From the NCBI GenBank assembly GCA_030615625.1, contig JAUWYX010000004.1:76708-140707 (forward strand): a stretch of DNA of 64,000 nucleotides. Reading direction: 5' to 3'. The notes beneath the pieces are model-generated. The model was not told the origin of the DNA. It did not search any database and saw only the letters and a list, made by a program, of their open reading frames with translations. Origin of the DNA: Dehalococcoidia bacterium. GTDB taxonomy: Bacteria > Chloroflexota > Dehalococcoidia > GIF9 > AB-539-J10. Position 1 is the first letter of the stretch, and every line of letters starts with the position of its first letter. This document shows, piece after piece, positions 1 to 64,000 of this stretch. Made by a program: the position numbers and the translations under genes.

Positions 1-36
1 TAACGAACCCTGGGAATTGGCTGTTATCAATCCTAA

Positions 37-264
37 TTACAATATTTCCAGTCTGACTCTGGTATCCTCTTTAGCTGCTTTTACTCGAAGTAGCGTTCGT
101 AGTGCTTGAGCTACGCGACCTTGCCTGCCGATAACCCTTCCCTTGTCATCGTCAGCAACCTCTAATTTAAATAGCAAGCCTTCATCACTATTTTCCTCGG
201 TGATCTTTACCGCGTCAGGTTCTGCCACAATGGCTTTAATAATGTATTCCAGCAGGTCTTTCAT
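37..264 (-). CDS. KH-domain RNA-binding protein (UPF0109/YlqC-like)
   Basis: 75-aa ORF with a KH GxxG-type motif (VIGRQGR). Lies directly downstream of rpsP, as in the conserved rpsP-KH-rimM cluster. Confidence 0.8.
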   Translation of the reverse strand: MKDLLEYIIKAIVAEPDAVKITEENSDEGLLFKLEVADDDKGRVIGRQGRVAQALRTLLRVKAAKEDTRVRLEIL

Positions 265-280
265 TTCGCCTCCTTAACAG

Positions 281-550
281 TTAGTTTTGGCCTGAGGTCG
301 GCTTAACTTTATCCATGATGCCTAGTTTACCGAGCAAGCTGCGCACCGTATCTGTAGGCTGAGCTCCATATCTAAGCCACTTTAAAGCTTTTTCTCCATC
401 GATGCTGACAGTTGCGGGGTCAGTCAAAGGATTGTAATGGCCGATAATATCAATGAATTTACCATCACGGGGAGAGCGACTATCGGCTACTACCACTCGG
501 TAGAATGGTTTGTTTCTCCTTCCCATACGGCGTAATCTGATTTTAACCAT
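281..550 (-). CDS. rpsP: 30S ribosomal protein S16
   Basis: 89-aa ORF beginning [25 protein letters not shown], the typical bS16 N-terminus. Confidence 0.9.
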
Positions 551-667
551 TTTAATAAGGTGATTATCTCTTAAGTGTCAATGTTTGTCAATGGCTTCTG
601 GCTTAGAGGGCATATTTTGATAATCTGGCGGCACAGAAATAAGAAAATTATATAGTGGTCGGGCAGT

Positions 668-1162
668 TCAGGCAACGATTTTGGGAGAGAATACATATAC
701 GGTTGTTGTTTTGAACTTCCTCCTTAGTAAGGCTAGTTGTGGTTTATATATCCTAATCCTTCTTTCCTCGCAAGTGACCGGCATATTAAGCGCTTTTGAT
801 ATGAGTTTCTCCTCTAGTTTCCCTTCACATATTATGGCGGCTTCAGCTTGATTTGCTCCTAGCTCTATAAGCATGGGCAATAGCAATGCTTTTTGCTCAT
901 CAATATCTATCATGCTTGCCAGATACTCAAGTTCACTCTTTTTAAAAAAATGAGTGCTGCCATCGTTACATACAACATGGGGATATTTCTCGTTTAATAA
1001 ATAAAAGAGTTTATTTTCTTTGCTCTGCCGTTTTTGACTCTGTGGTAACCCAGTATTCACTATCCTGAGCTCGCTTCTTAAGCAATCCTGAAGTATCTTT
1101 TCATAGGGAGATTGCTTTGCTTCATCTTGTAATGGATTAGGCATTTGTTTATCCTTGAGCAA
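668..1162 (-). CDS. hypothetical protein
   Basis: 164-aa ORF between rpsP and the ATPase operon with no recognisable motif. Overlaps the end of the subunit D gene by 14 nt. Confidence 0.4.
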   Translation of the reverse strand: MLKDKQMPNPLQDEAKQSPYEKILQDCLRSELRIVNTGLPQSQKRQSKENKLFYLLNEKYPHVVCNDGSTHFFKKSELEYLASMIDIDEQKALLLPMLIELGANQAEAAIICEGKLEEKLISKALNMPVTCEERRIRIYKPQLALLRRKFKTTTVYVFSPKIVA

Positions 1163-1784
1163 CCAGGACTTTCACACGTTTCAGCCGTACTTTCTCCTCT
1201 CTATCTCTTTCCTCAAACTTCATATTTAAGTAATTTATCGTCACCTGTAGTCCTGGGATTACTATATATTCTAGAGCATTGGTTATCCTTTTTGTCCTAT
1301 GTATTTCCATTGCCAGTAATTCAAAATTCCTCTGAAGCTCAGCTAATTCTACAATAGCTCTAAGAGATTCTTCAGATAGCTGGGCTGCACGGTCCAACCA
1401 CGAGGAGGTATCAACCAGATTATACCCTTTCATCCCGACTTTGTCGGGATTGCCCATGAGCTCAAAAGACGGAATTCGCACACCTGCGATGTTTCTTGAG
1501 CCAGCGGTGATTTTTAGGTCAGCCTCAGTGGCTATTAGTTCCTTTTCCAGCGCTATGTACCCATGATACCCAGCGGCAACTGATAGTGCCTTATAAAGTT
1601 TAGAGAATTCATCAAGTAGGTTTCTTTTAGCTTCTGCTGTATCCCTCGCTGTCTGTAGGAATTCCATAGTTAGTATGGAAAGCCTGTCCTTTATTATCTT
1701 TTGTACTCTTTGGGACAAGGAAAGCCGGCGTTTTAGTTTTACCAGCTCGATTTTTGTAGGTCTAACTTTAATTAATTCCGGCAT
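1149..1784 (-). CDS. atpD: V/A-type ATP synthase subunit D
   Basis: 211-aa coiled-coil protein starting MPELIKVRPTKIELVKLKRRL. It is the last gene of the operon, after subunit B. Confidence 0.85.
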   Translation of the reverse strand: MPELIKVRPTKIELVKLKRRLSLSQRVQKIIKDRLSILTMEFLQTARDTAEAKRNLLDEFSKLYKALSVAAGYHGYIALEKELIATEADLKITAGSRNIAGVRIPSFELMGNPDKVGMKGYNLVDTSSWLDRAAQLSEESLRAIVELAELQRNFELLAMEIHRTKRITNALEYIVIPGLQVTINYLNMKFEERDREEKVRLKRVKVLVAQG

Positions 1785-1801
1785 TTTCCCGGCACCTGCT
1801 T

Positions 1802-3199
1802 CTACTTCCGGTACTTGGGAAGGTACTTTTTGATGAACTCTTCTTTAATTAGTTTCAAGTCTTCTTCAGGCAGTGTTGAAAATAGCTCCCAAGCTATATC
1901 CAGAGTGTCTTCTACCGTTCTTTTCTCCCACTCACCTTGAGATATGAATTTTCTCTCGAACTCATCTGCGTTGGTCAAATATATTTTATCCCTTTCACCC
2001 AATGCCTCAGCACCTATAATGGTGGATATCTCCCTGAGATAACATCCTTCAGCATAAGCAGCGTAGGATTGCATAAAGACATTGTTGTGGTCCTCCCTGG
2101 TCTTGCTTGGCCCAATCCCCTCTTTCATCATTCGCGAAAGGGATAAGAATACATCTATCGGTGGGTATACCCCTTTTCTTTCTAGATTTCGGGAAAGGAC
2201 AATCTGACCCTCAGTTATATAGCCGGTAAGATCGGGTATAGGATGTGTTATATCATCGTCAGGCATTGTCAAAATGGGCATTATAGTTACTGAGCCTTCT
2301 TTACCAAGAATCCGGCCTGCTCTCTCATACATCGTGGCCAGGTCAGTGTACATATACCCGGGATATCCCCTTCTTGATGGTATCTCTTCACGCATGGAAG
2401 AAAGTTCGCGAAGAGCTTCGCAATAATTGGTCATGTCGGTGAGTATGACTAGTACATGCATATTCTGTTTCCATGCCAGATATTCGGCTGCGGTTAAAGC
2501 TAGTTTTGGTGTTGATATTCGCTCGATAACAGGGTCTGACGCGGTATTGATGAAGGCCACAGTTCTCTCCAGCGCACCTGTCCTCTCGAGATTCCTCATG
2601 AAGAAGGAGGCATCATCGTAGCTGATACCAATAGCAGCAAATACTAGAGCGAATCTTTCCTCCTTGCCTTTTACGGTTGCCTGTCTGATTATCTGAGCTA
2701 CAATTCGGTTATGAGGCAGGCCTGAGCCGCTAAATATGGGCAATTTCTGCCCTCTAACTAATGCGTTTAAGCCATCTATCGCCGAAATTCCCGTTTCAAT
2801 AAACTCTGCTGGAGGCTGGCGGAGTGCGGGGTTTATGGGCTCACCGTTAATATCCAGGTAATCTTCGGGAATCACCCGCGAACCTCCATCTATTGGTTCT
2901 CCCATCCCATTGAAGATTCTCCCTGAAATGTCAATAGATACTGGCAACTTTAAAGTTTCGCCTTTACACCTTATCTTGCTTCCGATAAGGTCTACTTCGC
3001 TGACGCCACCAAATACCTCGATTATAGCTGCTTCTTCACTGATGTCTATTGCTTGACCACTTTTCACCTCGCCATTCCCAAGTTGAATATCAACCATCTC
3101 ATTAAATTTTATACCAGGTATGCTTTCAGCTATGAGCAAAGACCCCTTAGCCTTACTAATTGCTCTTCCTTCTTTAACGTAAAGTGAGGAGAAATCCAT
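1802..3199 (-). CDS. atpB: V/A-type ATP synthase subunit B
   Basis: 465 aa with a non-catalytic nucleotide-binding fold ([21 protein letters not shown]). Paralogous to the adjacent A subunit. Confidence 0.9.
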
Positions 3200-3215
3200 A
3201 AAAGCCCTCCTTTTC

Positions 3216-4967
3216 TCAGGGAACGCGTTTGCCAGTTACCAGGCTTTGGTCCATCTCCGACCACAATTCCTTGACTCTCTGTTCAAAGGCCTCATTTGGT
3301 ATATCCTTCATCCTGGATATTCTGTATACCATTGGCGATGAACGGATGCTCTCAATGCCTGCCCCCGAATTTAACATCTCCTGAGCTAGTTCATAAAACT
3401 TCATTATAGTTTTAAGCATGAGGCCGGCTTTTGCTGGCATACAGTAGGTATCGACTTCGTGATAGGCGCTTTGCTGGAGAAAGTCCTCGCGTATCATCCT
3501 GGCGGTAAGAAGTAATAATTTGTCTCCTTCAGGTAATGCTTCGGGACCGACAAGTCTCACGATTTCCTCCAGTTCAGCCTCCTGCTGCAATACTCTCAAG
3601 GCACTAGCTCTGGTATCCTCCCATCCCGGGTCGTATTCATTCCACCAGTCTTTAACTGCGTCTACATAAAGGCTATAGCTAGTGAGCCAGTTTATGCTAG
3701 GGAAATGTCTCTTGTTTGCCAGCGAAACATCTAAGGCATACAAGGCATCTATTATTCTAAGTGTGTTTTGGGTTACCGGTTCGCTGAAGTCAGCTCCTGG
3801 GGGACTCACAGCACCGGCTACTGTTACTGAGCCCTTTCTTTCAGGATTGCCTAAGCATTCAACCATTCCTGCTCTTTCATAAAAAGAGGAAAGCCGAGAG
3901 CCCATATATGAAGGAAAGCCTTCCTCCCCTGGCATTTCTTCCAGTCTTCCACTCATCTCCCTCATGGCTTCAGCCCATCTCGAAGTTGAATCAGCAACCA
4001 CCAAAATATCGTAACCCATGTCCCGGAAGTACTCGGCCATAGTAATACCAACAAAAATGCTTGCTTCCCTAGCCACAACGGGCATGTTAGAAGTGTTAGC
4101 TATAAAGATCTCTTTCTCTTGTAACAATATTCCTGTGTTAGGGTCCTTGAGTTCTCTAAAGCTAGTAAGCACATCAGACATCTCGTTACCCCTTTCGCCG
4201 CAGCCAACGTAGATGTTCAGATGTGTCTGAGCCCATCTGGCCAGCTGCTGCAGGGCAACGGTCTTCCCAGTACCAAAGCCCCCGGGTATCGAAGCCTTGC
4301 CACCAAGAGCTAAAGGGAACATGTAATCCAAAATTCGCATGCCAGTAGTGAGCAAGCCTGAAGGATCGAACCTCTGCTTATAGGGTCTGGGCTTTCTTAC
4401 TGGCCACTCTTGCATCAGCGTGAGTTCCTTTACTTCATTACCATTCTCTATCCAAGTTACAGGCTCTTCGACAGTGTAGTCGCCTTGGCGTATCTCTTTT
4501 ATCGTGCCTTTGATTCCCAACGGCACCATTATCCTGTGTTCTATTAGATTGGTCTCGGGCACTACACCTATTATATCCCCTTGACTAACAGCATCCCCGA
4601 CCTTGACTTTAGGTGTGAACTGCCATTTTTTGTCGCGGGGAAGAGCTGAGGCTTTGGCACCCCGTTTTATAAACGGGCCAATATTCTCACCCAGGGTAAG
4701 TAAAGATTTTTGTAGCCCATCGTAAATAGAGCCTACAAGTCCGGGGCCCAGCTCTGCACTTAAGATTCTTCCTGTTCCTCTTACCACCTCGCCAACTTTC
4801 AATCCAAGAGTATCCTCGTGTGCTTGAATTATCGCCTTGTTCCCTTCCAGTCCTACTATCTCCCCGACAAGCCCTTCTTCACCTATCTCAACAACTTCGT
4901 AAACCTGTGAACCTTTCATGTCATCGGCGATAACTAGGGGACCTGAAACTCTCCATATTTTGCCCAT
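3216..4967 (-). CDS. atpA: V/A-type ATP synthase catalytic subunit A
   Basis: 583 aa with a Walker A motif (GGFGTGKTV) and the V-type A-subunit N-terminal insertion. Confidence 0.9.
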
Positions 4968-4996
4968 GTCTTTATCCTCCTACTCTTGCCATAATC

Positions 4997-5350
4997 TCAA
5001 ATTTCCACTTCAAACCCTATAGATTCTCTGATAAGCGCCCTGTAATATTCCCTAATATCCGGGTACTTTGTGCCAAACTTCGATGGAACCTCGACAATTA
5101 CAGGAGTTATTCCTCTCCCTTTTCTAACTTGGGTCACCAGGTCTTCAACATATTGAGCATAGTCTTCCAGCATCACTACAATACCAACATCAGGTTCGGC
5201 TAGCAATTCGGTTAGAGCTTTCCTCACATTTTCAGGAACATCGTGATCGCCCTTTATCATGTAATTCTTACTGATACCGGCCAATCTCAGTGCGTTGACC
5301 AGTTCTTCGTCTCCTATGACAGTTATATCCAGGTGTTTGATAGGCATCAT
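4997..5350 (-). CDS. atpF: V/A-type ATP synthase subunit F
   Basis: 117-aa ORF lying between the C and A subunit genes. Confidence 0.75.
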   Translation of the reverse strand: MMPIKHLDITVIGDEELVNALRLAGISKNYMIKGDHDVPENVRKALTELLAEPDVGIVVMLEDYAQYVEDLVTQVRKGRGITPVIVEVPSKFGTKYPDIREYYRALIRESIGFEVEI

Positions 5351-5351
5351 A

Positions 5352-6386
5352 TCACAGCACCAAATAATTCTTTATTTCCTGAACGGGAACACCATCGATT
5401 ATTGCTTTGAGAACTAGCCGCAAGTTCCGTATTTCAACCTCTTTAAGGATTAAATACCAGGCCATCACCAGTGGGGATAGCACTCTTGGTGACAAAATTT
5501 CCTTGAGCATTCTGAACTTATGCTTATCGATAATTTCATCTACAGCCGTGATGCTTTTGGTTTTATCATAATTAGTGGATACTTCATTTGCTATATCCTG
5601 ATATTGGGTATCCTCCAGCCTGGCAGGTATGTCGGTCATTTTAAGGGGTAGTAATTCTTTAATGGCTTTGTCTGTAATCCTATAGCCGCCGGCAATAATA
5701 AATTCAGCAGCATCGGGTCCTATGCCTTCAATTATAGCTCTCAAGGCAATTTGCAGGTTTGTTAGGTCTATCACTAAGCCGAAGGCTTGGGTAAGTACAG
5801 AGCCATCTTTTATTCTTCTTGCCATGTTTAACATGCTTTTATAATACTTACCGTCTAAGTTAGCCTCAACAATGAGCTTCGACTTTGCGCTTTTATCTAT
5901 TTTGTATTGTTCCAGGGCAGGTACGTAATCTCCCAGTTTGCACTTGATGAGTAGCTGGATGATGTCATCTACATTCTCAGCGTTGGAAAGTTCATCTAGC
6001 AATGCATTATTATGGATAATCCCGACCGGTATCATACTGGGTTTTTTACCACCTGAGATGCCTTGTAAAGCAGCTTTAATATTTGAGACATCGTACTTCA
6101 CCACATATGCTCTGGATACCTCCGGTATCTCTTTGGGCAGAAACTTAAATGATTCTACATATCTGATGCGCTGCGCGAGATAACCCCACAAGCATTCATC
6201 TAGATAATCAAAAGTCTTAACAGGCAATTCCTCCAGATAGCTTCCTATATCGGTCTCTCTGATGGTTGCCAGCGCATCCTGGAGGTTGGGCGCTGTCATC
6301 ATTTTATCTATATGTTCGGAGGTGACAGTTTTAGGTTCCTCGCCCTTCAAACAAGCAGATATAAATGCGTATCTTGGATTAAGCAC
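5352..6386 (-). CDS. atpC: V/A-type ATP synthase subunit C (d)
   Basis: 344 aa. Assigned by its size and its position between E and F in the conserved operon order. Confidence 0.7.
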   Translation of the reverse strand: MLNPRYAFISACLKGEEPKTVTSEHIDKMMTAPNLQDALATIRETDIGSYLEELPVKTFDYLDECLWGYLAQRIRYVESFKFLPKEIPEVSRAYVVKYDVSNIKAALQGISGGKKPSMIPVGIIHNNALLDELSNAENVDDIIQLLIKCKLGDYVPALEQYKIDKSAKSKLIVEANLDGKYYKSMLNMARRIKDGSVLTQAFGLVIDLTNLQIALRAIIEGIGPDAAEFIIAGGYRITDKAIKELLPLKMTDIPARLEDTQYQDIANEVSTNYDKTKSITAVDEIIDKHKFRMLKEILSPRVLSPLVMAWYLILKEVEIRNLRLVLKAIIDGVPVQEIKNYLVL

Positions 6387-6395
6387 GACGTTCTC

Positions 6396-6977
6396 TTACG
6401 GAGCTTCAAAGAGTTCCTTACTTATCTTGGGCAGCAACTTTGGTAGCAACATCTCGAGTCTGGTTTCATAAGTGTTATCTATCCTGAGCTTTCCCTCAAC
6501 ATTCTCGGCTATGACCCCTCCCAGGCAATTGGATTCCCTGACCTCCAATATCTTGCCGGATAATTCCTTATCCGCTTCAAGAAACTTTTTTACAGTGCTT
6601 ACATCTTTTGGAGAAACGTAAATTCTGCCTTTGTCCACGCCGAGCCCCTCCATAGCTTCCCTGATCAAGTTTAGAAAATAGCTTTCATCGCTTGAAATTC
6701 GGGACAATTCCTTCCGCGCCCCGTCAATTATTTTGGCGATTGTGTCAGCTTTCGCGCTCGATAGCTGCTGTCGCGCTTTGATAGAGGCCTGAGCCAAAAT
6801 TCTCGCTACCTCCTCCTCTGCCTCTCCTCGCATTCTGCCCCTCTCTTCCTCGAACCTCACTTCTCTCTGCCTTTTGGCTTTCTCTATCTCTTCTTGCGCT
6901 TTCTCCTCAGCCTCTCTTATTATGTTCTGGGCGTCCAGCTTCACTTTGCTGACAACGGCTTCACTTATTTTTTCCAT
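6396..6977 (-). CDS. atpE: V/A-type ATP synthase subunit E
   Basis: 193 aa, charged and coiled-coil at the N-terminus (EKAQEEIEKAKRQ). Position in the operon fits subunit E. Confidence 0.75.
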   Translation of the reverse strand: MEKISEAVVSKVKLDAQNIIREAEEKAQEEIEKAKRQREVRFEEERGRMRGEAEEEVARILAQASIKARQQLSSAKADTIAKIIDGARKELSRISSDESYFLNLIREAMEGLGVDKGRIYVSPKDVSTVKKFLEADKELSGKILEVRESNCLGGVIAENVEGKLRIDNTYETRLEMLLPKLLPKISKELFEAP

Positions 6978-6990
6978 ATCTTACAGATCC

Positions 6991-7470
6991 TTAAAAAAGT
7001 CCTAACATGGCCAATGCCATTATGGCGAATACCAGTCCCAGCACGCCTATTAGCTCGACGAACACGGCTAACATCATGGCGTTAGTCAATATCCGCCCCT
7101 TTGTCTTGGGCAAAAGGGAGATACCCGAAGCGCACACAGAGCCCTGGTACGCTCCCGAGAACGCTTCAGCAGCGCCAGTTATGACACCGATGCCCAATAC
7201 CGCGAAACCCATACCACCACCATCAGGCATGGCACCGAGTGAGGGAATTACCGTTGTTAAAATAAGTATCAGTGTTATGAGGCCATAAAAGGTCTGGGTC
7301 ATCGGTAGCGATGCCAGGAGAATGACATTCCTGAGCTGTCCTGGTTCCTCAGACAGCGTAGCTGCCCCGGCCGAACCGGCGATACCGATGCCTATTGAAG
7401 ACCCTGCCAAGCCTCCGGCTAAGGCTATCGCACCTCCGATGACTGCCAGGGATTCGGGGCTGATTAGCAT
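6991..7470 (-). CDS. atpK: V/A-type ATP synthase proteolipid subunit K (c)
   Basis: 159-aa Gly/Ala-rich protein with four hydrophobic helices, i.e. a duplicated c-subunit hairpin. Confidence 0.85.
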   Translation of the reverse strand: MLISPESLAVIGGAIALAGGLAGSSIGIGIAGSAGAATLSEEPGQLRNVILLASLPMTQTFYGLITLILILTTVIPSLGAMPDGGGMGFAVLGIGVITGAAEAFSGAYQGSVCASGISLLPKTKGRILTNAMMLAVFVELIGVLGLVFAIMALAMLGLF

Positions 7471-7507
7471 CTTACACCTCCGTTAATTAAATATTTTTTA
7501 ACTGCGT

Positions 7508-9517
7508 TCACACTTTGACAAATGCAGGTCGAGCCTTCAATCGAAACGGGCTGTATGCCCTGCCGCCTCCTTCATAGAACTTGAACAAGAACTCCACAAA
7601 ACATAGCCTGAGGGAGTGTACAAAGCATGTTATGCCGCTAAGAGCCAAGTTAAGCACATGTCCAACAAGCAAAACTAATATAAATATTAAGGTGCCAACT
7701 ACAGCCTGGACTATTCCAACAGGCATCATGTCAGATAATAACTTTGCCATCAGGTTAAAGCAGTATGCCAGGTAATATGTGGCCAGCCCCACACCTGCCA
7801 GCCTGGCATATGACATAACATCGCCCAGTAGCCCGGTCACATCAAATATCCAGAAAATACCACCCAGGAAAGCACCCTTCTCCATCAAGGATGAGACGAC
7901 AATTAATACTACGCCCAGAATCGCAACGTATAACAGGATAGAATATATTTGTCCAGTTAACAATGGAATATCTATGCCAAGTATGGCATGCATAATCCAG
8001 GGTATGGCACCAATTTGAAGCATAAATAGCCCAGCTTTGTTGAGCATTACCGCTTTCTGCCTCTCTTTTATCCCTCTAATAAGTCCAAGCACATGGGCTA
8101 TGTTTATGTGAACCAGACCTATTATTAATGAGGCAGCTATGAATTTCATGGGGTCTAAATATATTGCCTGAATTGTTTTGGAGAGTGCTAAGCTCTCGAT
8201 TCCAAAGAACTCGTAGAAATTGCCCAAATAGCTTCCCGTAAGCACGCCAATAACCAGAGCAACACCACCACTTGTGTAAATTATCCTTTGGAATAGCTTA
8301 AAACCTTCAGATTCAGGGTCATCAACGAGAAGTCGCAGGCCACGGTTTGCAAATAGCATGAGGAGGGCAGCGTACACTACGTCCCCCAGCATGATGCCAA
8401 AAAAAATGGCAAAGGAGTATGCTATTACCGGAGTGGGGTCCCATTCCTTATACTTTGGGGTGCCAAACAAGTTCACAATGACTTCGAACGGCTTAACCGC
8501 AGTTGCATTCCTCATCTTGGTGGGCGGCTCCTCTGCTTGCTCTGGCTTCCTTGTGTCAATGAACACGTAGCCTATGTTCTCCCTGAGCTCAGAAATTGTA
8601 GCTTCGACATTACTTTCTGGAATCCAGCCCTCGATTAATGTGACGTATTTTGCCTCACAGGCTTTGGCTAAAACTGCTAACCTTTCTGTTTCGGCTGATA
8701 ATGCCTCCCTGAAAAGGACGAGCTTTTCTAGATTCTCCCTGGTTTTACTTTCAATCTCGGTATGAAGCCTTGCCAGTTCTTCTTCAAGACTGTGAATATT
8801 ACCGTCGGCTACTTCAAGAAATTCTCTTAGTGTCAATTTTTTTTCTGGTATGTGCAGAATCTTGGCCCCATCATCCTTGACTGTGGACTCTATAGTTTCC
8901 TGATTTTCCACTTTGGCAATGGCATACAAGACAGTCTCGTGTTCTATTGTACCCGAAAGGCTCTCAAGTATGTAGTCTCTAAGTTTAGGGTATGAAGTTT
9001 CAAATAACTCGTTTGGAAACACAAAGACCCGGGAGAAAAGATAACTTCCAGAAAAATTTAAATCTTGTAATCTAATATCGGCCTGCCGCTCCAGAGAGCC
9101 AAGGTACTTGGTTAGTTCTGTTAGCTCCTTAACATCCTTGTTGAGTTTGGTAGCTCTTTGATGCACGTTGCTGAGCTTGGTACATAGCAACCTTACTTCG
9201 CTGTCAACTTCGTCAAACGGCCTGGTATATATAACTTCCACATCCTCTCTCAGCGATACTCTTTCCCCTTTTGGCATGTAAGCTAATATGTCGTTAATGC
9301 TTGTTAATAATTCACCGATTTTCCTTCGTTCCCGTTCAACGGCTTCTTTGTCTACGGGCTTCAGCTCTTCGCTTTCTTCGACATGAAGCACACCAACGGT
9401 ATGCAGAGCTTTGAGGGTCTTGGTGGAGTAATCCTTGGTAGTCACTACCCGGACTTTAGCCATAGGGTCAGATGTATTGACGATTAAGGGTATCATGTTA
9501 ACTTCTGCCCGTGACAA
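7508..9517 (-). CDS. atpI: V/A-type ATP synthase subunit I (a)
   Basis: 669 aa with a soluble coiled-coil N-terminal half and a polytopic membrane C-terminal half. Confidence 0.85.
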   Translation of the reverse strand: MSRAEVNMIPLIVNTSDPMAKVRVVTTKDYSTKTLKALHTVGVLHVEESEELKPVDKEAVERERRKIGELLTSINDILAYMPKGERVSLREDVEVIYTRPFDEVDSEVRLLCTKLSNVHQRATKLNKDVKELTELTKYLGSLERQADIRLQDLNFSGSYLFSRVFVFPNELFETSYPKLRDYILESLSGTIEHETVLYAIAKVENQETIESTVKDDGAKILHIPEKKLTLREFLEVADGNIHSLEEELARLHTEIESKTRENLEKLVLFREALSAETERLAVLAKACEAKYVTLIEGWIPESNVEATISELRENIGYVFIDTRKPEQAEEPPTKMRNATAVKPFEVIVNLFGTPKYKEWDPTPVIAYSFAIFFGIMLGDVVYAALLMLFANRGLRLLVDDPESEGFKLFQRIIYTSGGVALVIGVLTGSYLGNFYEFFGIESLALSKTIQAIYLDPMKFIAASLIIGLVHINIAHVLGLIRGIKERQKAVMLNKAGLFMLQIGAIPWIMHAILGIDIPLLTGQIYSILLYVAILGVVLIVVSSLMEKGAFLGGIFWIFDVTGLLGDVMSYARLAGVGLATYYLAYCFNLMAKLLSDMMPVGIVQAVVGTLIFILVLLVGHVLNLALSGITCFVHSLRLCFVEFLFKFYEGGGRAYSPFRLKARPAFVKV

Positions 9518-9809
9518 TATTCACCACGAGTTCCGTAATCTCTTTTACTTTTTTATCAGCATTGATGCCGATTTCAGCAGCTTTCTTCTCAGAGTCCTTG
9601 ATTTTTTCATCGGCTTCTGCCCTAGCCTTACTCACAATCTTGTCACACTCGGTTTTTATCTCATCGAGGGGCAACTGAGAGGAAACTATTTTCTTAGCCT
9701 CTTCTCTGGCTTCGAGGAGAATTTCGTTGACTCTGGTCCTCGCCTCTTCGAGTATCTTTTGGGCTTCGACCTCGATGGCTTCTACACTATTGGTGATTTC
9801 TTTGGCCAT
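9498..9809 (-). CDS. V/A-type ATP synthase stator subunit G/H
   Basis: 103-aa coiled-coil protein at the head of the operon. Overlaps the atpI start by 20 nt. Confidence 0.6.
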   Translation of the reverse strand: MAKEITNSVEAIEVEAQKILEEARTRVNEILLEAREEAKKIVSSQLPLDEIKTECDKIVSKARAEADEKIKDSEKKAAEIGINADKKVKEITELVVNIVTGRS

Positions 9810-10034
9810 AACACGTCCTCTTGATAGTTCCCTAGGCTGGTACTAGACAGCGTTTGCACGTAGACTGTTTCCGCAATCGGGTGGATAATCATTTCAGTAA
9901 CTAATAATTGGTTATTGATTATAGCAAAGTAGTTCACTTTCGCCAAGTTGATACCCCGGGTAAGAATCCACGCTCCTTACATATCAGTAACTTCAAAGTT
10001 TGTTATTAAAGTGGAATGCTTTATAATTCAAGAT

Positions 10035-10736
10035 ATGAGAGTGCACACATTACATGAGTGGGAGGTGAGCATTGCCCGAGCGAGGGAAATACAATTGAGC
10101 CTGGCGAAGAGGGTGGTAACTGAAAGCGAAGTTACCAACCCATGCCTTGTTGTCGGTATTGACATATCTTCTCCTGATGCTCAAGGCGTAGCAAGAGGAG
10201 CAGTGGTAGTTCTCCGTTACCCCGAGTTTAGTATAGTCGAGGTAAAGGTAGCTGAAGGTAAGATTACATTTCCCTATATTCCTGGCCTATTGTCTTTTCG
10301 GGAAAGTCCCTTGATTCTGGCTGCTTGTGAAAAACTATGTAATGTTCCCGACCTTATTCTGATTGATGGTCAAGGGATTGCTCATCCCAGGAGATTTGGG
10401 CTCGCCTCACATGTGGGACTTTTTCTTGATTTGCCTACTATAGGCTGTGCAAAATCTATCCTTTGTGGCCGGCATCAGCCCCTAGGAGAAGAGGCTGGCT
10501 CTCATGCTGAACTGCTTGATAAGGGGGAGCTTATTGGAGCAGCGTTAAGGACTAAATCTGGAGTGAGGCCAGTATATGTTTCCGTGGGCCATAAAATTGA
10601 CCTGACATCGGCTTTACAATGGGTGATAAAGTGCTGCCGTGGTTATAGACTTCCTGAACCTACCCGCTTGGCTCACCTCGCTGCCGGAGGAATGTTGACC
10701 TCTGAACCAAGCTGCCAAGGAAAATTATTCAATTAA
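10035..10736 (+). CDS. nfi: endonuclease V
   Basis: Carries GIDISS, PGLLSFRE, LILIDGQGIAHPRRFGLASHVG and YRLPEPTRLAHLAAGG. The ORF extends upstream to 9948, but the Met at 10035 matches nfi homologue length. Confidence 0.8.
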   Translation: MRVHTLHEWEVSIARAREIQLSLAKRVVTESEVTNPCLVVGIDISSPDAQGVARGAVVVLRYPEFSIVEVKVAEGKITFPYIPGLLSFRESPLILAACEKLCNVPDLILIDGQGIAHPRRFGLASHVGLFLDLPTIGCAKSILCGRHQPLGEEAGSHAELLDKGELIGAALRTKSGVRPVYVSVGHKIDLTSALQWVIKCCRGYRLPEPTRLAHLAAGGMLTSEPSCQGKLFN

Positions 10737-10748
10737 GGAGTATTTTAG

Positions 10749-11847
10749 ATGCAAGAAGAGAAGGAAAATCTAGAAGCCTTGCTTCGCCGAATCTCGGATA
10801 TCATGGTGCATCTTTGACATCCCTGGCAAGGAAAAGGAAATTGCTGGGATAGAGGCGGAGTCAGCCCAGCCTGATTTTTGGCACGACCCGGCTAAAGCTC
10901 AAGCTATAATGCGGGAGCTCAGGGGCAAGAAGAATCTAGTCAATGTTTGGCGCGAGCTGGAGAAGAAAGCTGCCGATCTTCAGGAAATGATTATTCTGGC
11001 TATCGAAGAGGAAGATTACTCTCTTAAGGAAGAAATACAGCTGGAGCTGAAAAAGCTGGACTCTCGGTTTGAACAGTTGGAGAGCCAACAGCTTTTTACT
11101 GGCGATTACGATAGTCGAAATGCCATGCTCGCCCTTCATGCTGGTGCTGGTGGCACAGAGGCTCAGGATTGGGCAAACATGTTGCTCAGGATGTACTTGA
11201 GGTGGGCAGAGCGGCATGATTATAAGGCCGAGGTCTTAGATGTCTCCCCTGGAGAAGAGGCTGGTATCAAAAGCGCTATCGTGGAGATTAAAGGGGATTA
11301 TGTCTATGGCTATCTCAAAAGTGAGCACGGGGTACACAGGTTAGTGCGGCTTTCCCCCTTTGATGCCGACCATGCCCGCCATACATCTTTTGTCCTGGCG
11401 GAAGTCCTCCCTGAAGCGGAAGAGACGGTGGATGTCAAAATAGACCCCGAAGACTTGAGAATAGATACTTTCAGGTCCAGTGGTCCTGGTGGACAGCACA
11501 TGCAGAAGACAAGCAGCGCTGTCAGGATAACTCACTTACCCACAGGGCTGGTAGCTACTTGCCAGGGTCAGAGGTCTCAGCACCAGAACAAGGAAGCTGC
11601 TTTGAAAATCCTTTATTCTCGCTTCCTAGAGCTTGATCGCAAAAAGAAAGAAAAGGAAAGAGCCAAGCTAAAGGGCGAGCGTATTGAAGCGGGTTGGGGA
11701 AACCAAATTCGAAGTTATGTTCTTCACCCCTACAAGATGGTGAAGGACCACCGCACCGATTACGAGGTTCACGATGCCGAAGCTGTGTTGGATGGAGAAC
11801 TAGATGGATTTATCACTGAATACCTTCGGTCTAAAGTAGGGAAATGA
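10749..11847 (+). CDS. prfB: peptide chain release factor 2 (programmed +1 frameshift)
   Basis: A short frame-0 ORF (MQEEKENLEALLRRISDIMVHL) ends at CTT TGA C (10812-10818). The +1 frame continues DIPGKEKEIAG...MRELRGKK, with SPF and GGQ motifs downstream. Confidence 0.9.
10812..10818 (+). promoter_or_regulatory. prfB programmed +1 frameshift site (CUU UGA C)
   Basis: An exact CTTTGAC heptamer at the junction of the two prfB reading frames. Confidence 0.85.
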
Positions 11848-13058
11848 TTAAACGCATCGTCTTAATAACTTCGGCGCTTCTCTTGCTTTTAAGCCCCTCC
11901 CTCGTCGCAGCCGGGGATGATATTGCAGTTATAGCTAGCGATGTAGATATAAATTTCCCAAGCCAGGCTGTGTTCACTATTGAGGCTGAAAGCTATGTGG
12001 ATATCGTCGATGTCCGTCTTTATTACCAGGTGGGTAAGATGAACTACGCTGAAATTGTCAGTGAGGGTTGGGCTGATTTTACTCCAGCAAGCAAGGTAGA
12101 GGCTAATTGGGTATGGGATATGAGGAATACGAGCTTGCCCCCTGGTGCTGAAGTCACATATTGGTGGATGATTGAGGATGCTGCCGGGAACAGATTTGAG
12201 ACCTCCCCTGAGATAATGCATTTCGATGACGAGCGCTATCTTTGGCAGAGCTTGACTGGTACCGTACCTCAGGGTGGCGAGCTGACCCTTTTCTGGTATG
12301 AAGGCAGTGATTCCTTCGCCCGAGAATTGATGGATGCTTGCGAGGAAGGACTTGCCAGGTTGACCCAGGATATTGGCACCTATCCAGAGAGGCCCATCAA
12401 GATATATATTTATGCCTCAACTAGTGATTTACAGGGGGCTATGATTTTTCCTCAGGAATGGAGTGGCGGCGTTGCCTTTACTGCATTTAGTACAATCGCT
12501 ATTGGTATTCCACCGAGCGAACTTGATTGGGGAAAAAAAGCCCTGGTTCACGAGTTGACGCATCTTGTTGTTCATCAGGCAACTTTTAGCCCCTATGGGC
12601 AGCTTCCTATCTGGCTTGACGAAGGGTTAGCTATGTATAACGAAGGCGAGCTTGACCCTGTTTTTCGCTCCTACCTAGAAAGGGCTATTTTGGAAGATGA
12701 GCTTATTTCGGTGCGCAGCCTGTGTAGTCCCTTTTCCGCCGAGACTGAAAAAGCTCTCCTTTCCTATGCTCAGAGCTATAGCCTTGTTGAGTACCTTCTG
12801 GATAATTATGGACAGGACAGTATGCTCGACTTGTTGACTATTTTGAAGCAGGGTAGTACCTACGATGAAGCTTTGACTGAGGTATATGGTTTTGATATAG
12901 CTGAGCTTGATGCGCATTGGCGAGCAACGCTGACGAACCCAATAGTTCCGGCTCAAGGGCCATGGTTACATCCCGCTTTGATTGCTGTGTTAGCGGCATT
13001 AGCTGTAGCACTGGCTTTGTGGACCTGGCGAAGGTCGTCTAGGAAATCAACCATGTAA
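11844..13058 (+). CDS. secreted/membrane-anchored zinc metallopeptidase-like protein (HExxH)
   Basis: N-terminal signal peptide, a HELTHLVVH zincin motif and a C-terminal TM helix (LIAVLAALAVALALWTW). Confidence 0.55.
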   Translation: MIKRIVLITSALLLLLSPSLVAAGDDIAVIASDVDINFPSQAVFTIEAESYVDIVDVRLYYQVGKMNYAEIVSEGWADFTPASKVEANWVWDMRNTSLPPGAEVTYWWMIEDAAGNRFETSPEIMHFDDERYLWQSLTGTVPQGGELTLFWYEGSDSFARELMDACEEGLARLTQDIGTYPERPIKIYIYASTSDLQGAMIFPQEWSGGVAFTAFSTIAIGIPPSELDWGKKALVHELTHLVVHQATFSPYGQLPIWLDEGLAMYNEGELDPVFRSYLERAILEDELISVRSLCSPFSAETEKALLSYAQSYSLVEYLLDNYGQDSMLDLLTILKQGSTYDEALTEVYGFDIAELDAHWRATLTNPIVPAQGPWLHPALIAVLAALAVALALWTWRRSSRKSTM

Positions 13059-13066
13059 GATAAGCC

Positions 13067-13756
13067 ATGAAAGACTCTTTTACTGTTCACGATTTACCCC
13101 TCAGTGAACGCCCCAGGGAGAGGCTGCTTAAGCTGGGCAGCGAAGCTCTTTCTGCCCAGGAAATTTTAGCTTTAATCCTGGGTCGGGGAATTAAAGGTGA
13201 ATCTGTCATGGTGACTAGCCAAAAGCTGCTAAGCCGGTTTGGCAGTCTCAAAGGTGTTGCTAATGCTTCTGTAGAGGAGTTGACCCAGACGAGAGGTATT
13301 GGGCCAGCCAAGGCGGCGCAGATTAAAGCTGCCCTTGAATTGAGTAAAAGGCTGGAAGGTGATGCCGGCGAGAAGCCCAAGCCGATGCTCAAGTCCCCGG
13401 AGGATGTGGCTGCTGTGGTGAGGAGCCAATTGAAAGGCAAGAAGAAGGAGCATTTTTTGGTACTCTGCCTGGATACTAGAAACAGGCTAATAAATTGTAA
13501 GCCAGTTTCCATAGGCAGCCTGGATACGAGCATTGTTCATCCCCGTGAGGTGTTTAAGGAAGCGGTATCTTCCTGCGCCGCCTCGGTAATTTTTGCTCAT
13601 AATCATCCTTCGGGTGACCCTGAGCCATCCAAAGAGGATGTTGAGCTAACCAAGAGGCTGGCTAAAGCCGGTGAAATCATAGGCATTGATGTCCTTGACC
13701 ACATCATTGTCTGCGATAAGAATTACTTAAGTCTGAAGGCTAAGAATTTGTTCTAA
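13067..13756 (+). CDS. radC: RadC-like JAB-domain protein
   Basis: Helix-hairpin-helix N-terminal region and a C-terminal JAMM motif (HNHPSGDPEPSKEDVELTKRL). Confidence 0.85.
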   Translation: MKDSFTVHDLPLSERPRERLLKLGSEALSAQEILALILGRGIKGESVMVTSQKLLSRFGSLKGVANASVEELTQTRGIGPAKAAQIKAALELSKRLEGDAGEKPKPMLKSPEDVAAVVRSQLKGKKKEHFLVLCLDTRNRLINCKPVSIGSLDTSIVHPREVFKEAVSSCAASVIFAHNHPSGDPEPSKEDVELTKRLAKAGEIIGIDVLDHIIVCDKNYLSLKAKNLF

Positions 13757-13846
13757 ATTTAATTGCAAATGGCAAATAAACACTCTTCAAGTGCGCAATT
13801 TACGGCGACTTAATTTCTGAGATATACTATTGGGCAAGCGAGCATC

Positions 13847-14944
13847 ATGAAGACTAGCGAAAAGAGCGAGGTTTTCTTTTTCCCCTATGATAGAGGTAGG
13901 GCTTTCCTCAGAGGGTTGAGAACTCTTTTCTCTAAAGTAGCCGATGTTGTCTCTGCGGGTGATTCAGTAGCGGTGAAGGTTCACATGGGAGAATATGGTG
14001 GTAGTGCTTACCTTCGCCCGCCGATAGTGCGCCGAGTATGTGATTTGATTAAGGAAGCCGGGGGCAAACCGTTTGTCACGGATACCACTACTCTTTATCC
14101 CATGGGGAGATTCACTGCCAGCCAATATCTGTCTACAGCAGCCTACAATGGCTTTACCAAGGAATCGGTGGGAGCGCCTGTGGTTATCGCTGATGGAGAG
14201 CAAGGCTGTGACGGAGAGTGGGTGGATATCCCCAGGCGGGTTTCTGATTGCTCTTTAGATAAGATAAAGATAGCCAAGAAGATTTTCAATGCCGACTCTC
14301 TGATAGTTCTTTCTCATGTGAAAGGACATGCGCTATCCGGCTTTGGCGGCTCTATCAAGAATGTGGCTATGGGCTGTGTTATCAAGAAGTCGAAGGCTGC
14401 TCAACATAGGGTAAATCGGGCTCTCATCGACATCTCCAAATGCACAGGCTGTGGACAATGCATTGAAGCTTGCCCCTTTAAAACCTTGTCGTTACTTGAG
14501 GAAAAAATGGTGCGTGATGATGAGAAATGCATGGATTGCAGTCATTGTCTTTATCTTTGCCCGGAGGGTGTTTTTTCTTTGCCTCCCCAGGCACAAGAGA
14601 GATTTCAAGTTTCTCTGCCTCACGCTGCCGCGGGAGTACTAAGCCGGTTTTACTCTAAAGTGGCTTTCATCAATTTCGTCCAAGATGTAACGCGATTGTG
14701 TGACTGCGCTACGCCGTCAGGTTCGCCAGTAGTTCCCGATATTGGCATCCTCGCCTCCACAGATGTGGTAGCTATTGACAAGGCGTCGTTGGACTTGATT
14801 GCTCAAAGCAAGCCCCTAGGGAAATTTGCCAACATCAGCTCTCCCGATATATTAGGCAAGATAAATGGCACGGATAGCCTGATTCAAATAAGAACTGCTC
14901 AGGAGCTTGGCTTGGGCAGCATGGTATATGAGCTAAAAGAGTAA
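13847..14944 (+). CDS. DUF362 domain protein with 2x[4Fe-4S] ferredoxin insert
   Basis: Two ferredoxin cysteine clusters (CTGCGQCIEACP and CMDCSHCLYLCP) within a DUF362-like architecture. Confidence 0.6.
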   Translation: MKTSEKSEVFFFPYDRGRAFLRGLRTLFSKVADVVSAGDSVAVKVHMGEYGGSAYLRPPIVRRVCDLIKEAGGKPFVTDTTTLYPMGRFTASQYLSTAAYNGFTKESVGAPVVIADGEQGCDGEWVDIPRRVSDCSLDKIKIAKKIFNADSLIVLSHVKGHALSGFGGSIKNVAMGCVIKKSKAAQHRVNRALIDISKCTGCGQCIEACPFKTLSLLEEKMVRDDEKCMDCSHCLYLCPEGVFSLPPQAQERFQVSLPHAAAGVLSRFYSKVAFINFVQDVTRLCDCATPSGSPVVPDIGILASTDVVAIDKASLDLIAQSKPLGKFANISSPDILGKINGTDSLIQIRTAQELGLGSMVYELKE

Positions 14945-15058
14945 AAATAAAAATGCAAAATGACAAACCAAAATTTAAAAATGGATTTAAGTGTCATAGG
15001 AAGAAAATGATTTTTGCATTTTAATTTGTAACTCTGATTTTGTATCTTTGTTTTTTGA
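14943..15058. repeat. family-C AT-rich palindromic element
   Basis: Arms aaaatgcaaaatgacaaa ... tttgcattttaatttgta. Confidence 0.6.
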
Positions 15059-15092
15059 TATTTCTCAAGATTTAATCGCTGTTTAGAACGCT

Positions 15093-15530
15093 ATGTGGAG
15101 TAACATGGAAGATATTGAGTTGGCGCGCTCTCTTTTGGAGGAAGAGAAATGGAATCTCGTTGTGGTGAAGAAAGGGCAAGTTCTTTTCAGTTCCAGAGAG
15201 CGCGGAATAGCCCCCTTTTTCCAGGCTGTTCAGAGTATGGGGAAAAGTTTACATAATGCTGCGATGGCTGACCGCATCGTGGGCTTAGCTGTAGCTATGC
15301 TTTGCCTTCATGCTCAGATAATCTCGTTATATGCTGGCATAGCAAGCCAGGGAGCGCTTGATATGCTGAAGGGGCAAGGGGTGACCGTTAGTAGTAAGAG
15401 CACAGTTCCTTATATCTCTAACTACGATGGCACAGACTTATGTCCTTTCGAGAAGCTGGCAAGAAGTTGTCAAAGGCCTTCTCAATTGTTTGCAGCGTTA
15501 CAGTCTCTTTTTGCTGAAGGTGACCAGTGA
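15093..15530 (+). CDS. DUF1893 (TM1506-like) domain protein
   Basis: 145-aa ORF with an EDIELARSLL...WNLVVVKKG N-terminus resembling the DUF1893 family. Confidence 0.45.
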   Translation: MWSNMEDIELARSLLEEEKWNLVVVKKGQVLFSSRERGIAPFFQAVQSMGKSLHNAAMADRIVGLAVAMLCLHAQIISLYAGIASQGALDMLKGQGVTVSSKSTVPYISNYDGTDLCPFEKLARSCQRPSQLFAALQSLFAEGDQ

Positions 15531-17101
15531 AAAAGATTTGGCAGCTTACATCGTTATCTCTTCTTTTGTCGGCTTTACTGGTTTTACCTTTGACTGCTTG
15601 TCAGCCGGAGCAGGGTGATGAAGGCATCCTCCGCCTCTGGGATACCGGTCCCATAACGCTTGACCCGGCGATTTCTGCCGACATGTCTTCTCATACCTAC
15701 GTCATGCAAATCTTCTCTGGCTTGGTTCGTCTTGACCATGAGCTGAACATAGTGCCCGATATTGCTGAGAGCTGGGAGAAAAGCCCTGATGGCAAAACAT
15801 ATATCTTCTACCTGCGCCAGGGGGTGAAATTTCATAGTGGCAGGGAAGTCAAAGCTGCCGATTTCAAATACTCCTGGGAGCGAGCCTGCGACCCCGATAC
15901 TGGCTCTGGCACAGCCGCTACGTATCTGGGCGATATTGTTGGTGCCAAGGATATGCTGGCGGGAAAAACGGGAGAAATCTCCGGGGTTGAAGTCATTGAT
16001 GCCTATACTCTTCAGGTTACCATTGATGCTCCCAAGGCTTACTTCCTGAGCAAGCTAGCTTATCCCACCGCCTTTGTGGTTGATAGGGCTAATGTGGAAT
16101 CCGGCGAGGACTGGTGGCGGGAGCCAGACGGGACAGGGCCATTCAAGTTAAAGAAATGGAAACTAGGTCAGCAGCTGATTTTGGAGCGCAGTCAGATTTA
16201 TTATGGCGAATCGGCTAAACTGGAGCAGGTCATCTATCTTCTGTCTGGCGCGCCCATGGCCCTGTACGAGACAGAGAAGATTGATGTCGTTTCTGTTTAC
16301 TTGGCTTACATTGACCGAGTGAGTGATGAGACTGGCCCGTTTTATCCCGAGTTAGCCGTAACACCCGAGCTTAGCCTCTATTATATTGGCTTCAACACTG
16401 CCCAACCTCCCTTCGACGACGTTAACATCCGTCGTGCCTTTTGTCATGCTGTGGATAAAGAGCGTATCGCTGAGGTGATATTGAGGGACATGATAAATGA
16501 AGCCGATGGTATTTTGCCGCCGGGCATGCCTGGCTACAACGAAGCTCTCGAGGGATTGGACTACGATGTGGAAAAGGCGATAGAGCTTATCACCGACTCG
16601 AGATACGGAGATGCTTCGAACTTGCCCTCTATCACCCTAACTGTTGACGGCTATGGCAATAGCATTCCCAGTTATCTAGGCGCCATCATCCAGGAATGGC
16701 AGCAAAACCTCGGCGTGGAAATCTCGGTGAGGCAACTGGAACCAGAAAATTTCCTTTATAACCTGAAACAAGAAAAGGATGAGATGTTCATACTGGGCTG
16801 GATAGCTGACTACCCCGACCCGCATAATTTCTTGGACATCCTGTTCTATACCGGAAGCGAAGTTAATATCTTCGAATACAGTAACTCCAGCCTGGATGCT
16901 TTGCTTGACCAGGCAGCTATAGAACAGGATGGAGCTGACCGCTTGGCTATGTACCAGCAAGCTGAACAACTGGTAGTTGATGACGCTCCTTGTCTCCCCC
17001 TGTTCCATGGCGCCAACTATATCCTGGTGGAGCCCTATGTCAAAGGCTATGAGCTCAGTCCCCTGGGTATTCCCGACCTGAGCAAGGTGTATCTGGAGTA
17101 G
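15527..17101 (+). CDS. ABC transporter substrate-binding lipoprotein (family 5, peptide/nickel type)
   Basis: Signal peptide with a lipobox (LTAC). 524 aa, consistent with an SBP_bac_5-type protein. Confidence 0.75.
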   Translation: MKKIWQLTSLSLLLSALLVLPLTACQPEQGDEGILRLWDTGPITLDPAISADMSSHTYVMQIFSGLVRLDHELNIVPDIAESWEKSPDGKTYIFYLRQGVKFHSGREVKAADFKYSWERACDPDTGSGTAATYLGDIVGAKDMLAGKTGEISGVEVIDAYTLQVTIDAPKAYFLSKLAYPTAFVVDRANVESGEDWWREPDGTGPFKLKKWKLGQQLILERSQIYYGESAKLEQVIYLLSGAPMALYETEKIDVVSVYLAYIDRVSDETGPFYPELAVTPELSLYYIGFNTAQPPFDDVNIRRAFCHAVDKERIAEVILRDMINEADGILPPGMPGYNEALEGLDYDVEKAIELITDSRYGDASNLPSITLTVDGYGNSIPSYLGAIIQEWQQNLGVEISVRQLEPENFLYNLKQEKDEMFILGWIADYPDPHNFLDILFYTGSEVNIFEYSNSSLDALLDQAAIEQDGADRLAMYQQAEQLVVDDAPCLPLFHGANYILVEPYVKGYELSPLGIPDLSKVYLE

Positions 17102-17239
17102 TTCTAGCTTGTGGGGTGGGGATTTATTCCTCGCATTAGGCTGTTGGTCCCTTTCCATTAAAGTAGTGGGACTTCGTGTGAAATTATGCTCAGGGCTGTG
17201 ATTACGTTGGGGTAGACTGTGGTGGTATAATGATAAGGG

Positions 17240-18250
17240 ATGGAAAGGGAGGCGATGCTCTATGAGACACTCCCTGGTGGCAGGGTGAGGTGTCATGTTT
17301 GCCAATGGAGGTGCCTTATTAATCCCGGTAAGCTTGGCGTCTGCCGTATGCGCATCAATCGGGATGGCAGGCTGTATAGCATGAATTATGCCGAGGTATC
17401 CTCGATGGCGGCCGACCATATTGAGAAAAAACCTCTATTTCATTTCTTCCCCGGTACCTATGCGTTTTCCTTAGGCACCTGGGGATGCAATTTCCACTGC
17501 AAGGGATGCCAGAACTGGGAGATTTCCTGCGTGGATATTCCGCGAGGTTCACAGCAATTGCTTCCGGAAAGAGAGATAGAGCTAACCAAGAGGTATAGTT
17601 GCCAGGGCATTGCCTGGACCTATAATGAGCCCGCAATTTGGTTTGAATACACCCTGGACTCGGCCAGGCTGGCTAAAGAAAATAATCTATACACTGTGTA
17701 TGTGACCAATGGCTACGCCACGCCTGAGGCGCTGGATACCATAGGTCCCTGGCTTGATGCCTGGAGGGTGGATGTCAAGGGCTTCACCGACGGGTTCTAT
17801 CGGCAGCTAGCCAAGATTCCTCGGTGGCAGGGCATTCTGGACGTCGCCAGGAGGGCTAAAGAGAAGTGGCATATGCATGTTGAGGTGGTGACCAATATCA
17901 TTCCTGCGATGAACGACGACGAAGAGCAGCTCAGGAACATTGCTACCTGGATTCGAGATAACCTGGGCGAGCTCACTCCCTGGCACGTAACTCGGTTCCA
18001 TCCCCTGCACGAATTTACCCATCTGTCGGCTACCCCGGTATCCACTTTAGAGAGGGCATATAAGATTGGGAGAGAGGCAGGGCTGAAATTTGTCTATCTG
18101 GGCAATGTACCGGGGCACGAGTATGAAAATACCGTGTGTTATTCTTGTGGCAAAACAGTCGTTCGTCGAATTGGCTATGATACCCAGGTGGTGGGGTTGG
18201 ATGGCTCAAAGTGCAAGTTCTGTGGAACCGGGCTTAATTTCCGGACATGA
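17240..18250 (+). CDS. AmmeMemoRadiSam system radical SAM enzyme
   Basis: N-terminal Cys-rich motif (CHVCQWRC...GVCRMR) plus a radical-SAM cluster (GCNFHCKGCQNW). Adjacent to an AMMECR1 gene. Confidence 0.75.
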   Translation: MEREAMLYETLPGGRVRCHVCQWRCLINPGKLGVCRMRINRDGRLYSMNYAEVSSMAADHIEKKPLFHFFPGTYAFSLGTWGCNFHCKGCQNWEISCVDIPRGSQQLLPEREIELTKRYSCQGIAWTYNEPAIWFEYTLDSARLAKENNLYTVYVTNGYATPEALDTIGPWLDAWRVDVKGFTDGFYRQLAKIPRWQGILDVARRAKEKWHMHVEVVTNIIPAMNDDEEQLRNIATWIRDNLGELTPWHVTRFHPLHEFTHLSATPVSTLERAYKIGREAGLKFVYLGNVPGHEYENTVCYSCGKTVVRRIGYDTQVVGLDGSKCKFCGTGLNFRT

Positions 18251-18262
18251 GGGAGGTGCTTT

Positions 18263-18778
18263 ATGACAAAGGGACTTCATCCTGTGGTAGAACTGGCTAA
18301 GGAGACTGTGGAAAGCTATGTCCGGGAGGGTAAAACACCCCAGCCGAGGGAATTAACTCCAGAGATGAGAGAGCGGGCGGGGGTTTTTGTTTCCCTTCAT
18401 AAGCATGGGCAATTAAGAGGATGTATTGGCACCTTTGAGCCAAAGGAGAAGAATGTGGCTGAAGAAATCGTTGCCAACGCTATTAGCTCATCTACCGGGG
18501 ACCCTCGCTTTCCCCCGGTGACTGCGTCTGAGCTTGATGACCTGGAATATAGTGTGGATATCCTTACTAAACCTGAGCCAGTCACGGATATCAGTCGGCT
18601 TGACCATAAGAAATATGGCATTATCGTGGAGAGTGGTTGGAAGAAAGGACTTTTGCTGCCTGCTCTGGAAGGCGTAGATAGCGTTGAGGAGCAAATTGCT
18701 ATTTGTCGGCTCAAGGCGGGAATATTAGCCGGCGAGCCGGTTAAGCTCTATCGCTTTCAGGTGAGAAGATTCAAGTAA
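18263..18778 (+). CDS. AMMECR1 domain protein (AmmeMemoRadiSam system protein A)
   Basis: 171 aa with the [18 protein letters not shown] motif. Confidence 0.75.
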
Positions 18779-19071
18779 GGGTGTTGAAACCAAAATACAA
18801 AAATCACATGAGCGAGTACAAGGCATGGTAGAAATTTCTTATGGTGTGCTATAGTATGAGACATAGCCGAAGAGAACTTTAGGACGAGAAGTGTATATTG
18901 ACCGGTGTGGAAATAGGCGGGGCTTGGTTTTGCATTCCGGCATTGTTTCTCATATTGTTGCTATCACGAATAGATTGGTCCTTCTGATGTCGCTTTCTCC
19001 TGGCAAAAGTAAGCTGGGGGAATACTTTCGCTTGTCTATCCCCTTGGCTGGTAAGGGAGAGGAGGTGCACT

Positions 19072-19704
19072 TTGGTTAAGTTTTTCCTAACCCCCAGGAG
19101 TGCGGAGTTTTATGACCTGTTCGAACAAGAGACGAGTAATCTGGTCGTTGCCGCAGAAAAACTGGTTGACCTCTTTGACAATTATGAAGATGTGGAAGCA
19201 AAAGCAAAAGAGCTTAAGGAGTTAGAACATAGAGGCGACGTCATAACGCACGAGATAATACAGAGGTTACACCGCACCTTTGTCACTCCCATTGACAGAG
19301 AGGATATTACTCTCCTCGCCCAAAGCCTGGATGATGTAATGGATTTCATCGAGGCTGCGGGCAGGACAGCCTTTCTTTATAATATTGCCCAACCCACGGA
19401 GAGGGCCCAAGAGTTAGCCCGAATCGTAGCCAGGGTAGCCTACAAGCTGAATGAGGTCATGCCTCGTTTGCGCCACCGTGACCAGTTCCCATGGATTCTC
19501 AAGCAGTGTGTGGAGATTAATACTCTGGAAAACGCGGCCGACGACGTGCATCATGCTGCCTTAGCCGAGCTGTTCGAAGTTTGCCATCTTGACGCATGTG
19601 AGGTAATTAAATGGCGCGAAATCTATGAACACCTGGAAAGCGCCACCGACCGGGGGGAAGATGTCGCCAATGTCCTTGAGGGCATAGTATTGAAGCATGC
19701 CTGA
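19072..19704 (+). CDS. DUF47 (PhoU-like) Pit accessory protein
   Basis: 210-aa helical protein whose stop overlaps the start of the PiT gene, the conserved DUF47-Pit pairing. Confidence 0.7.
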   Translation: MVKFFLTPRSAEFYDLFEQETSNLVVAAEKLVDLFDNYEDVEAKAKELKELEHRGDVITHEIIQRLHRTFVTPIDREDITLLAQSLDDVMDFIEAAGRTAFLYNIAQPTERAQELARIVARVAYKLNEVMPRLRHRDQFPWILKQCVEINTLENAADDVHHAALAELFEVCHLDACEVIKWREIYEHLESATDRGEDVANVLEGIVLKHA

Positions 19705-20713
19705 ATTCGCTCTGCTGGTTCTGGTAATTGCGGCAGCCATCGGCTTTGGTGTGGTTAACGGTTTTAACGATGCTGCCAATAGTGTTGCTGCTTCGATTGG
19801 CTCCCGGGCTATTTCACCTCGAAACGCCATAATACTGGCTGCATTTAGTAACTTCGCTGGTGCCGCTACGGGCACTGCCGTAGCTATAACCATCGGCAAG
19901 GGGATCATAAGCTCTGAAACATGGTTATCTTTACCAGTGACTGCTGCTTATTTGATACTGATTGCTGCTTTAGCTACGGTTATCGTGTGGGGAACTATAG
20001 CTACTCGTTTGGGTCTGCCGGTAAGTATCAGCCATAGCTTAGTAACCGGGCTGGCAGCGGCAGGGATAGTGGTGGTGGGCAGAGAGGCAGTGATATGGGG
20101 TGTCCTGCAACAGATTGGGGTATCAGTGGTTGCTGCTCCTAGTCTGGGTTTCATCGGTGGCTTTGCTCTTATGGTTGTCCTGCTCTGGGCATTTCGCCGA
20201 AGCGCTCCAGCCAGGATGAGAGTTGTCTTCAGCCGTTTGCAATGGCTTACTACCGCTTTTTTGGCTTATAGCCACGGTAAAAATGACGGACAGATGCCCA
20301 TAGCTCTTATCACCACGGCGCTGATGATTCATACCCAACAGGTTGAGCTGTGGGACAATATCCCCTGGTGGGTAATAATCGTATCCGCTTTAGCCATTAG
20401 CTTGGGCATCGCTATCGGCGGCTGGCGAGTTATTAGAACTGTGGGGATGAAGATCACTGCTTTACAACCTATCCATGGTTTTGCTACCCAGGCCTCAGCG
20501 GCTACTGTCATTGAGATAGCTTCGCGCCTGGGTATTCCCGTAAGCACCACTCATTGCGCCACAGCAGCTACAATGGGGGTGGGTGCCACGAAGCGCCTTT
20601 CCGCGGTAAGGTGGGGGGTAACCAGAAATATCGTGTTGGCCTGGGTTTTAACCTTCCCGATATGCGGTGCTCTCGGCTGGATAATAGCATCACTTCTGAA
20701 GGTTGCCTTTTGA
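19697..20713 (+). CDS. pit: inorganic phosphate transporter, PiT family
   Basis: 338-aa polytopic membrane protein with GFNDAANSVA and GKNDGQ PiT signature motifs. Confidence 0.85.
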   Translation: MPEFALLVLVIAAAIGFGVVNGFNDAANSVAASIGSRAISPRNAIILAAFSNFAGAATGTAVAITIGKGIISSETWLSLPVTAAYLILIAALATVIVWGTIATRLGLPVSISHSLVTGLAAAGIVVVGREAVIWGVLQQIGVSVVAAPSLGFIGGFALMVVLLWAFRRSAPARMRVVFSRLQWLTTAFLAYSHGKNDGQMPIALITTALMIHTQQVELWDNIPWWVIIVSALAISLGIAIGGWRVIRTVGMKITALQPIHGFATQASAATVIEIASRLGIPVSTTHCATAATMGVGATKRLSAVRWGVTRNIVLAWVLTFPICGALGWIIASLLKVAF

Positions 20714-20896
20714 GGTGACAAAACTCCTTTGCCTCTTTAGAACATCTGTGCTATGATGGGCTGGTGAAACTATTGCCGGCGGCTCTTCAGAAGCAGGATT
20801 ACAACCTGGCAGCTCATGTCCTCGTCTATGGCTTGGTCAAAGCCTCGGTAAAAAAACCCAAAAATTCTCTGAATTTTCGGGAACCCCGGAACTGTT

Positions 20897-21241
20897 ATGG
20901 CAGCAGAAGGAAAAGGAAAGAGAAAGAGTAGTCCACGGGGTTTCTATAGCCGGGCCTTGGATGAGGCAGAAAAGCTCGAACTGGAGGAAGCTTCTCATGT
21001 CGAAGGAATCGACGAGGAGATTGCCCTTCGCAGAGTGAAGATCAGGGAACTTTTAGAAGAGCAGCCGGAGCGAATTGACCTGCACTTCGAGGCAGCCAAT
21101 ATCATAGCCCGGCTGGTAAGAACCCGATATCAAATTACCAAAGAGCAGAAGAAGTCCCTCAAGGAAGCCATCCAGAAAGTCTTGACCGAAGTTGCTGTGC
21201 CCCTGGGGGTTGGTATCGGAATTAAAGCAGCAAGCAAGTAA
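20897..21241 (+). CDS. hypothetical charged protein
   Basis: 114-aa Lys/Glu-rich ORF lying just upstream of a family-C palindrome. Confidence 0.35.
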   Translation: MAAEGKGKRKSSPRGFYSRALDEAEKLELEEASHVEGIDEEIALRRVKIRELLEEQPERIDLHFEAANIIARLVRTRYQITKEQKKSLKEAIQKVLTEVAVPLGVGIGIKAASK

Positions 21242-21264
21242 TCATGTTACAGCTTAAATCCTAA

Positions 21265-21400
21265 GCACCAAATTCCAAACAATGTAGAAAATCAAAAACC
21301 AAAGGTCAAAAATCAAAATGACAATTTAAAATGCAAAGATTTTTACCTTTGCTCTGTCATTTTGCACTTTTATTTTTACCTTTTGCATTTTGCAAGGATT
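21265..21400. repeat. family-C AT-rich palindromic element (upstream of terminase-like gene)
   Basis: Arms caaaaatcaaaatgacaatttaaaatgcaaag ... ctttgctctgtcattttgcacttttatttttaccttttgcattttg. Confidence 0.7.
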
Positions 21401-21433
21401 TGTTTAGAGCTTAGATATTGGGATTTTATTCTA

Positions 21434-22807
21434 ATGAAGCTAAGACCTTATCAACTGGAAGTGGCCCGGGCGGCTATGGACTCTATCCAGAAAGGAATGG
21501 GACTGAGCCTTTCTGTGGAGATTGCCAGGCAAGGAGGCAAAAACGAGCTTTCAGCGCATCTGGAAGTTCTGCTGTTAACGCTATATATGGCCAGGGGAGG
21601 CAATCTTATAAAATGCTCCCCGACCTTCAAGCCTCAAACCATTATATCTATAGAAAGGTTGAAACAGAGGCTGGATGATTTTGGGTTTGATGGCATTTAT
21701 CGTCTCCAGATGGGCTATATTGTTCAACTCGGCAACGCTAAAGCTATCTTTCTGTCGGCTGAGGGCTCGTCTTCAGTGGTGGGACACAGCGCTGACATAC
21801 TTCTGGAGATTGATGAATCGCAAGATGTTAGCAAGGAAAAGTACACCAGGGAATTCCGCCCCATGGGTTCAGCTACCAACGTGACCGCGATTCTTTATGG
21901 CACTACCTGGGACGATAGCACCTTGCTGGAAGAGGTAAAGCAGGCTAATCTGGAACTGGAAAGAAAGGACGGCATTAAGCGCCACTTTAGATATGATTGG
22001 CAGGAGGTAGGCCACTACAATCCTGACTATATCAAGTTCGTCCAGACAGAGCGGCAAAGATTGGGCGAAGAGCACCCCCTGTTCAGGACTCAATATGCTT
22101 TATTACCTATCACCCACGGCGGAGGCTTCCTATCACGGCAGCAGATAGCTCTGGTGCTGGGAGAACACCAGAGGCAATCGCAGCCTGAGGGGAAGAGGAC
22201 TTATATTGCTGGCGTAGATTTGGCCGGGGAACATGAGCAGGAAGTGACAGGAGGGGACGCTCCTTTCAGTGGTAGGGGAAGAGGGCGTGATTCCACAGTA
22301 ATCACCATTGCCGAGGTGGATGCCACTAACCCATCGCAGCCAGTGTTAAAAGTTGTGGAACAATACCAGTGGACAGGAATGCCCCATAGCCAGCTTTATA
22401 CCCAGATGACGGATATCCTTAAGAATGTCTGGAACTGCCACAGGATAGTGGTGGACTCCACCGGCATTGGTCAGCCTGTAGCTAGCTTTCTCAGAAAGGA
22501 ACTGGGAAACAGGGTCATCCCATTCGTCATTACCTCAAAAAGCAAATCCGGCATGGGCTTTGAGCTATTGTCCTTTGTCAATTCCGGGAGGCTTAAACTC
22601 TACAAGCAGGATGGCTCCAGGGAGTATAAAGAGACCTTGTTTGAGCTGGAAAGAGCCAGGGCGCAATATCGCCCGAACCAAACGATGAACTTTTATGTTG
22701 ACCCTCAAGAGGGACATGATGATTTTCTCGTGAGCCTGGCTCTGGTGGTCCAGGCCGCTAAGGGTCTTAGCCCCAGGGAAGCAAAGGGTTGGCTCAGGGA
22801 AAGCTAG
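21434..22807 (+). CDS. phage terminase large subunit-like protein
   Basis: Walker A-like ARQGGKNE and Walker B ILLEIDE, followed by an RNaseH-like nuclease triad (IAGVDLAGE, VVDSTG, GHDDFLVSLALV). The ORF extends to 21362; the start is taken at MKLRPYQ. Confidence 0.6.
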   Translation: MKLRPYQLEVARAAMDSIQKGMGLSLSVEIARQGGKNELSAHLEVLLLTLYMARGGNLIKCSPTFKPQTIISIERLKQRLDDFGFDGIYRLQMGYIVQLGNAKAIFLSAEGSSSVVGHSADILLEIDESQDVSKEKYTREFRPMGSATNVTAILYGTTWDDSTLLEEVKQANLELERKDGIKRHFRYDWQEVGHYNPDYIKFVQTERQRLGEEHPLFRTQYALLPITHGGGFLSRQQIALVLGEHQRQSQPEGKRTYIAGVDLAGEHEQEVTGGDAPFSGRGRGRDSTVITIAEVDATNPSQPVLKVVEQYQWTGMPHSQLYTQMTDILKNVWNCHRIVVDSTGIGQPVASFLRKELGNRVIPFVITSKSKSGMGFELLSFVNSGRLKLYKQDGSREYKETLFELERARAQYRPNQTMNFYVDPQEGHDDFLVSLALVVQAAKGLSPREAKGWLRES

Positions 22808-22816
22808 GCAGGCCCC

Positions 22817-22975
22817 GAAATGCAAAAAGTAAAAATAAAAGTGCAAAATGACAGAGCAACGGTAAATAAAAAATTAAAATGCCCCGATTTAATCTAACAA
22901 AGATGCAAGTAAAAGTATAAGTATTTTTAGATTTTGCATTTTAATTTGTCATTTTGATTTTTGCCATTTAATTTT
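22817..22975. repeat. family-C AT-rich palindromic element (between convergent terminase-like and tubulin-like genes)
   Basis: Arms gaaatgcaaaaagtaaaaataaaagtgcaaaatgacagagcaa ... ttttgcattttaatttgtcattttgatttttgcc. Confidence 0.75.
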
Positions 22976-23008
22976 TAAGTTTCTGTATTGTTTGGGCTTG
23001 TCCCGACT

Positions 23009-24187
23009 TCATTCCAATGTAGGCAAGTCTTTGCTTAGCTCAGCCAGGGATGCAATCCTCTTCTTAGTTTGCTCTAGCTGTCCCTTATGTTCTTTGGCAT
23101 ACTGCGTAGCTTGCTCGTAAAAGTCTTTTATCCTGGGCACAAAGGATAACTGGGATAATATCAAGGTAACGTCGATAAAGTGCCTTTCTCCGGGAAAATC
23201 GCCACCTCGAATCAGGGCGTTGGATGCCAGCTCTTTGATATAATCGCTGATGCTCTTGACCATGTCCATATTCAGATCTCTTTCCGGGCCAGATATGATA
23301 TATATAGCTTTGCCGGCATCCTTAGGGTCACAAGTGAGGGAAAGGTCAGAGATGGTGGCGTCCAAGGCTTGTGTCCCTCTGAAGCTTTCCAGAGCTTTGT
23401 CGCGGAAAGTCTTCTTCCTTATCTCCCAGGGGAAGCGGAATGAGGGAAGCTCAGTTCTCCCCAGGCCAATGGTGGTCCACCCCTCCAGGCTGGCAATTAT
23501 GTCCCCGGCGTCTATCGTCCGCGAACCCACATATTTGGCCTTGGTTACCTCACCGGCACACATTAAATCATAGAAGGGCTCGGCAATCATCCTGTTTATT
23601 CTATCTATGTTACTAACGAGACTGGCATCCTTTCTTACATACCTCTGGTTATCAGCGAGAAAAATGGCATCCACTACATCATAAGTGGATTTCAGACAAG
23701 TAGCGGTGTTATATGTACTCCTGGACTCTGTGGTCTGTTCGTGCTCAAAAGGCAAAATTACCAGGGCATAAACCGGCTTGCTGATGTATCTATCCTTAAC
23801 TGCCCGGGCTATTATGGGCAGCGCTCCCGACCCAGTGCCGCCGGCAGCGCCAGCGATAAGAAAAAAGGCATGTGTCTCGTAAAACTGGGGGGTAGCTTTC
23901 ACGGCATCCAGTACCTTATCACTGTCCTCCTTGGCCAATTGAGCTCCTAGCTCGTTTATCTTGCCTACCCCGTGTCCCAGGGTCTGGCGCAAGCCCAGGA
24001 GCACCCGGTGCGTGTAGTCGTCCTTGATAAACCTTAGGCCGGTCAAATCTGCCTGGTCTGTATTCACGGCAATGACTGTGGGGGCTATGGTGGCCTTGCG
24101 TTGACCACGCGCCTTGAAATTTAGCCTGGCAAAGTGGTCAGCAATCCGGCAGCCACACTGCCCCAGTCCAATAACTGTTAACTTCAT
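23009..24187 (-). CDS. tubulin/FtsZ-family GTPase (tubulin-like signature)
   Basis: N-terminal VIGLGQCGCRIAD and a T4-loop AGAAGGTGSG; 392 aa. Confidence 0.55.
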   Translation of the reverse strand: MKLTVIGLGQCGCRIADHFARLNFKARGQRKATIAPTVIAVNTDQADLTGLRFIKDDYTHRVLLGLRQTLGHGVGKINELGAQLAKEDSDKVLDAVKATPQFYETHAFFLIAGAAGGTGSGALPIIARAVKDRYISKPVYALVILPFEHEQTTESRSTYNTATCLKSTYDVVDAIFLADNQRYVRKDASLVSNIDRINRMIAEPFYDLMCAGEVTKAKYVGSRTIDAGDIIASLEGWTTIGLGRTELPSFRFPWEIRKKTFRDKALESFRGTQALDATISDLSLTCDPKDAGKAIYIISGPERDLNMDMVKSISDYIKELASNALIRGGDFPGERHFIDVTLILSQLSFVPRIKDFYEQATQYAKEHKGQLEQTKKRIASLAELSKDLPTLE

Positions 24188-24316
24188 TTTTCCCTCCTTC
24201 TTTCTTTACCGTTGTTTCCTCTTTTCTTATTTGTCACTGCGAGGCTGTTTAATTTCGTCTAGCTTTGGAACCAGATTTGTTTTGGCTTTCCGGGAAATTC
24301 TTCACCTCCAGATTTT

Positions 24317-24367
24317 GTAGTGCGACCCTTCAGGGTCGTGCAGCACGAGGCCAAAGCTTCGCACTAC
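24317..24367. repeat. REP palindromic element (family A)
   Basis: gtagtgcgacccttcagggtcgtgc...cacgaggc.aaagc.tcgcactac, with terminal inverted repeat gtagtgcga/tcgcactac. Confidence 0.8.
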
Positions 24368-24408
24368 GTTTTTAAACATTCATTCGCTACCTTTATTCCC
24401 CTTCCTCC

Positions 24409-26004
24409 TTAGTAATAATATATTCTTCTCCTTATTACGAAAAAGTAAACCGCGGCACCGATGCCCGCCGCTATTGCGACTATGATAACAATGAATGCCC
24501 ACAGGGGCAAGCGTCCAGCCCGGAAGGAGTAGACCGCGGACCAGTCGCTTTCATTCTCTGCGCCATCTACGGCTTGCACAATCCAGTAGTAGGTGCCATA
24601 AGGCAACGCTTCTGCCTTCTCCAGCGTGTAGTTCGTTCCGACTATGTTTGGAATTGAAACTATTGGGTCAGCGAATTCTCCAGTGGCGGTGACATTGGCA
24701 CTGGCTGCTATTTGCAGGCTATAGCGAACTCCGCTGTCATCGGATACCGCCGTCCATTCAAACGTCGGCCTCACCTTGCCTGTGAACCCCATCCTGTCCC
24801 CATCGGGTGGGGAAATGAGTTCTGGTGTGCCCGGAGGGTCTGATTCCATGGTGAAGATAGCGATGGCCTCGTTCTCGGCGGCATCCTCGGCTGTTACTTG
24901 GGGCGCGCCATGTTGACTCTCAGGCACGAGAAAACTTACCTCAAAGCTGCCTTTGTCGTTGGTCCTGGCTGTCGCTACCTGGCTGCCATCGTACATTATG
25001 TCCACATCTTTGTTGGTGGGAAATCCGCCGCCCGTGACGGTCAAGTTCATGCCCACGTGTCCTTCGTCGGGGGACAGCACTATGCCAGGCTCTATCTCGA
25101 AGCTGAGCTCGTTGATGTCTTCTTTGTCGGTCCGTTCTCCCTCGGCGGTGACGCTATACTCGCCTTTGGGCATCTCAGGCACCTCGAAGTTTTCCTCCCA
25201 GTAACCCGTGTCGTCGGCCCTGATGATTTCCGTGTCTGTTTCCACTGCCTCTCCAGCAAATAATATTGTAATGTCCCTCTCGTTAGCAGCAAATCCGCTG
25301 CCCGTCATCGTTATGCTCTCACCCGGGCTGCCCAATGGCTCATCTACGACGCTACCCGATGGTCCATCCAGAATGTTTATCCCCGGCGTCACTTCGAAGG
25401 TGGCATCCTCGACCTTAGCGAAGCTGCTATCATCACCCTGGGCGTCTATCTTATGGTTTCCCTTGGTGGAAGGGGGAATCTGGAAACTCACCTCCCAACT
25501 GCCATCCTCGTCCGCTTCGATATTCTCTGCTACCGTCTCATCGTCGCCATTGAGATAATACCTCAGCTCGATATCTTCCTCATCCTCGGCAAACCCCCGG
25601 CCTTCCACGGTAACCGTGGTGCCCACAGGGCCCTCTTCAGGGTCTACTATTAAACCCGGCTTCACGGTAAAGTAAGCAGAAGCAGTGATGTAATGCACGT
25701 CCCTGGCGCGCACCTCGTGGTCTCCGCTGCAACTTTCGGGAACTTCGAAAGTGACCTTGAAATATCCGTCTTCATCGGTCTCGACATCTTCTATCCATTC
25801 TCCAGTACCGTTCGGATAATAGTAAATATCAACCCACTCATCAGCTGTAAAATTATAGCCACGGACGGTAACTTCCTCCCCGGGAACTCCCCAGGTGGGG
25901 GAGAGCGTGATATATGTGCCATTGGCTTGCGCGGGCGCAGCCGGAAGGGCAATGGCTATAAGGCAGACGGCGAAAACAACCAACAATCGAGGTAGCAAGT
26001 GCAT
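24409..26004 (-). CDS. surface protein with repeated Ig-like/FN3-like domains and C-terminal TM anchor
   Basis: Signal peptide, internally repeated roughly 90-aa acidic modules, C-terminal YYWIVQAVDGAENESDWS then a TM helix and a basic tail. Paralogue of the 26068-27624 gene. Confidence 0.6.
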   Translation of the reverse strand: MHLLPRLLVVFAVCLIAIALPAAPAQANGTYITLSPTWGVPGEEVTVRGYNFTADEWVDIYYYPNGTGEWIEDVETDEDGYFKVTFEVPESCSGDHEVRARDVHYITASAYFTVKPGLIVDPEEGPVGTTVTVEGRGFAEDEEDIELRYYLNGDDETVAENIEADEDGSWEVSFQIPPSTKGNHKIDAQGDDSSFAKVEDATFEVTPGINILDGPSGSVVDEPLGSPGESITMTGSGFAANERDITILFAGEAVETDTEIIRADDTGYWEENFEVPEMPKGEYSVTAEGERTDKEDINELSFEIEPGIVLSPDEGHVGMNLTVTGGGFPTNKDVDIMYDGSQVATARTNDKGSFEVSFLVPESQHGAPQVTAEDAAENEAIAIFTMESDPPGTPELISPPDGDRMGFTGKVRPTFEWTAVSDDSGVRYSLQIAASANVTATGEFADPIVSIPNIVGTNYTLEKAEALPYGTYYWIVQAVDGAENESDWSAVYSFRAGRLPLWAFIVIIVAIAAGIGAAVYFFVIRRRIYYY

Positions 26005-26067
26005 TTGACCAACCTCCTTTTTGCTATTATAAACGAAAATGCCACTAAAAAGTAAGTACCTTATTGG

Positions 26068-27624
26068 CTACCACCAGCGGTCATAATAGATGGTTCGCCT
26101 CATCACCAGAGCGCGAATCAGGGCGACCAGCAGAACTACTGCCGCGGCTATGATAGCAATGAATCCCCATAGGGGCAGGAGTCCGACGCGGAAGGAGCGG
26201 GCCGCGGTCCAGCCGCCTTCGTTCTCTGCGCCATCCACGGCCTGCACAATCCAGTAGTAGCTGCCATAAGGCAGTGCTTCTGTCAGTGTATAGCTTGTTT
26301 CAACTAGGTTTGTAACCGAAACTATGGGGTCAACGAACTCTCCAGTGGCGGTGACATTGTCACTGGTCGCTACCTGCAGGCTATAGCGAACTCCACTGTC
26401 GTCGGATACGGCTGACCACTCGAACGTCGGCGCCACCTCGCCCATGAATCCCAGCCGGCTCCTGTTGGATGGCGAGATGAGTGAGGGTGTGGGGGGAGGA
26501 TCTGATTCCATTATGAAGTTAGCGCTGGCCGCATTGCCGTCAGAATACCCGGCTGTTACCAGTCGCTCGCCATATTGGCTCTCAGGGACGGGAAAATTTA
26601 CACTGAAGCTGCCTTTGTCGTTGGTTTCGGCTGTTGCTACCTGGCTGTCATCATACATTATGACCACATCTTCGTTGGCGGCAAATCCGCGACCGGTGAC
26701 GGTCAGGTCTATGCCCACATGTCCTTCGTCGGGGGACAACACGATGTCAGTCTCTATCTCGAAGCTGAGCTCGATTATGTCTTCTTTCTTGGTCTGCTCT
26801 CCCTCGGCAGTGACGCTATACTCGCCTGTGGGCATCTCGGCCACCTCGAAGCTTGCCTCCCATTCGCCTTTGGAGTCGGCCTTGATGTCTGTGACCACTG
26901 CCTGGCCATCAAACAATATCTTGATGCCCCTCTCGTTAGCGGCAAATCTGCTGCCCGTCATCGTTATGGTGTCGCTCACGATGCCCGATGATTTATCTAT
27001 GCTTATCTCCGCCGTTACTCTGAAAATGGCATCAATGACCTCGTAAAGCCGGCTCACATCACCCGCGGCGTCTATCTTATGCTCTCCCTGGGTGGATGGG
27101 GGGATTTGGAAGCTCGTCTCCCAGCTGCCTTTGGCATTCGCCACGATATTCCTTTCTATCGTTTTGTAGCTGCCATTGAGGTAATACAACAGCGCGATGC
27201 CTGCTTCATTCTTGGCAAACCCCCGTCCTTCCACGGTAACCGTAGTGCCCGCAGAACCTTTTTCGGGACTTACCGTCAACCCCGGCCTGATGATAAAGTA
27301 AGCATCTGCTGTGGCATACCCTACGTCGGAGAGCACCCTGTAGGGCCCCTTGCAGCCTTCAGGAACGGTGAAGGTGATTGTGAAATCTCCACTCCTATCG
27401 GTCCTGTCCGTGGCTATCAGGGTTCCGTCATAATAAATGTCAACTAATGTGTCCTCATGAAAATCATGGCCATAGACGGTGACCTCTGTTCCCGGGACTC
27501 CCGACTCGGGGGAGAGCTCGATACCGTAGGGTAAACATATGGCTGCTTGTGCGGGCACAGCCGGCAGGGCAATGGCTATAAGGCAGAAGACAAGAACAAC
27601 AAGCACTCGAGATAGTAAGCACAT
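26068..27624 (-). CDS. surface protein paralogue with C-terminal TM anchor
   Basis: Same architecture as the 24409-26004 gene. Long stretches align (LSPDEGHVG..LTVTG.GFA, YSLQ.A.S.NVTATGEF.DPIVS). Confidence 0.6.
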   Translation of the reverse strand: MCLLSRVLVVLVFCLIAIALPAVPAQAAICLPYGIELSPESGVPGTEVTVYGHDFHEDTLVDIYYDGTLIATDRTDRSGDFTITFTVPEGCKGPYRVLSDVGYATADAYFIIRPGLTVSPEKGSAGTTVTVEGRGFAKNEAGIALLYYLNGSYKTIERNIVANAKGSWETSFQIPPSTQGEHKIDAAGDVSRLYEVIDAIFRVTAEISIDKSSGIVSDTITMTGSRFAANERGIKILFDGQAVVTDIKADSKGEWEASFEVAEMPTGEYSVTAEGEQTKKEDIIELSFEIETDIVLSPDEGHVGIDLTVTGRGFAANEDVVIMYDDSQVATAETNDKGSFSVNFPVPESQYGERLVTAGYSDGNAASANFIMESDPPPTPSLISPSNRSRLGFMGEVAPTFEWSAVSDDSGVRYSLQVATSDNVTATGEFVDPIVSVTNLVETSYTLTEALPYGSYYWIVQAVDGAENEGGWTAARSFRVGLLPLWGFIAIIAAAVVLLVALIRALVMRRTIYYDRWW

Positions 27625-27659
27625 TTGACTAATCTCTCGCTATTATAACCGAAAATGCC

Positions 27660-27850
27660 ACTAAAAAGTAAATGCCGTATTGACTAAATTCCAAAATCCA
27701 AACTCTAAACAAGTCCAAATATCAAAATTCAAATCTCTAAACAATGACAAAGATCAAGCGTCAAATCAAGCCCAAAATCCAAATGACAAAACGAAGTAGT
27801 TTTGACATTTAATCATTTGGATTTCAGTTGTCATTGGGATTTTGAAATTT
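27660..27850. repeat. family-C variant (ccaaat-type) palindromic element
   Basis: Arms ccaaaatccaaatgacaaaacg ... cagttgtcattgggattttg. Confidence 0.5.
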
Positions 27851-27893
27851 GGGTTTGTTCAGGATCGGGGCTTGCCCCCGACCATTCACCACC

Positions 27894-27930
27894 GAGATTG
27901 CTTCGCCCCGACTTGTCGGGGCTCGCAAAT
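27894..27930 (-). repeat. family-B palindromic element (reverse orientation)
   Basis: gagattgcttcg-ccccgacttgtcgggg-ctcgcaaatg. Consensus: gtcattgcgagc-[GC hairpin]-g(t/a)(a/g)gcaatctc. Confidence 0.7.
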
Positions 27931-28082
27931 GTAGTGCGACCCTTCAGGGTCGTGCCGCCCTTTGCACGAGGCTAAAGCCTCGCACTACAGTTTTATGCCT
28001 TTGCACTGGATTTTGTAGTGCGACCCTTCAGGGTCGTGCCGGCCCTTGCACGAGGCTAAAGCCTCGCACTACAGGCTGTAAA
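27931..28082. repeat. two REP elements (family A) abutting the RAYT 3' end
   Basis: Copies at 27931-27988 and 28015-28082. Confidence 0.8.
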
Positions 28083-28551
28083 TGGTTTCTAATTCAAATG
28101 AGCCTGAATAGGGATAGCTGCTACAATCCTCTACCATCCCCTTCCTGACAGGGTTTTGGATTATATATCGGGCTACAGCCCTGGTGGCTTCATCGTTTCT
28201 CAACACATGTTCGTAATAATTTGCCCCCCATAACTGCACACCATAAATGCCTTTGAACCAATAAGCAGTTTTCTGTTTGAACAAGGTGACAAAGTCCTTC
28301 ATATCTGCATTGCTATTCTTTCCTTCTATTAGCAGATGCACGTGATCGGGCATAAAGCAGTATGCCCAGACTAAGAAACTTTCCTGCTCACACGTACTCT
28401 TTAGAATCTCGATTACTTTGGCGACGACTTCATCATTCACGAAATGATGTTTAAAACCTTGTGAGCGTATAGTGATGAAATATCGATAATAACCGCGATA
28501 AGAAAAGCTCTTAAGTCTCCTTGGTTTTTCGTGTTCTCTGCTTGGCATCAC
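28069..28551 (-). mobile_element. REP-associated tyrosine transposase (RAYT, IS200/IS605 TnpA-like)
   Basis: 160 aa with an HuH motif (HVHLLIE) and a catalytic-Tyr region (YIIQNPV). Flanked on both sides by REP palindromes. Confidence 0.75.
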
Positions 28552-28585
28552 TGATATTGATCGATAAATTGTAACATAACCGTGT

Positions 28586-28985
28586 TGTAGTGCGACCCTT
28601 CAGGGTCGTGCCGCCCTTTGCACGAGGCTAAAGCCTTGCACTACATTGTTTGTGCCGTTTATGTGGGTATCGTAGTGCGACCTTTTAAGGTCGTGCCATC
28701 CCTTGCACGAGGCTAAAGCCTCGCACTACATGTTTGTGCCATTTATGTGGGTATCGTAGTGCGATCCTTCAGGGTCGTGCCGCCCTTTGCACGAGGCTAA
28801 AGCCTCGCACTACATTGTTTGTGCCGTTTATGTGGGTATCGTAGTGCGACCTTTTAAGGTCGTGCCATCCTCATGCACGAGGCTAAAGCCTCGCACTACA
28901 TTGTTTGTGCCGTTTATGTGGGTATCGTAGTGCGACCTTTTAAGGTCGTGCCATCCTCATGCACGAGGCTAAAGCCTCGCACTAC
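28586..28985. repeat. tandem array of five REP elements (family A) with identical 27-bp spacers
   Basis: Units at 28586, 28681, 28756, 28841 and 28927. The spacer attgtttgtgccgtttatgtgggtatc recurs between units. Confidence 0.85.
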
Positions 28986-29089
28986 ATTAGAATGACAATA
29001 GTCAAAGAAAGGGGGAGGGGCGGCTTGTGGCCGCCCCTCCTAGGAATCACCTTTACCTCTCCCTTAAGAGAGGGTCAGGTGGGGTGTGC

Positions 29090-32000
29090 TTATACTCGAC
29101 GAGTCCTGAAGATGAGCACTATTACTACAATCACCAGGGCAGCGCCGATGCCGATGACTACCCATACCCAGTACGGAGTTACCGGCTGGGCTGGGTGCGC
29201 CTCAGCAGTGTGCGCTTCGAGTTCCGCCTGAGTGTCGAAGCACAGACCGTCCTGTGGACAACAGAACGCACCCGTTGGTGCTGTGGTGAAGCTGCCTACG
29301 GCGCTCATGCTTATGACAGCGCCCTCACTGTAGGCGGTCACCTGCCAGTAGTAGGTGGTGCCGTAGTCCAGCGTTCCGGTGTACGTGGTGGCTGTGTTCC
29401 TCAGCCCCTCTTCTTTTTGGACGGGACTGGACAGGTCAGCGTTCTTGGACAGCACCCAGTCGAACTCATCAGCTTCCGCCAGCAAGTCCCAACTGAAGCC
29501 CACGTTCTTTGTACCCACACCCATGGCTCCCGGTTCAGGAGCGACAAGCGTTATTTGTGCGGCTTCTATGCTGGGGGGAACAGTGAAGCTCTCACCCACG
29601 GTCCACCAGCTGTGGATTACCTGACCGGTGGCGGCTTCAGAAGCCCTTACCCTCCAGTAGTAGGTCTGTTCACAGGAAAGTCCTCCAGCTAGTCCTCCCA
29701 TGACGGAGTAACTCGGGATGTCTCCTGTAATGCCACTTATTATGTAGTCCGTCGCGGGATCGCCTTCCGCATTTACCTGCACCGGCATGGTGAATTCCTC
29801 GTCCAGTGCGAACTGTATCTCATACACGCAAGCATCGCACAGGCCGTCCCAGGTCAGGGTAAATGGCGCGCTGTAACATGAACAGGGGTCGGCTTTGACT
29901 TCAGGGGTTTCAGTATCGGGAGCCTTCTTGGCATAGCAGTCCTCAAAGGTCCAGACGCTGCCGGCTTCGTTGTCTACGAAGTCATAGTCATGGCGGTCAA
30001 TGGCAAAGAGCTTGGTGTTGCTGTCTGCCGTCAGGCAGCCGCAAATCTTCAGTGCGTCGGGCCACGCTTCGAAGCTCTCTACATCAACGGTTAGTCCCAT
30101 CCACAGGAAGTCCCAGGTGAGACAGGTCACGCATACTGTAACCTCACGCTCGAGAGAGCGGGCTACGCCGGTGAACATAGTCATCTCGTAGTCGCCCCAA
30201 TAGCTGGCGTAGATAACGCCGCCGTTCTCAGCGTCGGTGTAGGGATTGCCCGGTCTATCCACGACCAGTCCGGTGAAGTTCACCTCTACGGGCTCATCAT
30301 CGTCCGTGTCTGCGTCGTAAATACCGATCTGCCACTCTCGAGGCTCGGCTTTGAGGTCCATCCAATCTGTGCTTTCGCCAATGACCCACTTATAAATACC
30401 GTTCTCAGTTCCGGGGGCTTCGGCTAAGGCAGCGTAGATTACATCGTTGGCGTCGAAGTAGGTGTCGAAGGCCACTGTAACGTAGCCACCGGTGGTGACA
30501 TCCTCCAACGCGGTGAATGTTTCACCGCCATCGTCGGAGTAGGCAACATCTCCATCATTGCCGCCGACCAGTACGTAGTCGCCCCAAACGGCGATGGTAT
30601 AACCATCAGCGACCTCGCTGTCGACTGATTCATGCCAGCCGATAGCATAGTCATCGGACATGGCAACATCGCCACCGTTATCCAGGGCAAAGATGGTCTC
30701 CTTGTCCAGCACTGCCAGGTCTACGATATTGTCTACAGAGGCACTTCCAAAGTCCCAGCAAGCCAGGCCTTCCAGCTCATTCCAGTAGACGTTATCGGTA
30801 TAGTAGTCAAAGAGATAGACGGTATCGCCGGTCGTTTCCTCGGGATTTAGCCTGAGTATGCCGGCTTCTAAAGTGCCATCCCCCCACGCGGCGCCCTCGA
30901 GCGAGCCGTGCCAGACGCGAAGCCAGTGTTCGCTGTATTCGCTGTATCCAAATTCGGGAAGGTCATCGCCGTACAGCCAGACGCTGTCGCAGCCGCAACC
31001 CCTCCCATCATCGTTAACACTGACCACCCAGGTCTTGTTGCAGTCGGGCGACACGGCGACATCGGAGAAGTAGTTAATATTGGTGTCAATCAAACTGAGC
31101 TGGTTCCAGACATCTCCGTCGTCGAAGCTTACCGACCAGGCGCCCTCGTCATATAATTGCCCCCCCATAGGTGGACCCAGGGCAACAGCATAAGCCTTGT
31201 CGGCGCTTACGAAGAATGCCGCCATGGCAAGTCTCCCCGAGGGTGGCTTGCAGGCCTCTTCCCAGGGCAGGCAGCAGATGTCCATATTGGTGATTTGAGT
31301 GTTGCGGTAGACGTCCACGCCCTCGCAGCACGCTGCAAGCACTGGAAGTCCCATCGCCATTGTTCCGTCGCCCAGCAGGCCGGCTATAGCCTTACCTTCA
31401 GCTATGTAGCCCAGGTAATGGACGTTGGTCAGCCAGGGTGTGCCATCTATCTGCTGGTTGACTTCCATGACAGACTTGTTTTTCACACGGAATATCTTGC
31501 CCACTGCTGTGGGCCCGGCAGCAATGTAGTTCACGTTTACCCAGGCATACCTCTTATCTGAGTTCCGGCCGGAGTAGTCCAGGGGCAGTGTTATGCCCGC
31601 TGTCGCTGCGCCAAGGGTTATCCATGGGATGTTTATGCCTAAACCACTGACTACAGCCACAGCATCGATGGCCAGAATTGAGTCCAGGTTCCAGCCTTCG
31701 CTGGTTCCCCAGGTGCCGCATTGGAGGTAGAGTGTGCCAGGGGCGTCAACGGTGGCAACCAGGATGGTCTTGTCCGCAGCCCAGCTGGGGGCGAATTTGA
31801 TGTCAACAACGGCTTCAGAGATGAAGGCAGGCCCAGCAGGCGGGTACTCCTCATCCCAGCCTGAATAGTCCGTAGTATCTGTGGCATCTTCCCAGTTACT
31901 GGCCGAAGCTCCGGTAGCCGTGGAGCGCCAGAGCTCGGCGGTACCCCCATCGGTGCCGCCGATAGCCATGTCACGCTTGCCAGCCACTTCTGGGGAGACT

Positions 32001-32536
32001 TCGAGTTCATAGACCCAAGCGGGGTTCATGAACGCCGTCATAAAGGCACCGGTGTCCTCGAAGTTGTCCCCACCGTCATCGGAGATAAACACATGCACGG
32101 TGGTCCCAGGTATATCGAGGGCAACAGCCACGAAGTCGGCGTCCACGCCATCCGTGGCCACTTTCAGCAATGTTAAACCGGTCACGCCGGCCTCGTCCTC
32201 TATTGCATCGGTGATGTCCTTCCAGGTGGCGGCGCCGTCATCTGACTTCAACAGACAGAATCCTTCAAGTGAGAGGTCTCCGTCCATATCAAAATCGCTA
32301 TCGACGATAGCGTAGGCCACGTCTCCGCCGTCAGCCACGGCAAAATCGACGATTGTGGAGTTGGGTGCCATGAGCCAGTCGTCTATGGTGGGAGTAGTGA
32401 CCCGCGTCCAGTCGCTGAGACCGGGGTCGGCACTCACCTTGTGGGCTGGTATCGCTACAATTATCAAACTTATGGCCAGTGCCGCAGCGATGAATAAATA
32501 CATCGCCTTGGCTGGCCACGCTCTTGCTTTAATCAT
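29090..32536 (-). CDS. large secreted surface protein (beta-propeller/BNR-like repeats, two FN3-like modules, C-terminal TM anchor)
   Basis: 1148 aa with a signal peptide and Trp/Gly/Asp-rich repeats. YYWRV/YYWQV FN3-like modules resemble the C-termini of the 24409 and 26068 proteins. Ends in a TM helix plus RTRRV. Confidence 0.6.
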   Translation of the reverse strand: MIKARAWPAKAMYLFIAAALAISLIIVAIPAHKVSADPGLSDWTRVTTPTIDDWLMAPNSTIVDFAVADGGDVAYAIVDSDFDMDGDLSLEGFCLLKSDDGAATWKDITDAIEDEAGVTGLTLLKVATDGVDADFVAVALDIPGTTVHVFISDDGGDNFEDTGAFMTAFMNPAWVYELEVSPEVAGKRDMAIGGTDGGTAELWRSTATGASASNWEDATDTTDYSGWDEEYPPAGPAFISEAVVDIKFAPSWAADKTILVATVDAPGTLYLQCGTWGTSEGWNLDSILAIDAVAVVSGLGINIPWITLGAATAGITLPLDYSGRNSDKRYAWVNVNYIAAGPTAVGKIFRVKNKSVMEVNQQIDGTPWLTNVHYLGYIAEGKAIAGLLGDGTMAMGLPVLAACCEGVDVYRNTQITNMDICCLPWEEACKPPSGRLAMAAFFVSADKAYAVALGPPMGGQLYDEGAWSVSFDDGDVWNQLSLIDTNINYFSDVAVSPDCNKTWVVSVNDDGRGCGCDSVWLYGDDLPEFGYSEYSEHWLRVWHGSLEGAAWGDGTLEAGILRLNPEETTGDTVYLFDYYTDNVYWNELEGLACWDFGSASVDNIVDLAVLDKETIFALDNGGDVAMSDDYAIGWHESVDSEVADGYTIAVWGDYVLVGGNDGDVAYSDDGGETFTALEDVTTGGYVTVAFDTYFDANDVIYAALAEAPGTENGIYKWVIGESTDWMDLKAEPREWQIGIYDADTDDDEPVEVNFTGLVVDRPGNPYTDAENGGVIYASYWGDYEMTMFTGVARSLEREVTVCVTCLTWDFLWMGLTVDVESFEAWPDALKICGCLTADSNTKLFAIDRHDYDFVDNEAGSVWTFEDCYAKKAPDTETPEVKADPCSCYSAPFTLTWDGLCDACVYEIQFALDEEFTMPVQVNAEGDPATDYIISGITGDIPSYSVMGGLAGGLSCEQTYYWRVRASEAATGQVIHSWWTVGESFTVPPSIEAAQITLVAPEPGAMGVGTKNVGFSWDLLAEADEFDWVLSKNADLSSPVQKEEGLRNTATTYTGTLDYGTTYYWQVTAYSEGAVISMSAVGSFTTAPTGAFCCPQDGLCFDTQAELEAHTAEAHPAQPVTPYWVWVVIGIGAALVIVVIVLIFRTRRV

Positions 32537-32684
32537 TATTTCCTCCTTATATAGGTATCCAACTTATCTTCACTCTCGCCTGAGGTCGACCCCTCCAGGC
32601 TCGAGTCATTGGAAACATTTTCTTCAGTAAACCTAGTTTTAAGCCTGCCTCATTTCAGGCTGCCCTTCTTGATTTTCTGTATCC

Positions 32685-32746
32685 GTAGTGCGACCCTTCA
32701 GGGTCGTGCCCTTTTTATTCTGCACGAGGCTAAAGCCCCGCACTAC
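32685..32746. repeat. REP element (family A)
   Basis: Same consensus as the other family-A copies. Confidence 0.8.
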
Positions 32747-32809
32747 ATCAGATTTCGTTTTTAGCTTATGCCCGGGCCAGGCATCGTTCTCTTCCCCTTG
32801 CGAATCCTT

Positions 32810-32845
32810 GAGATTGCTTCGTCGCCTTCGACTCCTCGCAATAAC
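32810..32845 (-). repeat. family-B element (reverse orientation)
   Basis: gagattgcttcgtcgccttcgactcctcgcaataac. Confidence 0.6.
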
Positions 32846-32957
32846 ACACTACAGAAGGCTTCTCGCAATATCGACTCGCTTCGGGACTTTGCCATAGGCA
32901 TCACCTCCTTTCTATTTTATTAACGTCATTCTGAGGAATCCTGTTACATCAGCATAC

Positions 32958-32985
32958 TCGCACGAGGCTAAAGCCTCGCACTACA
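32958..32985. repeat. partial REP element (3' half)
   Basis: Only cacgaggctaaagcctcgcactac is present. Confidence 0.6.
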
Positions 32986-33353
32986 CTAGCTTCCCTCCAG
33001 AATGACAGGCAAATGTCCTTAAACAGTATTCAATTATTAAAGTTCAAACAAACTCTCAAATCAATGCCAAAAGCCATAACAAAAGGCTAAGGCCTTCCTA
33101 ACCTTTAACTTTAAAACTATATAGTCTATTTTGTCAATAGGTAATCAGTAACTTACCCCAAAGATAACTTAACTTTACCAGAAATAACTTAAGTTTATTA
33201 TAGCCGCCAGCTTTCTTTTGTCAATATGCCTAATAAAGCGAGGTATCATGTGGCGGGCATACGCCACTGAACAATGACAAATGACAAAGCCCAAATAGCA
33301 AATAAAGCTCAAGGCCAAAATCCCAATTCCAAAGCATCAAATCCCAAGGCTTT

Positions 33354-33411
33354 GTAGTGCGACCTTTTAAGGTCGTGCAATGGCCTGGCACGAGGCTGAA
33401 GCCTCGCACTA
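33354..33411. repeat. REP element (family A)
   Basis: gtagtgcgaccttttaaggtcgtgc...cacgaggctgaagcctcgcactac. Confidence 0.8.
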
Positions 33412-33459
33412 CAAATTTAGCGGTGTGGGACAAAAATCCCTTGCTAAATTAGAACATAA

Positions 33460-33831
33460 GTGCTAATTTATACTCAACATGGAAGAAAGATTCGGCGAAG
33501 CCGAATGGGTAATGAGGAACGGAATATGGAAAGTAAATTGATGTGGGATTTATTGCCCGAGGAATTCCACTACGAAGATAAGGGTTGTGAGCTCTTTTCC
33601 TCCTGTCTTAACTGCCCCTTTCCTGATTGCCTTAAAGAAGAGCCCTGGGGGAAGGAGAGGTTCTTAAAGAGCAGGCGAGCCGAGAGGATGATGGAGTTGA
33701 AACGAGAAGGGAAAAGCGTTAAGGAGATTGCCCGCATATTTGAGGTGAGCCCGAGAACGGTGCAGAGATGGCTGAAGGCGGTGGAAGAAGCCTCGCAAAA
33801 TCAAAAATCAAAATGCAAAGTACAAAAGTAA
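33460..33831 (+). CDS. small Cys-rich HTH DNA-binding protein (possible small terminase/regulator)
   Basis: CxxC...CPFPDC cluster and a C-terminal HTH (KSVKEIARIFEVSPRTVQRWLK). First gene of the phage-like module. The last roughly 13 codons derive from a family-C repeat. Confidence 0.5.
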   Translation: MLIYTQHGRKIRRSRMGNEERNMESKLMWDLLPEEFHYEDKGCELFSSCLNCPFPDCLKEEPWGKERFLKSRRAERMMELKREGKSVKEIARIFEVSPRTVQRWLKAVEEASQNQKSKCKVQK

Positions 33832-33880
33832 ATTTTTGGGTTTTGCTCTGTAATTTTGATATTTAACTTTTGATCCTTGA
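33790..33880. repeat. family-C element overlapping the 3' end of the HTH gene
   Basis: Arms caaaatcaaaaatcaaaatgcaaagtacaaaag ... gctctgtaattttgatatttaacttttgatcc. Confidence 0.6.
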
Positions 33881-35390
33881 ACTGTTTTTAGAGATGACTG
33901 ACTTTAACCCATCCCATCTGAACCGCATGGACACCCAGCGCCTCGCCGCTTACCGCTCCAACCTTGATTTCTACCAGGGCACCCACTGGCCCACGCAGTC
34001 ACGCCACCGTCAGCTTGTCTTTAACTACGCTAAGGTATCCATAGACAAGCTAACCAGCTTCCTTATGCCGGGACTCGGCTTCGCCTGTTATCCCGTAGCC
34101 GACGTTGCCAGCGATAGCGAAGCAATCGAAGCCAGAGTAAGGCGAGCCGAGCAACTCCTTCGCCAGGTATATGAGCAGAACAACCTCCAGCAGCTCGATT
34201 ACGAGACCGAGATTGACACCGCCGTCTTGGGAGACGGCTGCTACAAGGTGATGTGGGATACCGAAGAGAAGCGTATCCGTATCACCGCCCCCGATGTCTC
34301 AGGCATCTATGCCTGGTGGCTTGGAGATGACACCTCGCGGGTCTGGAGGATAGCTTCAAGATACACGCTTACCTGGGATGAAATCCAGATGCTTTACGGT
34401 GATGTCATTGCGAGCGTAGCGAAGCAATCTCAGGGGATTGCCACGTCGCCCCGATTCATCGGGGCTCCTCGCAATGACGGAGGGACGTCATTGCGAGGCA
34501 CGCCAGTGCCGAAGCAATCCCAAGGAAAGAACAGAGTCGTGGTAACCGAGCTCTGGACGGATAAGGCCTTTGACCTTTACCTGGACAACGATCTCATAGG
34601 GTCCAGACCCAATCCCTATGGCTTTATCCCCTTTATCATCTTCCCCAACATCAGGGACCCCAAGCACTTCTGGGGCGTATCGGATATCCCCAGCATCATC
34701 CAGCCCCAGCGGGAACTCAACCGGGCCTTGAGCCAGCTATCCCGCATCCTGGAGCTGTCAGGCAACCCCATCGCCGTCCTGGAGAACATCGCATCAGCTG
34801 AGGACATCAAGGTCCAGCCCGGGGCCCTGTGGACCATACCGGAGGACGCTAAGGCTTATCTTCTGGACTTACTGCAAGGCGGCGGAGTCAGACTTCATGT
34901 CGATTATATCGATTTGCTATACCGTGCCCTGCACGATGTATCGGAGATGCCCCGGGCTGCCTGGGGAGGCATCGAGAAGGAGTTCTCAGGCACCGCCCTG
35001 AGGATTGAGCTCGGCAGCCTCATTCAGAAGGTGGTGCGAAAACGCACCATCAGGACCAATGTATACCACCAGCGTAATGCCATGATATTAAAGCTGGCTG
35101 AAATGTTTATGAACGAGAACTTTGAAGGAGTGAACCATAGAGTGGTCTGGGGTCCCATCCTGCCTCAGGATATAGATAGGCAGGCCCAGACCGAGCAGCT
35201 CTTGGTCCAGGCGGGAGTCCACAGCCGGAGGACCGCTATGGACGAGATGGGTGTCCAGGACCCCGACGAGGAGTTCAACAGGTGGCTGGAGGAGAGGGAG
35301 AGGATACTACAGATGAATCAGGAGTTCAGGGCAACATCCACACGTGGCGGAGCGAGAGAGAGCGGTAGCCGCGGAGATGGAAGTGCCTGA
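33870..35390 (+). CDS. phage portal protein
   Basis: 506 aa, sized and positioned upstream of scaffold and capsid genes. Contains three in-frame family-B repeat insertions (34414-34520). Confidence 0.6.
   Translation: MILELFLEMTDFNPSHLNRMDTQRLAAYRSNLDFYQGTHWPTQSRHRQLVFNYAKVSIDKLTSFLMPGLGFACYPVADVASDSEAIEARVRRAEQLLRQVYEQNNLQQLDYETEIDTAVLGDGCYKVMWDTEEKRIRITAPDVSGIYAWWLGDDTSRVWRIASRYTLTWDEIQMLYGDVIASVAKQSQGIATSPRFIGAPRNDGGTSLRGTPVPKQSQGKNRVVVTELWTDKAFDLYLDNDLIGSRPNPYGFIPFIIFPNIRDPKHFWGVSDIPSIIQPQRELNRALSQLSRILELSGNPIAVLENIASAEDIKVQPGALWTIPEDAKAYLLDLLQGGGVRLHVDYIDLLYRALHDVSEMPRAAWGGIEKEFSGTALRIELGSLIQKVVRKRTIRTNVYHQRNAMILKLAEMFMNENFEGVNHRVVWGPILPQDIDRQAQTEQLLVQAGVHSRRTAMDEMGVQDPDEEFNRWLEERERILQMNQEFRATSTRGGARESGSRGDGSA
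34414..34520 (+). repeat. three family-B elements (forward, reverse, forward) inside the portal ORF
   Basis: Copies at 34414-34441, 34449-34478 (reverse) and 34497-34520. All are translated in-frame (VIASVAKQSQG...SPRFIGAPRND...SLRGTPVPKQSQ). Confidence 0.75.
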
Positions 35391-35409
35391 ATAATAAGCT
35401 CACCCCCTT

Positions 35410-35439
35410 GTCATTGCAAGGCGAAGCCGAAGCAATCTC
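35410..35439 (+). repeat. family-B element (intergenic)
   Basis: gtcattgcaaggcgaagccgaagcaatctc. Confidence 0.7.
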
Positions 35440-35459
35440 AAGAGGAATAGGAGAAATGT

Positions 35460-35963
35460 ATGGAAAACGAAAACGAGGAAACCCAGGAAACCCCTGCCCT
35501 GAGCGAAGTCGAAGGGACCAATGAGGTTTCCACCCCCGGGGACCTGGAGGCGATCACGGCACAGCTCGAGGAGGAAAAGAAGGCCAAGGCCGCCGCTGAG
35601 GCAGCCCTGGCCGAGAAGGATGCCCGCATCGCCGAGCTGCAAGCCGAAGGCGAAGCATTGCGAGCCGAAGGCGTGGCAATCTCTGAAGCCCACGCTCAGG
35701 CCGTCACCAAATACCTCGATGCCGTCAGGGCTGCTAATCCCACTATTCCCCGGGACATCATCGCCGGCGGCACCATCGAGGACATAGACGCCTCGGTCGA
35801 GAAGGCTCAGTCCATCGCCAGCGCTGTCAGGCAGTCCTTAGAGGCTGAGGCCAAAGAGGCTAAGGTCCCCGCGGGAGCACCAGCCAGGGGCGAGATATCC
35901 CTTGAGGGCTTAACCCCCAGGGAGAAGATCGCCGCTGGAATACAACAAGGAAGTCAAGGATAA
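35460..35963 (+). CDS. phage scaffolding-like protein
   Basis: 167-aa acidic Ala/Glu-rich coiled-coil protein between portal and capsid. Contains an in-frame family-B copy (35655-35683). Confidence 0.5.
   Translation: MENENEETQETPALSEVEGTNEVSTPGDLEAITAQLEEEKKAKAAAEAALAEKDARIAELQAEGEALRAEGVAISEAHAQAVTKYLDAVRAANPTIPRDIIAGGTIEDIDASVEKAQSIASAVRQSLEAEAKEAKVPAGAPARGEISLEGLTPREKIAAGIQQGSQG
35655..35683 (+). repeat. family-B element inside scaffold ORF
   Basis: gcattgcgagccgaaggcgtggcaatctc, translated as ALRAEGVAIS. Confidence 0.7.
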
Positions 35964-36050
35964 AAATGCAAAACGCAAAAATACAGGGCAAAAATCAAAA
36001 ATTTTTCGTTTTGCTTTGTCATTTTGGTCTTTTATCTTTGATTTTTAATT
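35957..36050. repeat. family-C element between scaffold and capsid genes
   Basis: Arms aaaatgcaaaacgcaaaaatacagggcaaaaatcaaaaat ... tttgctttgtcattttggtcttttatctttgatttttaatttt. Confidence 0.7.
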
Positions 36051-36066
36051 TTGAACAGGAGGAAAT

Positions 36067-37140
36067 ATGAGTATATCTTTAGCAGAAGCAAGTAAGCTCT
36101 CGACCGATATCCTGCTTAAAGGAATCATCGAGACCATCGTCAAGGGCAGCCCCATCTTACAGGAGCTGCCCTTCATCCAGATCGTGGGCAATAGCCTGAA
36201 GTACAACCGGGAGAAGACTTTGCCCACCGTGGCCTGGTACTCCCCGGTAACCGACACCTGGACGACCTCTGAGCCGGCTTTCGAGCAGTGCTCTGCCAGC
36301 CTCTGCGTCCTTGGCGGAGACGCCGATGTTGACAACTTCCTCAAGGCCACCAGGAGTAATATCCAGGACCTCGAGGCCGCTGTCATCGAACAGAAGGCCA
36401 AGGCCTTGAGGAACGAGTTTGAGAACACCTTCCTGAACGGCGACTCGAGTGTGGACGCCAACCAACCCGATGGTCTGTATAAGACCATGAAGGGCACAGC
36501 CTGGGAGGCCACTACTGCCTATTCCCTGGGTGACATCGTCGTCCCCACTGCTGGCAAGGAGAATGGCTTCCGTTACGAGTGCACCACCGCCGGCACTTCT
36601 GGCTCAACAGAGCCCACTTGGAAGACTACCGAGGGAGAGACCAACTCCGACGGCACCGTCGTCTGGACCTGCCGGCTCGGCAACCACCTCGGCATGGCAG
36701 CGAACGGCGCCACCCTTGCCCTCGGCAAAATCGACCAGCTCATTGACCTGGTCAGAGGGGGCAAGCCCGACCTGCTCTTAATGAGCCGCCGGTCCCGGAG
36801 GAAGATCGCAGCCTTAGCCAGAGCCGCTGGATCCAATCTTCAAGTCGGACAGGGTAAGCTCGGCGAGTTCGTCGAGCTCTATAACGGCATCCCCGTCGCC
36901 ATCTCCGACTGGGTCAAGGACAACTACACCGTGGGCACGTCCAGCGATTGTTCGGCCATGTTCGCCTTCCAGATGGGAGAGGGCGCCGTCTGCGGTCTTA
37001 CCAGCCCCGAGGTGATTCAGGTCGAGCGTCTCGGCTCCCTGGAGACCAAGGACGCTTCCCGGACCAGGGTCAAGTGGTATGTATCACTGGCAAACTTTTC
37101 CATCGTCAAGGCCGCCATGCTGACAGGAGTGAGAGACTAA
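36067..37140 (+). CDS. phage major capsid protein (HK97-fold family)
   Basis: 357 aa beginning LSTDILLKGIIETIVKGSPILQELPFIQ, typical of Phage_capsid family members. An AGGAGG RBS sits at 36057-36062. Confidence 0.7.
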   Translation: MSISLAEASKLSTDILLKGIIETIVKGSPILQELPFIQIVGNSLKYNREKTLPTVAWYSPVTDTWTTSEPAFEQCSASLCVLGGDADVDNFLKATRSNIQDLEAAVIEQKAKALRNEFENTFLNGDSSVDANQPDGLYKTMKGTAWEATTAYSLGDIVVPTAGKENGFRYECTTAGTSGSTEPTWKTTEGETNSDGTVVWTCRLGNHLGMAANGATLALGKIDQLIDLVRGGKPDLLLMSRRSRRKIAALARAAGSNLQVGQGKLGEFVELYNGIPVAISDWVKDNYTVGTSSDCSAMFAFQMGEGAVCGLTSPEVIQVERLGSLETKDASRTRVKWYVSLANFSIVKAAMLTGVRD

Positions 37141-37160
37141 TGTCCATGCCAGGCAGGAAT

Positions 37161-37199
37161 GTCATTGCGAGCCCCGATTTATCGGGGCGTGGCAATCTC
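37161..37199 (+). repeat. family-B element (intergenic, full length with inner hairpin)
   Basis: gtcattgcgagc-cccgatttatcgggg-cgtggcaatctc. Confidence 0.8.
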
Positions 37200-37233
37200 C
37201 TGGCGTGCGTTTCAACCTCCTTTGTATCGAGGC

Positions 37234-37260
37234 GGGAGGGGGAAGGTCGAGCCCCCTCCC
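37234..37260 (+). terminator. GC-rich stem-loop downstream of capsid gene
   Basis: gggaggggg-aaggtcgag-ccccctccc forms a perfect 9-bp stem, but no U-tract follows. Confidence 0.3.
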
Positions 37261-37298
37261 TACCTCAGTGCGCATCGATGCGTATTGCGAGGTGAACC

Positions 37299-37889
37299 GT
37301 GAACTTAACCGAAATGAGAGCCCGGGTCCGTGAGGACCTCCAGGACACCGACAGCCAGAACTACCGCTGGACGGACGATGAAGTAGACGGAGCCATCGAG
37401 AGGGTTGTCATGGAGTACTCCCTCCATGCCCCTATCGAGCAGCAGGATGATATAGCCACCACCGACGGAGATACTGAGCTCGATATCTCCTCCCTCACAG
37501 GCTTGCTCAAAATCGAGTCAGTCGAGTTCCCTATCGGCCAGGCTCCTAAATATCTCCAGCGGACCGAGTACTGGGCCGGCCACTTTTATATGGAGGACGA
37601 AGGTGACGGAGAAGACGCCCGTGTAAGATGGCTTAAGAAGCACACCCTGGACGCCGAGTTCACCACCATCCCCGCCGAGCACGAGGAGATTATCGTTTTG
37701 GGCGCCACTGGCTACCTGGCCATGTCGGCAGCCGCTTATACTGTGGACAGGGCCAGCATCGCCGGCCGCCACGCCACCATCAACTACAAGGCCTGGGGCA
37801 AGGAACGGCTGAGCCGCTACGACAAGAAGCTTAAGCAGATTGCCCAGGGAAACCGAGTAATCCAGAGGCAGCTCTACACCGAAGATTAA
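37299..37889 (+). CDS. phage head-tail connector-like protein
   Basis: 196 aa. The N-terminus (MNLTEMRARVREDLQDTD...DDEVDGAIERV) resembles gp6-type connector/adaptor proteins. Confidence 0.4.
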   Translation: MNLTEMRARVREDLQDTDSQNYRWTDDEVDGAIERVVMEYSLHAPIEQQDDIATTDGDTELDISSLTGLLKIESVEFPIGQAPKYLQRTEYWAGHFYMEDEGDGEDARVRWLKKHTLDAEFTTIPAEHEEIIVLGATGYLAMSAAAYTVDRASIAGRHATINYKAWGKERLSRYDKKLKQIAQGNRVIQRQLYTED

Positions 37890-37980
37890 AATGCAAAATG
37901 AAAAGAGCGAAAACACAGAGCAAAAATCAGAATCTTTACATTTTAATCTGTCATTTTGATTTTTGACTTTTGAGGTTTGA
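37890..37980. repeat. family-C element
   Basis: Arms aaaatgcaaaatgaaaagagcgaaaacacagagcaaaaatcag ... attttaatctgtcattttgatttttgacttttg. Confidence 0.7.
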
Positions 37981-37983
37981 TTT

Positions 37984-38193
37984 ATGTTGGAAGTCGGCAT
38001 CCTCAAAAACTTCGACGGGGGTACCTACAAGGCCGGCGTTCAGCTCGCAGGGTCCTTGACTACCTATTTCGACAACCTTAATGTCGCCCGGAATATTGCC
38101 TCGGCCGAGATGGTAACCGGCCGCCACGTAATCCTGGCGATCCCCGAGGGAAACCCAAGGGACGCCGTAGTCATCGCAGTATTCACCGTATAA
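37984..38193 (+). CDS. hypothetical phage-module protein
   Basis: 69-aa ORF inside the structural cluster. Confidence 0.35.
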   Translation: MLEVGILKNFDGGTYKAGVQLAGSLTTYFDNLNVARNIASAEMVTGRHVILAIPEGNPRDAVVIAVFTV

Positions 38194-38202
38194 GGAGGAA
38201 CC

Positions 38203-38547
38203 GTGCCTAAATCAAGAGTAAAGGAAGCAGTAGAAAAAGAGAAGACCAAAGAGGGACTACCCAGGGAAGCCTTCGCCATCGTCGGCGACCCCCAGGATCC
38301 TGAGACCTGGAAGCTCCCCCACCACACCAGGGCCATCATGCGCGCCCTCCAGGGAAGGCTCGATATCGAGAGGACCGTGGACTGGGACCGCATGCCTGCA
38401 GCCGTCGCCGCCCTCAGCCGGGGCGGTTACCGCGGGGAGAGGGTCCAGGCCTCAGAGGAGGACATCATCCAGGCCGCCCGGCATTTAGCCAGGCACTATG
38501 AAAAGGCTGGGAAGTCCGTCCCCGACACCCTGGGCGCCCTGATTTAA
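38203..38547 (+). CDS. hypothetical phage-module protein
   Basis: 114-aa ORF. Confidence 0.4.
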   Translation: MPKSRVKEAVEKEKTKEGLPREAFAIVGDPQDPETWKLPHHTRAIMRALQGRLDIERTVDWDRMPAAVAALSRGGYRGERVQASEEDIIQAARHLARHYEKAGKSVPDTLGALI

Positions 38548-38650
38548 CATAACCATACTCAGGAACGAAACCCATGAGTGTAATAAGTGGCAAAAGGGGA
38601 AAGAGGGGCTTTCTCGAGCCTCTCAGAGCCTGTTCAGCAAAGGAGGAAAC

Positions 38651-38884
38651 ATGCCGGAGGAACAGAACAAAGCTAGTCCCAACCTCGTGACGGTCTTTTG
38701 CGATTTTTTCCGAGCCGCCACCAGGCCTGTTGTTACCGTCATTTTCGCCGCCGTCATCGCCCAGGTCGTCATCGACAGAATCGACGCCCCCCAGTGGTTC
38801 CTGGGCCTGGCCATCCCAATAATTGGCTGGTGGTTTACCGAGCGGACGGTGCAGCACATCAAGGAGAAGAAGGAGCAAAGCTAA
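38651..38884 (+). CDS. small two-TM membrane protein (holin-like)
   Basis: 77 aa with two hydrophobic helices and a charged C-terminus. Confidence 0.35.
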   Translation: MPEEQNKASPNLVTVFCDFFRAATRPVVTVIFAAVIAQVVIDRIDAPQWFLGLAIPIIGWWFTERTVQHIKEKKEQS

Positions 38885-39135
38885 TGCCTCGAGACGAGGA
38901 CAAGGGATTCCTGAAAGGCCTTAACATTCACGGCTTCATGGACGTCTACCAAGAATGGCACGCCTTCGTCAATGGCTTTTGCGAGGTCCTTTGCCCCTGG
39001 CGGGCGAAGTATGAACCCTCCGAAGAATTACTAAATGACTTGAAGGGGGATCATCATTACTATATGTTCGGCCGAGCCATCGGCGTCATCGCCTGGCTCA
39101 TCATCGCTAAAATCATCAAGGAGGTCTTCTTTTAA
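38885..39135 (+). CDS. small membrane protein (C-terminal TM)
   Basis: ATG at 38885 abuts the stop of the previous gene. 83 aa ending GVIAWLIIAKIIKEVFF. Confidence 0.35.
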
Positions 39136-39773
39136 TGGCTAAATCAGGAATTAAGCACATAGACGTCGGCCTCGAGCTCACCAAGACGGAGTGGGAGAGC
39201 GAGGAGAGCCACGAGCTCATTCACGGCAATAGCTTCCCGTCCTCGCCCGTCGAACGTCAGCTCTTCTACCGGGACGACGAGCATAAATGGTATATCTACA
39301 ACGGTTCGGCCTGGGTTGACCTTCAGGGTACTGGCGGCGGAGTCATGGACAAGTCTTGCCGGGTTCACCATTCCACAGACCAGACACTACCAACTGGCAC
39401 CGTGGTATTCTCTGCTTTTGATACTGAGGTCTGGGACACCGACGAAATACACGACACCGTCACCAATAATAGCCGGCTAACCTGCAAGACAGCAGGCAAG
39501 TATATGATTGCTGGCGGCGGTCAGTTTGTTGCCAACGCCACAGGAAGACGGCATGCTCAAATCAAGCTGAATGGGACTACGGTCATAGCTGGACAGCACT
39601 TTCAGGCGGTGACTGATAGCGGTGGTGTTACCAGCCTTACAATAGGTACCATTTATAGCTTGGCTGTGAACGACTATGTGGAGCTAGGATTTTATCAAGC
39701 ATCTGGAGGAGACTTGGATTTGCAGGGTGGGCAGATATACTCCCCCTGGTTTAGTATGGCAAGGATAGCATGA
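39135..39773 (+). CDS. phage fibre/receptor-binding-like structural protein
   Basis: 212-aa Gly/Thr-rich beta-type sequence (GGGQFVANATG...). Its start overlaps the stop of the previous gene. Confidence 0.35.
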   Translation: MAKSGIKHIDVGLELTKTEWESEESHELIHGNSFPSSPVERQLFYRDDEHKWYIYNGSAWVDLQGTGGGVMDKSCRVHHSTDQTLPTGTVVFSAFDTEVWDTDEIHDTVTNNSRLTCKTAGKYMIAGGGQFVANATGRRHAQIKLNGTTVIAGQHFQAVTDSGGVTSLTIGTIYSLAVNDYVELGFYQASGGDLDLQGGQIYSPWFSMARIA

Positions 39774-41854
39774 GAACCCTGACTGCTACCTTGGAAGCTG
39801 TCCAGAAGAAGCCCCACCGCCTACCCTACGTCGAAGCCGAAGTCTATGACTACGAGCAGGGTATTAAACGCCTCACGTGGACACGCATCTATACCGGCAG
39901 CGAGCCCGACAATCATCACGGTCTCACCTTCGATGGTAACGGCGATATGCACCGCATCCGGGTAGAAGGCAGCAACCTTTACTATCAGAAGCTCTTCTCC
40001 CCCTTCAACGCTCCCCCTTCGTTTCCTCTTTCCTTCCCCATCTCCCTCGTTTCTTGGTTCGATGAATGGGAGCTCATAGCCACCGACTATGCCGGTTCCT
40101 GTGCCATCGCCGCCTGTGGAGCCAAGGTCTATATCTTCTACCGCACCACCGGCAACGTCCTCTGGAAGTATTATAGCCATGACTACGGCGACACCTGGGA
40201 TGACGCCCAGCTCGTTGACTATGCCGACGTCCTTTCTATGGCTGCGTGCTGGTGGGGGATCGGCGACATCGTCGTCTGCTTCGCCCTTAAGTCCAACGAG
40301 CTTAACGGCATAACCCTGGACACCAGCACCCAGGAAGCCACTCAACACACCTGGACCGACGCCAACCATCCCTTGCTCAGTATCTACGGCATCGGCGCTA
40401 CTTTCAACGCCTTCTGGCCATGCTGCGAGATAGTCCTTGCTGCTAAGGAGTCCGACACCCCCTATAATCACTTCGATCTATTCCGTACCTGGTTTTTGGA
40501 TACCTACAACTTTGGTGCCCTCGAGAGCTTCCTTATGTCCCCGGACGGAGAAGATATCACCTATGAATACCCCGACTGCCACCTGCCGGCATCGGCCCAG
40601 AGCTACGAGACGAACCGTATCATCGCTGTAGAGAAGTTCGCAGGCACCACCGCCTACACCCGTCCCCTCGCTTGCCTCATGGTAAAAGGCACGTATTGGA
40701 GCGATACGACCTTTACCGAGCCTAAGCCCTTCCTGGACGTCAGCCCGGCCTATGGGCTCAGAATCGCCAGCACTGCCGACTATTGGTGGCTGGAAAAGCC
40801 CGACGGAGTCTGGAGAGCCCCCCGCCCCGCCGACTCGCCCCTCGACTTGACCAAGGACATCGTGACATTGCAAACAAATGTCATTGCGAGCCCGACTTCA
40901 GTCGGGCGTGGCAATCTCGTACTGGAGCTCGATAACTCCAAAGGCCAATATAACGTAGGGGAGGGTCTTGTACCCTCCCTCATTAACAAGCGCAGCGAAA
41001 TCGTCCTCAAGCTCGGCTATAAGACGACGGCAGGCAAGGAGACCTCCGAGGCCGGCACTTACTGGGTGGATTCCTGGGAGTACTCCTCCAAGCCCAACAT
41101 GTCCCGCTTCATCCTCACCTGCCTGGACGGCTGGGGCCTCATGGACCGCTGGACCGCCCGATACCAGATGAGGTGGAACAAGGACGAAGTCAACCCCAAG
41201 AGCGTCTGGCAGATCCTTTACCAGCTCTTAGCCCGTGCCGGCATCAAGCTCACCAACACCCCCGCCAAACCCCAGTCCTCCGCCATTAACAACTTCTACC
41301 CCGACTTCACCGTCAACCCTGGCACTCAGGGAGACACCGCAATACGCAAGCTCCTATCGTTCGTCCCCGACAAACTCATATTCCGTGGCCAGGAGGCCTT
41401 CACCAAGAACCCACTGGCCAGCGAGGAAAGCTGCTACTCCTACGGCACAGGCCACGCCATCCTCAGCGGTAAATACATCGAGGCCGTCACCGTCTCCCGC
41501 GCCCGGGCCATCGGCCGGGACAGCGGCGATAACCGCATCCTGGAAGAAGCCCTGGACTGGGACTTACTCGCCCTGGCCATTGACCAGCTCGAGCAGGACT
41601 ATGACCCCAACCTCCAGACCGCCACCAGGGCCCAGGAGAGGGCCGACGCTCTCTTAAGAGAGGCGTCATTGCGAGCGCAGCGCGGCAACCTCGTAGTCCC
41701 CACCAACTGTGGTCAGGAGCTCCTCGATGTCGTCGAGGTCACCGACGAGCGCTGCGGCATCTCGGAGGAGAAGTATAGGGTCGAGGCCATCCAGACCGAT
41801 TACGACCGCCGCCAAGGAATTTACACTCAGCGTCTGGCGCTCTGTGCCCCATGA
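39770..41854 (+). CDS. large phage structural protein (tail/baseplate or tailspike-like)
   Basis: 694 aa with a BNR-like YGDTWDD motif. Contains two in-frame family-B insertions (40880-40918, 41665-41692). Confidence 0.4.
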   Translation: MRTLTATLEAVQKKPHRLPYVEAEVYDYEQGIKRLTWTRIYTGSEPDNHHGLTFDGNGDMHRIRVEGSNLYYQKLFSPFNAPPSFPLSFPISLVSWFDEWELIATDYAGSCAIAACGAKVYIFYRTTGNVLWKYYSHDYGDTWDDAQLVDYADVLSMAACWWGIGDIVVCFALKSNELNGITLDTSTQEATQHTWTDANHPLLSIYGIGATFNAFWPCCEIVLAAKESDTPYNHFDLFRTWFLDTYNFGALESFLMSPDGEDITYEYPDCHLPASAQSYETNRIIAVEKFAGTTAYTRPLACLMVKGTYWSDTTFTEPKPFLDVSPAYGLRIASTADYWWLEKPDGVWRAPRPADSPLDLTKDIVTLQTNVIASPTSVGRGNLVLELDNSKGQYNVGEGLVPSLINKRSEIVLKLGYKTTAGKETSEAGTYWVDSWEYSSKPNMSRFILTCLDGWGLMDRWTARYQMRWNKDEVNPKSVWQILYQLLARAGIKLTNTPAKPQSSAINNFYPDFTVNPGTQGDTAIRKLLSFVPDKLIFRGQEAFTKNPLASEESCYSYGTGHAILSGKYIEAVTVSRARAIGRDSGDNRILEEALDWDLLALAIDQLEQDYDPNLQTATRAQERADALLREASLRAQRGNLVVPTNCGQELLDVVEVTDERCGISEEKYRVEAIQTDYDRRQGIYTQRLALCAP
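40880..40918 (+). repeat. family-B element inside 39770-41854 ORF
   Basis: gtcattgcgagcccgacttcagtcgggcgtggcaatctc, translated as VIASPTSVGRGNL. Confidence 0.8.
41665..41692 (+). repeat. family-B element inside 39770-41854 ORF
   Basis: gtcattgcgagcgcagcgcggcaacctc, translated as SLRAQRGNL. Confidence 0.7.
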
Positions 41855-42102
41855 CAAATTATTGGGAATGTTTAGTAGCGTCATTCTGGGGAGTCCAAAT
41901 GAATTTAGATGATGAAGCATCTCGGAAATTCTTCGCGGAGCCTGTCCTGAGCGGCACAAGATTCTTCGGTAGTGGGTCAATTTGAAAATGGTAAAAGTCT
42001 TTGAACTATCCTGAAATGAAGACAATGGCTTGACAAATAGTCAAGTTGTGATATAATAAAAGCAGTTATCACTATGAAAAGAGGCGACGTAGGGTTTTGT
42101 CC

Positions 42103-42624
42103 CTACGAAGTCTCTTTTCGGTTATATAGATCTCTCATGATATCATCTAAGTAGAATATCCGTATTTTAGTATGTAGTTTTCTGAGCAGATAGGAACATC
42201 CACCTCTACTACAAGCTATTAGGCATTCTAGTTTACCCTTATCGTGTAGGTATTCGACTAAACAAGCATAATCACCGTCGCTTGCTATTATTACTGCCTT
42301 TGCATAATTTTCATAATCCACCATAGACTGCAATGTCAGATTTACGTCTACGTTACCTTTAATTTCATCTTCGTGGGTAGCTACTTCTTTAAATTTCAAT
42401 TCATATCCTTGTCTTCTTAACTGGTCATATAAACTCTTGTATTCCGGTACATAACCAATAAAATAATAGGCAACCTTAACAGCATGTTTTTCCATAAGAT
42501 AGACTCGGAATTCATTCAAATCTAATTTTACCTCAAGCGCTTCAACTTCTTTTTCAAGTGATTGGAGTGATTTGTAAAAGTTCTGACCATCAATGAAGGC
42601 ATAATTCGCTGGCACTTCATGCAT
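42103..42624 (-). CDS. NYN-domain (LabA-like, PIN-fold) protein
   Basis: An N-terminal AFIDGQNF motif and internal IIASDGDY acidic residues, as in NYN RNases. Confidence 0.6.
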   Translation of the reverse strand: MHEVPANYAFIDGQNFYKSLQSLEKEVEALEVKLDLNEFRVYLMEKHAVKVAYYFIGYVPEYKSLYDQLRRQGYELKFKEVATHEDEIKGNVDVNLTLQSMVDYENYAKAVIIASDGDYACLVEYLHDKGKLECLIACSRGGCSYLLRKLHTKIRIFYLDDIMRDLYNRKETS

Positions 42625-42753
42625 AATCTATCAACCTCACAATTTCTTCTATTGTCCAAATGTGATTAGCTAACCTGGCTGCCATTGCTGGTGTCTTTGG
42701 ATAAGGATTATTTAAAGCCTTGTGTGGCCTAGCGAAGTTGCGAAGTGGATTTC

Positions 42754-43314
42754 TCATGGGCTACTAATTAATGCTTGCTTCAAATCATCGAGCCTTGGGG
42801 TAAAATCTTCAACGAGCCCCTGGCGGGCTACTTGCCATTTGTGGCTAACTTCGATATTGATAGCATCCACTGCTGTTCCTGAGATTCTCAATTGGTGCAG
42901 GGTTTCCCTGTAGTTGCTTTCTAGTTCCTGTCTTATCTTTTGTTCTGCCCCTTCATATTCTTGAACAAGCTGGCCTATTTCTTCTGCCTTTGGCTGCAAT
43001 TCAGGCCCTAAGCTGCTTATCACCTCGATTACCCTTTTCACGCTATTTATACCCAGGGTAGTTGTAAGCTCAATAGCCTCTGCGAGGTGCTCGATCACGG
43101 CCTGCTTTATTATTGTTCTCTCCTTTTCTTCGTGCTTGTTTAGCTCCGCAGGCATATCCAGTTTTTGGGAACCGTCCAGCCATTTTTGTGCCAGCACCTG
43201 ACCGATTTGGCGATACCTTTGTCTTTCTTGCTGTTCCTTTTCCTCGACTGACAGCTTGCCCAATCTATTTGCTTTCTCTTGAGCAATTTCCCAGGCACTC
43301 TTTAGCTCACCCAT
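42754..43314 (-). CDS. hypothetical protein
   Basis: 186-aa helical, Glu/Gln-rich ORF. Confidence 0.4.
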   Translation of the reverse strand: MGELKSAWEIAQEKANRLGKLSVEEKEQQERQRYRQIGQVLAQKWLDGSQKLDMPAELNKHEEKERTIIKQAVIEHLAEAIELTTTLGINSVKRVIEVISSLGPELQPKAEEIGQLVQEYEGAEQKIRQELESNYRETLHQLRISGTAVDAINIEVSHKWQVARQGLVEDFTPRLDDLKQALISSP

Positions 43315-43333
43315 ATAGGTTCCCTCTCCCTAC

Positions 43334-43362
43334 GCCGTTGCGAGCCGAAGGCGAAGCCACCT
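43334..43362 (+). repeat. degenerate family-B element (intergenic)
   Basis: ccgttgcgagccgaaggcgaagccacctc. Confidence 0.5.
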
Positions 43363-43495
43363 CACATCCCCATTCCTTTAGATTGCTTCAGCACTACCGG
43401 GCTTCGCGATGATAGGGTAGCGACATTATTAGCGTTAACAGTGCATTTTAGCCTATAATATTGACGGGGTTCAACAAAGTGAGTTTGGGGTTATA

Positions 43496-44227
43496 GTGAT
43501 GATTTATCATAATTCTGTGAAGTTAGCGGAGTATTTTTATTGTTATGTATGGCAAGGCAGAGGAAATAACTGCAATGCCATTCTCTGGCCCTCGGTTTTA
43601 AGGGGGGAGCGTCCGCACGTATTAGTTGACCCCGGCCATGTCAGGAATGAGCTTGGGGAGCCCTGTTTTGATTCACTGACTCAGGCTATGGAGAGGGATG
43701 GCTTCAAGATGGAGGATATTGGTCTGGTGATTGGCACCCATAGCCATCCTGACCATATTGAAGCCACTGAATTGGTGGTGGAAAAAAGTGGTGCTTTGTT
43801 TACTTTATCCCGTGAGGAGGATGAATTTTATCGCACGATGGGGAAGATGTTCTTTCAAGCATTTGGAGGTAAGCCGCCGCAGGTTAATCCCTTCTTTTAT
43901 CTTAAGGAGGGCGATTTGTCTCTGGGGGCTAAAAATGATAAGGTAGCGGTCAAGGTTCTATTTACCCCGGGACATTCTCCTGGTTCTATTTCCCTTTATC
44001 TGGAAGAGGACAAAATATTGATCAGCGGTGACGTGGTCTTTGCTGGCAGCATAGGCAGGACTGACTTCCCTGGTGGCAGCTCTTCCTTACTACGGAAGAG
44101 CATTGACGAACTGTCTCAGCTTGATGTGGAATACCTTGTTCCTGGTCATAGCACTGAAACTGGCAGCATAATTGCTGGCAAGGATAAAGTAAGGCATAAC
44201 TTTTACACGGTCAAGATGTTTTTTTAA
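43496..44227 (+). CDS. MBL-fold metallo-hydrolase
   Basis: HSHPDH metal-binding motif with downstream His and Asp ligands (TPGHSPGS, GDVVF). Confidence 0.75.
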   Translation: MMIYHNSVKLAEYFYCYVWQGRGNNCNAILWPSVLRGERPHVLVDPGHVRNELGEPCFDSLTQAMERDGFKMEDIGLVIGTHSHPDHIEATELVVEKSGALFTLSREEDEFYRTMGKMFFQAFGGKPPQVNPFFYLKEGDLSLGAKNDKVAVKVLFTPGHSPGSISLYLEEDKILISGDVVFAGSIGRTDFPGGSSSLLRKSIDELSQLDVEYLVPGHSTETGSIIAGKDKVRHNFYTVKMFF

Positions 44228-44249
44228 AATATAGAAGGATCGAATTGAT

Positions 44250-44924
44250 ATGGAGATAGATGACAAAATTAAATATGCTCTGGAGCACACGGAATTAATC
44301 AGAGCACCACGGCAAGGACTGGACACTTTTGGCAGTTCTGTCATTGATTATTACGTTGTCACTGAACTGGTGGGAAACCTTAGTGTGGTCAGGGATGGAA
44401 AGGTAATTGCGGCAAGGCCCAAAATTGTTACTCCTGCTTACCTGGTCAATGTCGAAGGCTTTAGCGAGCAGGCAAAAAGATACGTAGCGATGATGGCTCG
44501 AGAGCGCCCTTATGAATCGGGCATTTTTTACCGATATAAGAACGAACCCGGGGGGATGAATGTTGTCTCCGAGCCTATCAGCCAGGTGATAAATAAGCTC
44601 AGCTCCCAAATAGAGGAACAGCATAACCCCTTAAGCACCATAATTAGGGGGGTGGAGGAACTATGGGATGTATCCTTGCTCATGTTCATCTATGAGCTAA
44701 CTAATAAGTCGGTTCGCACTAATATAGCCGAATTTAATCGCCGGGGTTTTTTAGACATCGATGCCAGTGGAGTGCCCCAAGGTGCCCGAGATTACATTGA
44801 AGAGCTTTTCGAGCAAGCAAGTCGCAACCTTTCCCGAGCCCCGGAGTTGGTGATTGAGTTAAACCGCTGGGGTCTATTCCCAGAATATCAGGACCGTTTC
44901 TTTGCCCTGTTCAGAAGAAGGTGA
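44250..44924 (+). CDS. hypothetical protein
   Basis: 224-aa ORF with no recognisable motif. Confidence 0.4.
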   Translation: MEIDDKIKYALEHTELIRAPRQGLDTFGSSVIDYYVVTELVGNLSVVRDGKVIAARPKIVTPAYLVNVEGFSEQAKRYVAMMARERPYESGIFYRYKNEPGGMNVVSEPISQVINKLSSQIEEQHNPLSTIIRGVEELWDVSLLMFIYELTNKSVRTNIAEFNRRGFLDIDASGVPQGARDYIEELFEQASRNLSRAPELVIELNRWGLFPEYQDRFFALFRRR

Positions 44925-44994
44925 GCCCGCCCTGGCTTTACATAAAGTGCGTTAGGTGGTTACACGTAACCCAAAGAGATTAGATCCCAGATAA

Positions 44995-45110
44995 ATGCCT
45001 CTGAAATGCAAAAGGTAAAAATAAAAATGCAAAGTGACAGAGCAAAAGTCAAAAATTTGCATTTTGAGTTGTCATTTTGATTTTTGCCCTTTGATTTTTA
45101 AATTTCTCCT
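44995..45110. repeat. family-C element (near-identical arms to the 22817 copy)
   Basis: Arms gaaatgcaaaaggtaaaaataaaaatgcaaagtgacagagcaaaag ... tttgcattttgagttgtcattttgatttttgccc. Confidence 0.75.
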
Positions 45111-45141
45111 GAGGCGTGAAGGAATCCTTTCCTTCACCATA

Positions 45142-45915
45142 CTACATCAGTCCCAGGTACCAGCTTAGTATACTACTTCCCCAGAGCAATGTTATCGTGG
45201 CGGCCAGGGCAAGAAAGGGACCGAAAGGAATCGTCTCCCGGCGTTTTCTCTTTTTAGCTATCACCAGAGCCACGGCCACTATGCCACCGAGGATAGCCCC
45301 CATAATAATGGAGAAAAAAACCAGTGGAAAGCCAGTAGCCAGACCAATCAAAGCAGCTAGCTTAACATCTCCCCAACCCATGCCGCCACGGGAGGCTAGC
45401 GCAATCAAAAGGAATATCGCAAAGCCAATGCCTCCGCCTAGAGCAGCATTGGCGACTCCGGTAACTGTCCACTGGGTAAGCCAGGACTGAGGCAATAAAG
45501 CCAGAAGCAAAGCCACAACCATGCCGGGATAAACCACCTTGTTCAGGATGAGCCCGTGCTCCAGGTCAATGACGAAAATGATAATGAATAGACAGGCGTA
45601 GAAAGCCATAACTCCCAGCCCCACACTTAAGCCGTAATGCCAGTAGAGGAAAGCGAATATCAGGGCGGTGGCAAGCTCCACCCAGAATAGCCTCCGGGGT
45701 ATGGCTGCCTGACAGTACCGACAACGACCACGAAGCCTGAGGTAGCTAAATACGGGGATGAGGTCTTTAGCGGCTAGCCTGTGCTGGCAAACTGGGCAAT
45801 GAGATGGCGGATTTACAATGGACTCATTCCGGGGCAGACGGTCGATGCATACATTGAGGAAGCTGCCTACGGCCAGACCCAGAAGGGCGAATAGGAATAT
45901 CAAAAGTATTTCCAC
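45142..45915 (-). CDS. pilD: prepilin (type IV leader) peptidase, A24 family
   Basis: N-terminal CPVCQHRL...CRYCQAAI zinc-binding tetracysteine and a polytopic membrane body. Confidence 0.8.
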   Translation of the reverse strand: MEILLIFLFALLGLAVGSFLNVCIDRLPRNESIVNPPSHCPVCQHRLAAKDLIPVFSYLRLRGRCRYCQAAIPRRLFWVELATALIFAFLYWHYGLSVGLGVMAFYACLFIIIFVIDLEHGLILNKVVYPGMVVALLLALLPQSWLTQWTVTGVANAALGGGIGFAIFLLIALASRGGMGWGDVKLAALIGLATGFPLVFFSIIMGAILGGIVAVALVIAKKRKRRETIPFGPFLALAATITLLWGSSILSWYLGLM

Positions 45916-45989
45916 GGGTGTTTATTGTGGACGTATCATGGGCCTGAAGTCAATACTTGGTGGGTATTGTTGCCCGCGCAGCTTCTTGT

Positions 45990-46023
45990 GTCATTGAGAA
46001 GGGCGAAGCTTCGAAGCAATCTC
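45990..46023 (+). repeat. family-B element (intergenic)
   Basis: gtcattgagaagggcgaagcttcgaagcaatctc. Confidence 0.65.
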
Positions 46024-46048
46024 AGTGGGAAATAGAATTGCCCCCATT

Positions 46049-48055
46049 TTAAACAGGCTGCCAGCTCAGGAAGGAGTAGGTCACGTTATTCACGATATTC
46101 CAGATGTAGGAAGGGTTGCGGGTGCCAGGATTGGCGACTGCGATTATGTTCCAGCCTGCGCCTGAGAAAGAGGTGATGTCCTTCATCTGCGCCGTAGTCT
46201 TGCCCGTCCCGCCATCCGAAGTGGCCTGTCCACTGGTTTCAGTATCCCAGAAAGAGTTGCTCACACTGCCGCCATAACCATTCACTCCCAACAGACCACC
46301 AACACTCGAAGAGCCGGTCACGCTACCTGTGGAATAGCAGGTGCTCACAGTGCCATAATTTGCTCCGACCAGACCGCCAATAATGTGATCGCCAGTCACG
46401 CTGCCAGTAGAGTAGGAGTTGCTCACAGTGCCATAATTCTCTCCCACCAGACCGCCAACATTGTTATCGCTGGTCACGCTAGCGGTGGAATAGGAGTTGC
46501 TCACAGTGCCCCCATTCCTTCCCACCAGACCGCCAACCGCCCATTCTATGCCACTAACGTTACCGCTGGAATAGGAGGTGTGAACCGTGCCCTGATGATT
46601 CTGTCCCACCAGACCACCAACATTACAATCGCCGGTCACAGTGCCCGTGAAATAGGAGTTGCTTACAGTTCCGTGCATATTCTGTCCAACCAGCCCGCCA
46701 ATAAAGCTACCGCCGGGCACGCCAGTCACGCTACCGGTGGAGTGGCAGTCGCTTATGGTGCCCTTCCAGGTACTTCCCACCAGACCGCCAACCTCTCTCC
46801 AGCCAGTTACGTTTATGTTCTCGACACTCATATGAGTGACATTTCCACCGGGAGCAAGGTATCCAAATAATCCAAGTGGCGCAGCTAAATTAAAATTTAA
46901 GCTCAGGGCGGAGGCATTGTGACCATTTCCATCAAACTCTCCGGCCAGATAAGGGATGTAAAAATTGGCTTCATCGACTAAATCCAGGTCGTTTGTCAAT
47001 CTGAACTTGAGAGTACCATTTTGCCCGAACGCCAGTAGCTGTTTGAAATCACTGACATCGTTTATCAAGTAATAGCCATTTTCTCCAGAAAGCTTTTCAT
47101 TGACATCCAGAAACTTATCGTTAGCAAGCCATTGCTCAAAGGCTCCACTGAATAAAGCTCCTATAGTAATTATCTTCTCGCCGTTAATCAGGACCTCATC
47201 ATAATCATAGTAGGAGTTGCTCACAGTGCTACCATCAGAAATGTGTCCCACCAGACCACCAACATTCATATCGCCAGTGACGCTGCCTGTGGAATAGGAG
47301 TCGCTCACAGTGCTATCCCACGAATTTACTCCCACCAGACCACCAATATACCTATCGCCAGTGACGCTGCCTGTGGAATAGGAGTTAATCACAGCGCCAC
47401 TATAAGAATTAGATCCCACCAGACCGCCAGCAGCTCCAGCGTAAGGCCAGCTAGTGGCAGTTACGCTAGCGATGGAAGAGGAGTTGCTCACAGTGCCGGC
47501 ATGATGATTATCTCCCACCAGTCCGCCAACATCAGCGGTGCCGTGCACGTTGCCTGTGGAGTAGGAGTTGTTCACAGTCCCATAATTCCTTCCCACCAGA
47601 CCGCCAACGTTATAGTGGCCAGTCACACTAACGTTCGCCACGCCGATATCTTCGATGACCCCTTCTTCATCAACAGCACCAAAAAGCCCCACATAATCCT
47701 CGCCATGCCGGTTGATAAAAAGGTCGTGTATCTCGTATGCCTGTCCGTCGAGGCTGCCCTTAAATGGACGATATCCAGTTCCGATTGGGCGCCAGCCCTC
47801 TCCCTCGTTAGCTGTTGGGCTTGCTAGCTCCTCATAACCGAGAGTGGTAGCATCGAGGTTGTTCATCAGAGTGTGGTTGCCGGCCAGGTTGTCCCTGACG
47901 GCATCCAAATCATACCAGGTCCTTATTTCCAGGTCTTTGGAAGGAGGGGTATAATCGTCACAGCCTACCATCCCGGCAATTAAGGCCGCCGTAATCAAAA
48001 AGACGCAAACCTTTACCAGGTGATGGTCTCTCCTCGAACTAGGTATTGTCTTCAT
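46049..48055 (-). CDS. GLUG-motif repeat lipoprotein
   Basis: Lipobox (MVGC) and about 20 tandem ...VGGLVG.N.GTVSNSYSTGSVTG... repeats. Paralogue of the next gene. Confidence 0.65.
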   Translation of the reverse strand: MKTIPSSRRDHHLVKVCVFLITAALIAGMVGCDDYTPPSKDLEIRTWYDLDAVRDNLAGNHTLMNNLDATTLGYEELASPTANEGEGWRPIGTGYRPFKGSLDGQAYEIHDLFINRHGEDYVGLFGAVDEEGVIEDIGVANVSVTGHYNVGGLVGRNYGTVNNSYSTGNVHGTADVGGLVGDNHHAGTVSNSSSIASVTATSWPYAGAAGGLVGSNSYSGAVINSYSTGSVTGDRYIGGLVGVNSWDSTVSDSYSTGSVTGDMNVGGLVGHISDGSTVSNSYYDYDEVLINGEKIITIGALFSGAFEQWLANDKFLDVNEKLSGENGYYLINDVSDFKQLLAFGQNGTLKFRLTNDLDLVDEANFYIPYLAGEFDGNGHNASALSLNFNLAAPLGLFGYLAPGGNVTHMSVENINVTGWREVGGLVGSTWKGTISDCHSTGSVTGVPGGSFIGGLVGQNMHGTVSNSYFTGTVTGDCNVGGLVGQNHQGTVHTSYSSGNVSGIEWAVGGLVGRNGGTVSNSYSTASVTSDNNVGGLVGENYGTVSNSYSTGSVTGDHIIGGLVGANYGTVSTCYSTGSVTGSSSVGGLLGVNGYGGSVSNSFWDTETSGQATSDGGTGKTTAQMKDITSFSGAGWNIIAVANPGTRNPSYIWNIVNNVTYSFLSWQPV

Positions 48056-48076
48056 CTTCCACCTCCAGATTTTTGT

Positions 48077-49999
48077 TTAAGGCTGCCAGCTCAGGAAGGG
48101 GTAGGTCACTCCATTGACGATATTCCAGATATAGGCGGGATTGCGCTCGCCAGGACCGCCGACTGCGATCATGTTCCAGCCTGCCCCTGAGAACGTGGCG
48201 ATGTCCTGCATTTCCGTAGTATTCTTGCCAGTCCCGCCAGCCGAAGTAGATTGTCCGCTGGTTTCGGTGTCCCAGAAGGAGTCGCTCACAATGCCATCAT
48301 TAGCTCCCAACAGTCCGCCAACTGACGAGTTGCCACTCACAATGCCCGTGGAATAGGAGTTGCTCACAGTGCCCCAATTCCAATTAGATCCCACCAGACC
48401 GCCAACAGCCATATCGCCAGTCACGCTGCTTGTGGAATAGGAGTTGCTCACGGTGCTATAGCCACTAGCTCCCACCAGCCCGCCAACCCGCCAACCACCA
48501 GTCACGTCACCTGTGGAATAGGAGTCGCTCACAATGCCCTCATAATGCTGTCCCACCAGACCGCCAACCATGTTATTGCCGGTCACGCTGCCTGTGGAGT
48601 AGGAGTTGCTCACAGTGCTGTCATAATTCCGTCCCACCAGACCGCCAACCCGTTCATTGCCGGTCACGCTGCCTGTGGAGTGGGAGTTGCTTACGGTTCC
48701 ATTATTCTCTCCCACCAGACCGCCAGCATGGTCGCCGCCATTCACGCTGCCTGTAAAATAGGAGTTGCTCACGGTGCCTTCATAACTCCGTCCCACCAGA
48801 CCGCCAACATAGTCGCTGCCATACACACTGCCACTGGAATAGGAATTGCTCACAGTGCTGCCTGACCCACTACCTCCCACCAGACCGCCAACCCACGAAT
48901 CGCCAGTGACGCCGCCAGCGGAATAGGAGTAGCCCACATTGCCAGAATTCCATCCCACCAAACCGCCAACATGCTCATCCCCAGTCACGCTACTGGTGGA
49001 ATAGGAGTTGCTCACAGTGCCGTTATCATGATTAAATCCCACCAGACCGCCCACAATACTATTGCCAGTAAAGTTACCGCTGGAATAAGAGTTGCTCACA
49101 GTGCCACGATTCTCTCCCACCAGACCGCCAATCCAATCCCCATCGCCGGTCACGCTGCCTGTGGAATAGGAGTCGCTCACAGTGCCGTAACTATATGCCA
49201 CCAAACCGCCAACAGTGTTACTACCAATCACACTACCTGTAAAATAGGAGTTGCTCACAGTGCCAAGATTCCATGCCACCAGACTGCCAACAAGGCGTAG
49301 GCCATAGCCAGTCACGTCAGCGTTCACCACGCCGATATTCTGGACGACTCCTCCCTCACCAACAACGCCAAAAAGCCCGATGTAATTCTCATCAGGTCGG
49401 TTGATAAATAGGTCACGTATCTCGTAACCCTGACCGTCCAAAGTCCCAGTAAGTCGGTCATCGCCCGGAGAAACAAATCCAATTGGCTGCCATCCTTTTC
49501 CCTGATTGGCTGTTGGGCTCGCCAGCTCTGTATAGCCAGTAGTGGTGAAATCGAGGTTGTTCTTGAGGATGAAGTGGGCCTCGAGGTAATATCGGACGTT
49601 ATGAAGGTGGTACCAGTTCGCAATCTCATAGGGGTCCCCGGCTGTCCCATTCCCTCCTGCGAATGGGAAGAAGTCGGCAGTGATGATGTAGCTGCTCTCC
49701 GTGGTGATGGTGATGTTAGTTGCTGCAGCATTGACATCGGCGATAGTATCCACAGCACCATTCCAGTTGAGGAAGTGGCATCCAGGATCTGGCATGGCCA
49801 CCACGTTAACTACAGTGGTAGCATTATTATAGGTAAAAGTTCCCTCTCCAGGCTCGGTTACCGACCCTCCAGCGGTACTGGCGATGCTGAGGTAACAAGA
49901 GTCACCACCACCGGTACAGCCTGCCAACCCTGCAATTAAGGCTGCTGTAACCAAAAAGATGCTAGCTCTTGTAGCGTAGAAATTCAGTTTTCTCAACAT
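48077..49999 (-). CDS. GLUG-motif repeat lipoprotein
   Basis: Lipobox (LAGC) and the same GGLVG repeat organisation, with a C-terminus shared with the 46049 gene (FWDTETSGQ.TS.GGTGK.T.EM). Confidence 0.65.
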   Translation of the reverse strand: MLRKLNFYATRASIFLVTAALIAGLAGCTGGGDSCYLSIASTAGGSVTEPGEGTFTYNNATTVVNVVAMPDPGCHFLNWNGAVDTIADVNAAATNITITTESSYIITADFFPFAGGNGTAGDPYEIANWYHLHNVRYYLEAHFILKNNLDFTTTGYTELASPTANQGKGWQPIGFVSPGDDRLTGTLDGQGYEIRDLFINRPDENYIGLFGVVGEGGVVQNIGVVNADVTGYGLRLVGSLVAWNLGTVSNSYFTGSVIGSNTVGGLVAYSYGTVSDSYSTGSVTGDGDWIGGLVGENRGTVSNSYSSGNFTGNSIVGGLVGFNHDNGTVSNSYSTSSVTGDEHVGGLVGWNSGNVGYSYSAGGVTGDSWVGGLVGGSGSGSTVSNSYSSGSVYGSDYVGGLVGRSYEGTVSNSYFTGSVNGGDHAGGLVGENNGTVSNSHSTGSVTGNERVGGLVGRNYDSTVSNSYSTGSVTGNNMVGGLVGQHYEGIVSDSYSTGDVTGGWRVGGLVGASGYSTVSNSYSTSSVTGDMAVGGLVGSNWNWGTVSNSYSTGIVSGNSSVGGLLGANDGIVSDSFWDTETSGQSTSAGGTGKNTTEMQDIATFSGAGWNMIAVGGPGERNPAYIWNIVNGVTYPFLSWQP

Positions 50000-50191
50000 A
50001 TCTAGATTAAAGTATTATATGCTACTTTTGTTAAAATCCTGTTAATTTTAGGCATGTGTTACAATTTTTTTAGTGAGTATATCGCATCACTTGCACTGCT
50101 AAGGGAATTGATTTGGCGCGTGCAGCAGTTTGAATATGACCTAACAGGCGAGCCTACTTTCCTGGTCGTATAAAGAGTTACTTACCCATCT

Positions 50192-50230
50192 GTCATTGTG
50201 AGTCCCGATTTATCGGGACGAAGCAATCTC
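50192..50230 (+). repeat. family-B element (intergenic, full length)
   Basis: gtcattgtgagtcccgatttatcgggacgaagcaatctc. Confidence 0.8.
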
Positions 50231-50308
50231 GTTTCTGAGACTGGACACTGGATTAGGATGATAATATAGTAATGTGGTTGCTAAAAATCGGGTTGAGGCG
50301 GTATATCA

Positions 50309-51046
50309 ATGAAGTATTATGTTGGTTGCAGCGGCTGGCATTATGAGCACTGGCGCGGTCTTTATTACCCTCAGGAATTGCCCAAGCCTAAATGGCTGCC
50401 ATTCTACGCCCGGCAGTTTACTACTGTGGAGCTCAATAACAGTTTTTATAAGCTGCCTTCGGAGAAGGCTTTCACCACCTGGCGAGAATCCACGCCCGAC
50501 AACTTCATTTTTGCTGTTAAGGTGAGTCGATTCATCACGCACATAAAAAGGTTAAAGAATTTGGGTTCGGCGGTGGACAACTTTCTATCTCGGTCTGTTT
50601 TGTTGGGAGAAAAACTGGGCCCTTTGCTATATCAACTGCCTCCTAACATGAAGCGCAACGATGAGCTATTGCGGAATTTCTTATCTTCGTTGCCGCGAAA
50701 ATATCAGCATGTAATTGAATTCCGACATGAATCCTGGATTGATGACGCTGTATTCGATATTCTACGGGTACACAATGTTGGGCTGTGTGTTTTTGACATG
50801 CCTGGCTTTAGCTGCCCCCTTATCGCCACCAGTGATTTCGCCTATGTCCGTTTCCATGGCAGCGAGGGTCTGTATTCCAGTTGTTACTCAGACCAGGAGC
50901 TTTCCCAATGGGCACAAAGAATTGCCCGACTGGGGCAAGACGTCAAGGCCAGCTATATTTATTTTAATAACGATGCCGAGGCGTTTGCGGTTAAAAATGC
51001 TATAACATTGGGGAATTTTCTACAGGCGCTCTGCTCCAAATCCTAA
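50309..51046 (+). CDS. DUF72 domain protein
   Basis: 245 aa starting MKYYVGCSGWHYEHWRGLYYP, the hallmark DUF72 N-terminus. Confidence 0.8.
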   Translation: MKYYVGCSGWHYEHWRGLYYPQELPKPKWLPFYARQFTTVELNNSFYKLPSEKAFTTWRESTPDNFIFAVKVSRFITHIKRLKNLGSAVDNFLSRSVLLGEKLGPLLYQLPPNMKRNDELLRNFLSSLPRKYQHVIEFRHESWIDDAVFDILRVHNVGLCVFDMPGFSCPLIATSDFAYVRFHGSEGLYSSCYSDQELSQWAQRIARLGQDVKASYIYFNNDAEAFAVKNAITLGNFLQALCSKS

Positions 51047-51120
51047 ATTCCAAAACTACCTCTTTTCATCTTTTGCGTTTTGAGCTTGATTTGACATTTG
51101 AGCTTTGTCATTTGTCATTG
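51047..51120. repeat. partial family-C element
   Basis: ttttgcgttttgagcttgatttgacatttgagctttgtcatttgtcattg. Confidence 0.5.
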
Positions 51121-52926
51121 TTTGACGAGTTCCTCTTTAACTTTCTTCGCCAGGGCTGGGGTTATGCCTTCTGTCTGGCTGAGCTCCTCTGACGAAGCCT
51201 CTTTGATAGCTTCAATTGAGCCAAACTTTTTTAGCAAAGCCTTCTTTCGCCTTGGCCCGATGCCGGGGATGTTATCCAGAGCAGAAGTAATGACTTCTTT
51301 GTGACGCAACCTCCGGTGGTAACTTATAGCGAAGCGATGGGCTTCATCCCTGGCTCTTTGTAGTATATGGAGGGCTGGAGAATCTTTAGCTATATAAACT
51401 GGCTGGGGGTCGCCGGGTATAAATACCTCCTCATTTTCTTTAGCCAGGCTGACCATGGGGATATAGTTTAGCCCTAATTCTTGCCTCACCTCCAGGGCGG
51501 CATTGAGTTGTCCCTTGCCGCCATCAATGAGGACGAGGTCGGGAATGACTGCCCAGGTACCTTCGCCTGTCAGGCCCCGTTTAAACCTGCGTCTCAATGT
51601 CTCTTGAATCATGGCATAATCGTCAGCGCCAGCCACAGTTTTGATGCGGAAGCGGCGGTAATGTGCCGGTTTAGGCCAGCCCTTTTCCAAAACAACCATG
51701 CTGCCCACAGCCAAAGCGCCCTGAATATTAGAGACATCGTAACATTCTATTCTCCGGGGCATTTTGGGCAAGAGTAGTCTGTTTTTTAGCTCTTGTAATC
51801 CAGAGCTTATAACTGCTACCTTCATCTCTTTAGCTTGGGCTAGTTGTAAACCTTTGACAGCATTTTCAGCTACAGTATCCACTAGCTTCTTTTTGGCTCC
51901 TCGCCGCGGCACTTGAAGCTCCACCCTGCTACCTTTTTGCTGTTCAAGCCATTCAGAAAGCACTGCTGGCTCGTCTACCGGGTGCTGAAGCAATATCAGC
52001 GGTGGGATATATGAAGCCGAGGCATAGTATTGTTTCACAAAACTGGTCATTATTTGCCCGGGAGACTCCCCCTGGATGCCTTCCATAATAAAATGGTCCT
52101 GGCCAATAAGTTTATTATTGCGAATAAAAAAGAGCTCGACATAAGCCTGTTTTTCATTTTGTGCCAGACCAATGATGTCCTTTTCCCCCTGTAATGTTAT
52201 AGCAATCCTCTGCCCCTCTATGACTTTTTCTATGGCCTTAATTTGGTCGCGCAGCAAAGCTGCCCTCTCAAACTGAAGCTGTTGCGCTGCTGCTTTCATC
52301 CTGGTGTTTAATTCACGAAGAATAAGTTCCTGCTTCCCCTGTAAAAATAAGATGACCTGGTTTATTACGTCGTGGTATTCCTGTTTTTCCACTGCTCCAA
52401 TGCATGGTCCGAGACAGCGGCGGATATAATAATCAAGACAAGGCCGCTTATCTTTACCATCGATGCGCTTGCTGCAACTGCGAAAAGGAAAGATTTTCTT
52501 TATTAACCTTAAGGTTTTGCGTACCGAGCCAGCACTGGCAAAAGGTCCAAAGTATCTAGCTCCATCTTTCTGAACCCGGCGGGTGATGTAAACACCAGGC
52601 CAATCTTCGTTAACGTTTATCTTGAGGTAAGGAAAAGTCTTGTTATCTTTAAGGCGCACATTGTACCGCGGGGTATATTTCTTTATCATGTTGCATTCCA
52701 GGATAAGCGCCTCTTGCTCGGAATTGGTAACTACGAACTCAAAATCCTGTATTTTCGCCACTAATCGTTGAATCTTGGCTGACAGGCTAGAGGGGGCGCC
52801 AAAATAACTCCTTACCCGACTGTTCAAGTTGGCAGCCTTGCCAACGTAGATAACCTTACCCTCTTTGTCCTTAAACAGATAAACTCCGGGCTTTGTTGGC
52901 AAAGCTTTTAATTGTTGTAATTCCAC
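51115..52926 (-). CDS. uvrC: excinuclease ABC subunit C
   Basis: 603 aa with a GIY-YIG N-terminus (PGVYLFKD..VIYVGKA), an endoV-like central domain and a C-terminal HhH. Confidence 0.9.
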   Translation of the reverse strand: MELQQLKALPTKPGVYLFKDKEGKVIYVGKAANLNSRVRSYFGAPSSLSAKIQRLVAKIQDFEFVVTNSEQEALILECNMIKKYTPRYNVRLKDNKTFPYLKINVNEDWPGVYITRRVQKDGARYFGPFASAGSVRKTLRLIKKIFPFRSCSKRIDGKDKRPCLDYYIRRCLGPCIGAVEKQEYHDVINQVILFLQGKQELILRELNTRMKAAAQQLQFERAALLRDQIKAIEKVIEGQRIAITLQGEKDIIGLAQNEKQAYVELFFIRNNKLIGQDHFIMEGIQGESPGQIMTSFVKQYYASASYIPPLILLQHPVDEPAVLSEWLEQQKGSRVELQVPRRGAKKKLVDTVAENAVKGLQLAQAKEMKVAVISSGLQELKNRLLLPKMPRRIECYDVSNIQGALAVGSMVVLEKGWPKPAHYRRFRIKTVAGADDYAMIQETLRRRFKRGLTGEGTWAVIPDLVLIDGGKGQLNAALEVRQELGLNYIPMVSLAKENEEVFIPGDPQPVYIAKDSPALHILQRARDEAHRFAISYHRRLRHKEVITSALDNIPGIGPRRKKALLKKFGSIEAIKEASSEELSQTEGITPALAKKVKEELVKQ

Positions 52927-52994
52927 GGCAAATTTATTGTAGCAAGTGGCTTGTATAGAGGCAAAATAACTCGCATTATGTTAAAATAACTCTG

Positions 52995-53840
52995 ATGAAG
53001 CTGGATATCGATGCTTTCCTTCAATATTTGACCCGAGATAAAGGCTATTCTCAGAATACTGTGGCTGCTTACCGCAATGATTTGACTCAAATGGCAGCCT
53101 TTATTGCCGCAGAGCAAGCAAAGGGCATAATCAAGTCCTATGATGAGCTTTTGAAGAGCTATTTACTCAAGCTCAGGGAAAAGAGATACTCTGTGGCAAC
53201 AACCGCTCGCAAGGTCGCATCAGCCAAATCATTCTTCAAATTTATGGTTGATTCGGGGAGGATGAGGGAGAATCCGACACAAAATTTGCCCTCTCCTCAA
53301 GTTAGCAAGCATTCACTCAAATTCTTATCTCCGTCTGAGTACCAAAAGTTGCTTGCCGAGGCCACAAAGCTACCCACTCCGGAAGCTAAAAGAGATGCGA
53401 TGATGCTGGAATTACTTTATGCCACTGGTTTACGCATAAGCGAATTAGTGTCATTAAGTGTCAAAAATATTGATTTGAAGCAAAATTGTGTGCATATTAA
53501 TTCTAAGAGACAAGTTCCTTTTGACCATCGCTTAAGCCTGATTTTAGGAAATTTCCTCAGGAATGATAGGCTGGATTTATTATATGATGAGAGAGTTGAA
53601 GCCCTATTTCTTAACCGACGTGGTAAGAGGTTGACCAGGCAGGGGTTCTGGCAGATTATTAAGGGTTATGCCTCCAAGGCAGGGCTGGGTGGCAAGGTTA
53701 CGCCGCAGACCTTGCGTCATAGCTTTGCCAGACGTAAATTACAAAGTGGCACTGAGCTCCGTCAACTCCAGCAACTTTTAGGTCATGCATATATTTCCAG
53801 CACAAGAGTTTATAAGCAATCTGCACCTAGGCGAGGATAA
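52995..53840 (+). CDS. tyrosine recombinase, XerC/XerD-like
   Basis: Core-binding N-terminal domain; catalytic region with ATGLRISEL, HxxR (LRHSFARR) and GHAYISSTRVY. Confidence 0.75.
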   Translation: MKLDIDAFLQYLTRDKGYSQNTVAAYRNDLTQMAAFIAAEQAKGIIKSYDELLKSYLLKLREKRYSVATTARKVASAKSFFKFMVDSGRMRENPTQNLPSPQVSKHSLKFLSPSEYQKLLAEATKLPTPEAKRDAMMLELLYATGLRISELVSLSVKNIDLKQNCVHINSKRQVPFDHRLSLILGNFLRNDRLDLLYDERVEALFLNRRGKRLTRQGFWQIIKGYASKAGLGGKVTPQTLRHSFARRKLQSGTELRQLQQLLGHAYISSTRVYKQSAPRRG

Positions 53841-54085
53841 TGCCGAAAAAATCACGACGTGCTAAAGCTAAGCATCGCACTAGACTAGCAAAGACGGTAC
53901 AGGAGGGGCGTTCGCAACAACTAAAGCCGCTGCCTGCTGAGGTACAATCGCCGACCCGAGTATCCCCAAAAGCTCAAGATTTAACCAGCCGCTATCAATA
54001 TGTTATGCCTGAAGTAAAACGCATCGGCATCATTGCCGGAGCTATAATTCTGGTCCTCATAATCTTGTCTTTCGTTCTTGGTTAA
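53840..54085 (+). CDS. small basic membrane protein
   Basis: 81 aa with a Lys/Arg-rich N-terminus and a C-terminal TM helix. Its start overlaps the recombinase stop. Confidence 0.35.
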   Translation: MPKKSRRAKAKHRTRLAKTVQEGRSQQLKPLPAEVQSPTRVSPKAQDLTSRYQYVMPEVKRIGIIAGAIILVLIILSFVLG

Positions 54086-54104
54086 CGTCTTCAGCTGGTG
54101 AACT

Positions 54105-54743
54105 GTGGCGGATTTAGAGCGGGCTAGAGAGAATTTACTTAAATATCTCGAGTACGAAATTGCAGACAAGCGTGTAATTGAGGCTATGAAGCGTGTTCCG
54201 CGTGAAGCCTTTGTATCGCAAGAGCAATATCAGGCTGCTTATGACGATAGACCCTTGAGCATTGGCTTTGGACAAACCATCTCCCAACCCTTCATTGTGG
54301 CTCTGATGGTACAAGCTTTGGAGATCAGGGGTGATGAAAAAGTGTTGGAGCTGGGTACTGGAAGCGGCTATGAGGCGGCGATATTAGCTGAGTTAGCTCA
54401 AAAAGTGGTTACCGTGGAGTGTATACCTGAATTGGCGGAATCAGCCAGGCAAGTTCTGGATAAACTTGGTTATTCCAACATTGAAGTTCACGTGGCTGGC
54501 AAAACTTTGGGTTGGCCAGAGGGAGCCCCTTACGATGCTATCATAGTTTCTGCTGGTGCCCCCACCGTGCCCCAAGTCCTTTTGGAGCAACTAACCTGGA
54601 ATGGGCGATTGGTAATCCCCGTAGGCTCTCGATGGCAGCAAGAATTACTCAGGGTCACTAAACTAAGGAAAAGAAACAACATAGAAAACTTAGGTGGCTG
54701 CTATTTTGTGCCTCTCATTGGTGAAGGTGCCTGGGGGAAGTGA
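54105..54743 (+). CDS. pcm: protein-L-isoaspartate O-methyltransferase
   Basis: A QTISQPFIVA motif and a SAM-binding LELGTGSGY motif. Confidence 0.85.
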   Translation: MADLERARENLLKYLEYEIADKRVIEAMKRVPREAFVSQEQYQAAYDDRPLSIGFGQTISQPFIVALMVQALEIRGDEKVLELGTGSGYEAAILAELAQKVVTVECIPELAESARQVLDKLGYSNIEVHVAGKTLGWPEGAPYDAIIVSAGAPTVPQVLLEQLTWNGRLVIPVGSRWQQELLRVTKLRKRNNIENLGGCYFVPLIGEGAWGK

Positions 54744-55055
54744 GAAGGGTAATTAGCGATGGAAATATCTTTGGCGCTGAAAGTGGAGAGTTGTGTAAGT
54801 TGCCTCATTTAAGGTATATTGAAAAGGAACTTGCTAAAGTATTTCCCCCGGTGTTACCCATGTGGTCAGCCAGCACAGTGGCTTGATGGATGCTGCGCAA
54901 TGGGATAGGCTCTACGTCCGAAATGATGAGGCTGGAAAAGCCTCATCACCAATCGAAATGAGAAATCCCGGCTACTATATTCTGTTTTAAGAATGTAGAG
55001 AACTGTGAATGCCTATCGGAAGATCATTTGCAAAACAAGCTAACGGAGGTGAAAG

Positions 55056-56189
55056 ATGGATCTTAACTTGAGTCGAGAGCATGAGATGCTGAGGGATATG
55101 GTGAAGGAATTTGCTGACAGTGAACTGGCGCCTCGTGCTTTGGAACTGGACAATAAAGGTGAATTTTTCTGGGAGCAGGTGAAGAGGTCAGGGCAGTTGG
55201 GTCTCATTGGGGTGATAAACTCCAAAGAATATGGCGGCACGGCTATGGGTCATCTGGCTCGGATGATTCTCATCGAGGAAATCTCGCGAGTTTATCCACC
55301 AATGGGCTTCTTCCATCAGACGGGCAATCTGTTAATGTACGCCATAGAGACCTTTGGCAGTGACGAGCAGAAGAAAAAGTATTTGCCTGCCCTTTGTAAA
55401 GGTGAGAAGGTGAGTGCTTTTGCCCTGACTGAGGCTACCGGTGGGTCTGACCCAGCCAATATGCAGACTGAGGCTACTCTGGAGGGCGACGATTACGTCG
55501 TTAACGGTAGGAAGTCCTGGATCACTGCAGTCGACCCAGCAGATGTTGTGGGTTTTGTTGCCAGAACCGGAGATAAGTTCAGCGCATTCATTGTAGAGAA
55601 AGGCACACCTGGCTTTGAGGTCACCCGGAGGGAGGAGACTATAGGTCTGCGTTCTTTGCCAGTTAACGAATTTGCTCTGACCAACTGCCGCCTACCAAAG
55701 GAAAACCTCATAGGGGAGGAGGGACGTGGTCTTGTCTGCGCTCTGACCACTATTGCCACTATCGGTAGGACAGGTGCCGCCGGGGTAGCCCTTGGCATTG
55801 CCCACGGCTGCTACGAAATAGCTTTAAAGTTCGCCAAAGAGCGTGTCCTCTATGGCAAGCCGATAGCTGTCCTCCAGGCGATACAGTTTATGCTGGTTGA
55901 TATGAATGTGGAGATTGAGGCTGCAAAATGGCTTTGCTACAGCACTGCCTGGCAGCTTGACCAGGGCAAGACATCCCGAGACTTGGCAGTGGATATAGCC
56001 AGATGTAAGCTCTATGCTGTTGATGTTGCCAACCGCTGCGCCTATAAGGCACTGGATATCATGGGCGCTTACGGGTTGTCTCCCGAGTACCGTGTCATCG
56101 GTCTACTGAGAGATGCTCTAGAGCTGGGCGTGGCTGCTGGTAGTCAGGAGATAATGAAGATTACCATCGGAGCAACCATTACAAGGTAA
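55056..56189 (+). CDS. acyl-CoA dehydrogenase
   Basis: 377 aa with the ACAD three-domain layout (ALTEATGGSDPANMQT). Confidence 0.85.
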   Translation: MDLNLSREHEMLRDMVKEFADSELAPRALELDNKGEFFWEQVKRSGQLGLIGVINSKEYGGTAMGHLARMILIEEISRVYPPMGFFHQTGNLLMYAIETFGSDEQKKKYLPALCKGEKVSAFALTEATGGSDPANMQTEATLEGDDYVVNGRKSWITAVDPADVVGFVARTGDKFSAFIVEKGTPGFEVTRREETIGLRSLPVNEFALTNCRLPKENLIGEEGRGLVCALTTIATIGRTGAAGVALGIAHGCYEIALKFAKERVLYGKPIAVLQAIQFMLVDMNVEIEAAKWLCYSTAWQLDQGKTSRDLAVDIARCKLYAVDVANRCAYKALDIMGAYGLSPEYRVIGLLRDALELGVAAGSQEIMKITIGATITR

Positions 56190-56198
56190 TCTGGCTCT

Positions 56199-56999
56199 AT
56201 GTGGCTTGAAATCTTAGTTTGTATTAAACAGGTGCCGCACCCCGACCATTTCTCTGAAATTCGGCTAGATGTAGGCAGTGGGCACATTATACGGGAGGGT
56301 ATCCCGGCAATAATAAATCCACTGGACCGCAATGCCCTTGAAGAGGGGCTGAGGGTTAGGGAGAGGTTTTCAGGGAGGGTAACCGTGATAAGTATGGGGC
56401 CTCCCCAGGCTCAAAAAGCTCTGGAGGAGGCCCTGGCAATGGGCGCGGACAGGGGCATCCTTCTTTGCGATATGGCATTTGCTGGGGCTGATACTCTGGC
56501 AACTGCCAATACTTTATTTTATGCTATCCAAAAGCTGGGCAAGTTCGACCTTATCTATTGTGGTAACGAGACGGTGGATAGCGGTACTGCCCAGGTCGGC
56601 CCTCAACTAGCAGAACTCCTTGATATTCCTCAGGTGAGCGGTGTTCAGGAAGTCACTTTTAGTGACGAAAAGGGCCTAGAGGTCAGGCGTGCCCTGGAGC
56701 ACGGCTACATGAAGGTGAGGTTGAAGCTCCCGGCTCTGCTTTGTGTAACCAGGGATATTAATAGGCCCCGGTTGCCTACAGTGCAGAGTATTATGGAGGT
56801 GGTACAGAAGAAGCCGATTATCTGGAAAGCGGAAGATATCGGGGCTCCACCGGAGAGCATTGGCCTCAAAGGCTCACCAACCTGTGCTGCCGGCGTTTAC
56901 GAGCACAAGGCAGGGCGGCGGCGCGAAATAATGCAGGGCTCTACCGAGGAGAAAGTTCAAAGGGCTGTGGCACGGCTTAAAGAACTGGGAGCGATATAA
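56199..56999 (+). CDS. etfB: electron transfer flavoprotein beta subunit
   Basis: 266 aa starting ILVCIKQVPHPD. Confidence 0.85.
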   Translation: MWLEILVCIKQVPHPDHFSEIRLDVGSGHIIREGIPAIINPLDRNALEEGLRVRERFSGRVTVISMGPPQAQKALEEALAMGADRGILLCDMAFAGADTLATANTLFYAIQKLGKFDLIYCGNETVDSGTAQVGPQLAELLDIPQVSGVQEVTFSDEKGLEVRRALEHGYMKVRLKLPALLCVTRDINRPRLPTVQSIMEVVQKKPIIWKAEDIGAPPESIGLKGSPTCAAGVYEHKAGRRREIMQGSTEEKVQRAVARLKELGAI

Positions 57000-57013
57000 G
57001 GAGGAGCAAAAGC

Positions 57014-58033
57014 GTGAGTAATTCTGGGGAAATATGGGTCATTGGCGAACAGCACCAGGGGAGGCTTGAAGAAGTCTCACTGGAGCTTTTGAGCAAGGGG
57101 ACGGCACTATCTCAAAGAATGGGTGTGACTCTTTCTGCGGTGTTGTTGGGGGATGAGGTCGAGGAAGTTGCCCGGGAGCTTGTCTTCCACGGTGCTGAAA
57201 AGATTTACCTTCTTGAAGATGCCCGGCTTCGGTATTATCAGAGTGAGGCATACGCCAGGTTGCTGGCCGGGGTTATCAAAGAGCATGAGCCGCAGATAGT
57301 TTTGATTGGTGCCACTGAGATTGGTAAGGAGCTAGCACCTAGGGTTGCAGCTAAGTTAAGGACAGGGTTGACGGCGCACTGCATCGACCTTTATGTTGGC
57401 GAGGTTGATGACGCTCCTCATCTCATTCATGTAGTTCCTGGATGGGGTGGCAATTTGGTTATGCACATCATTTGCCCGCAAAGGAGACCGCAGGTGGTCA
57501 CCGTGAAACCCGGGGTGCTACCCAAGGCGGTAAGGGATGACACTAAGAAGGGCAAGATAATCAGGGTCAAACCTGATGTAAGGGATGAAGATTTCCGTCG
57601 GATAGAGACTGTGGAGGTGGTTGAGGAGCCGCCCAAAGGTAAATCACTGGAGTCGGCTGATGTTGTGGTTTGTGGAGGTTGGGGCATGAATGCTCTGAGT
57701 GACTTTTCCAAGGTGCAGGAACTGGCTGATATCTTGGGAGGAGCCGTTGCTGGCACCAGACCAGCCATGGATAAAGGCTGGGTTGATGAAGCCCGGATGA
57801 TAGGGCAGAGCGGTAAAACGGTTAGCCCGGGACTCTTCGTAAGTCTGGGAGCCTCAGGAGCGATGCACTACATTACCGGCTTTATGGGTTCTAAGGTGAT
57901 TCTGGCTGTGGACCAGAATCCGCAGGCTCCGATCTTTCAGATGGCTGACATTGGCGTTGTTGGCGACTTGCGCGAAGTTATTCCCTGTCTTATTGAAGAG
58001 CTTAAGAAAGACAGAATGCCCAAGAAATTCTGA
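57014..58033 (+). CDS. etfA: electron transfer flavoprotein alpha subunit
   Basis: 339 aa with a C-terminal FAD-binding region (VAVGISGAMHYITG-type: LGASGAMHYITGFMGSKV). Confidence 0.85.
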   Translation: MSNSGEIWVIGEQHQGRLEEVSLELLSKGTALSQRMGVTLSAVLLGDEVEEVARELVFHGAEKIYLLEDARLRYYQSEAYARLLAGVIKEHEPQIVLIGATEIGKELAPRVAAKLRTGLTAHCIDLYVGEVDDAPHLIHVVPGWGGNLVMHIICPQRRPQVVTVKPGVLPKAVRDDTKKGKIIRVKPDVRDEDFRRIETVEVVEEPPKGKSLESADVVVCGGWGMNALSDFSKVQELADILGGAVAGTRPAMDKGWVDEARMIGQSGKTVSPGLFVSLGASGAMHYITGFMGSKVILAVDQNPQAPIFQMADIGVVGDLREVIPCLIEELKKDRMPKKF

Positions 58034-58059
58034 ACTAAGATAAGGAGGAAAGCCAAAGC

Positions 58060-58749
58060 ATGGAAATTATTGAAGCTATCAATCAAAGGAAGAGCATTCG
58101 GGCTTTTAAATCCGACCCTGTGCCCAAAGAAATTCTGAAGGAGATAATGGAGCTGGCTTTGCGAGCCCCTTCCTGGGCGAATACTCAGCCCTGGGAATTC
58201 GCAGTAGTGACTGGGAAAAAGCTGGAGGAAATAAGACAAGCCTTCGTTAAAAAGGCAGAAGAGGGACACAATCCAGACACAGACATCCCTCGTCCTCGAG
58301 AATTTCCCCAGCCTTACGATACTCGTCGCCGTGTTTTGGGCAGGAGAATTCTCGAACTAAAGGGAATAAGCAGGGAGGATAAAGAAAAGAGGAGGAGGTG
58401 GCTCTTGCAGGGCTTGAGACTGTTTGAAGCTCCTTGCGTCATCTATATCTATATTGACCGTTCTTTCTACCTGCAGGGCGACGGGTTAAATATTTGGCCT
58501 GTATTTGATTGTGGTTTGGTGGCTGAGAACATCATGCTGCTGGCTACCAAGTATGGGCTGGGAACCATTGCTCAGATACAGGCTGTCGTGTATCCTGATG
58601 TGTTGAGGAAGGTGTTGGGAATACCAGATTCCAAGCTTATAGTGCTGGGAATATCTGTCGGCTACCCTGACTGGGATGACCCTGTAAATCAGCTCCGCTC
58701 CGAAAGAGAACCGTTGGATAATGTGAGCACCTGGTATGGCTTTGATTAA
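58060..58749 (+). CDS. nitroreductase family protein
   Basis: Begins IEAINQRKSIRAF...RAPSWANTQPWEF, the nitroreductase N-terminal signature. Confidence 0.8.
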   Translation: MEIIEAINQRKSIRAFKSDPVPKEILKEIMELALRAPSWANTQPWEFAVVTGKKLEEIRQAFVKKAEEGHNPDTDIPRPREFPQPYDTRRRVLGRRILELKGISREDKEKRRRWLLQGLRLFEAPCVIYIYIDRSFYLQGDGLNIWPVFDCGLVAENIMLLATKYGLGTIAQIQAVVYPDVLRKVLGIPDSKLIVLGISVGYPDWDDPVNQLRSEREPLDNVSTWYGFD

Positions 58750-58871
58750 AAGATACAAAAAGTATGTCCCTGAGCTTGGAAATGAGTAATTCTTGGTACC
58801 TTGTATACGATTGTGCAATATGTCGTGAAACTGTGATTTTTGACTATTGACAAGGTGAACAGGTAGCGGGC

Positions 58872-61800
58872 CTAGGCTTTCAGCATCTCCTTCTTCCGCA
58901 GCACCTTCTCCGCATCCTTCTTGGCACCGACCTTCTGAAAGATGGCAAGTGCTTCATCCAGGTCCTCATGCGCCTTGTCCCGGTCTCCCTTGCCGCCGCG
59001 AGCCAGGTACATCAATCCTCGCTCATAAAGGGTCCTGGCTTCATCCCAGGGGAGCTGGTATTGCCTGTTGATTTGGATAGCCCTGTCAAAGGACTCGGTC
59101 GCTGTATCCCAGTCCTTCCGCGCTGTGGCCAGCATACCTCTAGCCAGATACATGGGTGCAGGCAGGCCATACCAGTTCTGCCCTGGTTTCATAAGTTCGA
59201 AACCCCTGTCCACATATTCCGCCGCCTTCTCAGGCTGGCCTATCTTTATATAAAGCTCAGCCAGCACCGGAAGCACCCACAGCTCAAACAGAACGTTACC
59301 TCCGTTCCGGCAGATTTCCAGGCTTTTCAGCAGTAGCTCTTCGGCTTTCGGAAAGTTTCCCTCCTCCAGACTCAGGCTGCCCAAGGCAAGGGAACAAGCA
59401 CCCACGGCGGCAAGGTTGTTCCTGTCTTTATGGGCAGCTATTGACCCTTCCAGATACTCCCTGGCCTTTTCCGATTCTCCCTGGCGCAGATAGTGAAATC
59501 CGATGCCGGCAACATCTTCAAAGGGGCAAATTGCCCCGGTTTCTGCCACTGAGGCCTTGTCCTGTATGGTCTCGACCGCCCGGCAGGACTCCTCCGCCTT
59601 GGCAACTTCTCCGGATAGCGTATATATTAGCGCCAGCGGGCGTCTCAGGAAGAGCTCAATTATAGGTATGCCGAACTTAGTCGTCTCGGGGAGAGCTTTC
59701 TCCCCCCATTTCCTGGCCATTGGGACATCCCGCAACAAAGCCAAGTTGAGGGTAAGCTGTTGGCCCAGCATTGCGAGAGGAAGCGGACTTCCCTTCTTGA
59801 CGACCGGGGTCCAGACATTCTCATTATAGGCTATACCTTCGTCTACCCGTCCGGTGTACGTTAATGCCATCCCCAGGCTGGAGGCTGCCTTCAGCCGTGT
59901 GCCCATAGGCACACCCAGCCCGGCAAATAAGTCCACAGCCCTCTGTGCCCAACTGAGGGCGGTAGCCGGCTGTCCCAGGTGGAGATATACATGTGCCATA
60001 CGTTGATATAATAGCCCCTTCTCCACACTATCAGGGTCCTCTTCTAACGTGGTCTTGGCCGCCTCCACGTGTTCAAGGGCCAAATCTTCCCTGCCCAGGG
60101 CACTGTATATGGTTATGAAACTCATCTGAGCGCGGATTATCTTTTGTTTGTCGCCCAGCTTCTCATAGAGCTCCAGCGCCGACCTGGTATAGCCAAGGGC
60201 AGCATCATAATCCATTTGGGCTAAAGAGACGCCGACCAAATTCTCTAATACCTGCGCCTTCTTGGCAAGCTCCTCTTCTATCATTGACCCACTTTTCTCC
60301 ATCAGCTTCAGTGCGGTTTCATAATATCGCCTTGCTTGGTCCCAGGCGAACAGCCTGGCTGCTTTATCCCCAGCCTTCTGAGCGTAGTCAACGGCCTTGG
60401 ACAGGTCATTCCCCTCAAGAAAGTGGTAGGCCAGTGCTTCCAGATAATCGTCTGTCTTCCTAGCATATACATCCTCCATCGCTTCCCCAACCTTCAGATG
60501 GTGTCTTCTCCTTCTGACTGGACTGATGCCTTCGTAAAGGACATCTCTGAGCTGAGTGTCGGCGAAGGCGTAGACCTCCTCCCCCAGGATGTGCCGGGCG
60601 ACCACGAGGTGGGCCTGCAAGCACTTATCAATCATGTCTATCAATCGGTTTTCATCCAAGCCAGTGACCTCTCTCAGCATCGGAAAGCTAAACTCTCTGC
60701 CAATCACCGCTGCTAGACTAAGGACATGAGAGCATTCTTCATCCAGGCGCCCTAGCCTTTTCTGGGCTATCTCCTTTATGCCACGAGGAACATGTACATC
60801 AGAAAAGTCCTTGACCCCCCAACCTTTTTCTACAGGGTATACTGCTCCCTCTTCGACCAAAGAGCGTAATACTTCCTCGACAAAGAAAGGATTGCCTTCC
60901 GTCTTGGCATATACTAGGTCAGGCAGTTCGCTGGGAACCTTCTCGCCGAACGTCTGCCTGATCATTTGAAGAACATGATCGAAGGCCAGTCGCTTTAAGG
61001 GAAGCGCATAAGACAGCCTCTCCCGATTTATTTCAGCAACAGAGCGAGAGAGGGAACGCTGGTCTTCCAACTCCAGGTCACGATAAGCACCCACAACCAG
61101 GAGGTGCTCAGCGGTGATGGCCCGCGCCATGTGGAGCAAAAGCCCCATGGAAGCATCATCAAACCACTGCAGGTCATCCAAGAACAGCACAAGCGGAGAC
61201 TCTTTGGAGATGTTGACAAAGAACTGAGTAACCGCCTCGTAGAGGCGGACATGCTGTTGAGCAGAGGGTGCTGGCGCTGAAGATGGGATGGTGCCCAACT
61301 TCTCGCCAACCTCAGGCACCAGTTTTACCAGCTCCGGGGCGAAGGTACCCACGGCTTTGAACAGAAGAAGCGGTGGTGCCCAGCGGACATATTCCTTGAT
61401 GATATCGCTCCAGGGCTGGTAGGGGACAGCGCCCTCACGCTCACCACCCCTGCTCATGAGACACTGAGCACCTCGGAGCCTGGCGTAGCTTCTCAGCTCA
61501 TAAGCCAGCCTGGTCTTACCAATACCAGCCTCTCCGGTGATGAATACCAGGCCTCCTTCACCTCTCAAGGTTGCATCCAGGCGTGCCTTGAGGATTCTCA
61601 TTTCCTGCTCCCGGTCCACCAGCAGCTGAGCCCACAGTGGCTCAGGAGTAGGAATGGTCTCAGCAGCTTTCCCCTCGGTTGGCGCCTCCACATATGTGAG
61701 TCTGGCTTCCGGCCCCTCAATCACAGACTTGAGAGCCTGGGAAAGCTCACTGGCCGACTGGTAGCGGTTTTCGGGGTCTTTGGACAGAAGCTTCAGGATG

Positions 61801-62531
61801 ACCTGCTCCAGGGCTTCTGGAATCTCCGGGGCCAGTTTTCGGGGCATCATGGGCAGGTCGTTGATATGGCTGAAAATGATTTTAACCGGGTCATCTCCGG
61901 GGAAGGGAGGTCTGCCAGTGGCCATCTCATAGAGAACGCAGCCCAAAGAATAGAGGTCTGACCTGGCATCGGAGCGCTTTCCTAGGGCCTGCTCAGGAGG
62001 CAGGTAGGCGGGGGTCCCTACTATCACACCTCTCGGTGTGAGCTTAGGTCCGCGTAATGCTCCGGCCAGGCCGAAGTCCATCAGCTTGGGCAGACCCTCG
62101 GAGGTGATCATGATGTTCTCCGGCTTGATGTCTCGGTGGAGGATGCCATGAGAATGCGCATATTCCAGTGCCTGGCAGACCTGGCTGCCGATTCTGAGCG
62201 TGGTAGCGGCATCACAGCGTGCACCAGGTTGAGAGCTGATCAAACTGCTTAGGTTAGGGCCATCGACGAACTCCAGGATGAGGTAATGGCTCTCGTCCTC
62301 CTGGCCGATGTCGTATATGGCGACAATATGAGGATGAGAAAGGCCAGCGGTGGCCTTGGCTTCCTGTTCAAAGCGGGCAAAGGACTCCTGGTCAAGGCCT
62401 TCACCCTTAATGACTTTAATGGCTACGGTGCGGCCGAGCCTAGTGTCCTCAGCCTTGAAGACAATACCCCTGCCGCCCTCTCCTAGCTTCTTTGTGACCT
62501 TGTACCTGCCGCCCTGGAACGATTCAAACAC
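58872..62531 (-). CDS. Ser/Thr protein kinase fused to AAA/NB-ARC ATPase and TPR repeats (STAND-type)
   Basis: N-terminal kinase (GEGGRGIVFKA, HRDIKPENI, DFG), Walker A (GEAGIGKTRLA), Walker B (LFLDDLQW), and a long C-terminal TPR array. Confidence 0.8.
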   Translation of the reverse strand: MFESFQGGRYKVTKKLGEGGRGIVFKAEDTRLGRTVAIKVIKGEGLDQESFARFEQEAKATAGLSHPHIVAIYDIGQEDESHYLILEFVDGPNLSSLISSQPGARCDAATTLRIGSQVCQALEYAHSHGILHRDIKPENIMITSEGLPKLMDFGLAGALRGPKLTPRGVIVGTPAYLPPEQALGKRSDARSDLYSLGCVLYEMATGRPPFPGDDPVKIIFSHINDLPMMPRKLAPEIPEALEQVILKLLSKDPENRYQSASELSQALKSVIEGPEARLTYVEAPTEGKAAETIPTPEPLWAQLLVDREQEMRILKARLDATLRGEGGLVFITGEAGIGKTRLAYELRSYARLRGAQCLMSRGGEREGAVPYQPWSDIIKEYVRWAPPLLLFKAVGTFAPELVKLVPEVGEKLGTIPSSAPAPSAQQHVRLYEAVTQFFVNISKESPLVLFLDDLQWFDDASMGLLLHMARAITAEHLLVVGAYRDLELEDQRSLSRSVAEINRERLSYALPLKRLAFDHVLQMIRQTFGEKVPSELPDLVYAKTEGNPFFVEEVLRSLVEEGAVYPVEKGWGVKDFSDVHVPRGIKEIAQKRLGRLDEECSHVLSLAAVIGREFSFPMLREVTGLDENRLIDMIDKCLQAHLVVARHILGEEVYAFADTQLRDVLYEGISPVRRRRHHLKVGEAMEDVYARKTDDYLEALAYHFLEGNDLSKAVDYAQKAGDKAARLFAWDQARRYYETALKLMEKSGSMIEEELAKKAQVLENLVGVSLAQMDYDAALGYTRSALELYEKLGDKQKIIRAQMSFITIYSALGREDLALEHVEAAKTTLEEDPDSVEKGLLYQRMAHVYLHLGQPATALSWAQRAVDLFAGLGVPMGTRLKAASSLGMALTYTGRVDEGIAYNENVWTPVVKKGSPLPLAMLGQQLTLNLALLRDVPMARKWGEKALPETTKFGIPIIELFLRRPLALIYTLSGEVAKAEESCRAVETIQDKASVAETGAICPFEDVAGIGFHYLRQGESEKAREYLEGSIAAHKDRNNLAAVGACSLALGSLSLEEGNFPKAEELLLKSLEICRNGGNVLFELWVLPVLAELYIKIGQPEKAAEYVDRGFELMKPGQNWYGLPAPMYLARGMLATARKDWDTATESFDRAIQINRQYQLPWDEARTLYERGLMYLARGGKGDRDKAHEDLDEALAIFQKVGAKKDAEKVLRKKEMLKA

Positions 62532-62702
62532 CGCTCATCTCCTAGCACCATTAGCAGAGCCTATCGCTCAAATTTATGAGCAATTGCTGCATGATTTATA
62601 TAATCATACTCGTGGGTGAATATGGAGTCAATACTCTCTGACTCGGCGTGCTGACACCCTGATTCTTTCCAAAATTCGGTGGAGAATCTTATCTGGTAGC
62701 TT

Positions 62703-62745
62703 TGGTGAGCCGTACAGGATTCGAACCTGTGACACCCTGATTAAA
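62703..62745 (-). pseudogene. tRNA 3'-fragment (T-arm + acceptor 3' strand + CCA) without matching 5' half
   Basis: Contains ACAGG-TTCGAAT-CCTGT-ACGGCTCA-CCA, but no complementary 5' acceptor strand within 80 nt. Flanked by a 13-bp direct repeat, gacaccctgatt(c/a), at 62652 and 62730. Confidence 0.5.
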
Positions 62746-62765
62746 AGATAGATTAACGCAAGAAA

Positions 62766-62838
62766 TGCCCCCAAGGGAATTCGAATCCCTGTCTTCAGCT
62801 TGAAAGGCTGACGTCCTGGTCCCCTAGACGATGGGGGC
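62766..62838 (-). tRNA. tRNA-Glu (anticodon TTC)
   Basis: Manual fold: acceptor stem GCCCCCA/TGGGGGC, anticodon arm TCAGC-CTTTCAA-GCTGA, T-arm AGGGA-TTCGAAT-TCCCT. No encoded CCA. Confidence 0.8.
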
Positions 62839-63206
62839 AACATTAGGCATTTTAAGGGTAAATAGCTAAATGTGCAAGCCCAGACGGCTAAAATAATAAA
62901 CCTATCCATCTTTTATCATCTGTAGTTGTGGGTAAGGTAAAAGTAATTCTCACTCGTGCTTGCACTGGACTTATAGCAATCTGTATTGTCATTTTGCTAT
63001 AATGCTAGAAATTTTTTTCCGCATAATCTAAAATATAGCCGATTTCGGCTTGATAATAATTTGGATATGAGGTATCATGTGGCGGTTATTATGCACACAA
63101 CTGGTAGCCTCGAGGTGTTGAAAAGCATTGCCCAAAAGCGCCGAAAGAATTGACCGTGCACGATTGCTGGACTGCTCACGAGTAAGGATCTAAAGGAGAA
63201 TAAGGC

Positions 63207-64000
63207 ATGGCTAGAATTGGAGTTTTTCTCTGCCACTGCGGCAGTAACATAGCTGGGGCTGTGAATATCCCGGAGGTAGCTGAGGCGGCGAGAAGGCTAC
63301 CTCAGGTAATTTATGTTGAAGACAATAAGTTCACCTGTAGTGATCCTGGCCAGGCAGCTATCCAGCGGGCTATAACTGAGCATCAGCTTAACCGGGTGGT
63401 CATCGGCGCCTGTTCGCCGCGTATGCATGAGACAACCTTCCGTAGAACAGTGGCTGGTGCCGGTTTGAACCCCTATCTCCTGGAGATTGCAAACCTACGG
63501 GAGCATTGTAGCTGGGTCCACCCTGACCAAGTTGAGAAAGCTACGGCTAAGGCGATAGACCTGGTGCGGAGAGCGGTGGCTAGGGTTGCCTGGCAAGAGC
63601 CCCTCACCCCCAAGCAAGTTGGCATAACCAGACGAGCTTTGGTCATCGGTGGCGGCATTGCTGGCATCCAGGCTTCCTTAGATATCGCAGATGCTGGCTA
63701 TGAGGTTATCTTGGTTGAGCGAGAGCCCTCCATCGGGGGACATATGGCCCAGTTGGACAAGACTTTCCCCACCCTGGATTGTTCTGCCTGCATCCTGACG
63801 CCCAAGATGACTATGGTAGGACAGCATGCCAATATTAAGCTAATGAGCTACAGTGAAGTGGAGGATGTCTCAGGGTATATAGGAAACTTTCGGGTCAAGA
63901 TTAAAAACAAGAGCCGCTACATCGATGTGAGCAAATGCACAAGCTGTAGTGAGTGTGCTAAGGTTTGTCCCGTCGAACTAAATAGTGAATTTGACGAGAA
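63207..64000 (+). CDS. hdrA: heterodisulfide reductase subunit A-like flavoprotein (partial, 3' end off window)
   Basis: RBS (aaggaga), then MARIGVFLCHCGSNIAG, the FAD fold VIGGGIAGIQASLD, and ferredoxin Cys clusters (CTSCSECAKVCPVE). Confidence 0.75.
   Translation, partial: MARIGVFLCHCGSNIAGAVNIPEVAEAARRLPQVIYVEDNKFTCSDPGQAAIQRAITEHQLNRVVIGACSPRMHETTFRRTVAGAGLNPYLLEIANLREHCSWVHPDQVEKATAKAIDLVRRAVARVAWQEPLTPKQVGITRRALVIGGGIAGIQASLDIADAGYEVILVEREPSIGGHMAQLDKTFPTLDCSACILTPKMTMVGQHANIKLMSYSEVEDVSGYIGNFRVKIKNKSRYIDVSKCTSCSECAKVCPVELNSEFDE

Follow-up and report, generated by a model that had tools for sequence, protein, structure and literature searches.

A chromosomal CetZ-family GTPase of Dehalococcoidales bacteria encoded between surface-protein genes and a phage-type terminase gene

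The locus described here raises the question of what a tubulin-like GTPase is doing beside a phage terminase gene on a bacterial contig. An earlier note on this DNA had suggested that the 392-amino acid product is either a TubZ/PhuZ-like cytoskeletal protein of a mobile element or a member of a novel family, and had listed CetZ among the known homologues to be compared. Cytoskeletal proteins of the CetZ family are regarded as archaeal; they govern whether wall-less cells bounded by an S-layer are rods or discs. We found that the gene product is a bona fide member of the CetZ family within the tubulin/FtsZ superfamily and that the host is a bacterium, an uncultured member of the Dehalococcoidales (Chloroflexota). 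Within this order the gene is conserved on the chromosome, and its product is not a phage or plasmid tubulin. The features of the window (the whole stretch of 64,000 nucleotides that was analysed) that bear on these points are collected in Table 1.

Table 1. Features in and around the CetZ-family gene, in positions of the window; residue numbers refer to the 392-aa protein
Feature	Position	Strand	Basis and remarks
114-aa gene and terminase large subunit (TerL), true ATG of TerL at 21434	20897..22807	+	Terminase_6C, PHROG TerL; packaging half of the phage module
CetZ-family tubulin/FtsZ-superfamily GTPase gene	23009..24187	-	ATG start, 392 aa; ORF, Pfam, PDB, AF2/Foldseek
Long C-terminal helix (residues 351-385, DSSP), then KDLPTLE	23012..23137	-	Terminal motif
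M-loop equivalent ELPSFRFPWEIRKKTFR	23402..23452	-	Residues 246-262; hydrophobic and basic tip
T7 loop TIDAGDI	23498..23518	-	Residues 224-230; alignment to CetZ1
T4 signature AGGTGSG	23825..23845	-	Residues 115-121; translation, alignment to CetZ1 GGGTGSG
T1 loop GLGQCG, nucleotide binding	24152..24169	-	Residues 7-12; translation
REP-type palindrome pair between TIG and CetZ genes	24311..24370		Same repeat family as the array at the RAYT gene
TIG/Ig-domain surface protein, 531 aa	24409..26004	-	Signal peptide, C-terminal TM, tail RRRIYYY; Pfam TIG 9e-17
Paralogous TIG/Ig-domain surface protein, 518 aa	26068..27624	-	Pfam TIG 2.6e-20
RAYT (REP-associated tyrosine transposase)	28069..28551	-	NCBIfam REP_Tyr_transpos (93.2 bits, cut-off 80 bits)
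Large surface protein, 1148 aa	29090..32536	-	Signal peptide, C-terminal TM; weak BNR/Ig matches
HTH protein, portal, scaffold-like, major capsid, adaptor and structural proteins through p694	33460..41854	+	Other half of the phage module

Translation bore out the open reading frame and both motifs, GLGQCG and AGGTGSG, on which the earlier note had built its reading. The T1 loop contains GQCG, as in tubulin, where the solved archaeal CetZ proteins have GQAG. The T4 loop has an alanine in place of the first glycine of the tubulin signature GGGTGSG (AGG versus GGG in the same CetZ proteins), and its signature residue is S120, whereas FtsZ has a threonine at this position (GGGTGTG). It is thus of the tubulin type, as had been claimed. 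When aligned with 100 Dehalococcoidales homologues, residues G7, G9, Q10, C11 and G12 of T1 and G116, G117, T118, G119, S120 and G121 of T4 were kept in 99 to 100 of the sequences, and the same holds for N180 of a DNQ motif that we assigned by position to T6. The T7 loop and C-terminal tail, both left to be looked for in the earlier note, are present. Within T7, D226 is conserved in 99 of the 100 homologues and G228 and D229 in all of them. D226 aligns with D215 of CetZ1 and D229 with E218, which acts as the catalytic acid of CetZ1 (bioRxiv 10.1101/2024.04.08.588506). The window protein and the solved archaeal CetZ proteins share both the GGTGSG T4 loop and acidic residues at these two T7 positions.

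Profile searches placed the protein in the tubulin/FtsZ superfamily. Pfam Tubulin (PF00091) matched with an E-value of 2.6e-32 (113 bits against a cut-off of 33 bits) and CetZ_C (PF21011) with an E-value of 8.1e-20 (71.4 bits against 21.6 bits), the latter extending over residues 189-361 of the protein and positions 3-179 of the 180 in the profile. This domain pair is the same as in CetZ1 and CetZ2 of Haloferax volcanii (PDB 4b46 and 4b45) and CetZ of Methanosaeta thermophila (3zid), and these three solved structures were the best matches by sequence as well as by fold. Using phmmer against the PDB, E-values were 2.8e-47 for CetZ1 (over the full length), 5.7e-30 for CetZ2 and 3e-19 for the M. 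thermophila protein, compared with 5e-10 or weaker for FtsZ and 1.9e-5 in a partial alignment for gamma-tubulin. The motifs together with these profile and PDB E-values put a tubulin-type identity far beyond chance. Identity to CetZ1 is about 31-33% (33% over 376 alignment columns in BLASTP). The FtsZ equivalog model TIGR00065 scored 63 bits against a cut-off of 295.2 bits and matched the N-terminal domain only. There was no Pfam match in the protein to Tubulin_C or FtsZ_C, and Tubulin_2 (PF13809) stayed below its threshold (21.1 versus 27 bits, E-value 2e-4).

The AF2 model of the protein (pLDDT 88.7, pTM 0.87) has the two-domain FtsZ/CetZ fold followed by a long C-terminal helix. The four highest-ranking Foldseek matches were all CetZ, including CetZ1 (target-normalised TM 0.93), CetZ2 (0.89) and M. 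thermophila CetZ. FtsZ structures ranked below these with target-normalised TM values of 0.72-0.84, TubZ (2xka) was found at rank 50 (TM 0.65, 17% identity), and no tubulin was among the top 50. PhuZ gave an E-value of 5.9e-10 with TM values of 0.51-0.57 and 13% identity in the fold comparison. The fold is that of the tubulin/FtsZ superfamily and not of an unrelated P-loop or Rossmann family, and with CetZ_C above its Pfam threshold and CetZ proteins the closest among solved structures, the suggestion of a novel family is not supported.

Two regions distinguish the window protein from CetZ1. The long hydrophobic M-loop with an LLSRL tip that marks the CetZ1 subfamily is not present; the equivalent loop is about 10 residues shorter, so that the protein is a member of the CetZ family and not an orthologue of CetZ1. 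This block was modelled with lower confidence (pLDDT 55-73), and its tip in clade A, one of three clades of relatives, is hydrophobic and basic (FRFPW..RKK). The second region is the C-terminus. As in the solved archaeal CetZ proteins, a long helix leads to a short, hydrophobic motif at the very end of the window protein, but the tail is of the form D[LI]PxL where CetZ1 ends in LESLF. The motif [KR][DEG][LI]P[STNKL]L was found at the C-terminus, or at most 3 residues from it, in 97 of the 99 readable homologues from the loci, and it also occurs in several more distant relatives. Most Dehalococcoidales copies end with K-D-[IL]-P-[ST]-L-L, whereas the window clade ends with LE and not LL. In its general form [DE][LI]PxL, present in those 97 relatives, the motif is a variant of the archaeal ending ...L[FL].

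The window contains a gene for the bacterial release factor RF2 (prfB, 455 bits against a cut-off of 370 bits) with its programmed frameshift site, and homologues of the window protein are named Dehalococcoidia. Scanning the GTDB genome collection with a six-sequence alignment of the GTPase returned relatives in at least 429 species genomes. The best 80 of these are nearly all Dehalococcoidales and include a complete chromosome of 1.12 Mb, which carries relatives of the ~55% clade. Dozens of Dehalococcoidales MAGs, independent of one another and with contigs as long as 668 kb, repeat this gene order. The gene is vertically inherited, with paralogue expansions. The retrieved loci form three clades in a neighbour-joining tree in which two Haloferax sequences are the only references, and the few named relatives nearest to these clades are all Dehalococcoidia or Nitrososphaerales. 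Most likely, the family was acquired from archaea early in the evolution of the Dehalococcoidales; an archaeal-type cytoskeleton in bacteria would then be a probable case of inter-domain transfer.

CetZ-like proteins of Dehalococcoidia have been in the literature since 2023. Santana-Molina et al. 2023 (PMC9871819) described CetZ-like "sparse paraphyletic groups" in this class, placed these sequences as CetZ-like and paraphyletic in their tree and matched their C-termini to the CetZ_C HMM at about 1e-10. Those proteins are the same as the ones described here or close relatives of them. That study did not include synteny, paralogy, tail motifs or function, and its "sparse" contrasts with the at least 429 species genomes and three clades found here.

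Gene neighbourhood sets the GTPase gene beside surface-protein genes. Of the 46 clade-A loci that could be assessed, 41 have a TIG gene immediately upstream in the same orientation, whereas just 24 of 47 loci have the terminase and 23 lack it. This contradicts the mobile-element role proposed in the earlier note; the gene is conserved in hundreds of Dehalococcoidales species, with an adjoining terminase in about half. Its linkage is to genes encoding membrane-anchored surface proteins, not to the terminase. The two TIG genes of the window share 73-85% DNA identity, and orthologues of the 1148-aa protein are found upstream of the TIG genes in other loci (L004, L006, L009-L012, L018, L026, L153 and L155-L157). 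On the other side of the GTPase gene lies either TerL or PHO4, and PHO4, PhoU and AMMECR1 are conserved in the synteny of these loci. In the window, 221 bp with a REP hairpin separate the TIG and GTPase genes, so that the two need not be co-transcribed. Around the GTPase gene, promoter and terminator candidates were about as frequent as in shuffled sequence, and none was convincing. Using PADLOC, we found no defence-system match for the GTPase, TerL, the 114-aa protein or the surface proteins. In the ~55% clade the gene has housekeeping genes and one for a repetitive coiled-coil protein around it but no TIG genes, and the envelope link is thus specific to a clade.

What might such a protein do in these cells? 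Dehalococcoides is a disc-shaped dechlorinator. The Dehalococcoidales have no dcw or peptidoglycan genes, retain ftsA-ftsZ, and have S-layers (PMC10608941, PMC11994032). A CetZ-type GTPase that is conserved and often duplicated in hundreds of genomes of an order with S-layers and no peptidoglycan suggests bacteria in which an envelope of archaeal type goes together with a shape-determining cytoskeleton of archaeal type. By analogy with the characterised proteins, its function is most likely to form GTP-dependent filaments at the envelope that would shape these wall-less, S-layered cells, besides FtsZ and FtsA. Subunits would polymerise head-to-tail on GTP, as CetZ1, CetZ2 and FtsZ do, and the GTPase site of each subunit would be completed by the T7 loop of the adjoining one; dynamic filaments would result. 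These are predicted to lie beneath the cytoplasmic membrane, where the terminal motif may dock them to a partner or anchor, and could help to set cell shape or envelope organisation in these peptidoglycan-free bacteria while FtsZ and FtsA are kept for division. We give this whole explanation, a CetZ-family GTPase of archaeal origin in a Dehalococcoidales host that forms GTP-dependent envelope filaments to shape the cell, a probability of roughly 0.6. The restriction of the envelope link to one clade and the missing CetZ1-type M-loop count against it.

Work on related proteins is consistent with a role in shape. CetZ1 is needed for the development of rods in Haloferax, and its LESLF tail is required for rod formation (bioRxiv 10.1101/2024.04.08.588506). 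A second tubulin-superfamily protein has been detected at the protein level in a cultured member of the order, the "FtsZ/tubulin GTPase" btf_0551 of D. mccartyi BTF08, and its abundance drops as cells go from discs to barrels (PMC8163811). We regard btf_0551 as a lead, a candidate counterpart of the window protein; in the original study it was considered in connection with division (PMC8163811).

The alternative that survives best is indeed a second division protein, a filament like an FtsZ paralogue that would join the FtsZ/FtsA ring in the manner of archaeal FtsZ2 and dock to FtsA or SepF by its C-terminal peptide. We consider this unlikely. Bacterial and archaeal FtsZ share with the window protein the superfamily fold, a D-I/L-P-x-L-type C-terminal peptide after a linker and, as predicted, the logic of GTP-dependent filaments. 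The tail counts against a role in shape: D[IL]PxL[L] is closer to DIPAFL of FtsZ than to LESLF of CetZ1, which would fit a division-related role. Most copies end in K-D-[IL]-P-[ST]-L-L, similar to the tail of FtsZ from E. coli, DYLDIPAFLRKQAD, where I374 and L378 bind FtsA, ZipA and MinC, and the motif thereby makes FtsA or SepF candidate docking partners. Both FtsA and FtsZ are retained in the host order, and the D. mccartyi tubulin-like protein and FtsZ shift in abundance together (PMC8163811). Against this, the protein is CetZ and not FtsZ by sequence and fold, failing the FtsZ equivalog model and having neither FtsZ_C nor the threonine of the FtsZ T4 loop, and the order already possesses an FtsZ of its own. 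The gene lies outside the mraZ-mraW-ftsA-ftsZ cluster, with no division gene nearby. In addition, the motif ends in LE and not LL in the window clade, and rod development is what CetZ1 is reported to be needed for in Haloferax. CetZs are not known to be needed for division.

Compared with either a shape or a division role, a functional tie to the phage-derived genes is improbable. The earlier note had described the terminase as isolated. A genuine TerL does adjoin the GTPase gene, convergent to it at a distance of 201 bp and with 30% identity over 96% of its length to the terminase of Bacillus phage vB_BboS-125. It is not isolated, however, since the 114-aa gene precedes it and head genes, including a portal (SPP1_portal 3.5e-20, PHROG portal 1e-29) and a major head protein (PHROG 7e-59), follow further along. 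On 67 IMG/VR contigs the head module is contiguous with TerL, and an integrase is encoded on at least two of them. In the window, 11 kb holding the CetZ and surface-protein genes interrupt the module. L004/L155 and L152/L154 likewise have the CetZ and surface genes placed precisely between TerL and the portal genes, L156 and L157 have the same layout on the portal side, and TerL is 13-52 bp from CetZ at deep nodes of clade A (L046, L047 and L049). With phage tubulins such as PhuZ as a precedent, CetZ could be imagined to serve the assembly, positioning or release of phage- or GTA-like particles, or to be cargo of the element. Nevertheless, tblastn detected no CetZ relative on the 67 contigs with the contiguous module, the phage collection is likewise empty of relatives, almost half of the clade-A genomes keep CetZ without TerL, the CetZ pairs of the ~55% clade are found in housekeeping contexts, and the gene and the module are on opposite strands. 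It is likewise improbable that the CetZ gene and the variable surface-gene block have been captured between the halves of a vertically inherited phage-derived module and are functionally coupled to it. In that case, GTA-like particles might be assembled, positioned or released at the envelope with the help of a chromosomal CetZ filament, which would be the equivalent of phage PhuZ systems on a bacterial chromosome, or the module might diversify or mobilise the surface-gene island. The terminase and the 114-aa gene are context and lie outside the GTPase system.

A protein of the TubZ/PhuZ type, which would segregate or position the DNA of some mobile element such as a plasmid or phage, is very improbable. 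It belongs to the same superfamily, and the adjoining phage gene, the repeats on both sides and the weak Tubulin_2 match had made it attractive. The low structural ranks (TM 0.51-0.65 at 13-17% identity) and the sub-threshold Tubulin_2 score speak against it. So do the collection searches: tblastn of 50,697 phage records returned no relative of the GTPase, the sole matches in the plasmid collection were CetZ paralogues on haloarchaeal megaplasmids, and a scan of IMG/VR with two N-terminal peptide patterns, which was not exhaustive, returned none. The gene is chromosomal with stable synteny, and no TubR-like gene or centromere repeat adjoins it. Fold, sequence, phage and plasmid searches and synteny thus contradict this identity and correct the mobile-element reading; the terminase belongs to a split phage module. 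Least tenable of all is the view that the contig is chimeric or was mis-binned and the gene archaeal, with no bacterial CetZ here: CetZ is described as an archaeal family and an A/V-type ATPase operon occurs in the window as well, but prfB with its frameshift site on the same contig, the gene order recurring in independent MAGs and the closed chromosome with relatives of the ~55% clade contradict contamination.

The placement between mobile-element repeats claimed in the earlier note holds in so far as the repeats are real, being of REP/RAYT and AT-rich types. They belong to genome-wide, dispersed intergenic families and delimit no element that carries the GTPase gene. The AT-rich repeat flanks TerL at 21275-21390 and 22818-22995; more copies lie near 14.95, 37.9 and 45.05 kb of the window and in related genomes, ruling out these inverted repeats as the ends of an element. 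The RAYT gene lies between REP arrays at 27925-28075 and 28581-28988.

The earlier note had described the sequence of the gene correctly, because the open reading frame and the motifs GLGQCG and AGGTGSG are present at the translated positions. In Pfam searches, the window GTPase matched PF00091 Tubulin (E = 2.6e-32, 113 bits) and PF21011, the CetZ-specific C-terminal domain (E = 8.1e-20, 71 bits), both well over the gathering score. It did not reach the threshold for Tubulin_2, the family of TubZ-like and FtsZ-like proteins (21 bits against 27), or the NCBIfam cut-off for the FtsZ equivalog (63 bits against 295, with the N-terminal domain alone covered). When all PDB sequences were searched, the best three matches were the three solved CetZ proteins, CetZ1 from H. 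volcanii (4b46, 2.8e-47, full length), CetZ2 (4b45, 5.7e-30), and M. thermophila CetZ (3zid, 3e-19). Matches to FtsZs started at 5e-10 and gamma-tubulin followed at about 2e-5. BLASTP aligned the protein with CetZ1 at 33% identity over 376 alignment columns.

AlphaFold2, given an alignment of 18 sequences, produced a confident model (pLDDT 88.7, pTM 0.87) with a two-domain fold and, after it, a C-terminal helix of 35 residues. Using this model as a Foldseek query against the PDB, we found CetZ1 at the top rank (E = 1.5e-32, target-normalised TM 0.93), then CetZ2 (TM 0.89), M. thermophila CetZ (0.80-0.82), and many FtsZ structures. Neither the profiles nor Foldseek pointed to an unrelated P-loop or Rossmann family, and placement in the tubulin/FtsZ superfamily holds. 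With the CetZ C-terminal domain over threshold and CetZ the best match by both sequence and fold, it is nearly certain that the window GTPase is a CetZ-family member and not the TubZ/PhuZ-like or novel protein that had been favoured. A TubZ/PhuZ identity is contradicted by the sub-threshold Tubulin_2 score, by the first appearance of TubZ at PDB rank 50 (TM 0.65), and by the absence of relatives from 50,697 phage records. It is also contradicted by predicted viral structures, where the top matches were phage FtsZ-like proteins and PhuZ reached at best E = 5.9e-10 (TM 0.51-0.57, 13% identity); these TM values are low compared with 0.80-0.93 for CetZ. The sole matches in a plasmid search were CetZ paralogues on haloarchaeal megaplasmids (~30-33% identity).

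Features of the window discussed in the text; residue numbers refer to the GTPase
Feature	Position (nt)	Strand	Remarks
A/V-type ATPase operon (A, B, C/AC39, I, others)	668-9517		
prfB	10749-11847		TIGR00020; classical CTT TGA C programmed +1 frameshift site at 10812-10818
p114 + TerL	20897-22807		packaging half of phage module
AT-rich inverted repeats round TerL	21275-21390, 22818-22995		imperfect inverted pair
Further AT-rich copies	~14940-15060, ~37885-37972, ~45004-45107		
CetZ-family GTPase ORF	23009..24187	minus	ATG start, 392 aa
T7-type loop TIDAGDI	23498-23518	minus	residues 224-230, translation
AGGTGSG	23825-23845	minus	residues 115-121, translation
GLGQCG	24152-24169	minus	residues 7-12, translation
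REP pair	24311-24370		
Surface-protein gene cluster	24409-32536		
Transposase with flanking REP arrays	27925-28988		
REP-associated tyrosine transposase	28069-28551		NCBIfam 93 bits vs 80-bit cut-off
HTH protein, portal, scaffold-like, major capsid, adaptor, structural genes to p694	33460-41854		SPP1_portal 3.5e-20; PHROG capsid 7e-59

Conservation was assessed in 100 Dehalococcoidales sequences drawn from the fetched loci. At least 99 of them share the nucleotide-contact residues G7, G9, Q10, C11, G12, G71-H-G-V-G75, G116-G121, and N180. The window protein has a T7 loop, in which D226 is conserved in 99 of the 100 sequences while G228 and D229 are invariant among them. In alignments, D226 corresponds to D215 of CetZ1 and D229 to E218, and mutation of E218 in Haloferax stops GTPase-dependent turnover and rod formation (bioRxiv 10.1101/2024.04.08.588506). 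CetZ1 has a distinctive long M-loop, whereas the equivalent in the window protein is ~10 residues shorter; in clade A, the group that contains the window protein, it retains a hydrophobic and basic tip, FRFPW..RKK. The short M-loop therefore indicates a CetZ-family member that is not a CetZ1 orthologue. A C-terminal tail is also present, ending in KDLPTLE. In 97 of 99 readable Dehalococcoidales copies, the motif [KR][DEG][LI]P[STNKL]L lies three residues or fewer from the C-terminus, after a variable charged helix (e.g. KDLPTLE, KELPSLG, RELPLL, KDIPSLL), and several remoter relatives have it as well. Archaeal GQAG-type sequences usually finish in ...[DE]x[LF], such as IDSLL or LEPLF, and rod development in Haloferax requires the CetZ1 tail LESLF (bioRxiv 10.1101/2024.04.08.588506).

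A protein search returned over 5,400 relatives, of which the top 120 were 87-97% identical; the named entries among these 120 carry the label Dehalococcoidia bacterium. Scanning one genome per GTDB species, we found a relative in at least 429 species genomes; the best 80 of these ranged from 93% down to 53% identity and were almost all labelled as Dehalococcoidales, Dehalococcoidia, or Chloroflexota MAGs, with one closed 1.12 Mb chromosome and four genomes with odd bin labels. The entire close clade is a single representative in a 50%-identity library, where identity drops to 36-45% for the next full-length relatives, one of them again from Dehalococcoidia. In a neighbour-joining tree, clade A (57-100% identity) stands apart from two sister clades, each ~50-56% identical to the window protein. 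In many Dehalococcoidales, sister-clade CetZ-like genes are paired within one genome; the pair is in tandem at loci L078 (6001-8385) and L070, and 3-4 kb separate the two genes in 13 further loci (L051-L083). The T7 acids are intact in both paralogues of every pair, so no member looks catalytically dead. Extra CetZ-like copies with 37-40% identity occur now and then. Santana-Molina et al. (2023, PMC9871819) describe CetZ-like groups in Dehalococcoidia that are sparse and paraphyletic and have C-termini matching a CetZ_C HMM at about 1e-10. The existence of the clade is already known from that work and from the labels "tubulin/FtsZ family protein" at NCBI and "tubulin-like protein CetZ" at JGI; added here are its breadth, paralogue structure, tail motif, surface-gene linkage, and the split phage module.

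The host of the window is a bacterium. The window prfB, encoding peptide chain release factor 2, scored 455 bits against the 370-bit cut-off of TIGR00020; the ORF finder gave its downstream 312-aa part only. A bacterial-type solute-binding protein is also encoded. Contamination is contradicted by the bacterial prfB with its frameshift site, by the recurrence of the gene order in Dehalococcoidales MAGs, and by the Dehalococcoidales relatives, one of them on a closed chromosome. An A/V-type ATPase operon is present in this bacterial genome.

The genomic context was examined by tblastn of the window's neighbour proteins against the fetched loci. Directly upstream of CetZ and on the same strand, at a distance of 37-514 bp, 41 of 46 assessable clade-A loci have a gene for a TIG/Ig-domain surface protein, often with a large 1148-aa surface protein further upstream. 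On the opposite flank, the conserved neighbours are PHO4, PhoU, AMMECR1, and a radical-SAM gene. The surface proteins carry a signal peptide, a C-terminal transmembrane helix, and a short basic and aromatic cytoplasmic tail. The sister-group genes (~55% identity) neighbour gap, eno, dnaX, and recR together with genes for a highly repetitive, coiled-coil-looking Ala/Glu-rich protein of 570-704 aa and a ~175-aa protein. The window's surface-gene cluster, also found at L152/L154, encodes large membrane-anchored proteins (TIG/Ig, PKD, CARDB, BNR-like) and its content varies among close relatives. It may be an S-layer or cell-surface gene island of wall-less bacteria.

The reading with the best support is a host-encoded CetZ GTPase that would form filaments acting at the envelope, and these would serve wall-less, S-layered bacteria alongside FtsZ and FtsA. 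Dehalococcoidales and SAR202 have lost dcw/peptidoglycan genes, kept mraZ-mraW-ftsA-ftsZ, and have S-layers (PMC10608941, PMC11994032). In co-cultures, D. mccartyi BTF08 changes from discs to barrels, and both FtsZ and an "FtsZ/tubulin GTPase" (btf_0551, a candidate orthologue) are scarcer (PMC8163811). By analogy, a role in cell shape is about as likely as not. Its main rival is a role in division exerted through the tail, since the Dehalococcoidales variant closely resembles the tail of bacterial FtsZ, DYLDIPAFLRKQAD, the binding site for FtsA, ZipA, and MinC.

The neighbouring terminase gene had been called isolated, yet the window also holds phage head genes. TerL is a full-length homologue of a Bacillus phage terminase (30% identity over 96% of its length). 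Its identity across species, 65-93%, roughly parallels that of CetZ. TerL relatives with 54-73% identity occur on 67 IMG/VR contigs (L084-L150), nearly all with one contiguous same-strand module of p114 (a 114-aa gene), TerL, (HTH), portal, scaffold, capsid, and adaptor, continuing to p694. At least two contigs (L088 and L092) have an integrase, of the tyrosine type, which lies ahead of the module together with small genes. Small temperate phages have this arrangement. In the window, 11 kb of opposite-strand genes (CetZ, two TIG genes, the tyrosine transposase with its REP arrays, and the 1148-aa gene) part TerL from the HTH-portal block. The contigs of L004/L155 and L152/L154 are split in the same way, with a gap of ~27 kb and extra surface-protein genes in L152/L154, and L156 and L157 repeat the portal-side layout. 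In all of these contigs the far-side host genes are conserved; they encode Lactamase_B, a 224-aa protein, and an A24 peptidase. The split module may be a prophage in decay or, alternatively, a GTA-like element that has been retained. That CetZ is functionally tied to the module bracketing it is possible but unlikely: the GTPase gene is absent from all 67 IMG/VR contigs, and of 47 clade-A loci, 24 have TerL between PHO4 and the GTPase gene while 23 lack it. Two genomes (L011 and L045) keep p114 alone.

The repeats flanking the gene, reported in the earlier note, are real, but neither family bounds an element carrying it. The palindromes just upstream of CetZ, a lone pair, belong to a REP family clustered round the REP-associated tyrosine transposase, which is flanked by arrays of such pairs at ~85-bp spacing. 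The AT-rich inverted repeats round TerL are not element ends, since related genomes have further copies and the window itself has others near 14.95, 37.9, and 45.05 kb. This dispersed intergenic repeat is made of AAAATGCAAAA-like units and could be MITE-like or regulatory.

Follow-up and report, generated by a model that had tools for sequence, protein, structure and literature searches.

A probable RAYT transposase and its GTAG REP hairpins (REPtron) in a Dehalococcoidia genome

INTRODUCTION

The E. coli REPtron (tnpA_REP/yafM, Y and Z2 REPs, BIME-2; PMC3333891, PMC3479197, PMC6006769) is built around an HUH/Y1 enzyme, a REP-associated tyrosine transposase (RAYT), whose catalytic residues are the same as those of the protein described here. 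In both systems, a GTAG tetranucleotide precedes the REP, whose palindrome is imperfect and contains a two-base mismatch, and the RAYT gene is itself flanked by REP pairs. The likeness extends to the arrangement of BIME-2, in which two REP types stand inverted across a short inner linker and a longer linker flanks the tandemly repeated pairs (PMC3333891). Tandem copies are near-identical within a locus in both cases, and their number varies, in E. coli between strains (PMC3333891). Moreover, BIMEs are substrates that E. coli TnpA_REP can cleave and recombine in vitro (PMC3333891). The two systems differ in that the REP unit is 25 nt long here and 30–40 nt in E. coli, with different sequences, and in that BIME-2 is found at many loci, whereas the arrays described here are, in the data examined, almost confined to the flanks of RAYT. 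The stop codon embedded in GTAG and the Dehalococcoidia host also set our locus apart from the E. coli REPtron.

A second close system is the REPIN-RAYT system of P. fluorescens (Bertels & Rainey 2011, cited in PMC5581495; PMC8049555). That system has in common with ours the REP doublet as the replicating unit, a RAYT flanked by REPINs at an apparently conserved chromosomal position, which suggests vertical inheritance, and RAYT clades that co-diversify with REP sequences. Our system differs in its strict heterodimers of two REP types (A and B, described below) with flipped stem pairs, in a long hairpin with 5 mismatches, and in loops of −2 to 12 nt. Its per-genome REP copies, among the matches listed, look like tens, not hundreds.

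The TnpA transposases of the IS200/IS605 family (IS608, ISDra2) have the same protein fold and chemistry, with sub-terminal hairpins recognised on single-stranded DNA. Unlike these, the RAYT described here falls below the IS200 cutoff, its hairpins are dispersed without the gene, and nothing points to more than one copy of the gene.

GTAG-tagged REPs are also on record from a Chloroflexi species abbreviated “T. roseum”, which we take to be Thermomicrobium roseum. They form the family GTAG-23, which is largely clustered (PMC3733652). These GTAG stem-loops come from the same phylum as ours, Thermomicrobia in one case and Dehalococcoidia in the other, and are likened to ours by description only (PMC3733652). 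The GTAG families as a group share with our locus the head-to-head dimers or heterodimers, the clusters of dimers reiterated together with flanking DNA, and REPs that in some cases overlap the 3′ end of the RAYT gene (PMC3733652). In addition, Caldilineae commonly have RAYTs of Group 4 (PMC5581495). The novelty that the original prediction saw in a REP-RAYT association outside Proteobacteria does not hold at the phylum level, since such associations were already known from Chloroflexi (PMC3733652, PMC5581495). In the literature searched, we found no published link of RAYTs or of this REP to Dehalococcoidia.

Here, we analyze a locus within a 64-kb stretch of DNA (the window), which has 83–93% nucleotide identity to several contigs of Dehalococcoidia/Chloroflexota metagenome-assembled genomes (MAGs). 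This identity bears out the non-proteobacterial lineage that had been proposed from sequence features, and the V/A-type ATPase genes named among those features are real. We conclude, with a probability of roughly 0.85, that the locus is a REPtron in a Dehalococcoidia genome, made up of a domesticated HUH/Y1 transposase for single-stranded DNA (RAYT/TnpA_REP) and the GTAG REP hairpins cognate to it.

RESULTS

Sequence evidence for a RAYT-type transposase

The ORF of the putative RAYT (Table 1) includes the motifs HVHLLIE and YIIQNPV. Its protein matches the Pfam family Y1_Tnp (PF01797) with E = 4e-12 and scores 93.2 bits against the NCBIfam model NF047646, “REP-associated tyrosine transposase”, which is above the cutoff of 80. 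Against the IS200 NCBIfam model, it scores 31 bits, which is below the cutoff of 55 and places it outside the IS200 family as this model delimits it. In a sequence comparison with the PDB, the top solved-structure match was 4ER8, the E. coli TnpA_REP; H70 and H72 align with the HUH motif of 4ER8, Y129 with Y115, and N133 with N119, and all of these residues are unchanged across 15 homologues of 52–89% identity. Since the margin in the PDB comparison is slight (E = 1e-6 for TnpA_REP and 2e-5 for IS200-type TnpA), the discrimination between RAYT and IS200 rests on the NCBIfam model and the genomic context. Altogether, these sequence comparisons support the original prediction that the ORF encodes an HUH/Tyr Y1 transposase of the RAYT/TnpA_REP type, with the HUH, Tyr, and Asn residues in place on alignment.

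The protein is ~25% identical to E. coli TnpA_REP (Group 2). It has no exact match in the sequence collections, where the closest protein is 89% identical. The annotations of its relatives go no further than “transposase” or “putative transposase”, one close relative having been deposited under the label “transposase [Dehalococcoidia bacterium]”. Upstream of the start codon, a short leader separates the gene from the innermost REP (Table 1). We presume this leader to be a candidate promoter or 5′UTR of RAYT; a promoter scan found sites no more numerous than in shuffles.

Table 1. Positions of the RAYT gene, the REP doublets, and neighboring elements in the window
Feature	Position	Strand	Remarks
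RAYT / TnpA_REP gene	28069..28551	(-)	160 aa; HUH H70-V-H72, catalytic Tyr129, Asn133
5′ leader, innermost REP to start codon	28552..28586	(-)	35 nt, TTATGTTACAATTTATCGATCAATATC; similar in L001–L003
Second 3′-side REP doublet	27931..27988	.	stop-codon side of RAYT
Linker between the two 3′-side doublets	27989..28014	.	26 nt
REP doublet directly 3′ of RAYT	28015..28072	.	B-type REP on gene strand opens with GTAG 28069–28072
Tandem array, five REP doublets, start-codon side	28587..28985	.	linkers 27, 26, 27, 27 nt
Individual array doublets	28587–28644, 28672–28729, 28756–28813, 28841–28899, 28927–28985		lengths 58, 58, 58, 59, 59 nt
Intrinsic-terminator-like hairpin of upstream 1148-aa gene	29014..29040	(-)	outer edge of array
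Dispersed REP doublet	24317..24367	.	51 nt, 1-nt loop, between two minus-strand genes
Dispersed REP doublet	32685..32746	.	12-nt loop
Single B-type REP (half unit)	32960..32984	(-)
Dispersed REP doublet	33354..33412	.	9-nt loop
Second hairpin family	27894–27928, 32810–32841, 34420–34431(-), 34510–34521(-), 35428–35439(-), 46012–46023(-), 50219–50230(-)

The repeat unit is a doublet of two REP hairpins

The repeat was initially described as a 58-bp palindrome bracketing the gene. Copies do stand on both sides of the gene, but the unit is a doublet, composed of two inverted 25-nt GTAG-tagged REP hairpins with their GTAG ends pointing outward and a variable loop between them, and its two arms are unlike at 5 of 25 positions, so that it is no true palindrome. 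The 25-nt REP core reads GTAGTGCGA-N10-TCGTGC. The loop within doublets measures 1–12 nt in the window and −2 to ~12 nt in most doublets elsewhere, with a few longer ones.

Each 25-mer begins with GTAG and continues into an imperfect stem of 9 pairs with a 4-nt loop. The stem has six Watson-Crick pairs around the TTYA loop and two conserved G·T mismatches, and the last G of GTAG can form a closing G-C pair with C25. Two types can be distinguished by compensatory flips of two stem pairs, type A having the core CCYTTYARGG and type B the core GGCTTYAGCC. Across all sequences fetched, the three inner pairs are Watson-Crick in 594 of 637 REP copies, via three pair combinations, with compensatory changes (CG/GC/TA) at pairs 10–19, 11–18, and 12–17; for the 52 distinct REP variants, 96% of cells are paired. 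The observed covariation was reached by none of 500 shuffles, and every slid register gave a far lower value.

Doublets almost always pair an A with a B. Consequently, the long hairpin that the full unit could form has 5 mismatches. Single-strand folding of the 58-nt unit favors separate small hairpins over this one long hairpin. We conclude that the repeats are GTAG-tagged REPs arranged as head-to-head heterodimers, to use the terminology established for such repeats (PMC3733652), i.e., REPINs or BIME units. The terminal GTAG and the hairpin thereby match RAYT-type REPs, as the original prediction had anticipated.

REP copies cluster around RAYT in the window

Allowing up to two mismatches, the 25-nt REP core occurs 21 times in the window, compared with 0.17 expected in shuffles, and the full 58-mer occurs 4 times, compared with 0 expected. 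These REPs make up 10 doublets and one singlet, and all 21 lie between ORFs. They are all within 4.5 kb of RAYT (24317–33412), with none in the remaining 55 kb. The dispersed copies predicted at 24.3, 32.7, 33.0, and 33.4 kb are all present, the one at 33.0 kb as a half unit only. The dispersal of the REP is thus shown for related genomes and not for the window's own genome.

Two doublets follow the gene on its stop-codon side, and the stop codon TAG (28069–28071) doubles as the last three letters of the first GTAG downstream. The start of the region had been set at 27887, which takes in an unrelated second hairpin repeat at 27894–27928; otherwise, all that was described is there, with minor corrections. 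On the start-codon side, the predicted array of five units is present, with periods of 85, 84, 85, and 86 bp. The spacers had been described as identical 27-mers at an 85-bp periodicity; three of the four linkers are indeed the identical 27-mer, while the second is a 26-mer with one substitution and one deletion, and the periods spread over 84–86 bp. The tandem repeat finder TRF reported a period of 86 with 4.7 copies and also a period of 169 with 2.4 copies, and the doublet subtypes of the array follow the order C-T-C-T-T.

The RAYT gene and its REPs are associated across relatives

In two related loci (L001 and L002), RAYT is bordered by the two surface-protein genes that border it in the window, at 82–93% nucleotide identity, L002 being a metagenome contig that is syntenic with the window over ~14 kb. 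Eighty further homologue loci were fetched from metagenomes and, together with L001, L002, and a third related locus (L003), 39 loci at or above ~62% identity were counted. Every RAYT homologue at or above ~62% identity has this REP beside the gene, and the REPs are on both sides in all 33 of the loci at this identity that have at least 150 bp of flank on each side. Across the 39 loci, 327 REPs lie within 700 bp of the gene, compared with 13 in the 121 kb of flank beyond, which corresponds to 7.2 per kb near the gene and 0.11 per kb in the outer flanks, a 67-fold difference. The enrichment around the gene for which a check had been proposed is thus strong in these 39 loci.

The arrangement of the REPs is also shared. 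In L001, L002, and L003, B-then-A doublets stand on both sides of the gene in one orientation relative to it, and in every close relative examined, the doublets bracket the gene in one fixed orientation. Most homologues at or above 62% identity also have their stop codon within GTAG. Homologues at 49–62% identity have other GTAG hairpins instead, e.g., GTAGCGCGAGGCTTTAGCCTCGC and GTAGCCACGGGGTTTTAACCCC, so that enzyme and repeat have diverged together, as is known for other RAYT/REP pairs (PMC8266576).

The contigs with close RAYT homologues (P0001–P0120) are mostly only ~0.7–2 kb long, which fits the flanking REP arrays breaking short-read assemblies.

REPs are dispersed across Chloroflexota genomes

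When one genome per species was scanned for the REP 25-mer, at least 116 stretches matched. Among the matches listed, 115 of 116 are from Dehalococcoidia/Chloroflexota MAGs, so that the conserved 25-mer serves as a lineage marker. The sole non-Chloroflexota stretch among the matches listed (L089, JBAQFY010000259.1, 2363 bp) is a short contig that was binned with a Sedimentisphaerales MAG, probably as a contaminant. The 116 stretches among the matches listed hold 108 doublets (“+-” pairs) and 75 unpaired REPs, with 13 of 166 clusters inside crude ORF calls. Away from RAYT, the clusters among the matches listed are 59 singlets, 95 doublets, and just 6 of 160 with more than two REPs, and we found no close RAYT copy near these 160 clusters in the 116 listed stretches. 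The 25-mer stays identical among species in which the RAYT proteins have diverged by up to 38%.

Tandem arrays are the rule at the gene

Tandem doublet arrays flank nearly every close RAYT homologue, with one to about seven doublets per side. Their linkers, 21–28 nt long in the relatives, are near-identical within a locus and different between loci. Since arrays of this kind occur at nearly every close homologue and mirror E. coli BIME-2 (PMC3333891), they are normal for the RAYT family, and the description of the window's array as unusually regular has to be given up. The number of doublets, in turn, differs among loci, from 1+1 in L001 and L002 and 5+2 in the window to as many as 13+11 flanking REPs (~6 and 5 doublets) in L155. 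The comparison of L001 and L002, which have one doublet per side, with the window, which has five and two, indicates that copy number changes quickly. Moreover, the C-T-C-T-T order and the 169-bp super-period imply that the array grew through duplications of entire blocks (85 or 169 bp), each composed of doublets with their linkers.

Such growth need not involve the enzyme. Replication slippage or unequal recombination could have built the five-unit array independently of RAYT, which would then have been needed only for the original seeding. The homogeneity of linkers inside an array and their difference between loci would agree with slippage, as would the subtype order and the super-period, both of which fit block duplication. 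However, the gene-less loci offer the same repeats, yet clusters of more than two REPs are limited there to the 6 of 160 noted above among the matches listed. That arrays are the rule at the gene and rare elsewhere points, indirectly, to something local to the RAYT gene. We regard RAYT-independent growth of the array as a fair alternative, though on the unlikely side.

Doublet orientation follows local gene direction

In gaps between co-directional genes, 58 of 69 doublets (84%; binomial p = 8e-9) have the B arm leading on the sense strand, as judged from crude ORF calls among the matches listed, and this p value is optimistic because related MAGs share orthologous sites, which do not count as independent. 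The orientation is the same as that around RAYT. It is not uniform along one 199-kb contig of the MAG CSMAG_2455, which implies that it follows local gene direction and not the whole replichore; a one-replichore rule for doublet orientation is thus not supported, as the orientation switches within this contig. Placement of doublets right after stop codons was likewise rejected, save at RAYT itself, since the distances are broad (median, 87 nt). Either selection at the RNA level or strand-specific insertion could underlie the orientation bias.

These observations bear on the reading of the doublets as mainly host regulatory or RNA elements (mRNA 3′-end stabilizers, attenuators, or nucleoid-protein sites) that are conserved by selection and not by transposition. 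The 58 of 69 B-first gaps speak for this reading, as does a 25-mer that remains identical across species with RAYT proteins up to 38% different. However, strand-specific insertion would explain the orientation bias equally well, and the doublets come without a trailing T-run and without an Rfam match. In addition, three window copies lie in a divergent promoter region and not after a gene, and the upstream gene's own terminator precedes the array. As the main account of the doublets, we therefore consider host function unlikely. It is compatible with the REPtron explanation, however, and does not exclude it.

The gene and hairpins are probably not an autonomous insertion sequence

The gene with its flanking hairpins might also be an autonomous IS200-type insertion sequence, the flanking palindromes serving as the hairpins of its left and right ends and the scattered copies being MITE-like derivatives. 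RAYT is in the same Pfam family, Y1_Tnp, its PDB matches to IS200-like TnpA nearly equal those to TnpA_REP, and the flanking doublets stand in direct orientation on both sides, as do IS200/IS605 ends. Against this, the IS200 model score of 31 is below the cutoff of 55, whereas the RAYT model passes; the gene keeps the same neighborhood in three related genomes; and there is no tnpB. The flanks are variable tandem arrays and not unique ends. Finally, none of the 116 listed REP-bearing stretches has a close gene copy, so that the hairpins are not tied to a repeated whole element. This makes an autonomous insertion sequence very improbable.

A CRISPR-like array or a structured RNA gene, suggested by the regular repeat-spacer periodicity and by a 58-nt unit that can be folded as a cloverleaf of three hairpins, can be set aside with near certainty, since the spacers are not unique (three of four are identical and the fourth has two changes), the repeat is dispersed singly across genomes, no relevant Rfam family was found at gathering thresholds or at E ≤ 1 on 27600–29100, and no tRNA-like gene was found in the array.

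Genomic surroundings of the locus

Phage-like head genes lie at 21362–22807, 33870–35390, 36067–37140, and 37299–37889 (Terminase_6C-like, SPP1 portal-like, Phage_capsid-like, and SU10 adaptor-like, respectively). A 10.5-kb minus-strand island splits the terminase-like from the portal-like gene and contains all 21 REPs. Its contents are a CetZ-like tubulin (23009–24187), TIG/Ig surface proteins (24409–27624), RAYT, and a 1148-aa acidic surface protein (29090–32536). The layout of L002 is the same, with the portal gene at one end and the CetZ and terminase genes at the other, and L003 has portal and surface-protein genes. A prophage remnant is one possible reading of the phage-head genes and the island; a cluster resembling a gene transfer agent, with the island as its cargo, is another. 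The position between terminase-like and portal-like genes raised the possibility that RAYT is phage-borne, which was rejected, as 2.9 million viral contigs contained only one distant homologue (51% identity).

Several other repeats accompany the REPs. The second hairpin family, unrelated to the first, has the form GAGATTGCTTCG-[variable GC hairpin]-CTCGCAATGAC, with 9 matches at up to one mismatch compared with 0.4 expected. One of its copies abuts the first REP doublet and two are within the range of the portal-like ORF (Table 1); the family is also found upstream of RAYT in L002. An A/T-rich repeat (CAAAATCCAAA.../AATGACAAA...) is common to the intergenic segments 27692–27777, 33270–33312, and 51078–51122, two of which adjoin REP doublets, and a 32-bp tandem repeat occupies 27692–27767. 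Two neighboring genes for TIG-domain surface proteins each have, just upstream, a copy of a 33-nt stretch (27639–27671 and 26023–26055; 97% identity), in which these paralogues probably share a leader or ribosome-binding region. Lastly, two large ORFs on the minus strand at 46049–49999, of 668 and 640 aa, are built from degenerate tandem repeats of 81 bp (27 aa) in as many as ~12 copies.

DISCUSSION

The mechanism of the REPtron proposed here is modeled on E. coli TnpA_REP (PMC3333891, PMC3479197). By homology with that enzyme, RAYT would bind REPs that have folded on single-stranded DNA, with GTAG and the mismatched stem as its points of contact. Tyr129 would then cut near the REP, forming a 5′-phosphotyrosine link, and the strands would be rejoined. 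Strand transfer of this kind would move or copy REP doublets in trans, or amplify them. The arrays beside RAYT, for their part, may gain and lose whole doublet-plus-linker blocks of 85 or 169 bp, either because RAYT cleaves and rejoins between neighboring REPs, as in the amplification model of Ton-Hoang 2012, or through ordinary slippage.

Because the arrays are concentrated at the RAYT gene, the enzyme may act preferentially in cis. Taken together, the arrays almost confined to the gene's flanks, the strict A/B heterodimers, and the 84% of doublets between co-directional genes that point in the same direction relative to transcription suggest a more specific hypothesis, namely that the Dehalococcoidia RAYT family acts mainly in cis and in a strand-specific manner. 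We put this forward as a speculative reading, with more doubt than confidence.

Our findings extend the REP-RAYT system to uncultured Dehalococcoidia and leave the current picture of REP/RAYT biology unchanged. The orientation bias and the gene-proximal arrays are testable hints on how RAYT works. If these patterns reflect the mechanism of the enzyme (transcription- or replication-coupled access to single strands), and not selection or the shared ancestry of sites, the Dehalococcoidia system would be a clean natural system for the study of REPIN copying.

Follow-up and report, generated by a model that had tools for sequence, protein, structure and literature searches.

Virion and packaging genes of a probably immobilised, possibly GTA-like provirus in Dehalococcoidia

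The window, namely the whole 64,000-nucleotide stretch of Dehalococcoidia DNA analysed here, holds a cluster of phage-like genes that raises the question of whether it is a decaying prophage or a locus domesticated for forming particles. The original prediction had left both readings side by side and described a head-only module, with a terminase gene standing alone at a distance. Literature searches found no published description of the locus. The packaging and head genes, together with the genes inserted between them, are arranged as follows.

20897-21241, + strand: TerS-like small protein, assigned from profile matches of an ortholog and its place directly 5' of TerL
21434-22807, + strand: large terminase TerL; the ORF opens at 21362 and homologs align from the ATG at 21434
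23009-32536, - strand: intervening cellular genes, assigned by Pfam matches (a CetZ-like tubulin, two TIG/Ig surface proteins, a RAYT with REP arrays and a 1148-aa protein)
33526-33831, + strand: Cys-rich HTH protein, first gene of the structural operon; ORF 33460-33831, likely start 33526
33894-35390, + strand: portal (PF05133, 3.5e-20; phrog_64, 1.2e-29); ORF 33870-35390, likely start 33894
35460-35963, + strand: scaffold-like coiled-coil protein, assigned by position and Ala/Glu-rich composition
36067-37140, + strand: major capsid protein of HK97 fold and epsilon15/SU10 type (phrog_212, 7.4e-59; NF045672, epsilon15 gp7 type, 4.8e-45; PF05065, 5e-9)

Profile searches bore out the predicted HTH, portal and capsid proteins. 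The HTH protein matches HTH_23 (2e-9), Sigma70_r4_2 (3.7e-6) and the late activator phrog_836 (3e-5); its gene lies 5' of the portal gene in 57 of 80 loci and is missing there in the compact integrase-bearing form. The portal, with a dN/dS of 0.09-0.13, is followed by the scaffold-like gene, which sits between the portal and capsid genes in 76 of the 80 loci. As family searches with the latter gave no match, the scaffold call is kept on its canonical position and Ala/Glu-rich coiled coil only. No protease gene is present beside the scaffold and capsid genes. The capsid protein has an insertion domain of ~50 residues, and its residues 135-202 match the head decoration family phrog_20658 (1.6e-14). 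The closest cultured relative of this protein is that of Streptomyces phage Rowa (34% identity). Rowa and related siphoviruses share the capsid family (31-34% identity) and the order TerS, TerL, portal, scaffold, capsid, adaptor, but in Rowa these are accompanied by genes for a protease, for head closure, neck and terminator, for tube, chaperones, tape measure and minor tail proteins, and for a lysin, all absent here.

The distant terminase gene is full length with intact motifs, as predicted, but it does not stand alone. A TerS-like gene lies directly 5' of it, an arrangement found in 16 related loci, and the TerS-TerL pair directly adjoins the structural module in other family members (L058, L055 and L006). 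Family profile searches with the window TerS copy itself gave no match; its ortholog matches phrog_1889 (6.8e-7), phrog_370 and phrog_509, all of which are terminase small subunits. TerL matches Terminase_6C (9.6e-7) and aligns over its full length with the terminase of Bacillus phage vB_BboS-125 (30% identity, E 5e-44). Sixteen orthologs show no variation in the Walker A (RQGGKNE) and Walker B (LLEIDE) motifs or in the nuclease Asp residues. The unusual Walker A (GKN) might have suggested a dead terminase, which we rejected because the same motif occurs in the terminase of the cultured vB_BboS-125. Both genes are intact, with a host-like GC3 of 0.53-0.55 (0.55 for TerL), and their best IMG/VR match reaches only 73%; thus the window terminase genes look old and kept.

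In the window, this pair lies ~11 kb (10.6 kb) 5' of the structural module, with the inserted cellular genes between them. The TIG proteins carry a signal peptide and are anchored in the membrane by their C-terminus, and a TIG gene on the opposite strand is found between TerL and the HTH gene in 30 of 46 long loci. An archaeal origin, as suggested by the CetZ match, was rejected in view of the close relatives, which are all Dehalococcoidia. The remainder of the window consists of host genes. Its sole recombinase (52995-53840) is Xer-like, adjoins uvrC and lies 11 kb from the module. In agreement with the prediction, profile searches of the module found no integrase, tube, tape-measure or lysin gene. 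Nor were integrase, attachment repeats, immunity or replication genes found in or beside it, and an intact temperate prophage gene set is absent in or next to it; relatives such as L006, L131 and L292 do carry prophage-type genes. No Rfam or tRNA match turned up near the module, and PDB sequence searches with TerL, the hub, the capsid protein, the portal and s69 gave no useful match. Further tail genes could lie beyond the window.

The module is not tailless, in contrast to the prediction, as it encodes an adaptor, a tail hub and a putative 69-aa partner of the hub.

37299-37889, + strand: head-to-tail adaptor of T7 gp11/SU10/KHP30 type, 196 aa (SU10_adaptor PF24175, Foldseek)
37984-38193, + strand: s69, a conserved 69-aa protein whose gene adjoins the hub gene in most loci
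39770-41854, + strand: tail hub, 694 aa, with an N-terminal beta-propeller and a C-terminal gp27/Mu gp44/VgrG-type hub (AF2 and Foldseek)

The gene previously called a connector could be specified as a T7/SU10-type adaptor. The window copy matches SU10_adaptor (PF24175) at 2.4e-5, just below the cut-off, and this family is on record for most of the 3119 homolog clusters. Moreover, the adaptor profile matches PDB 7wmp_m, the adaptor gp12. Structural similarity search using Foldseek returned 7wmp_m (E 7.6e-4, TM 0.51), 8jov_G, 7box_N and 6r21_M at the top, every one a podovirus adaptor, from a low-confidence model (pLDDT 57); because the model is poor, these fold matches are used to back the Pfam evidence and no further. 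The RcGTA adaptor appears at rank 28 (E 1.5). Of a T7/SU10-like podovirus tail, the gp11-type adaptor was thus found (with a weak PF24175 match in the window copy), and the gp12-type nozzle was not found among the 50 listed matches of the 694-aa protein at that position.

The 694-aa protein, formerly taken for a fibre, is instead a beta-propeller joined to a gp27-type hub, which was revealed by the structure prediction proposed earlier as a check for hidden tail functions. Its AF2 model, built from 41 sequences, has a pLDDT of 85.2 and a pTM of 0.79. Foldseek against the PDB returned 7aef_q (9.5e-16) and 1wru, the Mu gp44 (8.8e-15), as well as VgrG and T4 gp27, and PLL lectin propellers match the propeller at 4e-9; tail proteins of BFVD match at up to 2.7e-19. 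The hub family has 605 clusters at 50% identity (E<=1e-30), and tblastn across 50,697 phage records gave no match. The C-terminal ~350 residues resemble the baseplate hubs of T4 gp27, Mu gp44, VgrG and the N-terminal domain of siphophage Tal (E 1e-15 to 1e-10, TM to the target ~0.7). However, the known hubs end a tube with a tape measure, Dit or sheath, and neither this locus nor the terminally repeated relative described below encodes any of these; the N-terminal lectin-like propeller is an addition here. No nozzle protein was found among the 50 hub Foldseek matches listed, and no structure matched offers a solved precedent for a hub docked on an adaptor without tube or nozzle. The third component, s69, is found in 56 of the 80 loci, mostly immediately 3' of the hub gene. 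Family and PDB searches with it gave no match; it could be a plug or spike of the hub.

Free relatives of the locus were found as integrase-bearing elements of ~20 kb. Their whole virion module is the same gene set, so adaptor and hub seem to be the complete tail of the family. One of them, of 19,976 bp, carries a 137-nt terminal repeat, corresponding to a genome of ~19.8 kb, and has no other tail genes.

The remaining genes of the module encode small proteins and a variable cassette.

38203-38547, + strand: p114, 114 aa, no role assigned and no family match
38651-38884, + strand: small membrane protein 1, with a hydrophobic 19-mer (phrog_6637, function unknown, 2.7e-6)
38884-39135, + strand: small membrane protein 2, with a hydrophobic 19-mer as C-terminal anchor
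39135-39773, + strand: 212-aa virion protein of the variable cassette (phrog_13989, virion structural protein, 1e-11)

The p114 protein is 70-92% identical even in loci with a capsid protein only 50% identical, at a dN/dS of 0.08-0.13. Both small membrane proteins had been predicted, and each indeed has its hydrophobic 19-mer. Homologs of the second cover only 38884-39135 of the ORF 38698-39135, and the distant loci c26 and c30 have small two-segment membrane proteins at the same place. The 212-aa protein is present in only a few related loci; other loci carry lectin-type cassettes at this place or 3' of the capsid gene (e.g. LamG, 4e-11). Repeats in the intergenic gaps are real, with six matches of GTCATTGCGAGC against 0.32 expected and A/T-rich palindromes of 89 nt 3' of three genes. 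That they fill every gap was overstated, and two copies lie inside coding sequence: the portal carries a 38-aa in-frame repeat-element insertion (~34401-34529), which L048 has as well in the alignment, and the hub carries one of 14 aa (40877-40918).

Relatives of the capsid protein occur in at least 455 species genomes, nearly all Dehalococcoidia, and the loci share the order TerS-TerL-(TIG)-HTH-portal-scaffold-capsid-(cassette)-adaptor-hub-s69. They belong to a large and hitherto undescribed family of small viruses with short tails that is specific to Dehalococcoidia. A comparison of synteny, as suggested earlier, revealed that the locus is not strain-specific; it occupies a conserved site in many species. 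Dozens of close relatives have it at the same site as the window, sharing the right flank, and among them the module evolves at a dN/dS of 0.09-0.25 (dS 0.5-1.5). In the Dehalococcoidales lineage the loci adjoin rpsU, yqeY and purSLQ (purL), and no integrase was found within 10 kb. There the module has the GC3 of its host, the capsid proteins are 82-84% identical as against 45-72% for flanking host proteins, and the portal and hub distances correlate with host distances (rho 0.5-0.83). The locus has long been resident in this lineage. L038 has many same-strand ORFs like a full phage, but it is surrounded by host genes (alcohol dehydrogenase, CoA ligase, dprA, topA and xerC), and hence it is a capsid-adaptor-hub-s69 remnant; the IME1 elements of Dehalococcoides are without tailed-virus hallmark genes (bioRxiv 10.64898/2026.09.15.751708) and were rejected as relatives.

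Each half of the original choice is partly right. The locus does derive from a provirus, as indicated by the integrase-bearing ~20-kb relatives, but it is not simply decaying, being intact, at a conserved site and under purifying selection. The same three features agree with a domesticated particle locus, of which the tailless-capsid version is refuted by the adaptor and hub. Gene identities, the order across the family, the conserved site, the selection and the free relatives are what we observed. On them we base, with moderate confidence, the reading that a provirus was immobilised here long ago and has probably been domesticated in a GTA-like manner, whereas particle production, the DNA packaged, release and delivery are inferred.

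The strongest rival, which we consider possible though unlikely, is an inert grounded provirus that looks intact only through overwriting by infecting or co-resident integrase-bearing relatives via homologous recombination. Portal, capsid, adaptor and hub sequences of fixed and integrase-bearing copies intermingle, the nearest neighbour often being of the other form; mean identity is ~80% within the fixed, within the integrase-bearing and between the two forms alike, and capsid proteins are up to 96.7% identical across them. The intactness and low dN/dS of the window copy could thus be imported from free viruses by recombination. In the window lineage, the structural genes have a GC3 of 0.68-0.77, above all 36 host genes and matching the free elements, with a dS 2-5 times that of the flanks and mosaic identities from gene to gene. 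Moreover, the module is wholly or mostly deleted at the window's own site in 10 of 42 close relatives, where remnants are left, so that it is dispensable. The deletions, the foreign GC3 and raised dS, the intermixed forms, the poor adaptor model, the missing structural precedent for the docking of hub on adaptor and possible tail genes beyond the window are points we count against the GTA-like reading. Repeat elements inserted in the portal and hub also fit an inert provirus, yet both insertions are in frame, and portal, capsid, adaptor and hub are all intact in 33 of 38 evaluable species loci. Furthermore, the terminase genes of the window keep all motifs at host-like GC3 with no IMG/VR copy closer than 73%, and the Dehalococcoidales lineage combines host-matched GC3 and housekeeping synteny with a capsid more conserved than host genes.

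It is still less probable that the locus remains mobile. In that case, packaging of the 21-kb TerS-to-hub stretch, including the inserted cellular genes, would start in situ at a pac site close to TerS, or a related virus would mobilise the stretch, which would spread as a transducing unit or satellite. This stretch measures 20,958 bp in the window, near the ~19.8 kb of the free genome, and free relatives of the same lineage frequently recombine with the fixed form. However, no integrase or attachment repeats are seen in the window, the site is identical in dozens of relatives, and Dehalococcoidales loci span only 10-15 kb from TerS to s69, by which the match of 21.0 to 19.8 kb is probably due to chance. 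By the same figures (19.8 versus 21.0 kb), the GTA trait of a capsid capacity smaller than the encoding locus may well not apply here. A helper-dependent, capsid-forming island (cf-PICI-like) that makes heads only and borrows helper-phage tails would explain a small element with its own capsid and terminase and no tube, sheath, tape-measure or fibre genes, but is highly improbable given the encoded adaptor and hub, the lack of integrase and replication genes in the window, and the terminally repeated relative, whose want of further tail genes marks the short tail as the family's own.

Returning to the GTA-like provirus, we propose that the family virion would combine an epsilon15/SU10-type capsid (portal, scaffold and capsid protein, no protease) with a minimal tail, in which a T7-type adaptor is joined by a trimeric hub of gp27 type, bearing lectin-like propellers, and by the 69-aa partner. 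The window copy would have lost its integrase and non-structural genes, and inserted cellular genes would have displaced its TerS-TerL pair by 10.6 kb from the module. As all virion and packaging genes are intact and constrained, GTA-like activity is the most likely at present. Upon induction, possibly via the sigma-r4-like HTH protein, the cell may build capsids, which TerS-TerL would fill with DNA; the small membrane proteins may help release from a host that probably has no peptidoglycan; and the propeller-hub may attach to glycans on the surface of related cells and pass the DNA into them.

Like RcGTA and GTAs of other lineages, the locus has phage-derived genes for head and packaging that sit in the chromosome with no integrase and no genes for replication or lysogeny. 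Conserved position across species and purifying selection also recall GTAs, with a mixed picture between lineages. Vertical inheritance is seen in the Dehalococcoidales lineage, with its housekeeping flanks, host-matched GC3 and co-divergence, whereas the window lineage has a common site and low dN/dS, yet deletions, foreign GC3 and mixing with integrase-bearing forms. Unlike GTAs, the locus has no homology in layout: the 15-gene head-tail cluster of RcGTA type (protease, tube, tape measure, hub) is absent, and an epsilon15/SU10 capsid is combined with adaptor and hub only. Besides, free relatives with an integrase are still in circulation and exchange sequence with the fixed copies by recombination. 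The cf-PICIs encode an integrase and a replication module but no tail components, and rely on the tails of a helper. The locus resembles them in being small, with its own capsid, portal and terminase and no long tail, but differs in having an adaptor and hub and no integrase or replication module. Podoviruses with T7 gp11, SU10 or KHP30 adaptors and epsilon15-type capsids share the adaptor fold and size (196 aa), the capsid family, the protease-less scaffold and the very short tail; they differ from the locus, where a gp27-type hub with an N-terminal propeller takes the nozzle position and no fibre genes were recognised. A tailocin or contractile injection system does not fit either, as capsid and terminase are present and no sheath or tube was found.

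To our knowledge, the independent GTA lineages number no more than a handful, none of them in Chloroflexota, and the locus is a candidate for a new one. We tentatively suggest that such an independent lineage might be widespread in Dehalococcoidales and related Dehalococcoidia and might derive from a new family of ~20-kb temperate viruses, with a T7-type adaptor on a gp27-type, lectin-propeller hub as their only tail. This tail, without tube or nozzle, would be unlike any solved structure among the matches returned. Cultured Dehalococcoidales have an S-layer and no peptidoglycan, and the adaptor-hub tail would, if real, suit such hosts. Since fixed and free forms coexist and exchange sequence, domestication is open to study with both states present. 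If particle-forming, the locus would provide a concrete mechanism of gene flow for hundreds of species of Dehalococcoidia, which are globally abundant, hard to culture and important for dehalogenation. We know of no genetic tools so far for organohalide-respiring and subsurface Chloroflexota, in which it would, if the reading is true, represent a route of gene exchange and a possible delivery vehicle for genetics.

Profile searches mostly upheld the gene assignments of the original prediction (HTH, portal and capsid proteins, with the connector corresponding to an adaptor), as listed here with the terminase genes upstream.

20897-21241: TerS-like 114-aa gene, immediately upstream of TerL; an ortholog matches three TerS PHROGs
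21434-22807: large terminase TerL, full length; 30% identity to the terminase of Bacillus phage vB_BboS-125 (E 5e-44)
33460-33831: ORF, Cys-rich HTH protein (HTH_23 2e-9, Sigma70_r4_2 3.7e-6)
33870-35390: ORF, portal (PF05133 3.5e-20, phrog_64 1.2e-29)
36067-37140: major capsid protein (phrog_212 7.4e-59; NCBIfam epsilon15 gp7 type 4.8e-45)
37299-37889: adaptor of the T7 gp11/SU10 type, 196 aa (Pfam SU10_adaptor 2.4e-5, slightly below the cut-off)
38651-38884 and 38884-39135: small proteins with one hydrophobic segment apiece

An Ala/Glu-rich coiled-coil protein occupies the scaffold position between portal and capsid, and the module contains no protease gene. The odd Walker A motif of TerL, RQGGKNE, is shared with the cultured phage vB_BboS-125 and is invariant across 16 orthologs. 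The 357-aa capsid carries a ~50-aa insertion (36469-36672, residues ~135-202) that the Dehalococcoidales-lineage capsids (306 aa) lack and that matches a head-decoration PHROG (1.6e-14) and, weakly, the carbohydrate-binding module CBM_5_12. The 114-aa protein p114 (38203-38547), missing from many loci and giving no family match in the profile search, is 70-92% identical in loci whose capsid is only about 50% identical.

The module had been described as head-only, which does not hold because it encodes the adaptor, a tail hub and the conserved 69-aa protein s69, whose gene usually lies directly 3' of the hub gene in related loci. An SU10_adaptor annotation is on record for most of the 3119 homolog clusters of the adaptor, and the top structural matches of its low-confidence model (pLDDT 57) are podovirus adaptors only, namely those of KHP30 (7wmp_m), GP4, T7 (gp11), N4 and SU10. 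The 694-aa protein (39770-41854), formerly called a fibre, was modelled from a 41-sequence alignment (pLDDT 85, pTM 0.79) and is predicted to be a tail hub combining a β-propeller with a baseplate-hub fold. In the model, the N-terminal half forms a fucose-lectin-like β-propeller, and a structure search with the C-terminal ~350 residues finds baseplate hubs (E 1e-15 to 1e-10), including Mu gp44, T4 gp27, VgrG, eCIS and pyocin hubs and siphophage tail tips, as well as viral tail proteins in BFVD (2.7e-19). The hub family comprises 605 clusters at 50% identity (E<=1e-30).

Relatives of the capsid protein occur in at least 455 species-representative genomes, the best 80 of which are nearly all titled Dehalococcoidia, Dehalococcoidales or Chloroflexota. 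Clustering the ORFs of 46 long loci revealed a recurring order that starts with TerS and TerL; next come, on the opposite strand, one or two TIG genes and the gene of a 68-aa HTH_17 protein. The HTH, portal, scaffold and capsid genes follow, then a cassette that varies between loci (one example is a LamG lectin, 4e-11), the adaptor, in some loci p114 and small membrane proteins, and finally hub and s69. The smallest loci (L026, L056 and L068) consist of HTH, portal, scaffold, capsid, adaptor, hub and s69 alone. In two loci (L058 and L055) TerS-TerL immediately precedes the HTH-portal block without an intervening TIG gene, and in L006 TerL directly abuts the portal gene; the terminase is therefore part of the module, from which insertions have displaced it in the window. 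Cellular genes fill the window's interval between TerL and HTH. They encode a CetZ-like tubulin, a pair of TIG/Ig surface proteins (each with signal peptide and membrane anchor), a 1148-aa protein and, along with REP arrays, a RAYT. The tubulin gene (23009-24187 (-); Tubulin 2.6e-32, CetZ_C 8e-20) lies directly 3' of TerL in this bacterial genome, with homologs of 50-54% identity upstream of the module in the distant loci L032, L054 and L064.

The same virion genes occur in integrase-bearing elements of ~20 kb (L292/L303, IMGVR_UViG_3300027740_000108; L251, L248, L256, L131, L152 and L006). This compact form, present in IMG/VR and one MAG contig, is ordered as tyrosine integrase (PF00589 1.8e-36), 85-aa protein, TerS, TerL abutting portal, scaffold, capsid, adaptor, small proteins and hub, then PolX-like and HTH genes. 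Four of the contigs (L251, L248, L256 and L292) are mutual circular permutations. One free relative, a 19,976-bp contig, repeats its first 137 nt at its end (136/137 bases identical); its genome, of ~19.8 kb, is circular or terminally redundant. The adaptor and the 1048-aa hub of this contig are separated only by proteins of 76-194 aa, with no tape measure and no tube seen; thus the short tail is the family's complete tail. Streptomyces phage Rowa, the cultured phage with the most closely related capsid, carries the full siphovirus set that the module lacks. L292 has almost no convincing ORFs at ~1.5-3.4 kb, and no replication gene was recognised by eye.

The fixed, integrase-less form (56 loci) and the compact form (15 loci) do not form separate clades: identities average about 80% both within each form and between the two, and the nearest neighbour of a compact-form capsid is often fixed-form (up to 96.7% identity). 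No IMG/VR relative of the window TerL exceeds 73%; the capsid has one at 96%. One locus, L160, retains a 35-aa TerL remnant adjoining the portal gene. We read these patterns as a structural block that recombined with circulating viruses over an older resident terminase.

The rest of the window consists of host genes (among them an A/V-type ATPase operon, release factor, RadC, phosphate transporter, UvrC and a Xer-like recombinase), and its sole tRNA lies at 62.8 kb by tRNA scan. Relatives of the window share the right flank, comprising a 186-aa protein, an MBL-fold protein, a 224-aa protein, prepilin peptidase, DUF72 and uvrC. In this lineage, pairwise comparisons of portal, capsid, adaptor, p114 and hub give dN/dS of 0.09-0.25 (dS 0.5-1.5), and across the family portal, capsid, adaptor and hub each give a single uninterrupted match in 33 of 38 evaluable species loci.

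The main rival reading takes the copy in the window to be inert and only kept fresh through recombination with free viruses. For the window's lineage it is sustained by GC3, dS and deletion data. GC3 is 0.68-0.77 in the structural genes, higher than in any of the 36 host genes (maximum 0.62); TerS, TerL and HTH, at 0.53-0.55, resemble the host. In relatives, too, the structural genes differ from the flanks in this way. Module dS is 2-5 times flank dS, and identities are mosaic across genes. Metagenomes were also scanned with the flanking MBL protein, giving 42 loci with upstream sequence long enough to judge. The hub is absent from five, three lacking the whole module (L168, L220 and L228) and two retaining only the HTH gene (L175 and L213); three others keep only portal or hub remnants (L233, L234 and L239). 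In another two loci (L178, 6788-9259; L194, 6786-9259) only HTH and hub survive: portal through adaptor is lost and the HTH gene is followed directly by the full-length hub gene, either a recent deletion or a hub with stand-alone use. From these losses, the element is ancestral at this site and dispensable.

The inert-copy reading is much less sustained for the Dehalococcoidales lineage, whose capsid is about 50% identical to the window's. Its locus adjoins genes for an XRE regulator, FAD oxidoreductase, rpsU, yqeY, purSLQ and a radical-SAM protein (from independent gene calls), with no integrase homolog within 10 kb. Between-species capsid identity averages 82-84% versus 45-72% for flanking host proteins, portal and hub distances correlate with those of host genes (rho 0.5-0.83), and module GC3 (0.62-0.64) equals flank GC3.

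Several repeats and neighbouring genes were also observed. A palindromic repeat (GTCATTGCGAGC...GCAATCTC) has six matches versus 0.32 expected, with sites at 34401-34529 (portal), 40877-40918 (hub), 37158-37199 and 41665-41692. It is inserted in frame in two coding genes, adding 38 aa to the portal (common to L048) and 14 aa to the hub (NVIASPTSVGRGNL), recalling Rickettsia palindromic elements. Arrays of a 26-32-nt hairpin repeat (27926-28991) flank a Y1 (IS200-like, RAYT-type) transposase gene (28069-28551), and solitary copies lie upstream of the module (32685-32752, 32959-32990 and 33354-33418). An 89-nt A-rich/T-rich imperfect palindrome (repeat families D5, I4 and I8) lies directly past the HTH, scaffold and adaptor genes (33795-33883, 35963-36051 and 37895-37983, respectively); the three copies may act as terminators or attenuators, or may represent a further mobile repeat. 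On either side of the module lies a promoter with a perfect match to the sigma-70 consensus (TTGACA-16-TATAAT), one directed away from the HTH gene (33224-33197 (-)) and one just past the hub gene (42030-42057 (+)). A NYN-domain gene (42103-42624 (-)) directly past the hub has a counterpart in L241 (21459-21998) and others in the downstream flank of Dehalococcoidales loci, and is present in some close relatives and missing in others. Natural-transformation genes adjoin family members, with comEC by the L006 integrase (L006 2906-4576 (-)) and dprA three genes past s69 in L038 (16135-17268), which may be chance.

The locus had been read as either a degraded prophage or a domesticated particle-forming locus. 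Its provirus ancestry stands, and to that extent the first alternative is right. Its intactness, the conserved site, the ameliorated yet intact terminase and the pattern of the Dehalococcoidales lineage argue for retention by selection, in the manner of a GTA-type domestication. We propose that the HTH protein would activate the module, the capsid would assemble on portal and scaffold, TerS-TerL would fill it, the small membrane proteins would assist release, and the propeller-hub would bind and deliver. Cultured Dehalococcoidales lack peptidoglycan, as established for Dehalococcoides, and the absence of a lysin would fit a peptidoglycan-less host, as assumed for this MAG.

Literature searches on GTAs or capsid loci in Dehalococcoidia/Chloroflexota found nothing relevant; the IME1 elements, from one paper on Dehalococcoides viruses (bioRxiv 10.64898/2026.09.15.751708), are filamentous-like and unrelated to the module. 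The searches likewise found no description of the underlying virus family and its tail layout. Altogether, we regard the locus as a domesticated or grounded provirus, possibly GTA-like.

Follow-up and report, generated by a model that had tools for sequence, protein, structure and literature searches.

The DNA analysed here, a stretch of 64,000 nucleotides from a Dehalococcoidia bacterium that we call the window, contains a phage-like module on its plus strand. The portal gene (33870..35390; SPP1 gp6-like, matching Pfam PF05133 at 3.5e-20) is followed by a coiled-coil gene (35460..35963), named scaffold-like from its position and composition only, the major capsid gene (36067..37140; phrog_212, 7e-59) and a gene for a 694-aa structural protein (39770..41854) that may be tail-like; an SU10-like adaptor was also identified in the module with Pfam and PHROGs. 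Located 5 kb upstream is a gene for a REP-associated tyrosine transposase (RAYT; 28069..28551, minus strand), which scored 93.2 bits against NCBIfam NF047646 (cut-off 80) and matched Pfam Y1_Tnp at 4e-12. Arrays of GTAG REPINs (GTAGTGCGACCCTTCAGGGTCGTGC ... GCACGAGGCTAAAGCCTCGCACTAC) lie on both sides of it, together forming a REPtron (27926..28988), and belong to a family distinct from the repeat studied here.

The Family B Element

This repeat, family B, is 28–45 nt long and has the consensus (T/C)GTCATTGCGAG-variable hairpin-G(A/T)(A/G)GCAATCTC, in which the conserved arms (T/C)GTC-ATTGC-GAG and G(A/T)(A/G)-GCAAT-CTC flank a central hairpin. Allowing up to two mismatches, we found 19 matches to GTCATTGCGAGC in the window against 5.0 ± 2.3 expected, a number that none of 100 shuffles reached, and the two-arm pattern CATTGCGAG-N(4–34)-GCAATC gave six exact matches with none expected. 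Looser motif scans of the window returned 10 clear copies, two with a mismatched 5' arm (27894–27932, minus strand, and 45990–46023) and one degenerate copy (43334–43363), about 13 in all, in line with the at least 13 occurrences reported in the initial annotation.

The central hairpin keeps its pairing and not its sequence. Among 22 independent copies, 90.5% of cells were paired, compared with 71.8% in shuffles, and the covariation score was 0.449 versus 0.129; none of 500 shuffles reached the observed score, slid controls gave at most 0.136, and six of the seven inner pairs showed two-sided change. The copies fold as DNA at −11 to −12 kcal/mol, with z scores of about −3.5 to −3.8.

Copies in and Around the Module

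The portal, scaffold-like and 694-aa tail-like ORFs together contain seven in-frame copies, of which one is degenerate. Six had been placed correctly beforehand (three in the portal, one of these inverted, one in the scaffold-like gene and two in the 694-aa ORF), and we added the degenerate seventh. All host ORFs are open, so that no frame is broken, and the same 5' arm is indeed read as either V-I-A-S or S-L-R; for the 3' arm, each of the three frames is used (KQSQ, GNL and AIS). The single open reverse frame claimed earlier had to be corrected to two of three through the conserved arms (..LAMT and ..ARND), both of which are used in other contigs.

Four of the copies are in the portal. Copy 1 (34404..34431, plus strand) is a short form with a GCGTAGC mini-hairpin, read VIASVAKQSQ, and forms a tail-to-tail dimer with the inverted copy 2 (34434..34478, minus strand; central hairpin CCCCGATGAATCGGGG, read GIATSPRFIGAPRND); for copy 2, the filled locus L023 was compared with the single-copy loci L029 and L080. 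Copy 3 (34487..34521, plus strand) is read SLRGTPVPKQSQ, its 5' arm in a different frame from that of copy 1; compared with L003 and L033 it adds 54 nt, bordered on each side by GACA, and it is missing in L009 and L001, both 95% identical. The three copies fold together at −36 kcal/mol (z = −5.1). The degenerate copy (34101..34129, plus strand; read VASDSEAIE) marks a second insertion site, at which orthologues are empty (CYP-GEETDELKARV), carry a clear family B copy read as GVIASDSEAIK, or carry one in another frame (LSLRGAQRRSNL).

In the portal-scaffold spacer, a copy with the outer arms CCCCCTT and AAGAGG (35410..35439, plus strand) has orthologues bearing three different central hairpins, and the empty orthologous site reads CTCAAACCAAGGAG. 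The scaffold copy (35654..35683, plus strand; 5' arm AGCATTGCGAG, read EALRAEGVAIS) is a 42-nt insertion with GCC on each side, as judged from filled L015 and L022 against empty L018 and L055. The copy 21 nt past the capsid stop codon (37161..37199, plus strand; central hairpin CCCCGATTTATCGGGG) folds as DNA at −11.6 kcal/mol (z = −3.5). Orthologues of the 694-aa gene have at least six insertion sites. The copy at site 1 in the window (40880..40918, plus strand; read VIASPTSVGRGNL) is absent from L027, L030, L006 and L031, and other orthologues have other palindrome families there. At site 2, the family B-like segment (41665..41692, plus strand; read SLRAQRGNL) corresponds in orthologues to other sequence of equal length, the alternatives being TRAQEANPAAIT and TQQTQRTPATIV, with a hybrid in L079.

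The remaining copies in the window are intergenic. Motif scans located one upstream of the module (32810..32845, minus strand), one with the mismatched 5' arm GTCATTGAGAAG (45990..46023, plus strand) and the degenerate, B-like one (GCCGTTGCGAGCCGAAGGCGAAGCCACCTC; 43334..43363, plus strand). Another (27894..27932, minus strand; 5' arm ACATTTGCGAG) adjoins the first GTAG REPIN of the REPtron, and the last (50192..50230, plus strand) has the central hairpin TCCCGATTTATCGGGA.

Insertion Polymorphism

Of 89 orthologous loci compared at the portal hotspot, 46 have no insert, copy 1 included, while the others are longer by 6 to 168 nt, every time by a multiple of three. In the portal, scaffold and tail genes, the insertions add 8–56 amino acids. 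Relatives at 52–59% identity are all empty; conservation of the peptides in distant homologues free of the repeat was the outcome that the initial annotation had named as fatal to its proposal of peptide insertion resembling that of Rickettsia palindromic elements (RPEs). This comparison of orthologues indicates that the portal insertions are lineage-specific gains and that the empty state is ancestral. The expectation that the inserts would appear as lineage-specific indels held for the portal (including the 54 nt of copy 3) and for the 42 nt in the scaffold-like gene, but not for 41665–41692, which is a same-length replacement. A second lineage (L116 and L193) has acquired a differently arranged family B dimer in the same portal loop.

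Clean filled/empty pairs show ambiguous junction repeats of 2–4 nt. Insertion points inside the portal hotspot differ by several codons. At least four other palindrome families, GTAG REPs among them, share the tolerant loops with family B: a 27-nt CCTGCCCGCC..GGCAGGCGGG palindrome is cleanly inserted in L028 relative to L026 and is also found nested in a family B loop, and GTAG-type REPs and the GTCATTCTGAG family occupy intragenic hotspots in orthologues. No palindromic insertion was seen in the major capsid gene among 52 orthologues or in the adaptor gene among 50.

Three observations fit poorly with simple cut-and-paste or copy-and-paste. Insertions are usually accompanied by altered flanking codons, the arms at one orthologous site are constant around a wholly different central hairpin, and the segment at site 2 of the 694-aa gene takes the place of an unrelated one.

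Genomic Distribution

Family B is very abundant in this Dehalococcoidia lineage, with approximately one copy per 2.2 kb of the related loci examined. About half of all copies are intergenic, and rather than an excess within ORFs we observed a 6- to 8-fold enrichment in intergenic over coding DNA, a figure to be read with the counts across loci being nonindependent, as many copies are orthologous, and the gene calls crude. The window alone has 8 of its 13 copies in the module. Across 38 related loci there is no module-specific enrichment, the module having 0.42 copies/kb and its flanks 0.41/kb. Copies in frame are also found in the neighbouring gene for a 1150-aa surface protein, in a cellular gene of 215 aa and, in other viral contigs, in terminase, capsid and lectin-like genes and in unrelated portal-MuF fusions, every time in the inter-domain linker. 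The earlier idea that the element targets virion genes was not supported, given these densities, the intergenic enrichment, the cellular in-frame copies and the lack of copies in capsid and adaptor; the pattern fits tolerance and selection rather than targeting.

The arms cross phyla: contigs carrying them range in G+C from 0.32 to 0.68, they turn up in replicons of Novosphingobium, cyanobacteria and Methylosinus, and CGTCATTGCGAGCGCAGCGAAGCAATCCA is present at no fewer than 40 places in Novosphingobium pSA1.

Origin and Maintenance of the Copies

We consider it likely, with a probability of about 0.75 for the explanation as a whole, that family B is a non-autonomous, REP-like dispersed palindrome that is gained genome-wide at the DNA level and survives within genes only at tolerant, in-frame sites. 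Copies would arise mostly between genes, and those persisting in genes would be the ones that add a multiple of three, bring no stop in the frame used and fall in a loop or linker tolerant of extra residues. Such a filter would let a few portal, scaffold and tail-like sites collect copies, frequently stacked or nested with other palindromes, leave the capsid and adaptor without any and allow others in neighbouring cellular genes. Mobilisation may occur in trans, with an HUH/Y1 (RAYT-like) transposase or some other enzyme specific for hairpins acting on single-stranded DNA, and the central hairpin could be renewed where it stands, through template switching or inter-copy conversion. We found no transposase associated with family B: GTAG REPINs, and not family B, flank the single RAYT of the window, and tblastn with that RAYT found no homologue in about 2 Mb of related loci. 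As a selfish repeat, family B is a further, well-documented case of an established type and does not represent a novel type of system.

An unlikely alternative is that the hairpins are selected for a function where they stand, as mRNA stabilisers or terminators after the portal and capsid genes, translational pause sites in ORFs or a DNA packaging signal. Sense copies do lie 20–21 nt 3' of the portal and capsid stop codons, the coding strand holds seven of the eight module copies, compensatory changes keep the hairpins paired, and published REPs are often found 3' of ORFs and thought to act as RNA (PMC3733652). However, a sense bias within ORFs is expected because one reverse frame has a TGA, and intergenic copies in independent contigs show no bias (48 sense, 47 antisense), which favours an element at the DNA level over an RNA function tied to one strand. 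Close relatives also differ in the presence of copies, as L009 does for copy 3, the same loops accept unrelated palindromes, and the only Rfam match in the window is a tRNA.

Rather less probable is site-directed exchange of cassettes at hairpin sites, attC-like or by template-switch conversion, that would diversify exposed loops, above all in the tail-like protein. It would account for the 10 or more distinct insertion events within one portal loop, the equal-length alternatives and the hybrid at site 2 of the 694-aa gene, the central hairpins swapped between constant arms at orthologous sites, one flipped loop (GATTTATC vs GATAAATC) and a mini-palindrome, CCCGAY-N-RTCGGG, found with several arm families as well as by itself in frame. 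Against it, the shifting insertion points reveal no fixed target, similar events occur in spacers and in the portal loop, which would gain nothing obvious from being diversified, no dedicated enzyme was seen within the cluster, and tolerance with a high genome-wide insertion rate suffices.

It is very improbable that the ORFs with inserts are pseudogenes decaying in a defunct prophage, where insertions would meet no constraint; disrupted pseudogenes were the second outcome that the initial annotation had named as refuting. In this lineage the cluster lacks integrase, lysis and replication genes, and 11 kb separate the terminase gene from the portal, but frames are intact in at least 80 orthologues, at least 200 portal residues are invariant, the capsid and adaptor are insert-free and the portal-hotspot insertions keep to multiples of three. 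Values of dN/dS of 0.1–0.33 in six module genes (0.11–0.33 for the portal, about 0.2 for the 694-aa gene), out to dS of about 1, indicate purifying selection; the module genes are therefore not pseudogenes and their products are probably functional, and at the level of sequence evolution this alternative is already refuted. Still less credible, and already largely refuted, is an origin of the repeat from the genes, with the peptides ancestral in the portal and tail proteins and gene fragments making up the dispersed copies: orthologues with and without the element are equally long at site 2 of the 694-aa gene, and a mini-hairpin-like palindrome (CCCGAYGTRTCGGG) encodes the conserved APDVSG motif of the portal, yet the portal hotspot is empty in 46 orthologues and all distant relatives, and the same arms are found between genes, in unrelated genes, across a wide range of base compositions, and in Alphaproteobacteria and Cyanobacteria. 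Repeat-induced chimeras are the least plausible source of the inserts, since, although the data are wholly metagenomic and the element highly repeated, assemblies of independent projects (the window, L001 from NCBI, L009 and L011 from JGI) share the same arrangements with ordinary point divergence, and the inserts keep frame and nest consistently with the gene phylogeny.

Relation to Known Repeats

RPE-1, the subject of Ogata et al. in 2000, is reportedly a selfish palindrome restricted to Rickettsia, approximately 100–150 bp long and adding 30–50 residues as one unit. Family B is likewise a selfish palindrome lying in frame in functional genes that tolerate the added peptide, but its sequence is unrelated. 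Cyanobacterial small dispersed repeats, treated by Elhai et al. in 2008, are said to be 21–27 nt long, palindrome-containing, mobile, intragenic and mutually nested; family B differs from them in sequence and is similarly very small, palindromic, intragenic and nested, and we know of no description of conserved arms around a variable hairpin for those repeats.

By its defining features, family B belongs, as a Dehalococcoidia representative, to a superfamily already published, that of the CGTC/TGTC-tagged REPs, which includes RPE-4 and RPE-6 of R. conorii and Neisseria dRS3 (Di Nocera et al. 2013, PMC3733652); the statement that it is unrelated to RPEs was thus mistaken for the short RPEs, with which it shares superfamily features. 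As in those repeats, one end of the short palindrome is tagged CGTC, often TGTC, the stem begins with A-T and T-A pairs, and a short 3' tail is unpaired; copies are numerous, form dimers and clusters, have no dedicated transposase and occur in several phyla (PMC3733652). Intragenic REPs had already been described, and here too in-frame copies code for 8–30 residues and are sometimes stacked (PMC3733652). The Novosphingobium copies have the exact CGTC tag and CCA tail, and the Rickettsia CGTC-1 peptides VIPAKAGI, SFPRKRES, CHSRESGDP and ..RND parallel VIAS.., SLR.., CHCE.. and ..ARND of family B. Unlike CGTC-tagged REPs, Dehalococcoidia copies have mostly a TGTC tag (67–73%) and a CTC tail, a stem interrupted by a conserved GAG/GAA internal loop and a hypervariable inner hairpin of 3 to more than 30 nt. 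Their dimers are mostly tail-to-tail (85, vs 37 head-to-head), whereas those of CGTC-tagged REPs are mainly head-to-head, and they lie in phage-derived structural genes, whereas the published intragenic cases are mostly in replication and repair genes (PMC3733652).

GTAG REPs and REPINs are mobilised by RAYT (Nunvar 2010; Bertels and Rainey 2011, PMC3116915; Ton-Hoang 2012). Family B shares with them the hairpin, a conserved tetranucleotide at the stem foot, inverted dimers and clusters, but it lacks GTAG and the RAYT is not flanked by it. Bacterial MITEs inserted in frame (Delihas 2008, PMC2229807; Coxiella MITEs, PMC5896051) are also non-autonomous, lie within genes and contribute coding sequence; they are longer (usually >50–100 bp), with terminal inverted repeats matching an IS and defined target-site duplications, whereas the 28–45 nt of family B are bounded by only the short ambiguous junction repeats.

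Family B Copies Within Structural Genes

The palindromic repeat family B was found in frame in three genes of the phage-like cluster, and the six copies described in the initial annotation all lie where it had placed them: three in the portal gene (34404-34431 and 34487-34521 on the plus strand, 34434-34478 inverted), one in the scaffold gene, and two in the 694-aa protein (site 1 at 40880-40918 and site 2 at 41665-41692). To these we add a seventh, degenerate copy in the portal (34101-34129). The two readings proposed for the 5′ arm, VIAS and SLR, both occur in the ORFs, and the 3′ arm is translated in all three frames. In the window, 19 sites match GTCATTGCGAGC with at most two mismatches against 5.0 ± 2.3 expected, and the two-armed pattern has six exact matches with 0 expected; looser scans bring the total to approximately 13, in line with the at least 13 copies originally counted.

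A search for portal homologues returned 3801 matches of 451-533 aa from Dehalococcoidia and other Chloroflexota at 72-95% identity, and in the protein alignment the length variation was confined mainly to one spot, from ..LYG to KKQAAITELWTDK. At the DNA level, this hotspot was empty in 46 of 89 loci, held one to three family B copies in 30, and contained other palindromes in 13, the added length ranging from +6 to +168 nt and being a multiple of three every time. One portal loop has 0 to 56 extra residues among close relatives, with the remainder of the portal almost invariant; this is a natural experiment on the load of foreign sequence that virion proteins can absorb, and it marks permissive portal sites that could be usable for engineering. 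Since relatives of just 52-59% identity all have an empty hotspot, the empty state is ancestral, which runs counter to the alternative raised at the outset, that the repeat arose from the gene and its peptides are kept in distant repeat-free homologues. A separate lineage (loci L116 and L193) carries its own, differently arranged family B dimer in the same loop.

Filled and empty versions could be paired for the scaffold copy (+42 nt, GCC at both junctions) and for the third portal copy, at 34487-34521 (+54 nt, GACA at both junctions), and a 27-nt palindrome of another family is present in L028 at a site that is empty in L026. Site 1 of the 694-aa protein (VIASPTSVGRGNL) is missing in L027, L030, L006, and L031, and other lineages have GTAG-type or other palindromes there in place of family B. 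Copies are gained and lost between relatives, and in the loops that hold them at least four further palindrome families are stacked and nested with them. Except at site 2 of the 694-aa protein, the blocks thus behave as the lineage-specific indels that had been anticipated, and the portal and scaffold copies, judged from these alignments, are insertions and not ancestral gene sequence.

Genomic Context and Constraint of the Host Genes

The cluster includes an HTH protein (33460-33831), an SPP1-type portal (33870-35390; PF05133, 3.5e-20; phrog_64, 1e-29), a coiled-coil scaffold-like protein (35460-35963), a major capsid protein (36067-37140; phrog_212, 7e-59), and an SU10-like adaptor (37299-37889), as well as several small proteins, a 212-aa virion protein, and the 694-aa protein, which has a weak tail match. 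Its chromosomal position is shared among related genomes, and in 23 of the 25 loci with enough sequence it is followed by the same cellular genes, at 86-95% identity. A terminase-like gene (21362-22807) directly abuts the portal in more distant relatives, whereas in the window it lies 11 kb upstream, with cellular-looking genes between; in L006, a tyrosine integrase is found just upstream of the terminase-like gene, beside ribosomal protein genes. Lysis and replication genes are missing from the cluster in the window (20897-41854) and in L005, L006, L058, L065, L073, and L076. The repeat-bearing genes are thus part of a phage-derived cluster, compact (~10-12 kb), long resident, and under purifying selection, and not of an obviously active phage. 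The cluster, known from sequences that are all metagenomic, could be a domesticated element resembling a gene transfer agent or a satellite; we found no paper on gene transfer agents in Dehalococcoidia in the literature searched.

Between the terminase-like gene and the portal, the minus strand encodes a tubulin/FtsZ-family protein with a CetZ-type C-terminal domain (23009-24187; Pfam 2.6e-32 and 8e-20) that is ~97% identical in nine loci; CetZ is usually taken as archaeal. An ~880-bp insertion (41880-42763) with an NYN-domain gene on the minus strand (42103-42624) is missing in L009, the closest relative, where the flanks are joined directly. AT-rich spacers of ~90 nt lie 3′ of the scaffold and adaptor genes (35961-36055 and 37890-37975; also 27660-27850) and are imperfect palindromes (AAAATGCAAAACG...CGTTTTGC...); BLAST of the two against each other gave no alignment, and a similar tract codes for the C terminus of the HTH ORF (..QNQKSKCKVQK).

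The dN/dS ratio was 0.11-0.33 for the portal, capsid, adaptor, 114-aa, and 694-aa genes, with dS up to ~1, and 0.26-0.39 for the scaffold except for one low-divergence pair at 0.75; the portal has more than 200 invariant positions among 36 sequences. Such ratios in these six module genes argue against disrupted pseudogenes, the other objection attached to the original proposal, and the insert-bearing genes are in all probability functional. All long indels of nine module genes were surveyed: palindromic inserts occupy three sites in the portal, one in the scaffold, and at least six in the 694-aa protein, with single cases in the 114-aa and 77-aa proteins and none in the capsid (52 orthologues) or the adaptor (50 orthologues). 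Random insertions passing through a selection filter would give this pattern. As the AlphaFold2 model of the portal, from 36 close homologues, had a mean pLDDT of only 39, and PDB sequences gave just one weak match, the gp45 portal of entry 9gb5, we infer from sequence variability and insert tolerance that the insertion sites may be surface loops.

Close to the portal stop, a (GA)n run (35352-35362) varies in length by lineage and swaps the last ~12 residues, the C terminus being either ..ESGSRGDGSA or ..RAVAAEMEVPE. A sequencing error was considered for the C-terminal frameshift and rejected, because the window shares its form of this length polymorphism with L009, L010, L027, and L080. In the capsid, residues ~135-202 (36470-36680) make up an inserted domain that matches the head-decoration family phrog_20658 (1.6e-14) and, weakly, the carbohydrate-binding CBM_5_12.

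Structure and Classification of Family B

The family B consensus is (T/C)GTC-ATTGC-GAG-[hairpin]-G(A/T)(A/G)-GCAAT-C(T/C)C, with a core of 28-45 nt; Dehalococcoidia loci totaling 961 kb hold 429 copies, and viral contigs totaling 1.03 Mb hold 272. Of 428 copies from the Dehalococcoidia loci, 311 have T 5′ of GTC and 80 have C; of 172 copies from independent viral contigs, 116 have T and 49 have C. Among 22 independent copies, the outer stem ATTGC/GCAAT is near-invariant, and the inner stem varies in sequence but stays paired: 90.5% of cells are paired vs. 71.8% in shuffles, and the covariation score is 0.449 vs. 0.129, a level that none of 500 shuffles attained (slid controls, ≤0.136). Folded as DNA, 39-nt copies gave approximately −11.5 kcal/mol (z ~ −3.5) and the triple of portal copies −36 kcal/mol (z = −5.1); short copies of 28-30 nt folded no better than shuffles (z −1.25 to +0.78). 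A broader GTC-N5-GAG..GAA-N5′-CTC superfamily with covarying outer stems was tried and discarded, as the strict pattern found only ATTGC (303/306).

Intergenic copies in independent contigs were unbiased in orientation with respect to the genes around them (48:47), and the Rfam covariance models at gathering score matched only a tRNA-Glu in the whole window and nothing in family B. On these grounds we rejected a strand-specific RNA function, and the same two results point to an element acting at the DNA level. Neighboring pairs were arranged tail-to-tail in 85 cases, head-to-head in 37, and head-to-tail in 20, counts that include orthologous, non-independent copies.

Family B arms are also present in cultured bacteria from other phyla: on Novosphingobium resinovorum pSA1, at 40 or more places, where the element reads CGTCATTGCGAGCGCAGCGAAGCAATCCA, forms inverted dimers, and has the tag CGTC; on plasmids of Nostoc, Brasilonema, Aulosira, Geminocystis, Methylosinus, and Methylobacterium; and in Helicobacter canis prophages. 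Di Nocera et al. 2013 (PMC3733652) describe a CGTC-tagged REP superfamily of 20-40 bp palindromes with high copy number, a terminal CGTC tag that is often TGTC and has CCTC as another variant, an 8-9 bp stem with A/T pairs at positions 1 and 2, a loop of 4-5 nt, and a short unpaired 3′ tail with the consensus CCA; its members occur in several phyla without a dedicated flanking transposase, and their dimers are mainly head-to-head. Family B resembles this superfamily in its small core, high copy number, and a tag that is mostly TGTC and sometimes CGTC; likewise, no Y1 transposase flanked by family B was seen in ~2 Mb of loci, a limited sample. It differs in the predominance of tail-to-tail pairs. 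Its outer stem opens with A-T and T-A but is broken by the conserved GAG/GAA internal loop, with a variable inner stem and loop length; copies from Dehalococcoidia and from viral contigs have the tail CTC or CCC, those from Novosphingobium CCA. The same paper lists Neisseria dRS3 and R. conorii RPE-4 and RPE-6 as members and already reports in-frame intragenic REPs, including dimers and clusters; the Rickettsia peptides given there (VIPAKAGI, SFPRKRES, CHSRESGDP, and ..RND) mirror those of family B. The initial annotation had called the family unrelated to the Rickettsia elements; the shared tag, A/T foot, spread over phyla, lack of a transposase, and mirrored peptides argue instead that family B is a new member of the CGTC-tagged superfamily, a placement made at superfamily level from the textual description of features. 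Intragenic REP behavior is thereby extended to Chloroflexota and to phage-derived genes, and one CGTC/TGTC-type family is seen to have identical 11-nt arms in Alphaproteobacteria, Cyanobacteria, and Dehalococcoidia. A full-text literature search with the motif and peptides gave chance primer matches only, and the literature searched yielded no account of palindromic repeats within portal genes.

RPE-1-type elements are palindromic units of ~100-150 bp found in frame in functional genes; family B shares this location but its unit is 28-45 nt. In GTAG REPs and REPINs, the hairpin has GTAG at its 5′ foot, and copies flank a RAYT (REP-associated tyrosine transposase) gene, whereas family B has no GTAG (consensus (T/C)GTCATTGCGAG), and the RAYT unit of the window is made of another repeat, one family B copy just abutting it. 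In MITEs, the terminal inverted repeats stem from an IS element and the target-site duplication is fixed, but in family B inversion is limited to the 5-bp ATTGC/GCAAT arms, the junctions carry repeats of only 2-4 nt that differ by event (GCC, GACA, CTCA), and no parent IS was seen.

Distribution Relative to Virion Genes

The targeting of virion structural genes proposed initially is not borne out by the counts: in 38 loci that include the complete module, family B occurs at 0.42/kb within it and at 0.41/kb in its flanks. Module-specific enrichment, suggested by 8 of the 13 window copies, was rejected across these loci, and the concentration in the window is a local feature. Coding sequence makes up 85-88% of the DNA, yet approximately half of the copies are intergenic, giving a 6- to 8-fold intergenic enrichment; the locus counts include orthologous, non-independent copies and crude gene calls, and the intragenic class is inflated by spurious repeat-made ORFs. 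True in-frame copies are also found in the adjoining ~1150-aa surface-protein gene and in a 215-aa cellular gene.

In IMG/VR, the pattern occurs in at least 120 contig stretches, the loci kept spanning a G+C of 0.32-0.68. Contigs unrelated to the module have in-frame copies in four portal-MuF fusions, every time in the inter-domain linker, and in three large terminases, one capsid, and one lectin-like protein. In-frame insertion is thus a general behavior of family B; the large ORFs of viral contigs are mostly such genes, and these cases are thus no proof of preference. Repeats of this kind may aid in linking viral contigs with their hosts. A fixed insertion target was also considered and rejected: the flanks are just G-poor, and the insertion points in the portal hotspot are several codons apart.

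Intergenic arrays of three to five family B copies in alternating orientation (L014, 4832-5137; L067, 2866-3204; L009, 801-1076) create stop-free spurious ORFs of 90-130 codons. They are a likely source of false "hypothetical proteins", and in metagenome annotation such repeats give spurious ORFs and inflate protein length variation.

Proposed Mobilization and Turnover in Place

A RAYT gene lies 5 kb upstream of the module (28069-28551, minus strand; NCBIfam REP_Tyr_transpos, 93 bits with a cut-off of 80; Pfam Y1_Tnp, 4e-12). Flanked by two and five tandem GTAG REPIN doublets with a period of ~85 nt, it forms a typical, complete REPtron (27926-28988), and further REPINs of its family are found at 24317-24367, 32685-32746, 32960-32984, and 33354-33412, all intergenic. 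In orthologues, GTAG-type REPs occupy the same intragenic hotspots as family B. A tblastn search with this RAYT found no further copy in the loci; a phmmer search with an approximate IS608 TnpA query found nothing, a worthless negative because it also missed the real RAYT identified by Pfam and NCBIfam. No enzyme could be linked to family B, the RAYT of the window being flanked by GTAG REPINs and not by family B. A hairpin-specific enzyme, of the HUH/Y1 type or another, may act in trans to mobilize family B on single-stranded DNA. We know of no transposase for CGTC REPs, and the question of which enzyme moves them is now sharper.

Simple transposition leaves several observations unexplained. 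In the orthologous portal-scaffold spacer, the arms are constant and the central hairpin is GGCGAAGCC, TCCCGATTTATCGGGA, or CCCTGAGCTCGGCGAAGGG by lineage; orthologous copies at site 1 of the 694-aa protein show compensatory changes and a flipped loop (GATTTATC vs. GATAAATC). The mini-palindrome CCCGAY-N-RTCGGG is found 73 times inside family B arms and 72 times outside, also within other arm families and alone in frame (VPIPSG). At site 2 (41665-41692), compared between the window and the orthologous positions in L010, L027, L067, and L079, the family B-like SLRAQRGNL alternates with the same-length but unrelated RAQEANPAA and QQTQRTPAT, L079 being a hybrid. Hairpin swaps, the flipped loop, the shared mini-palindrome, and the same-length site 2 point to turnover in place, which could proceed by template switching or by conversion between copies.

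A more active process of cassette exchange is unlikely. In its full form, with the conserved family B arms as a landing pad on which a hairpin-specific recombinase, or template switching, swaps small hairpin cassettes in situ, exploited or tolerated in the cluster to remodel exposed portal and tail loops, we regard it as a long shot; if true, it would mean palindrome-driven diversity of peptide loops inside working structural genes.

The invariant portal motif APDVSG (~34288-34303) is coded in many orthologues by CCCGAYGTRTCGGG, a palindrome of the CCCGAY-N-RTCGGG type, which could be a coincidence or a very old, fixed insertion.
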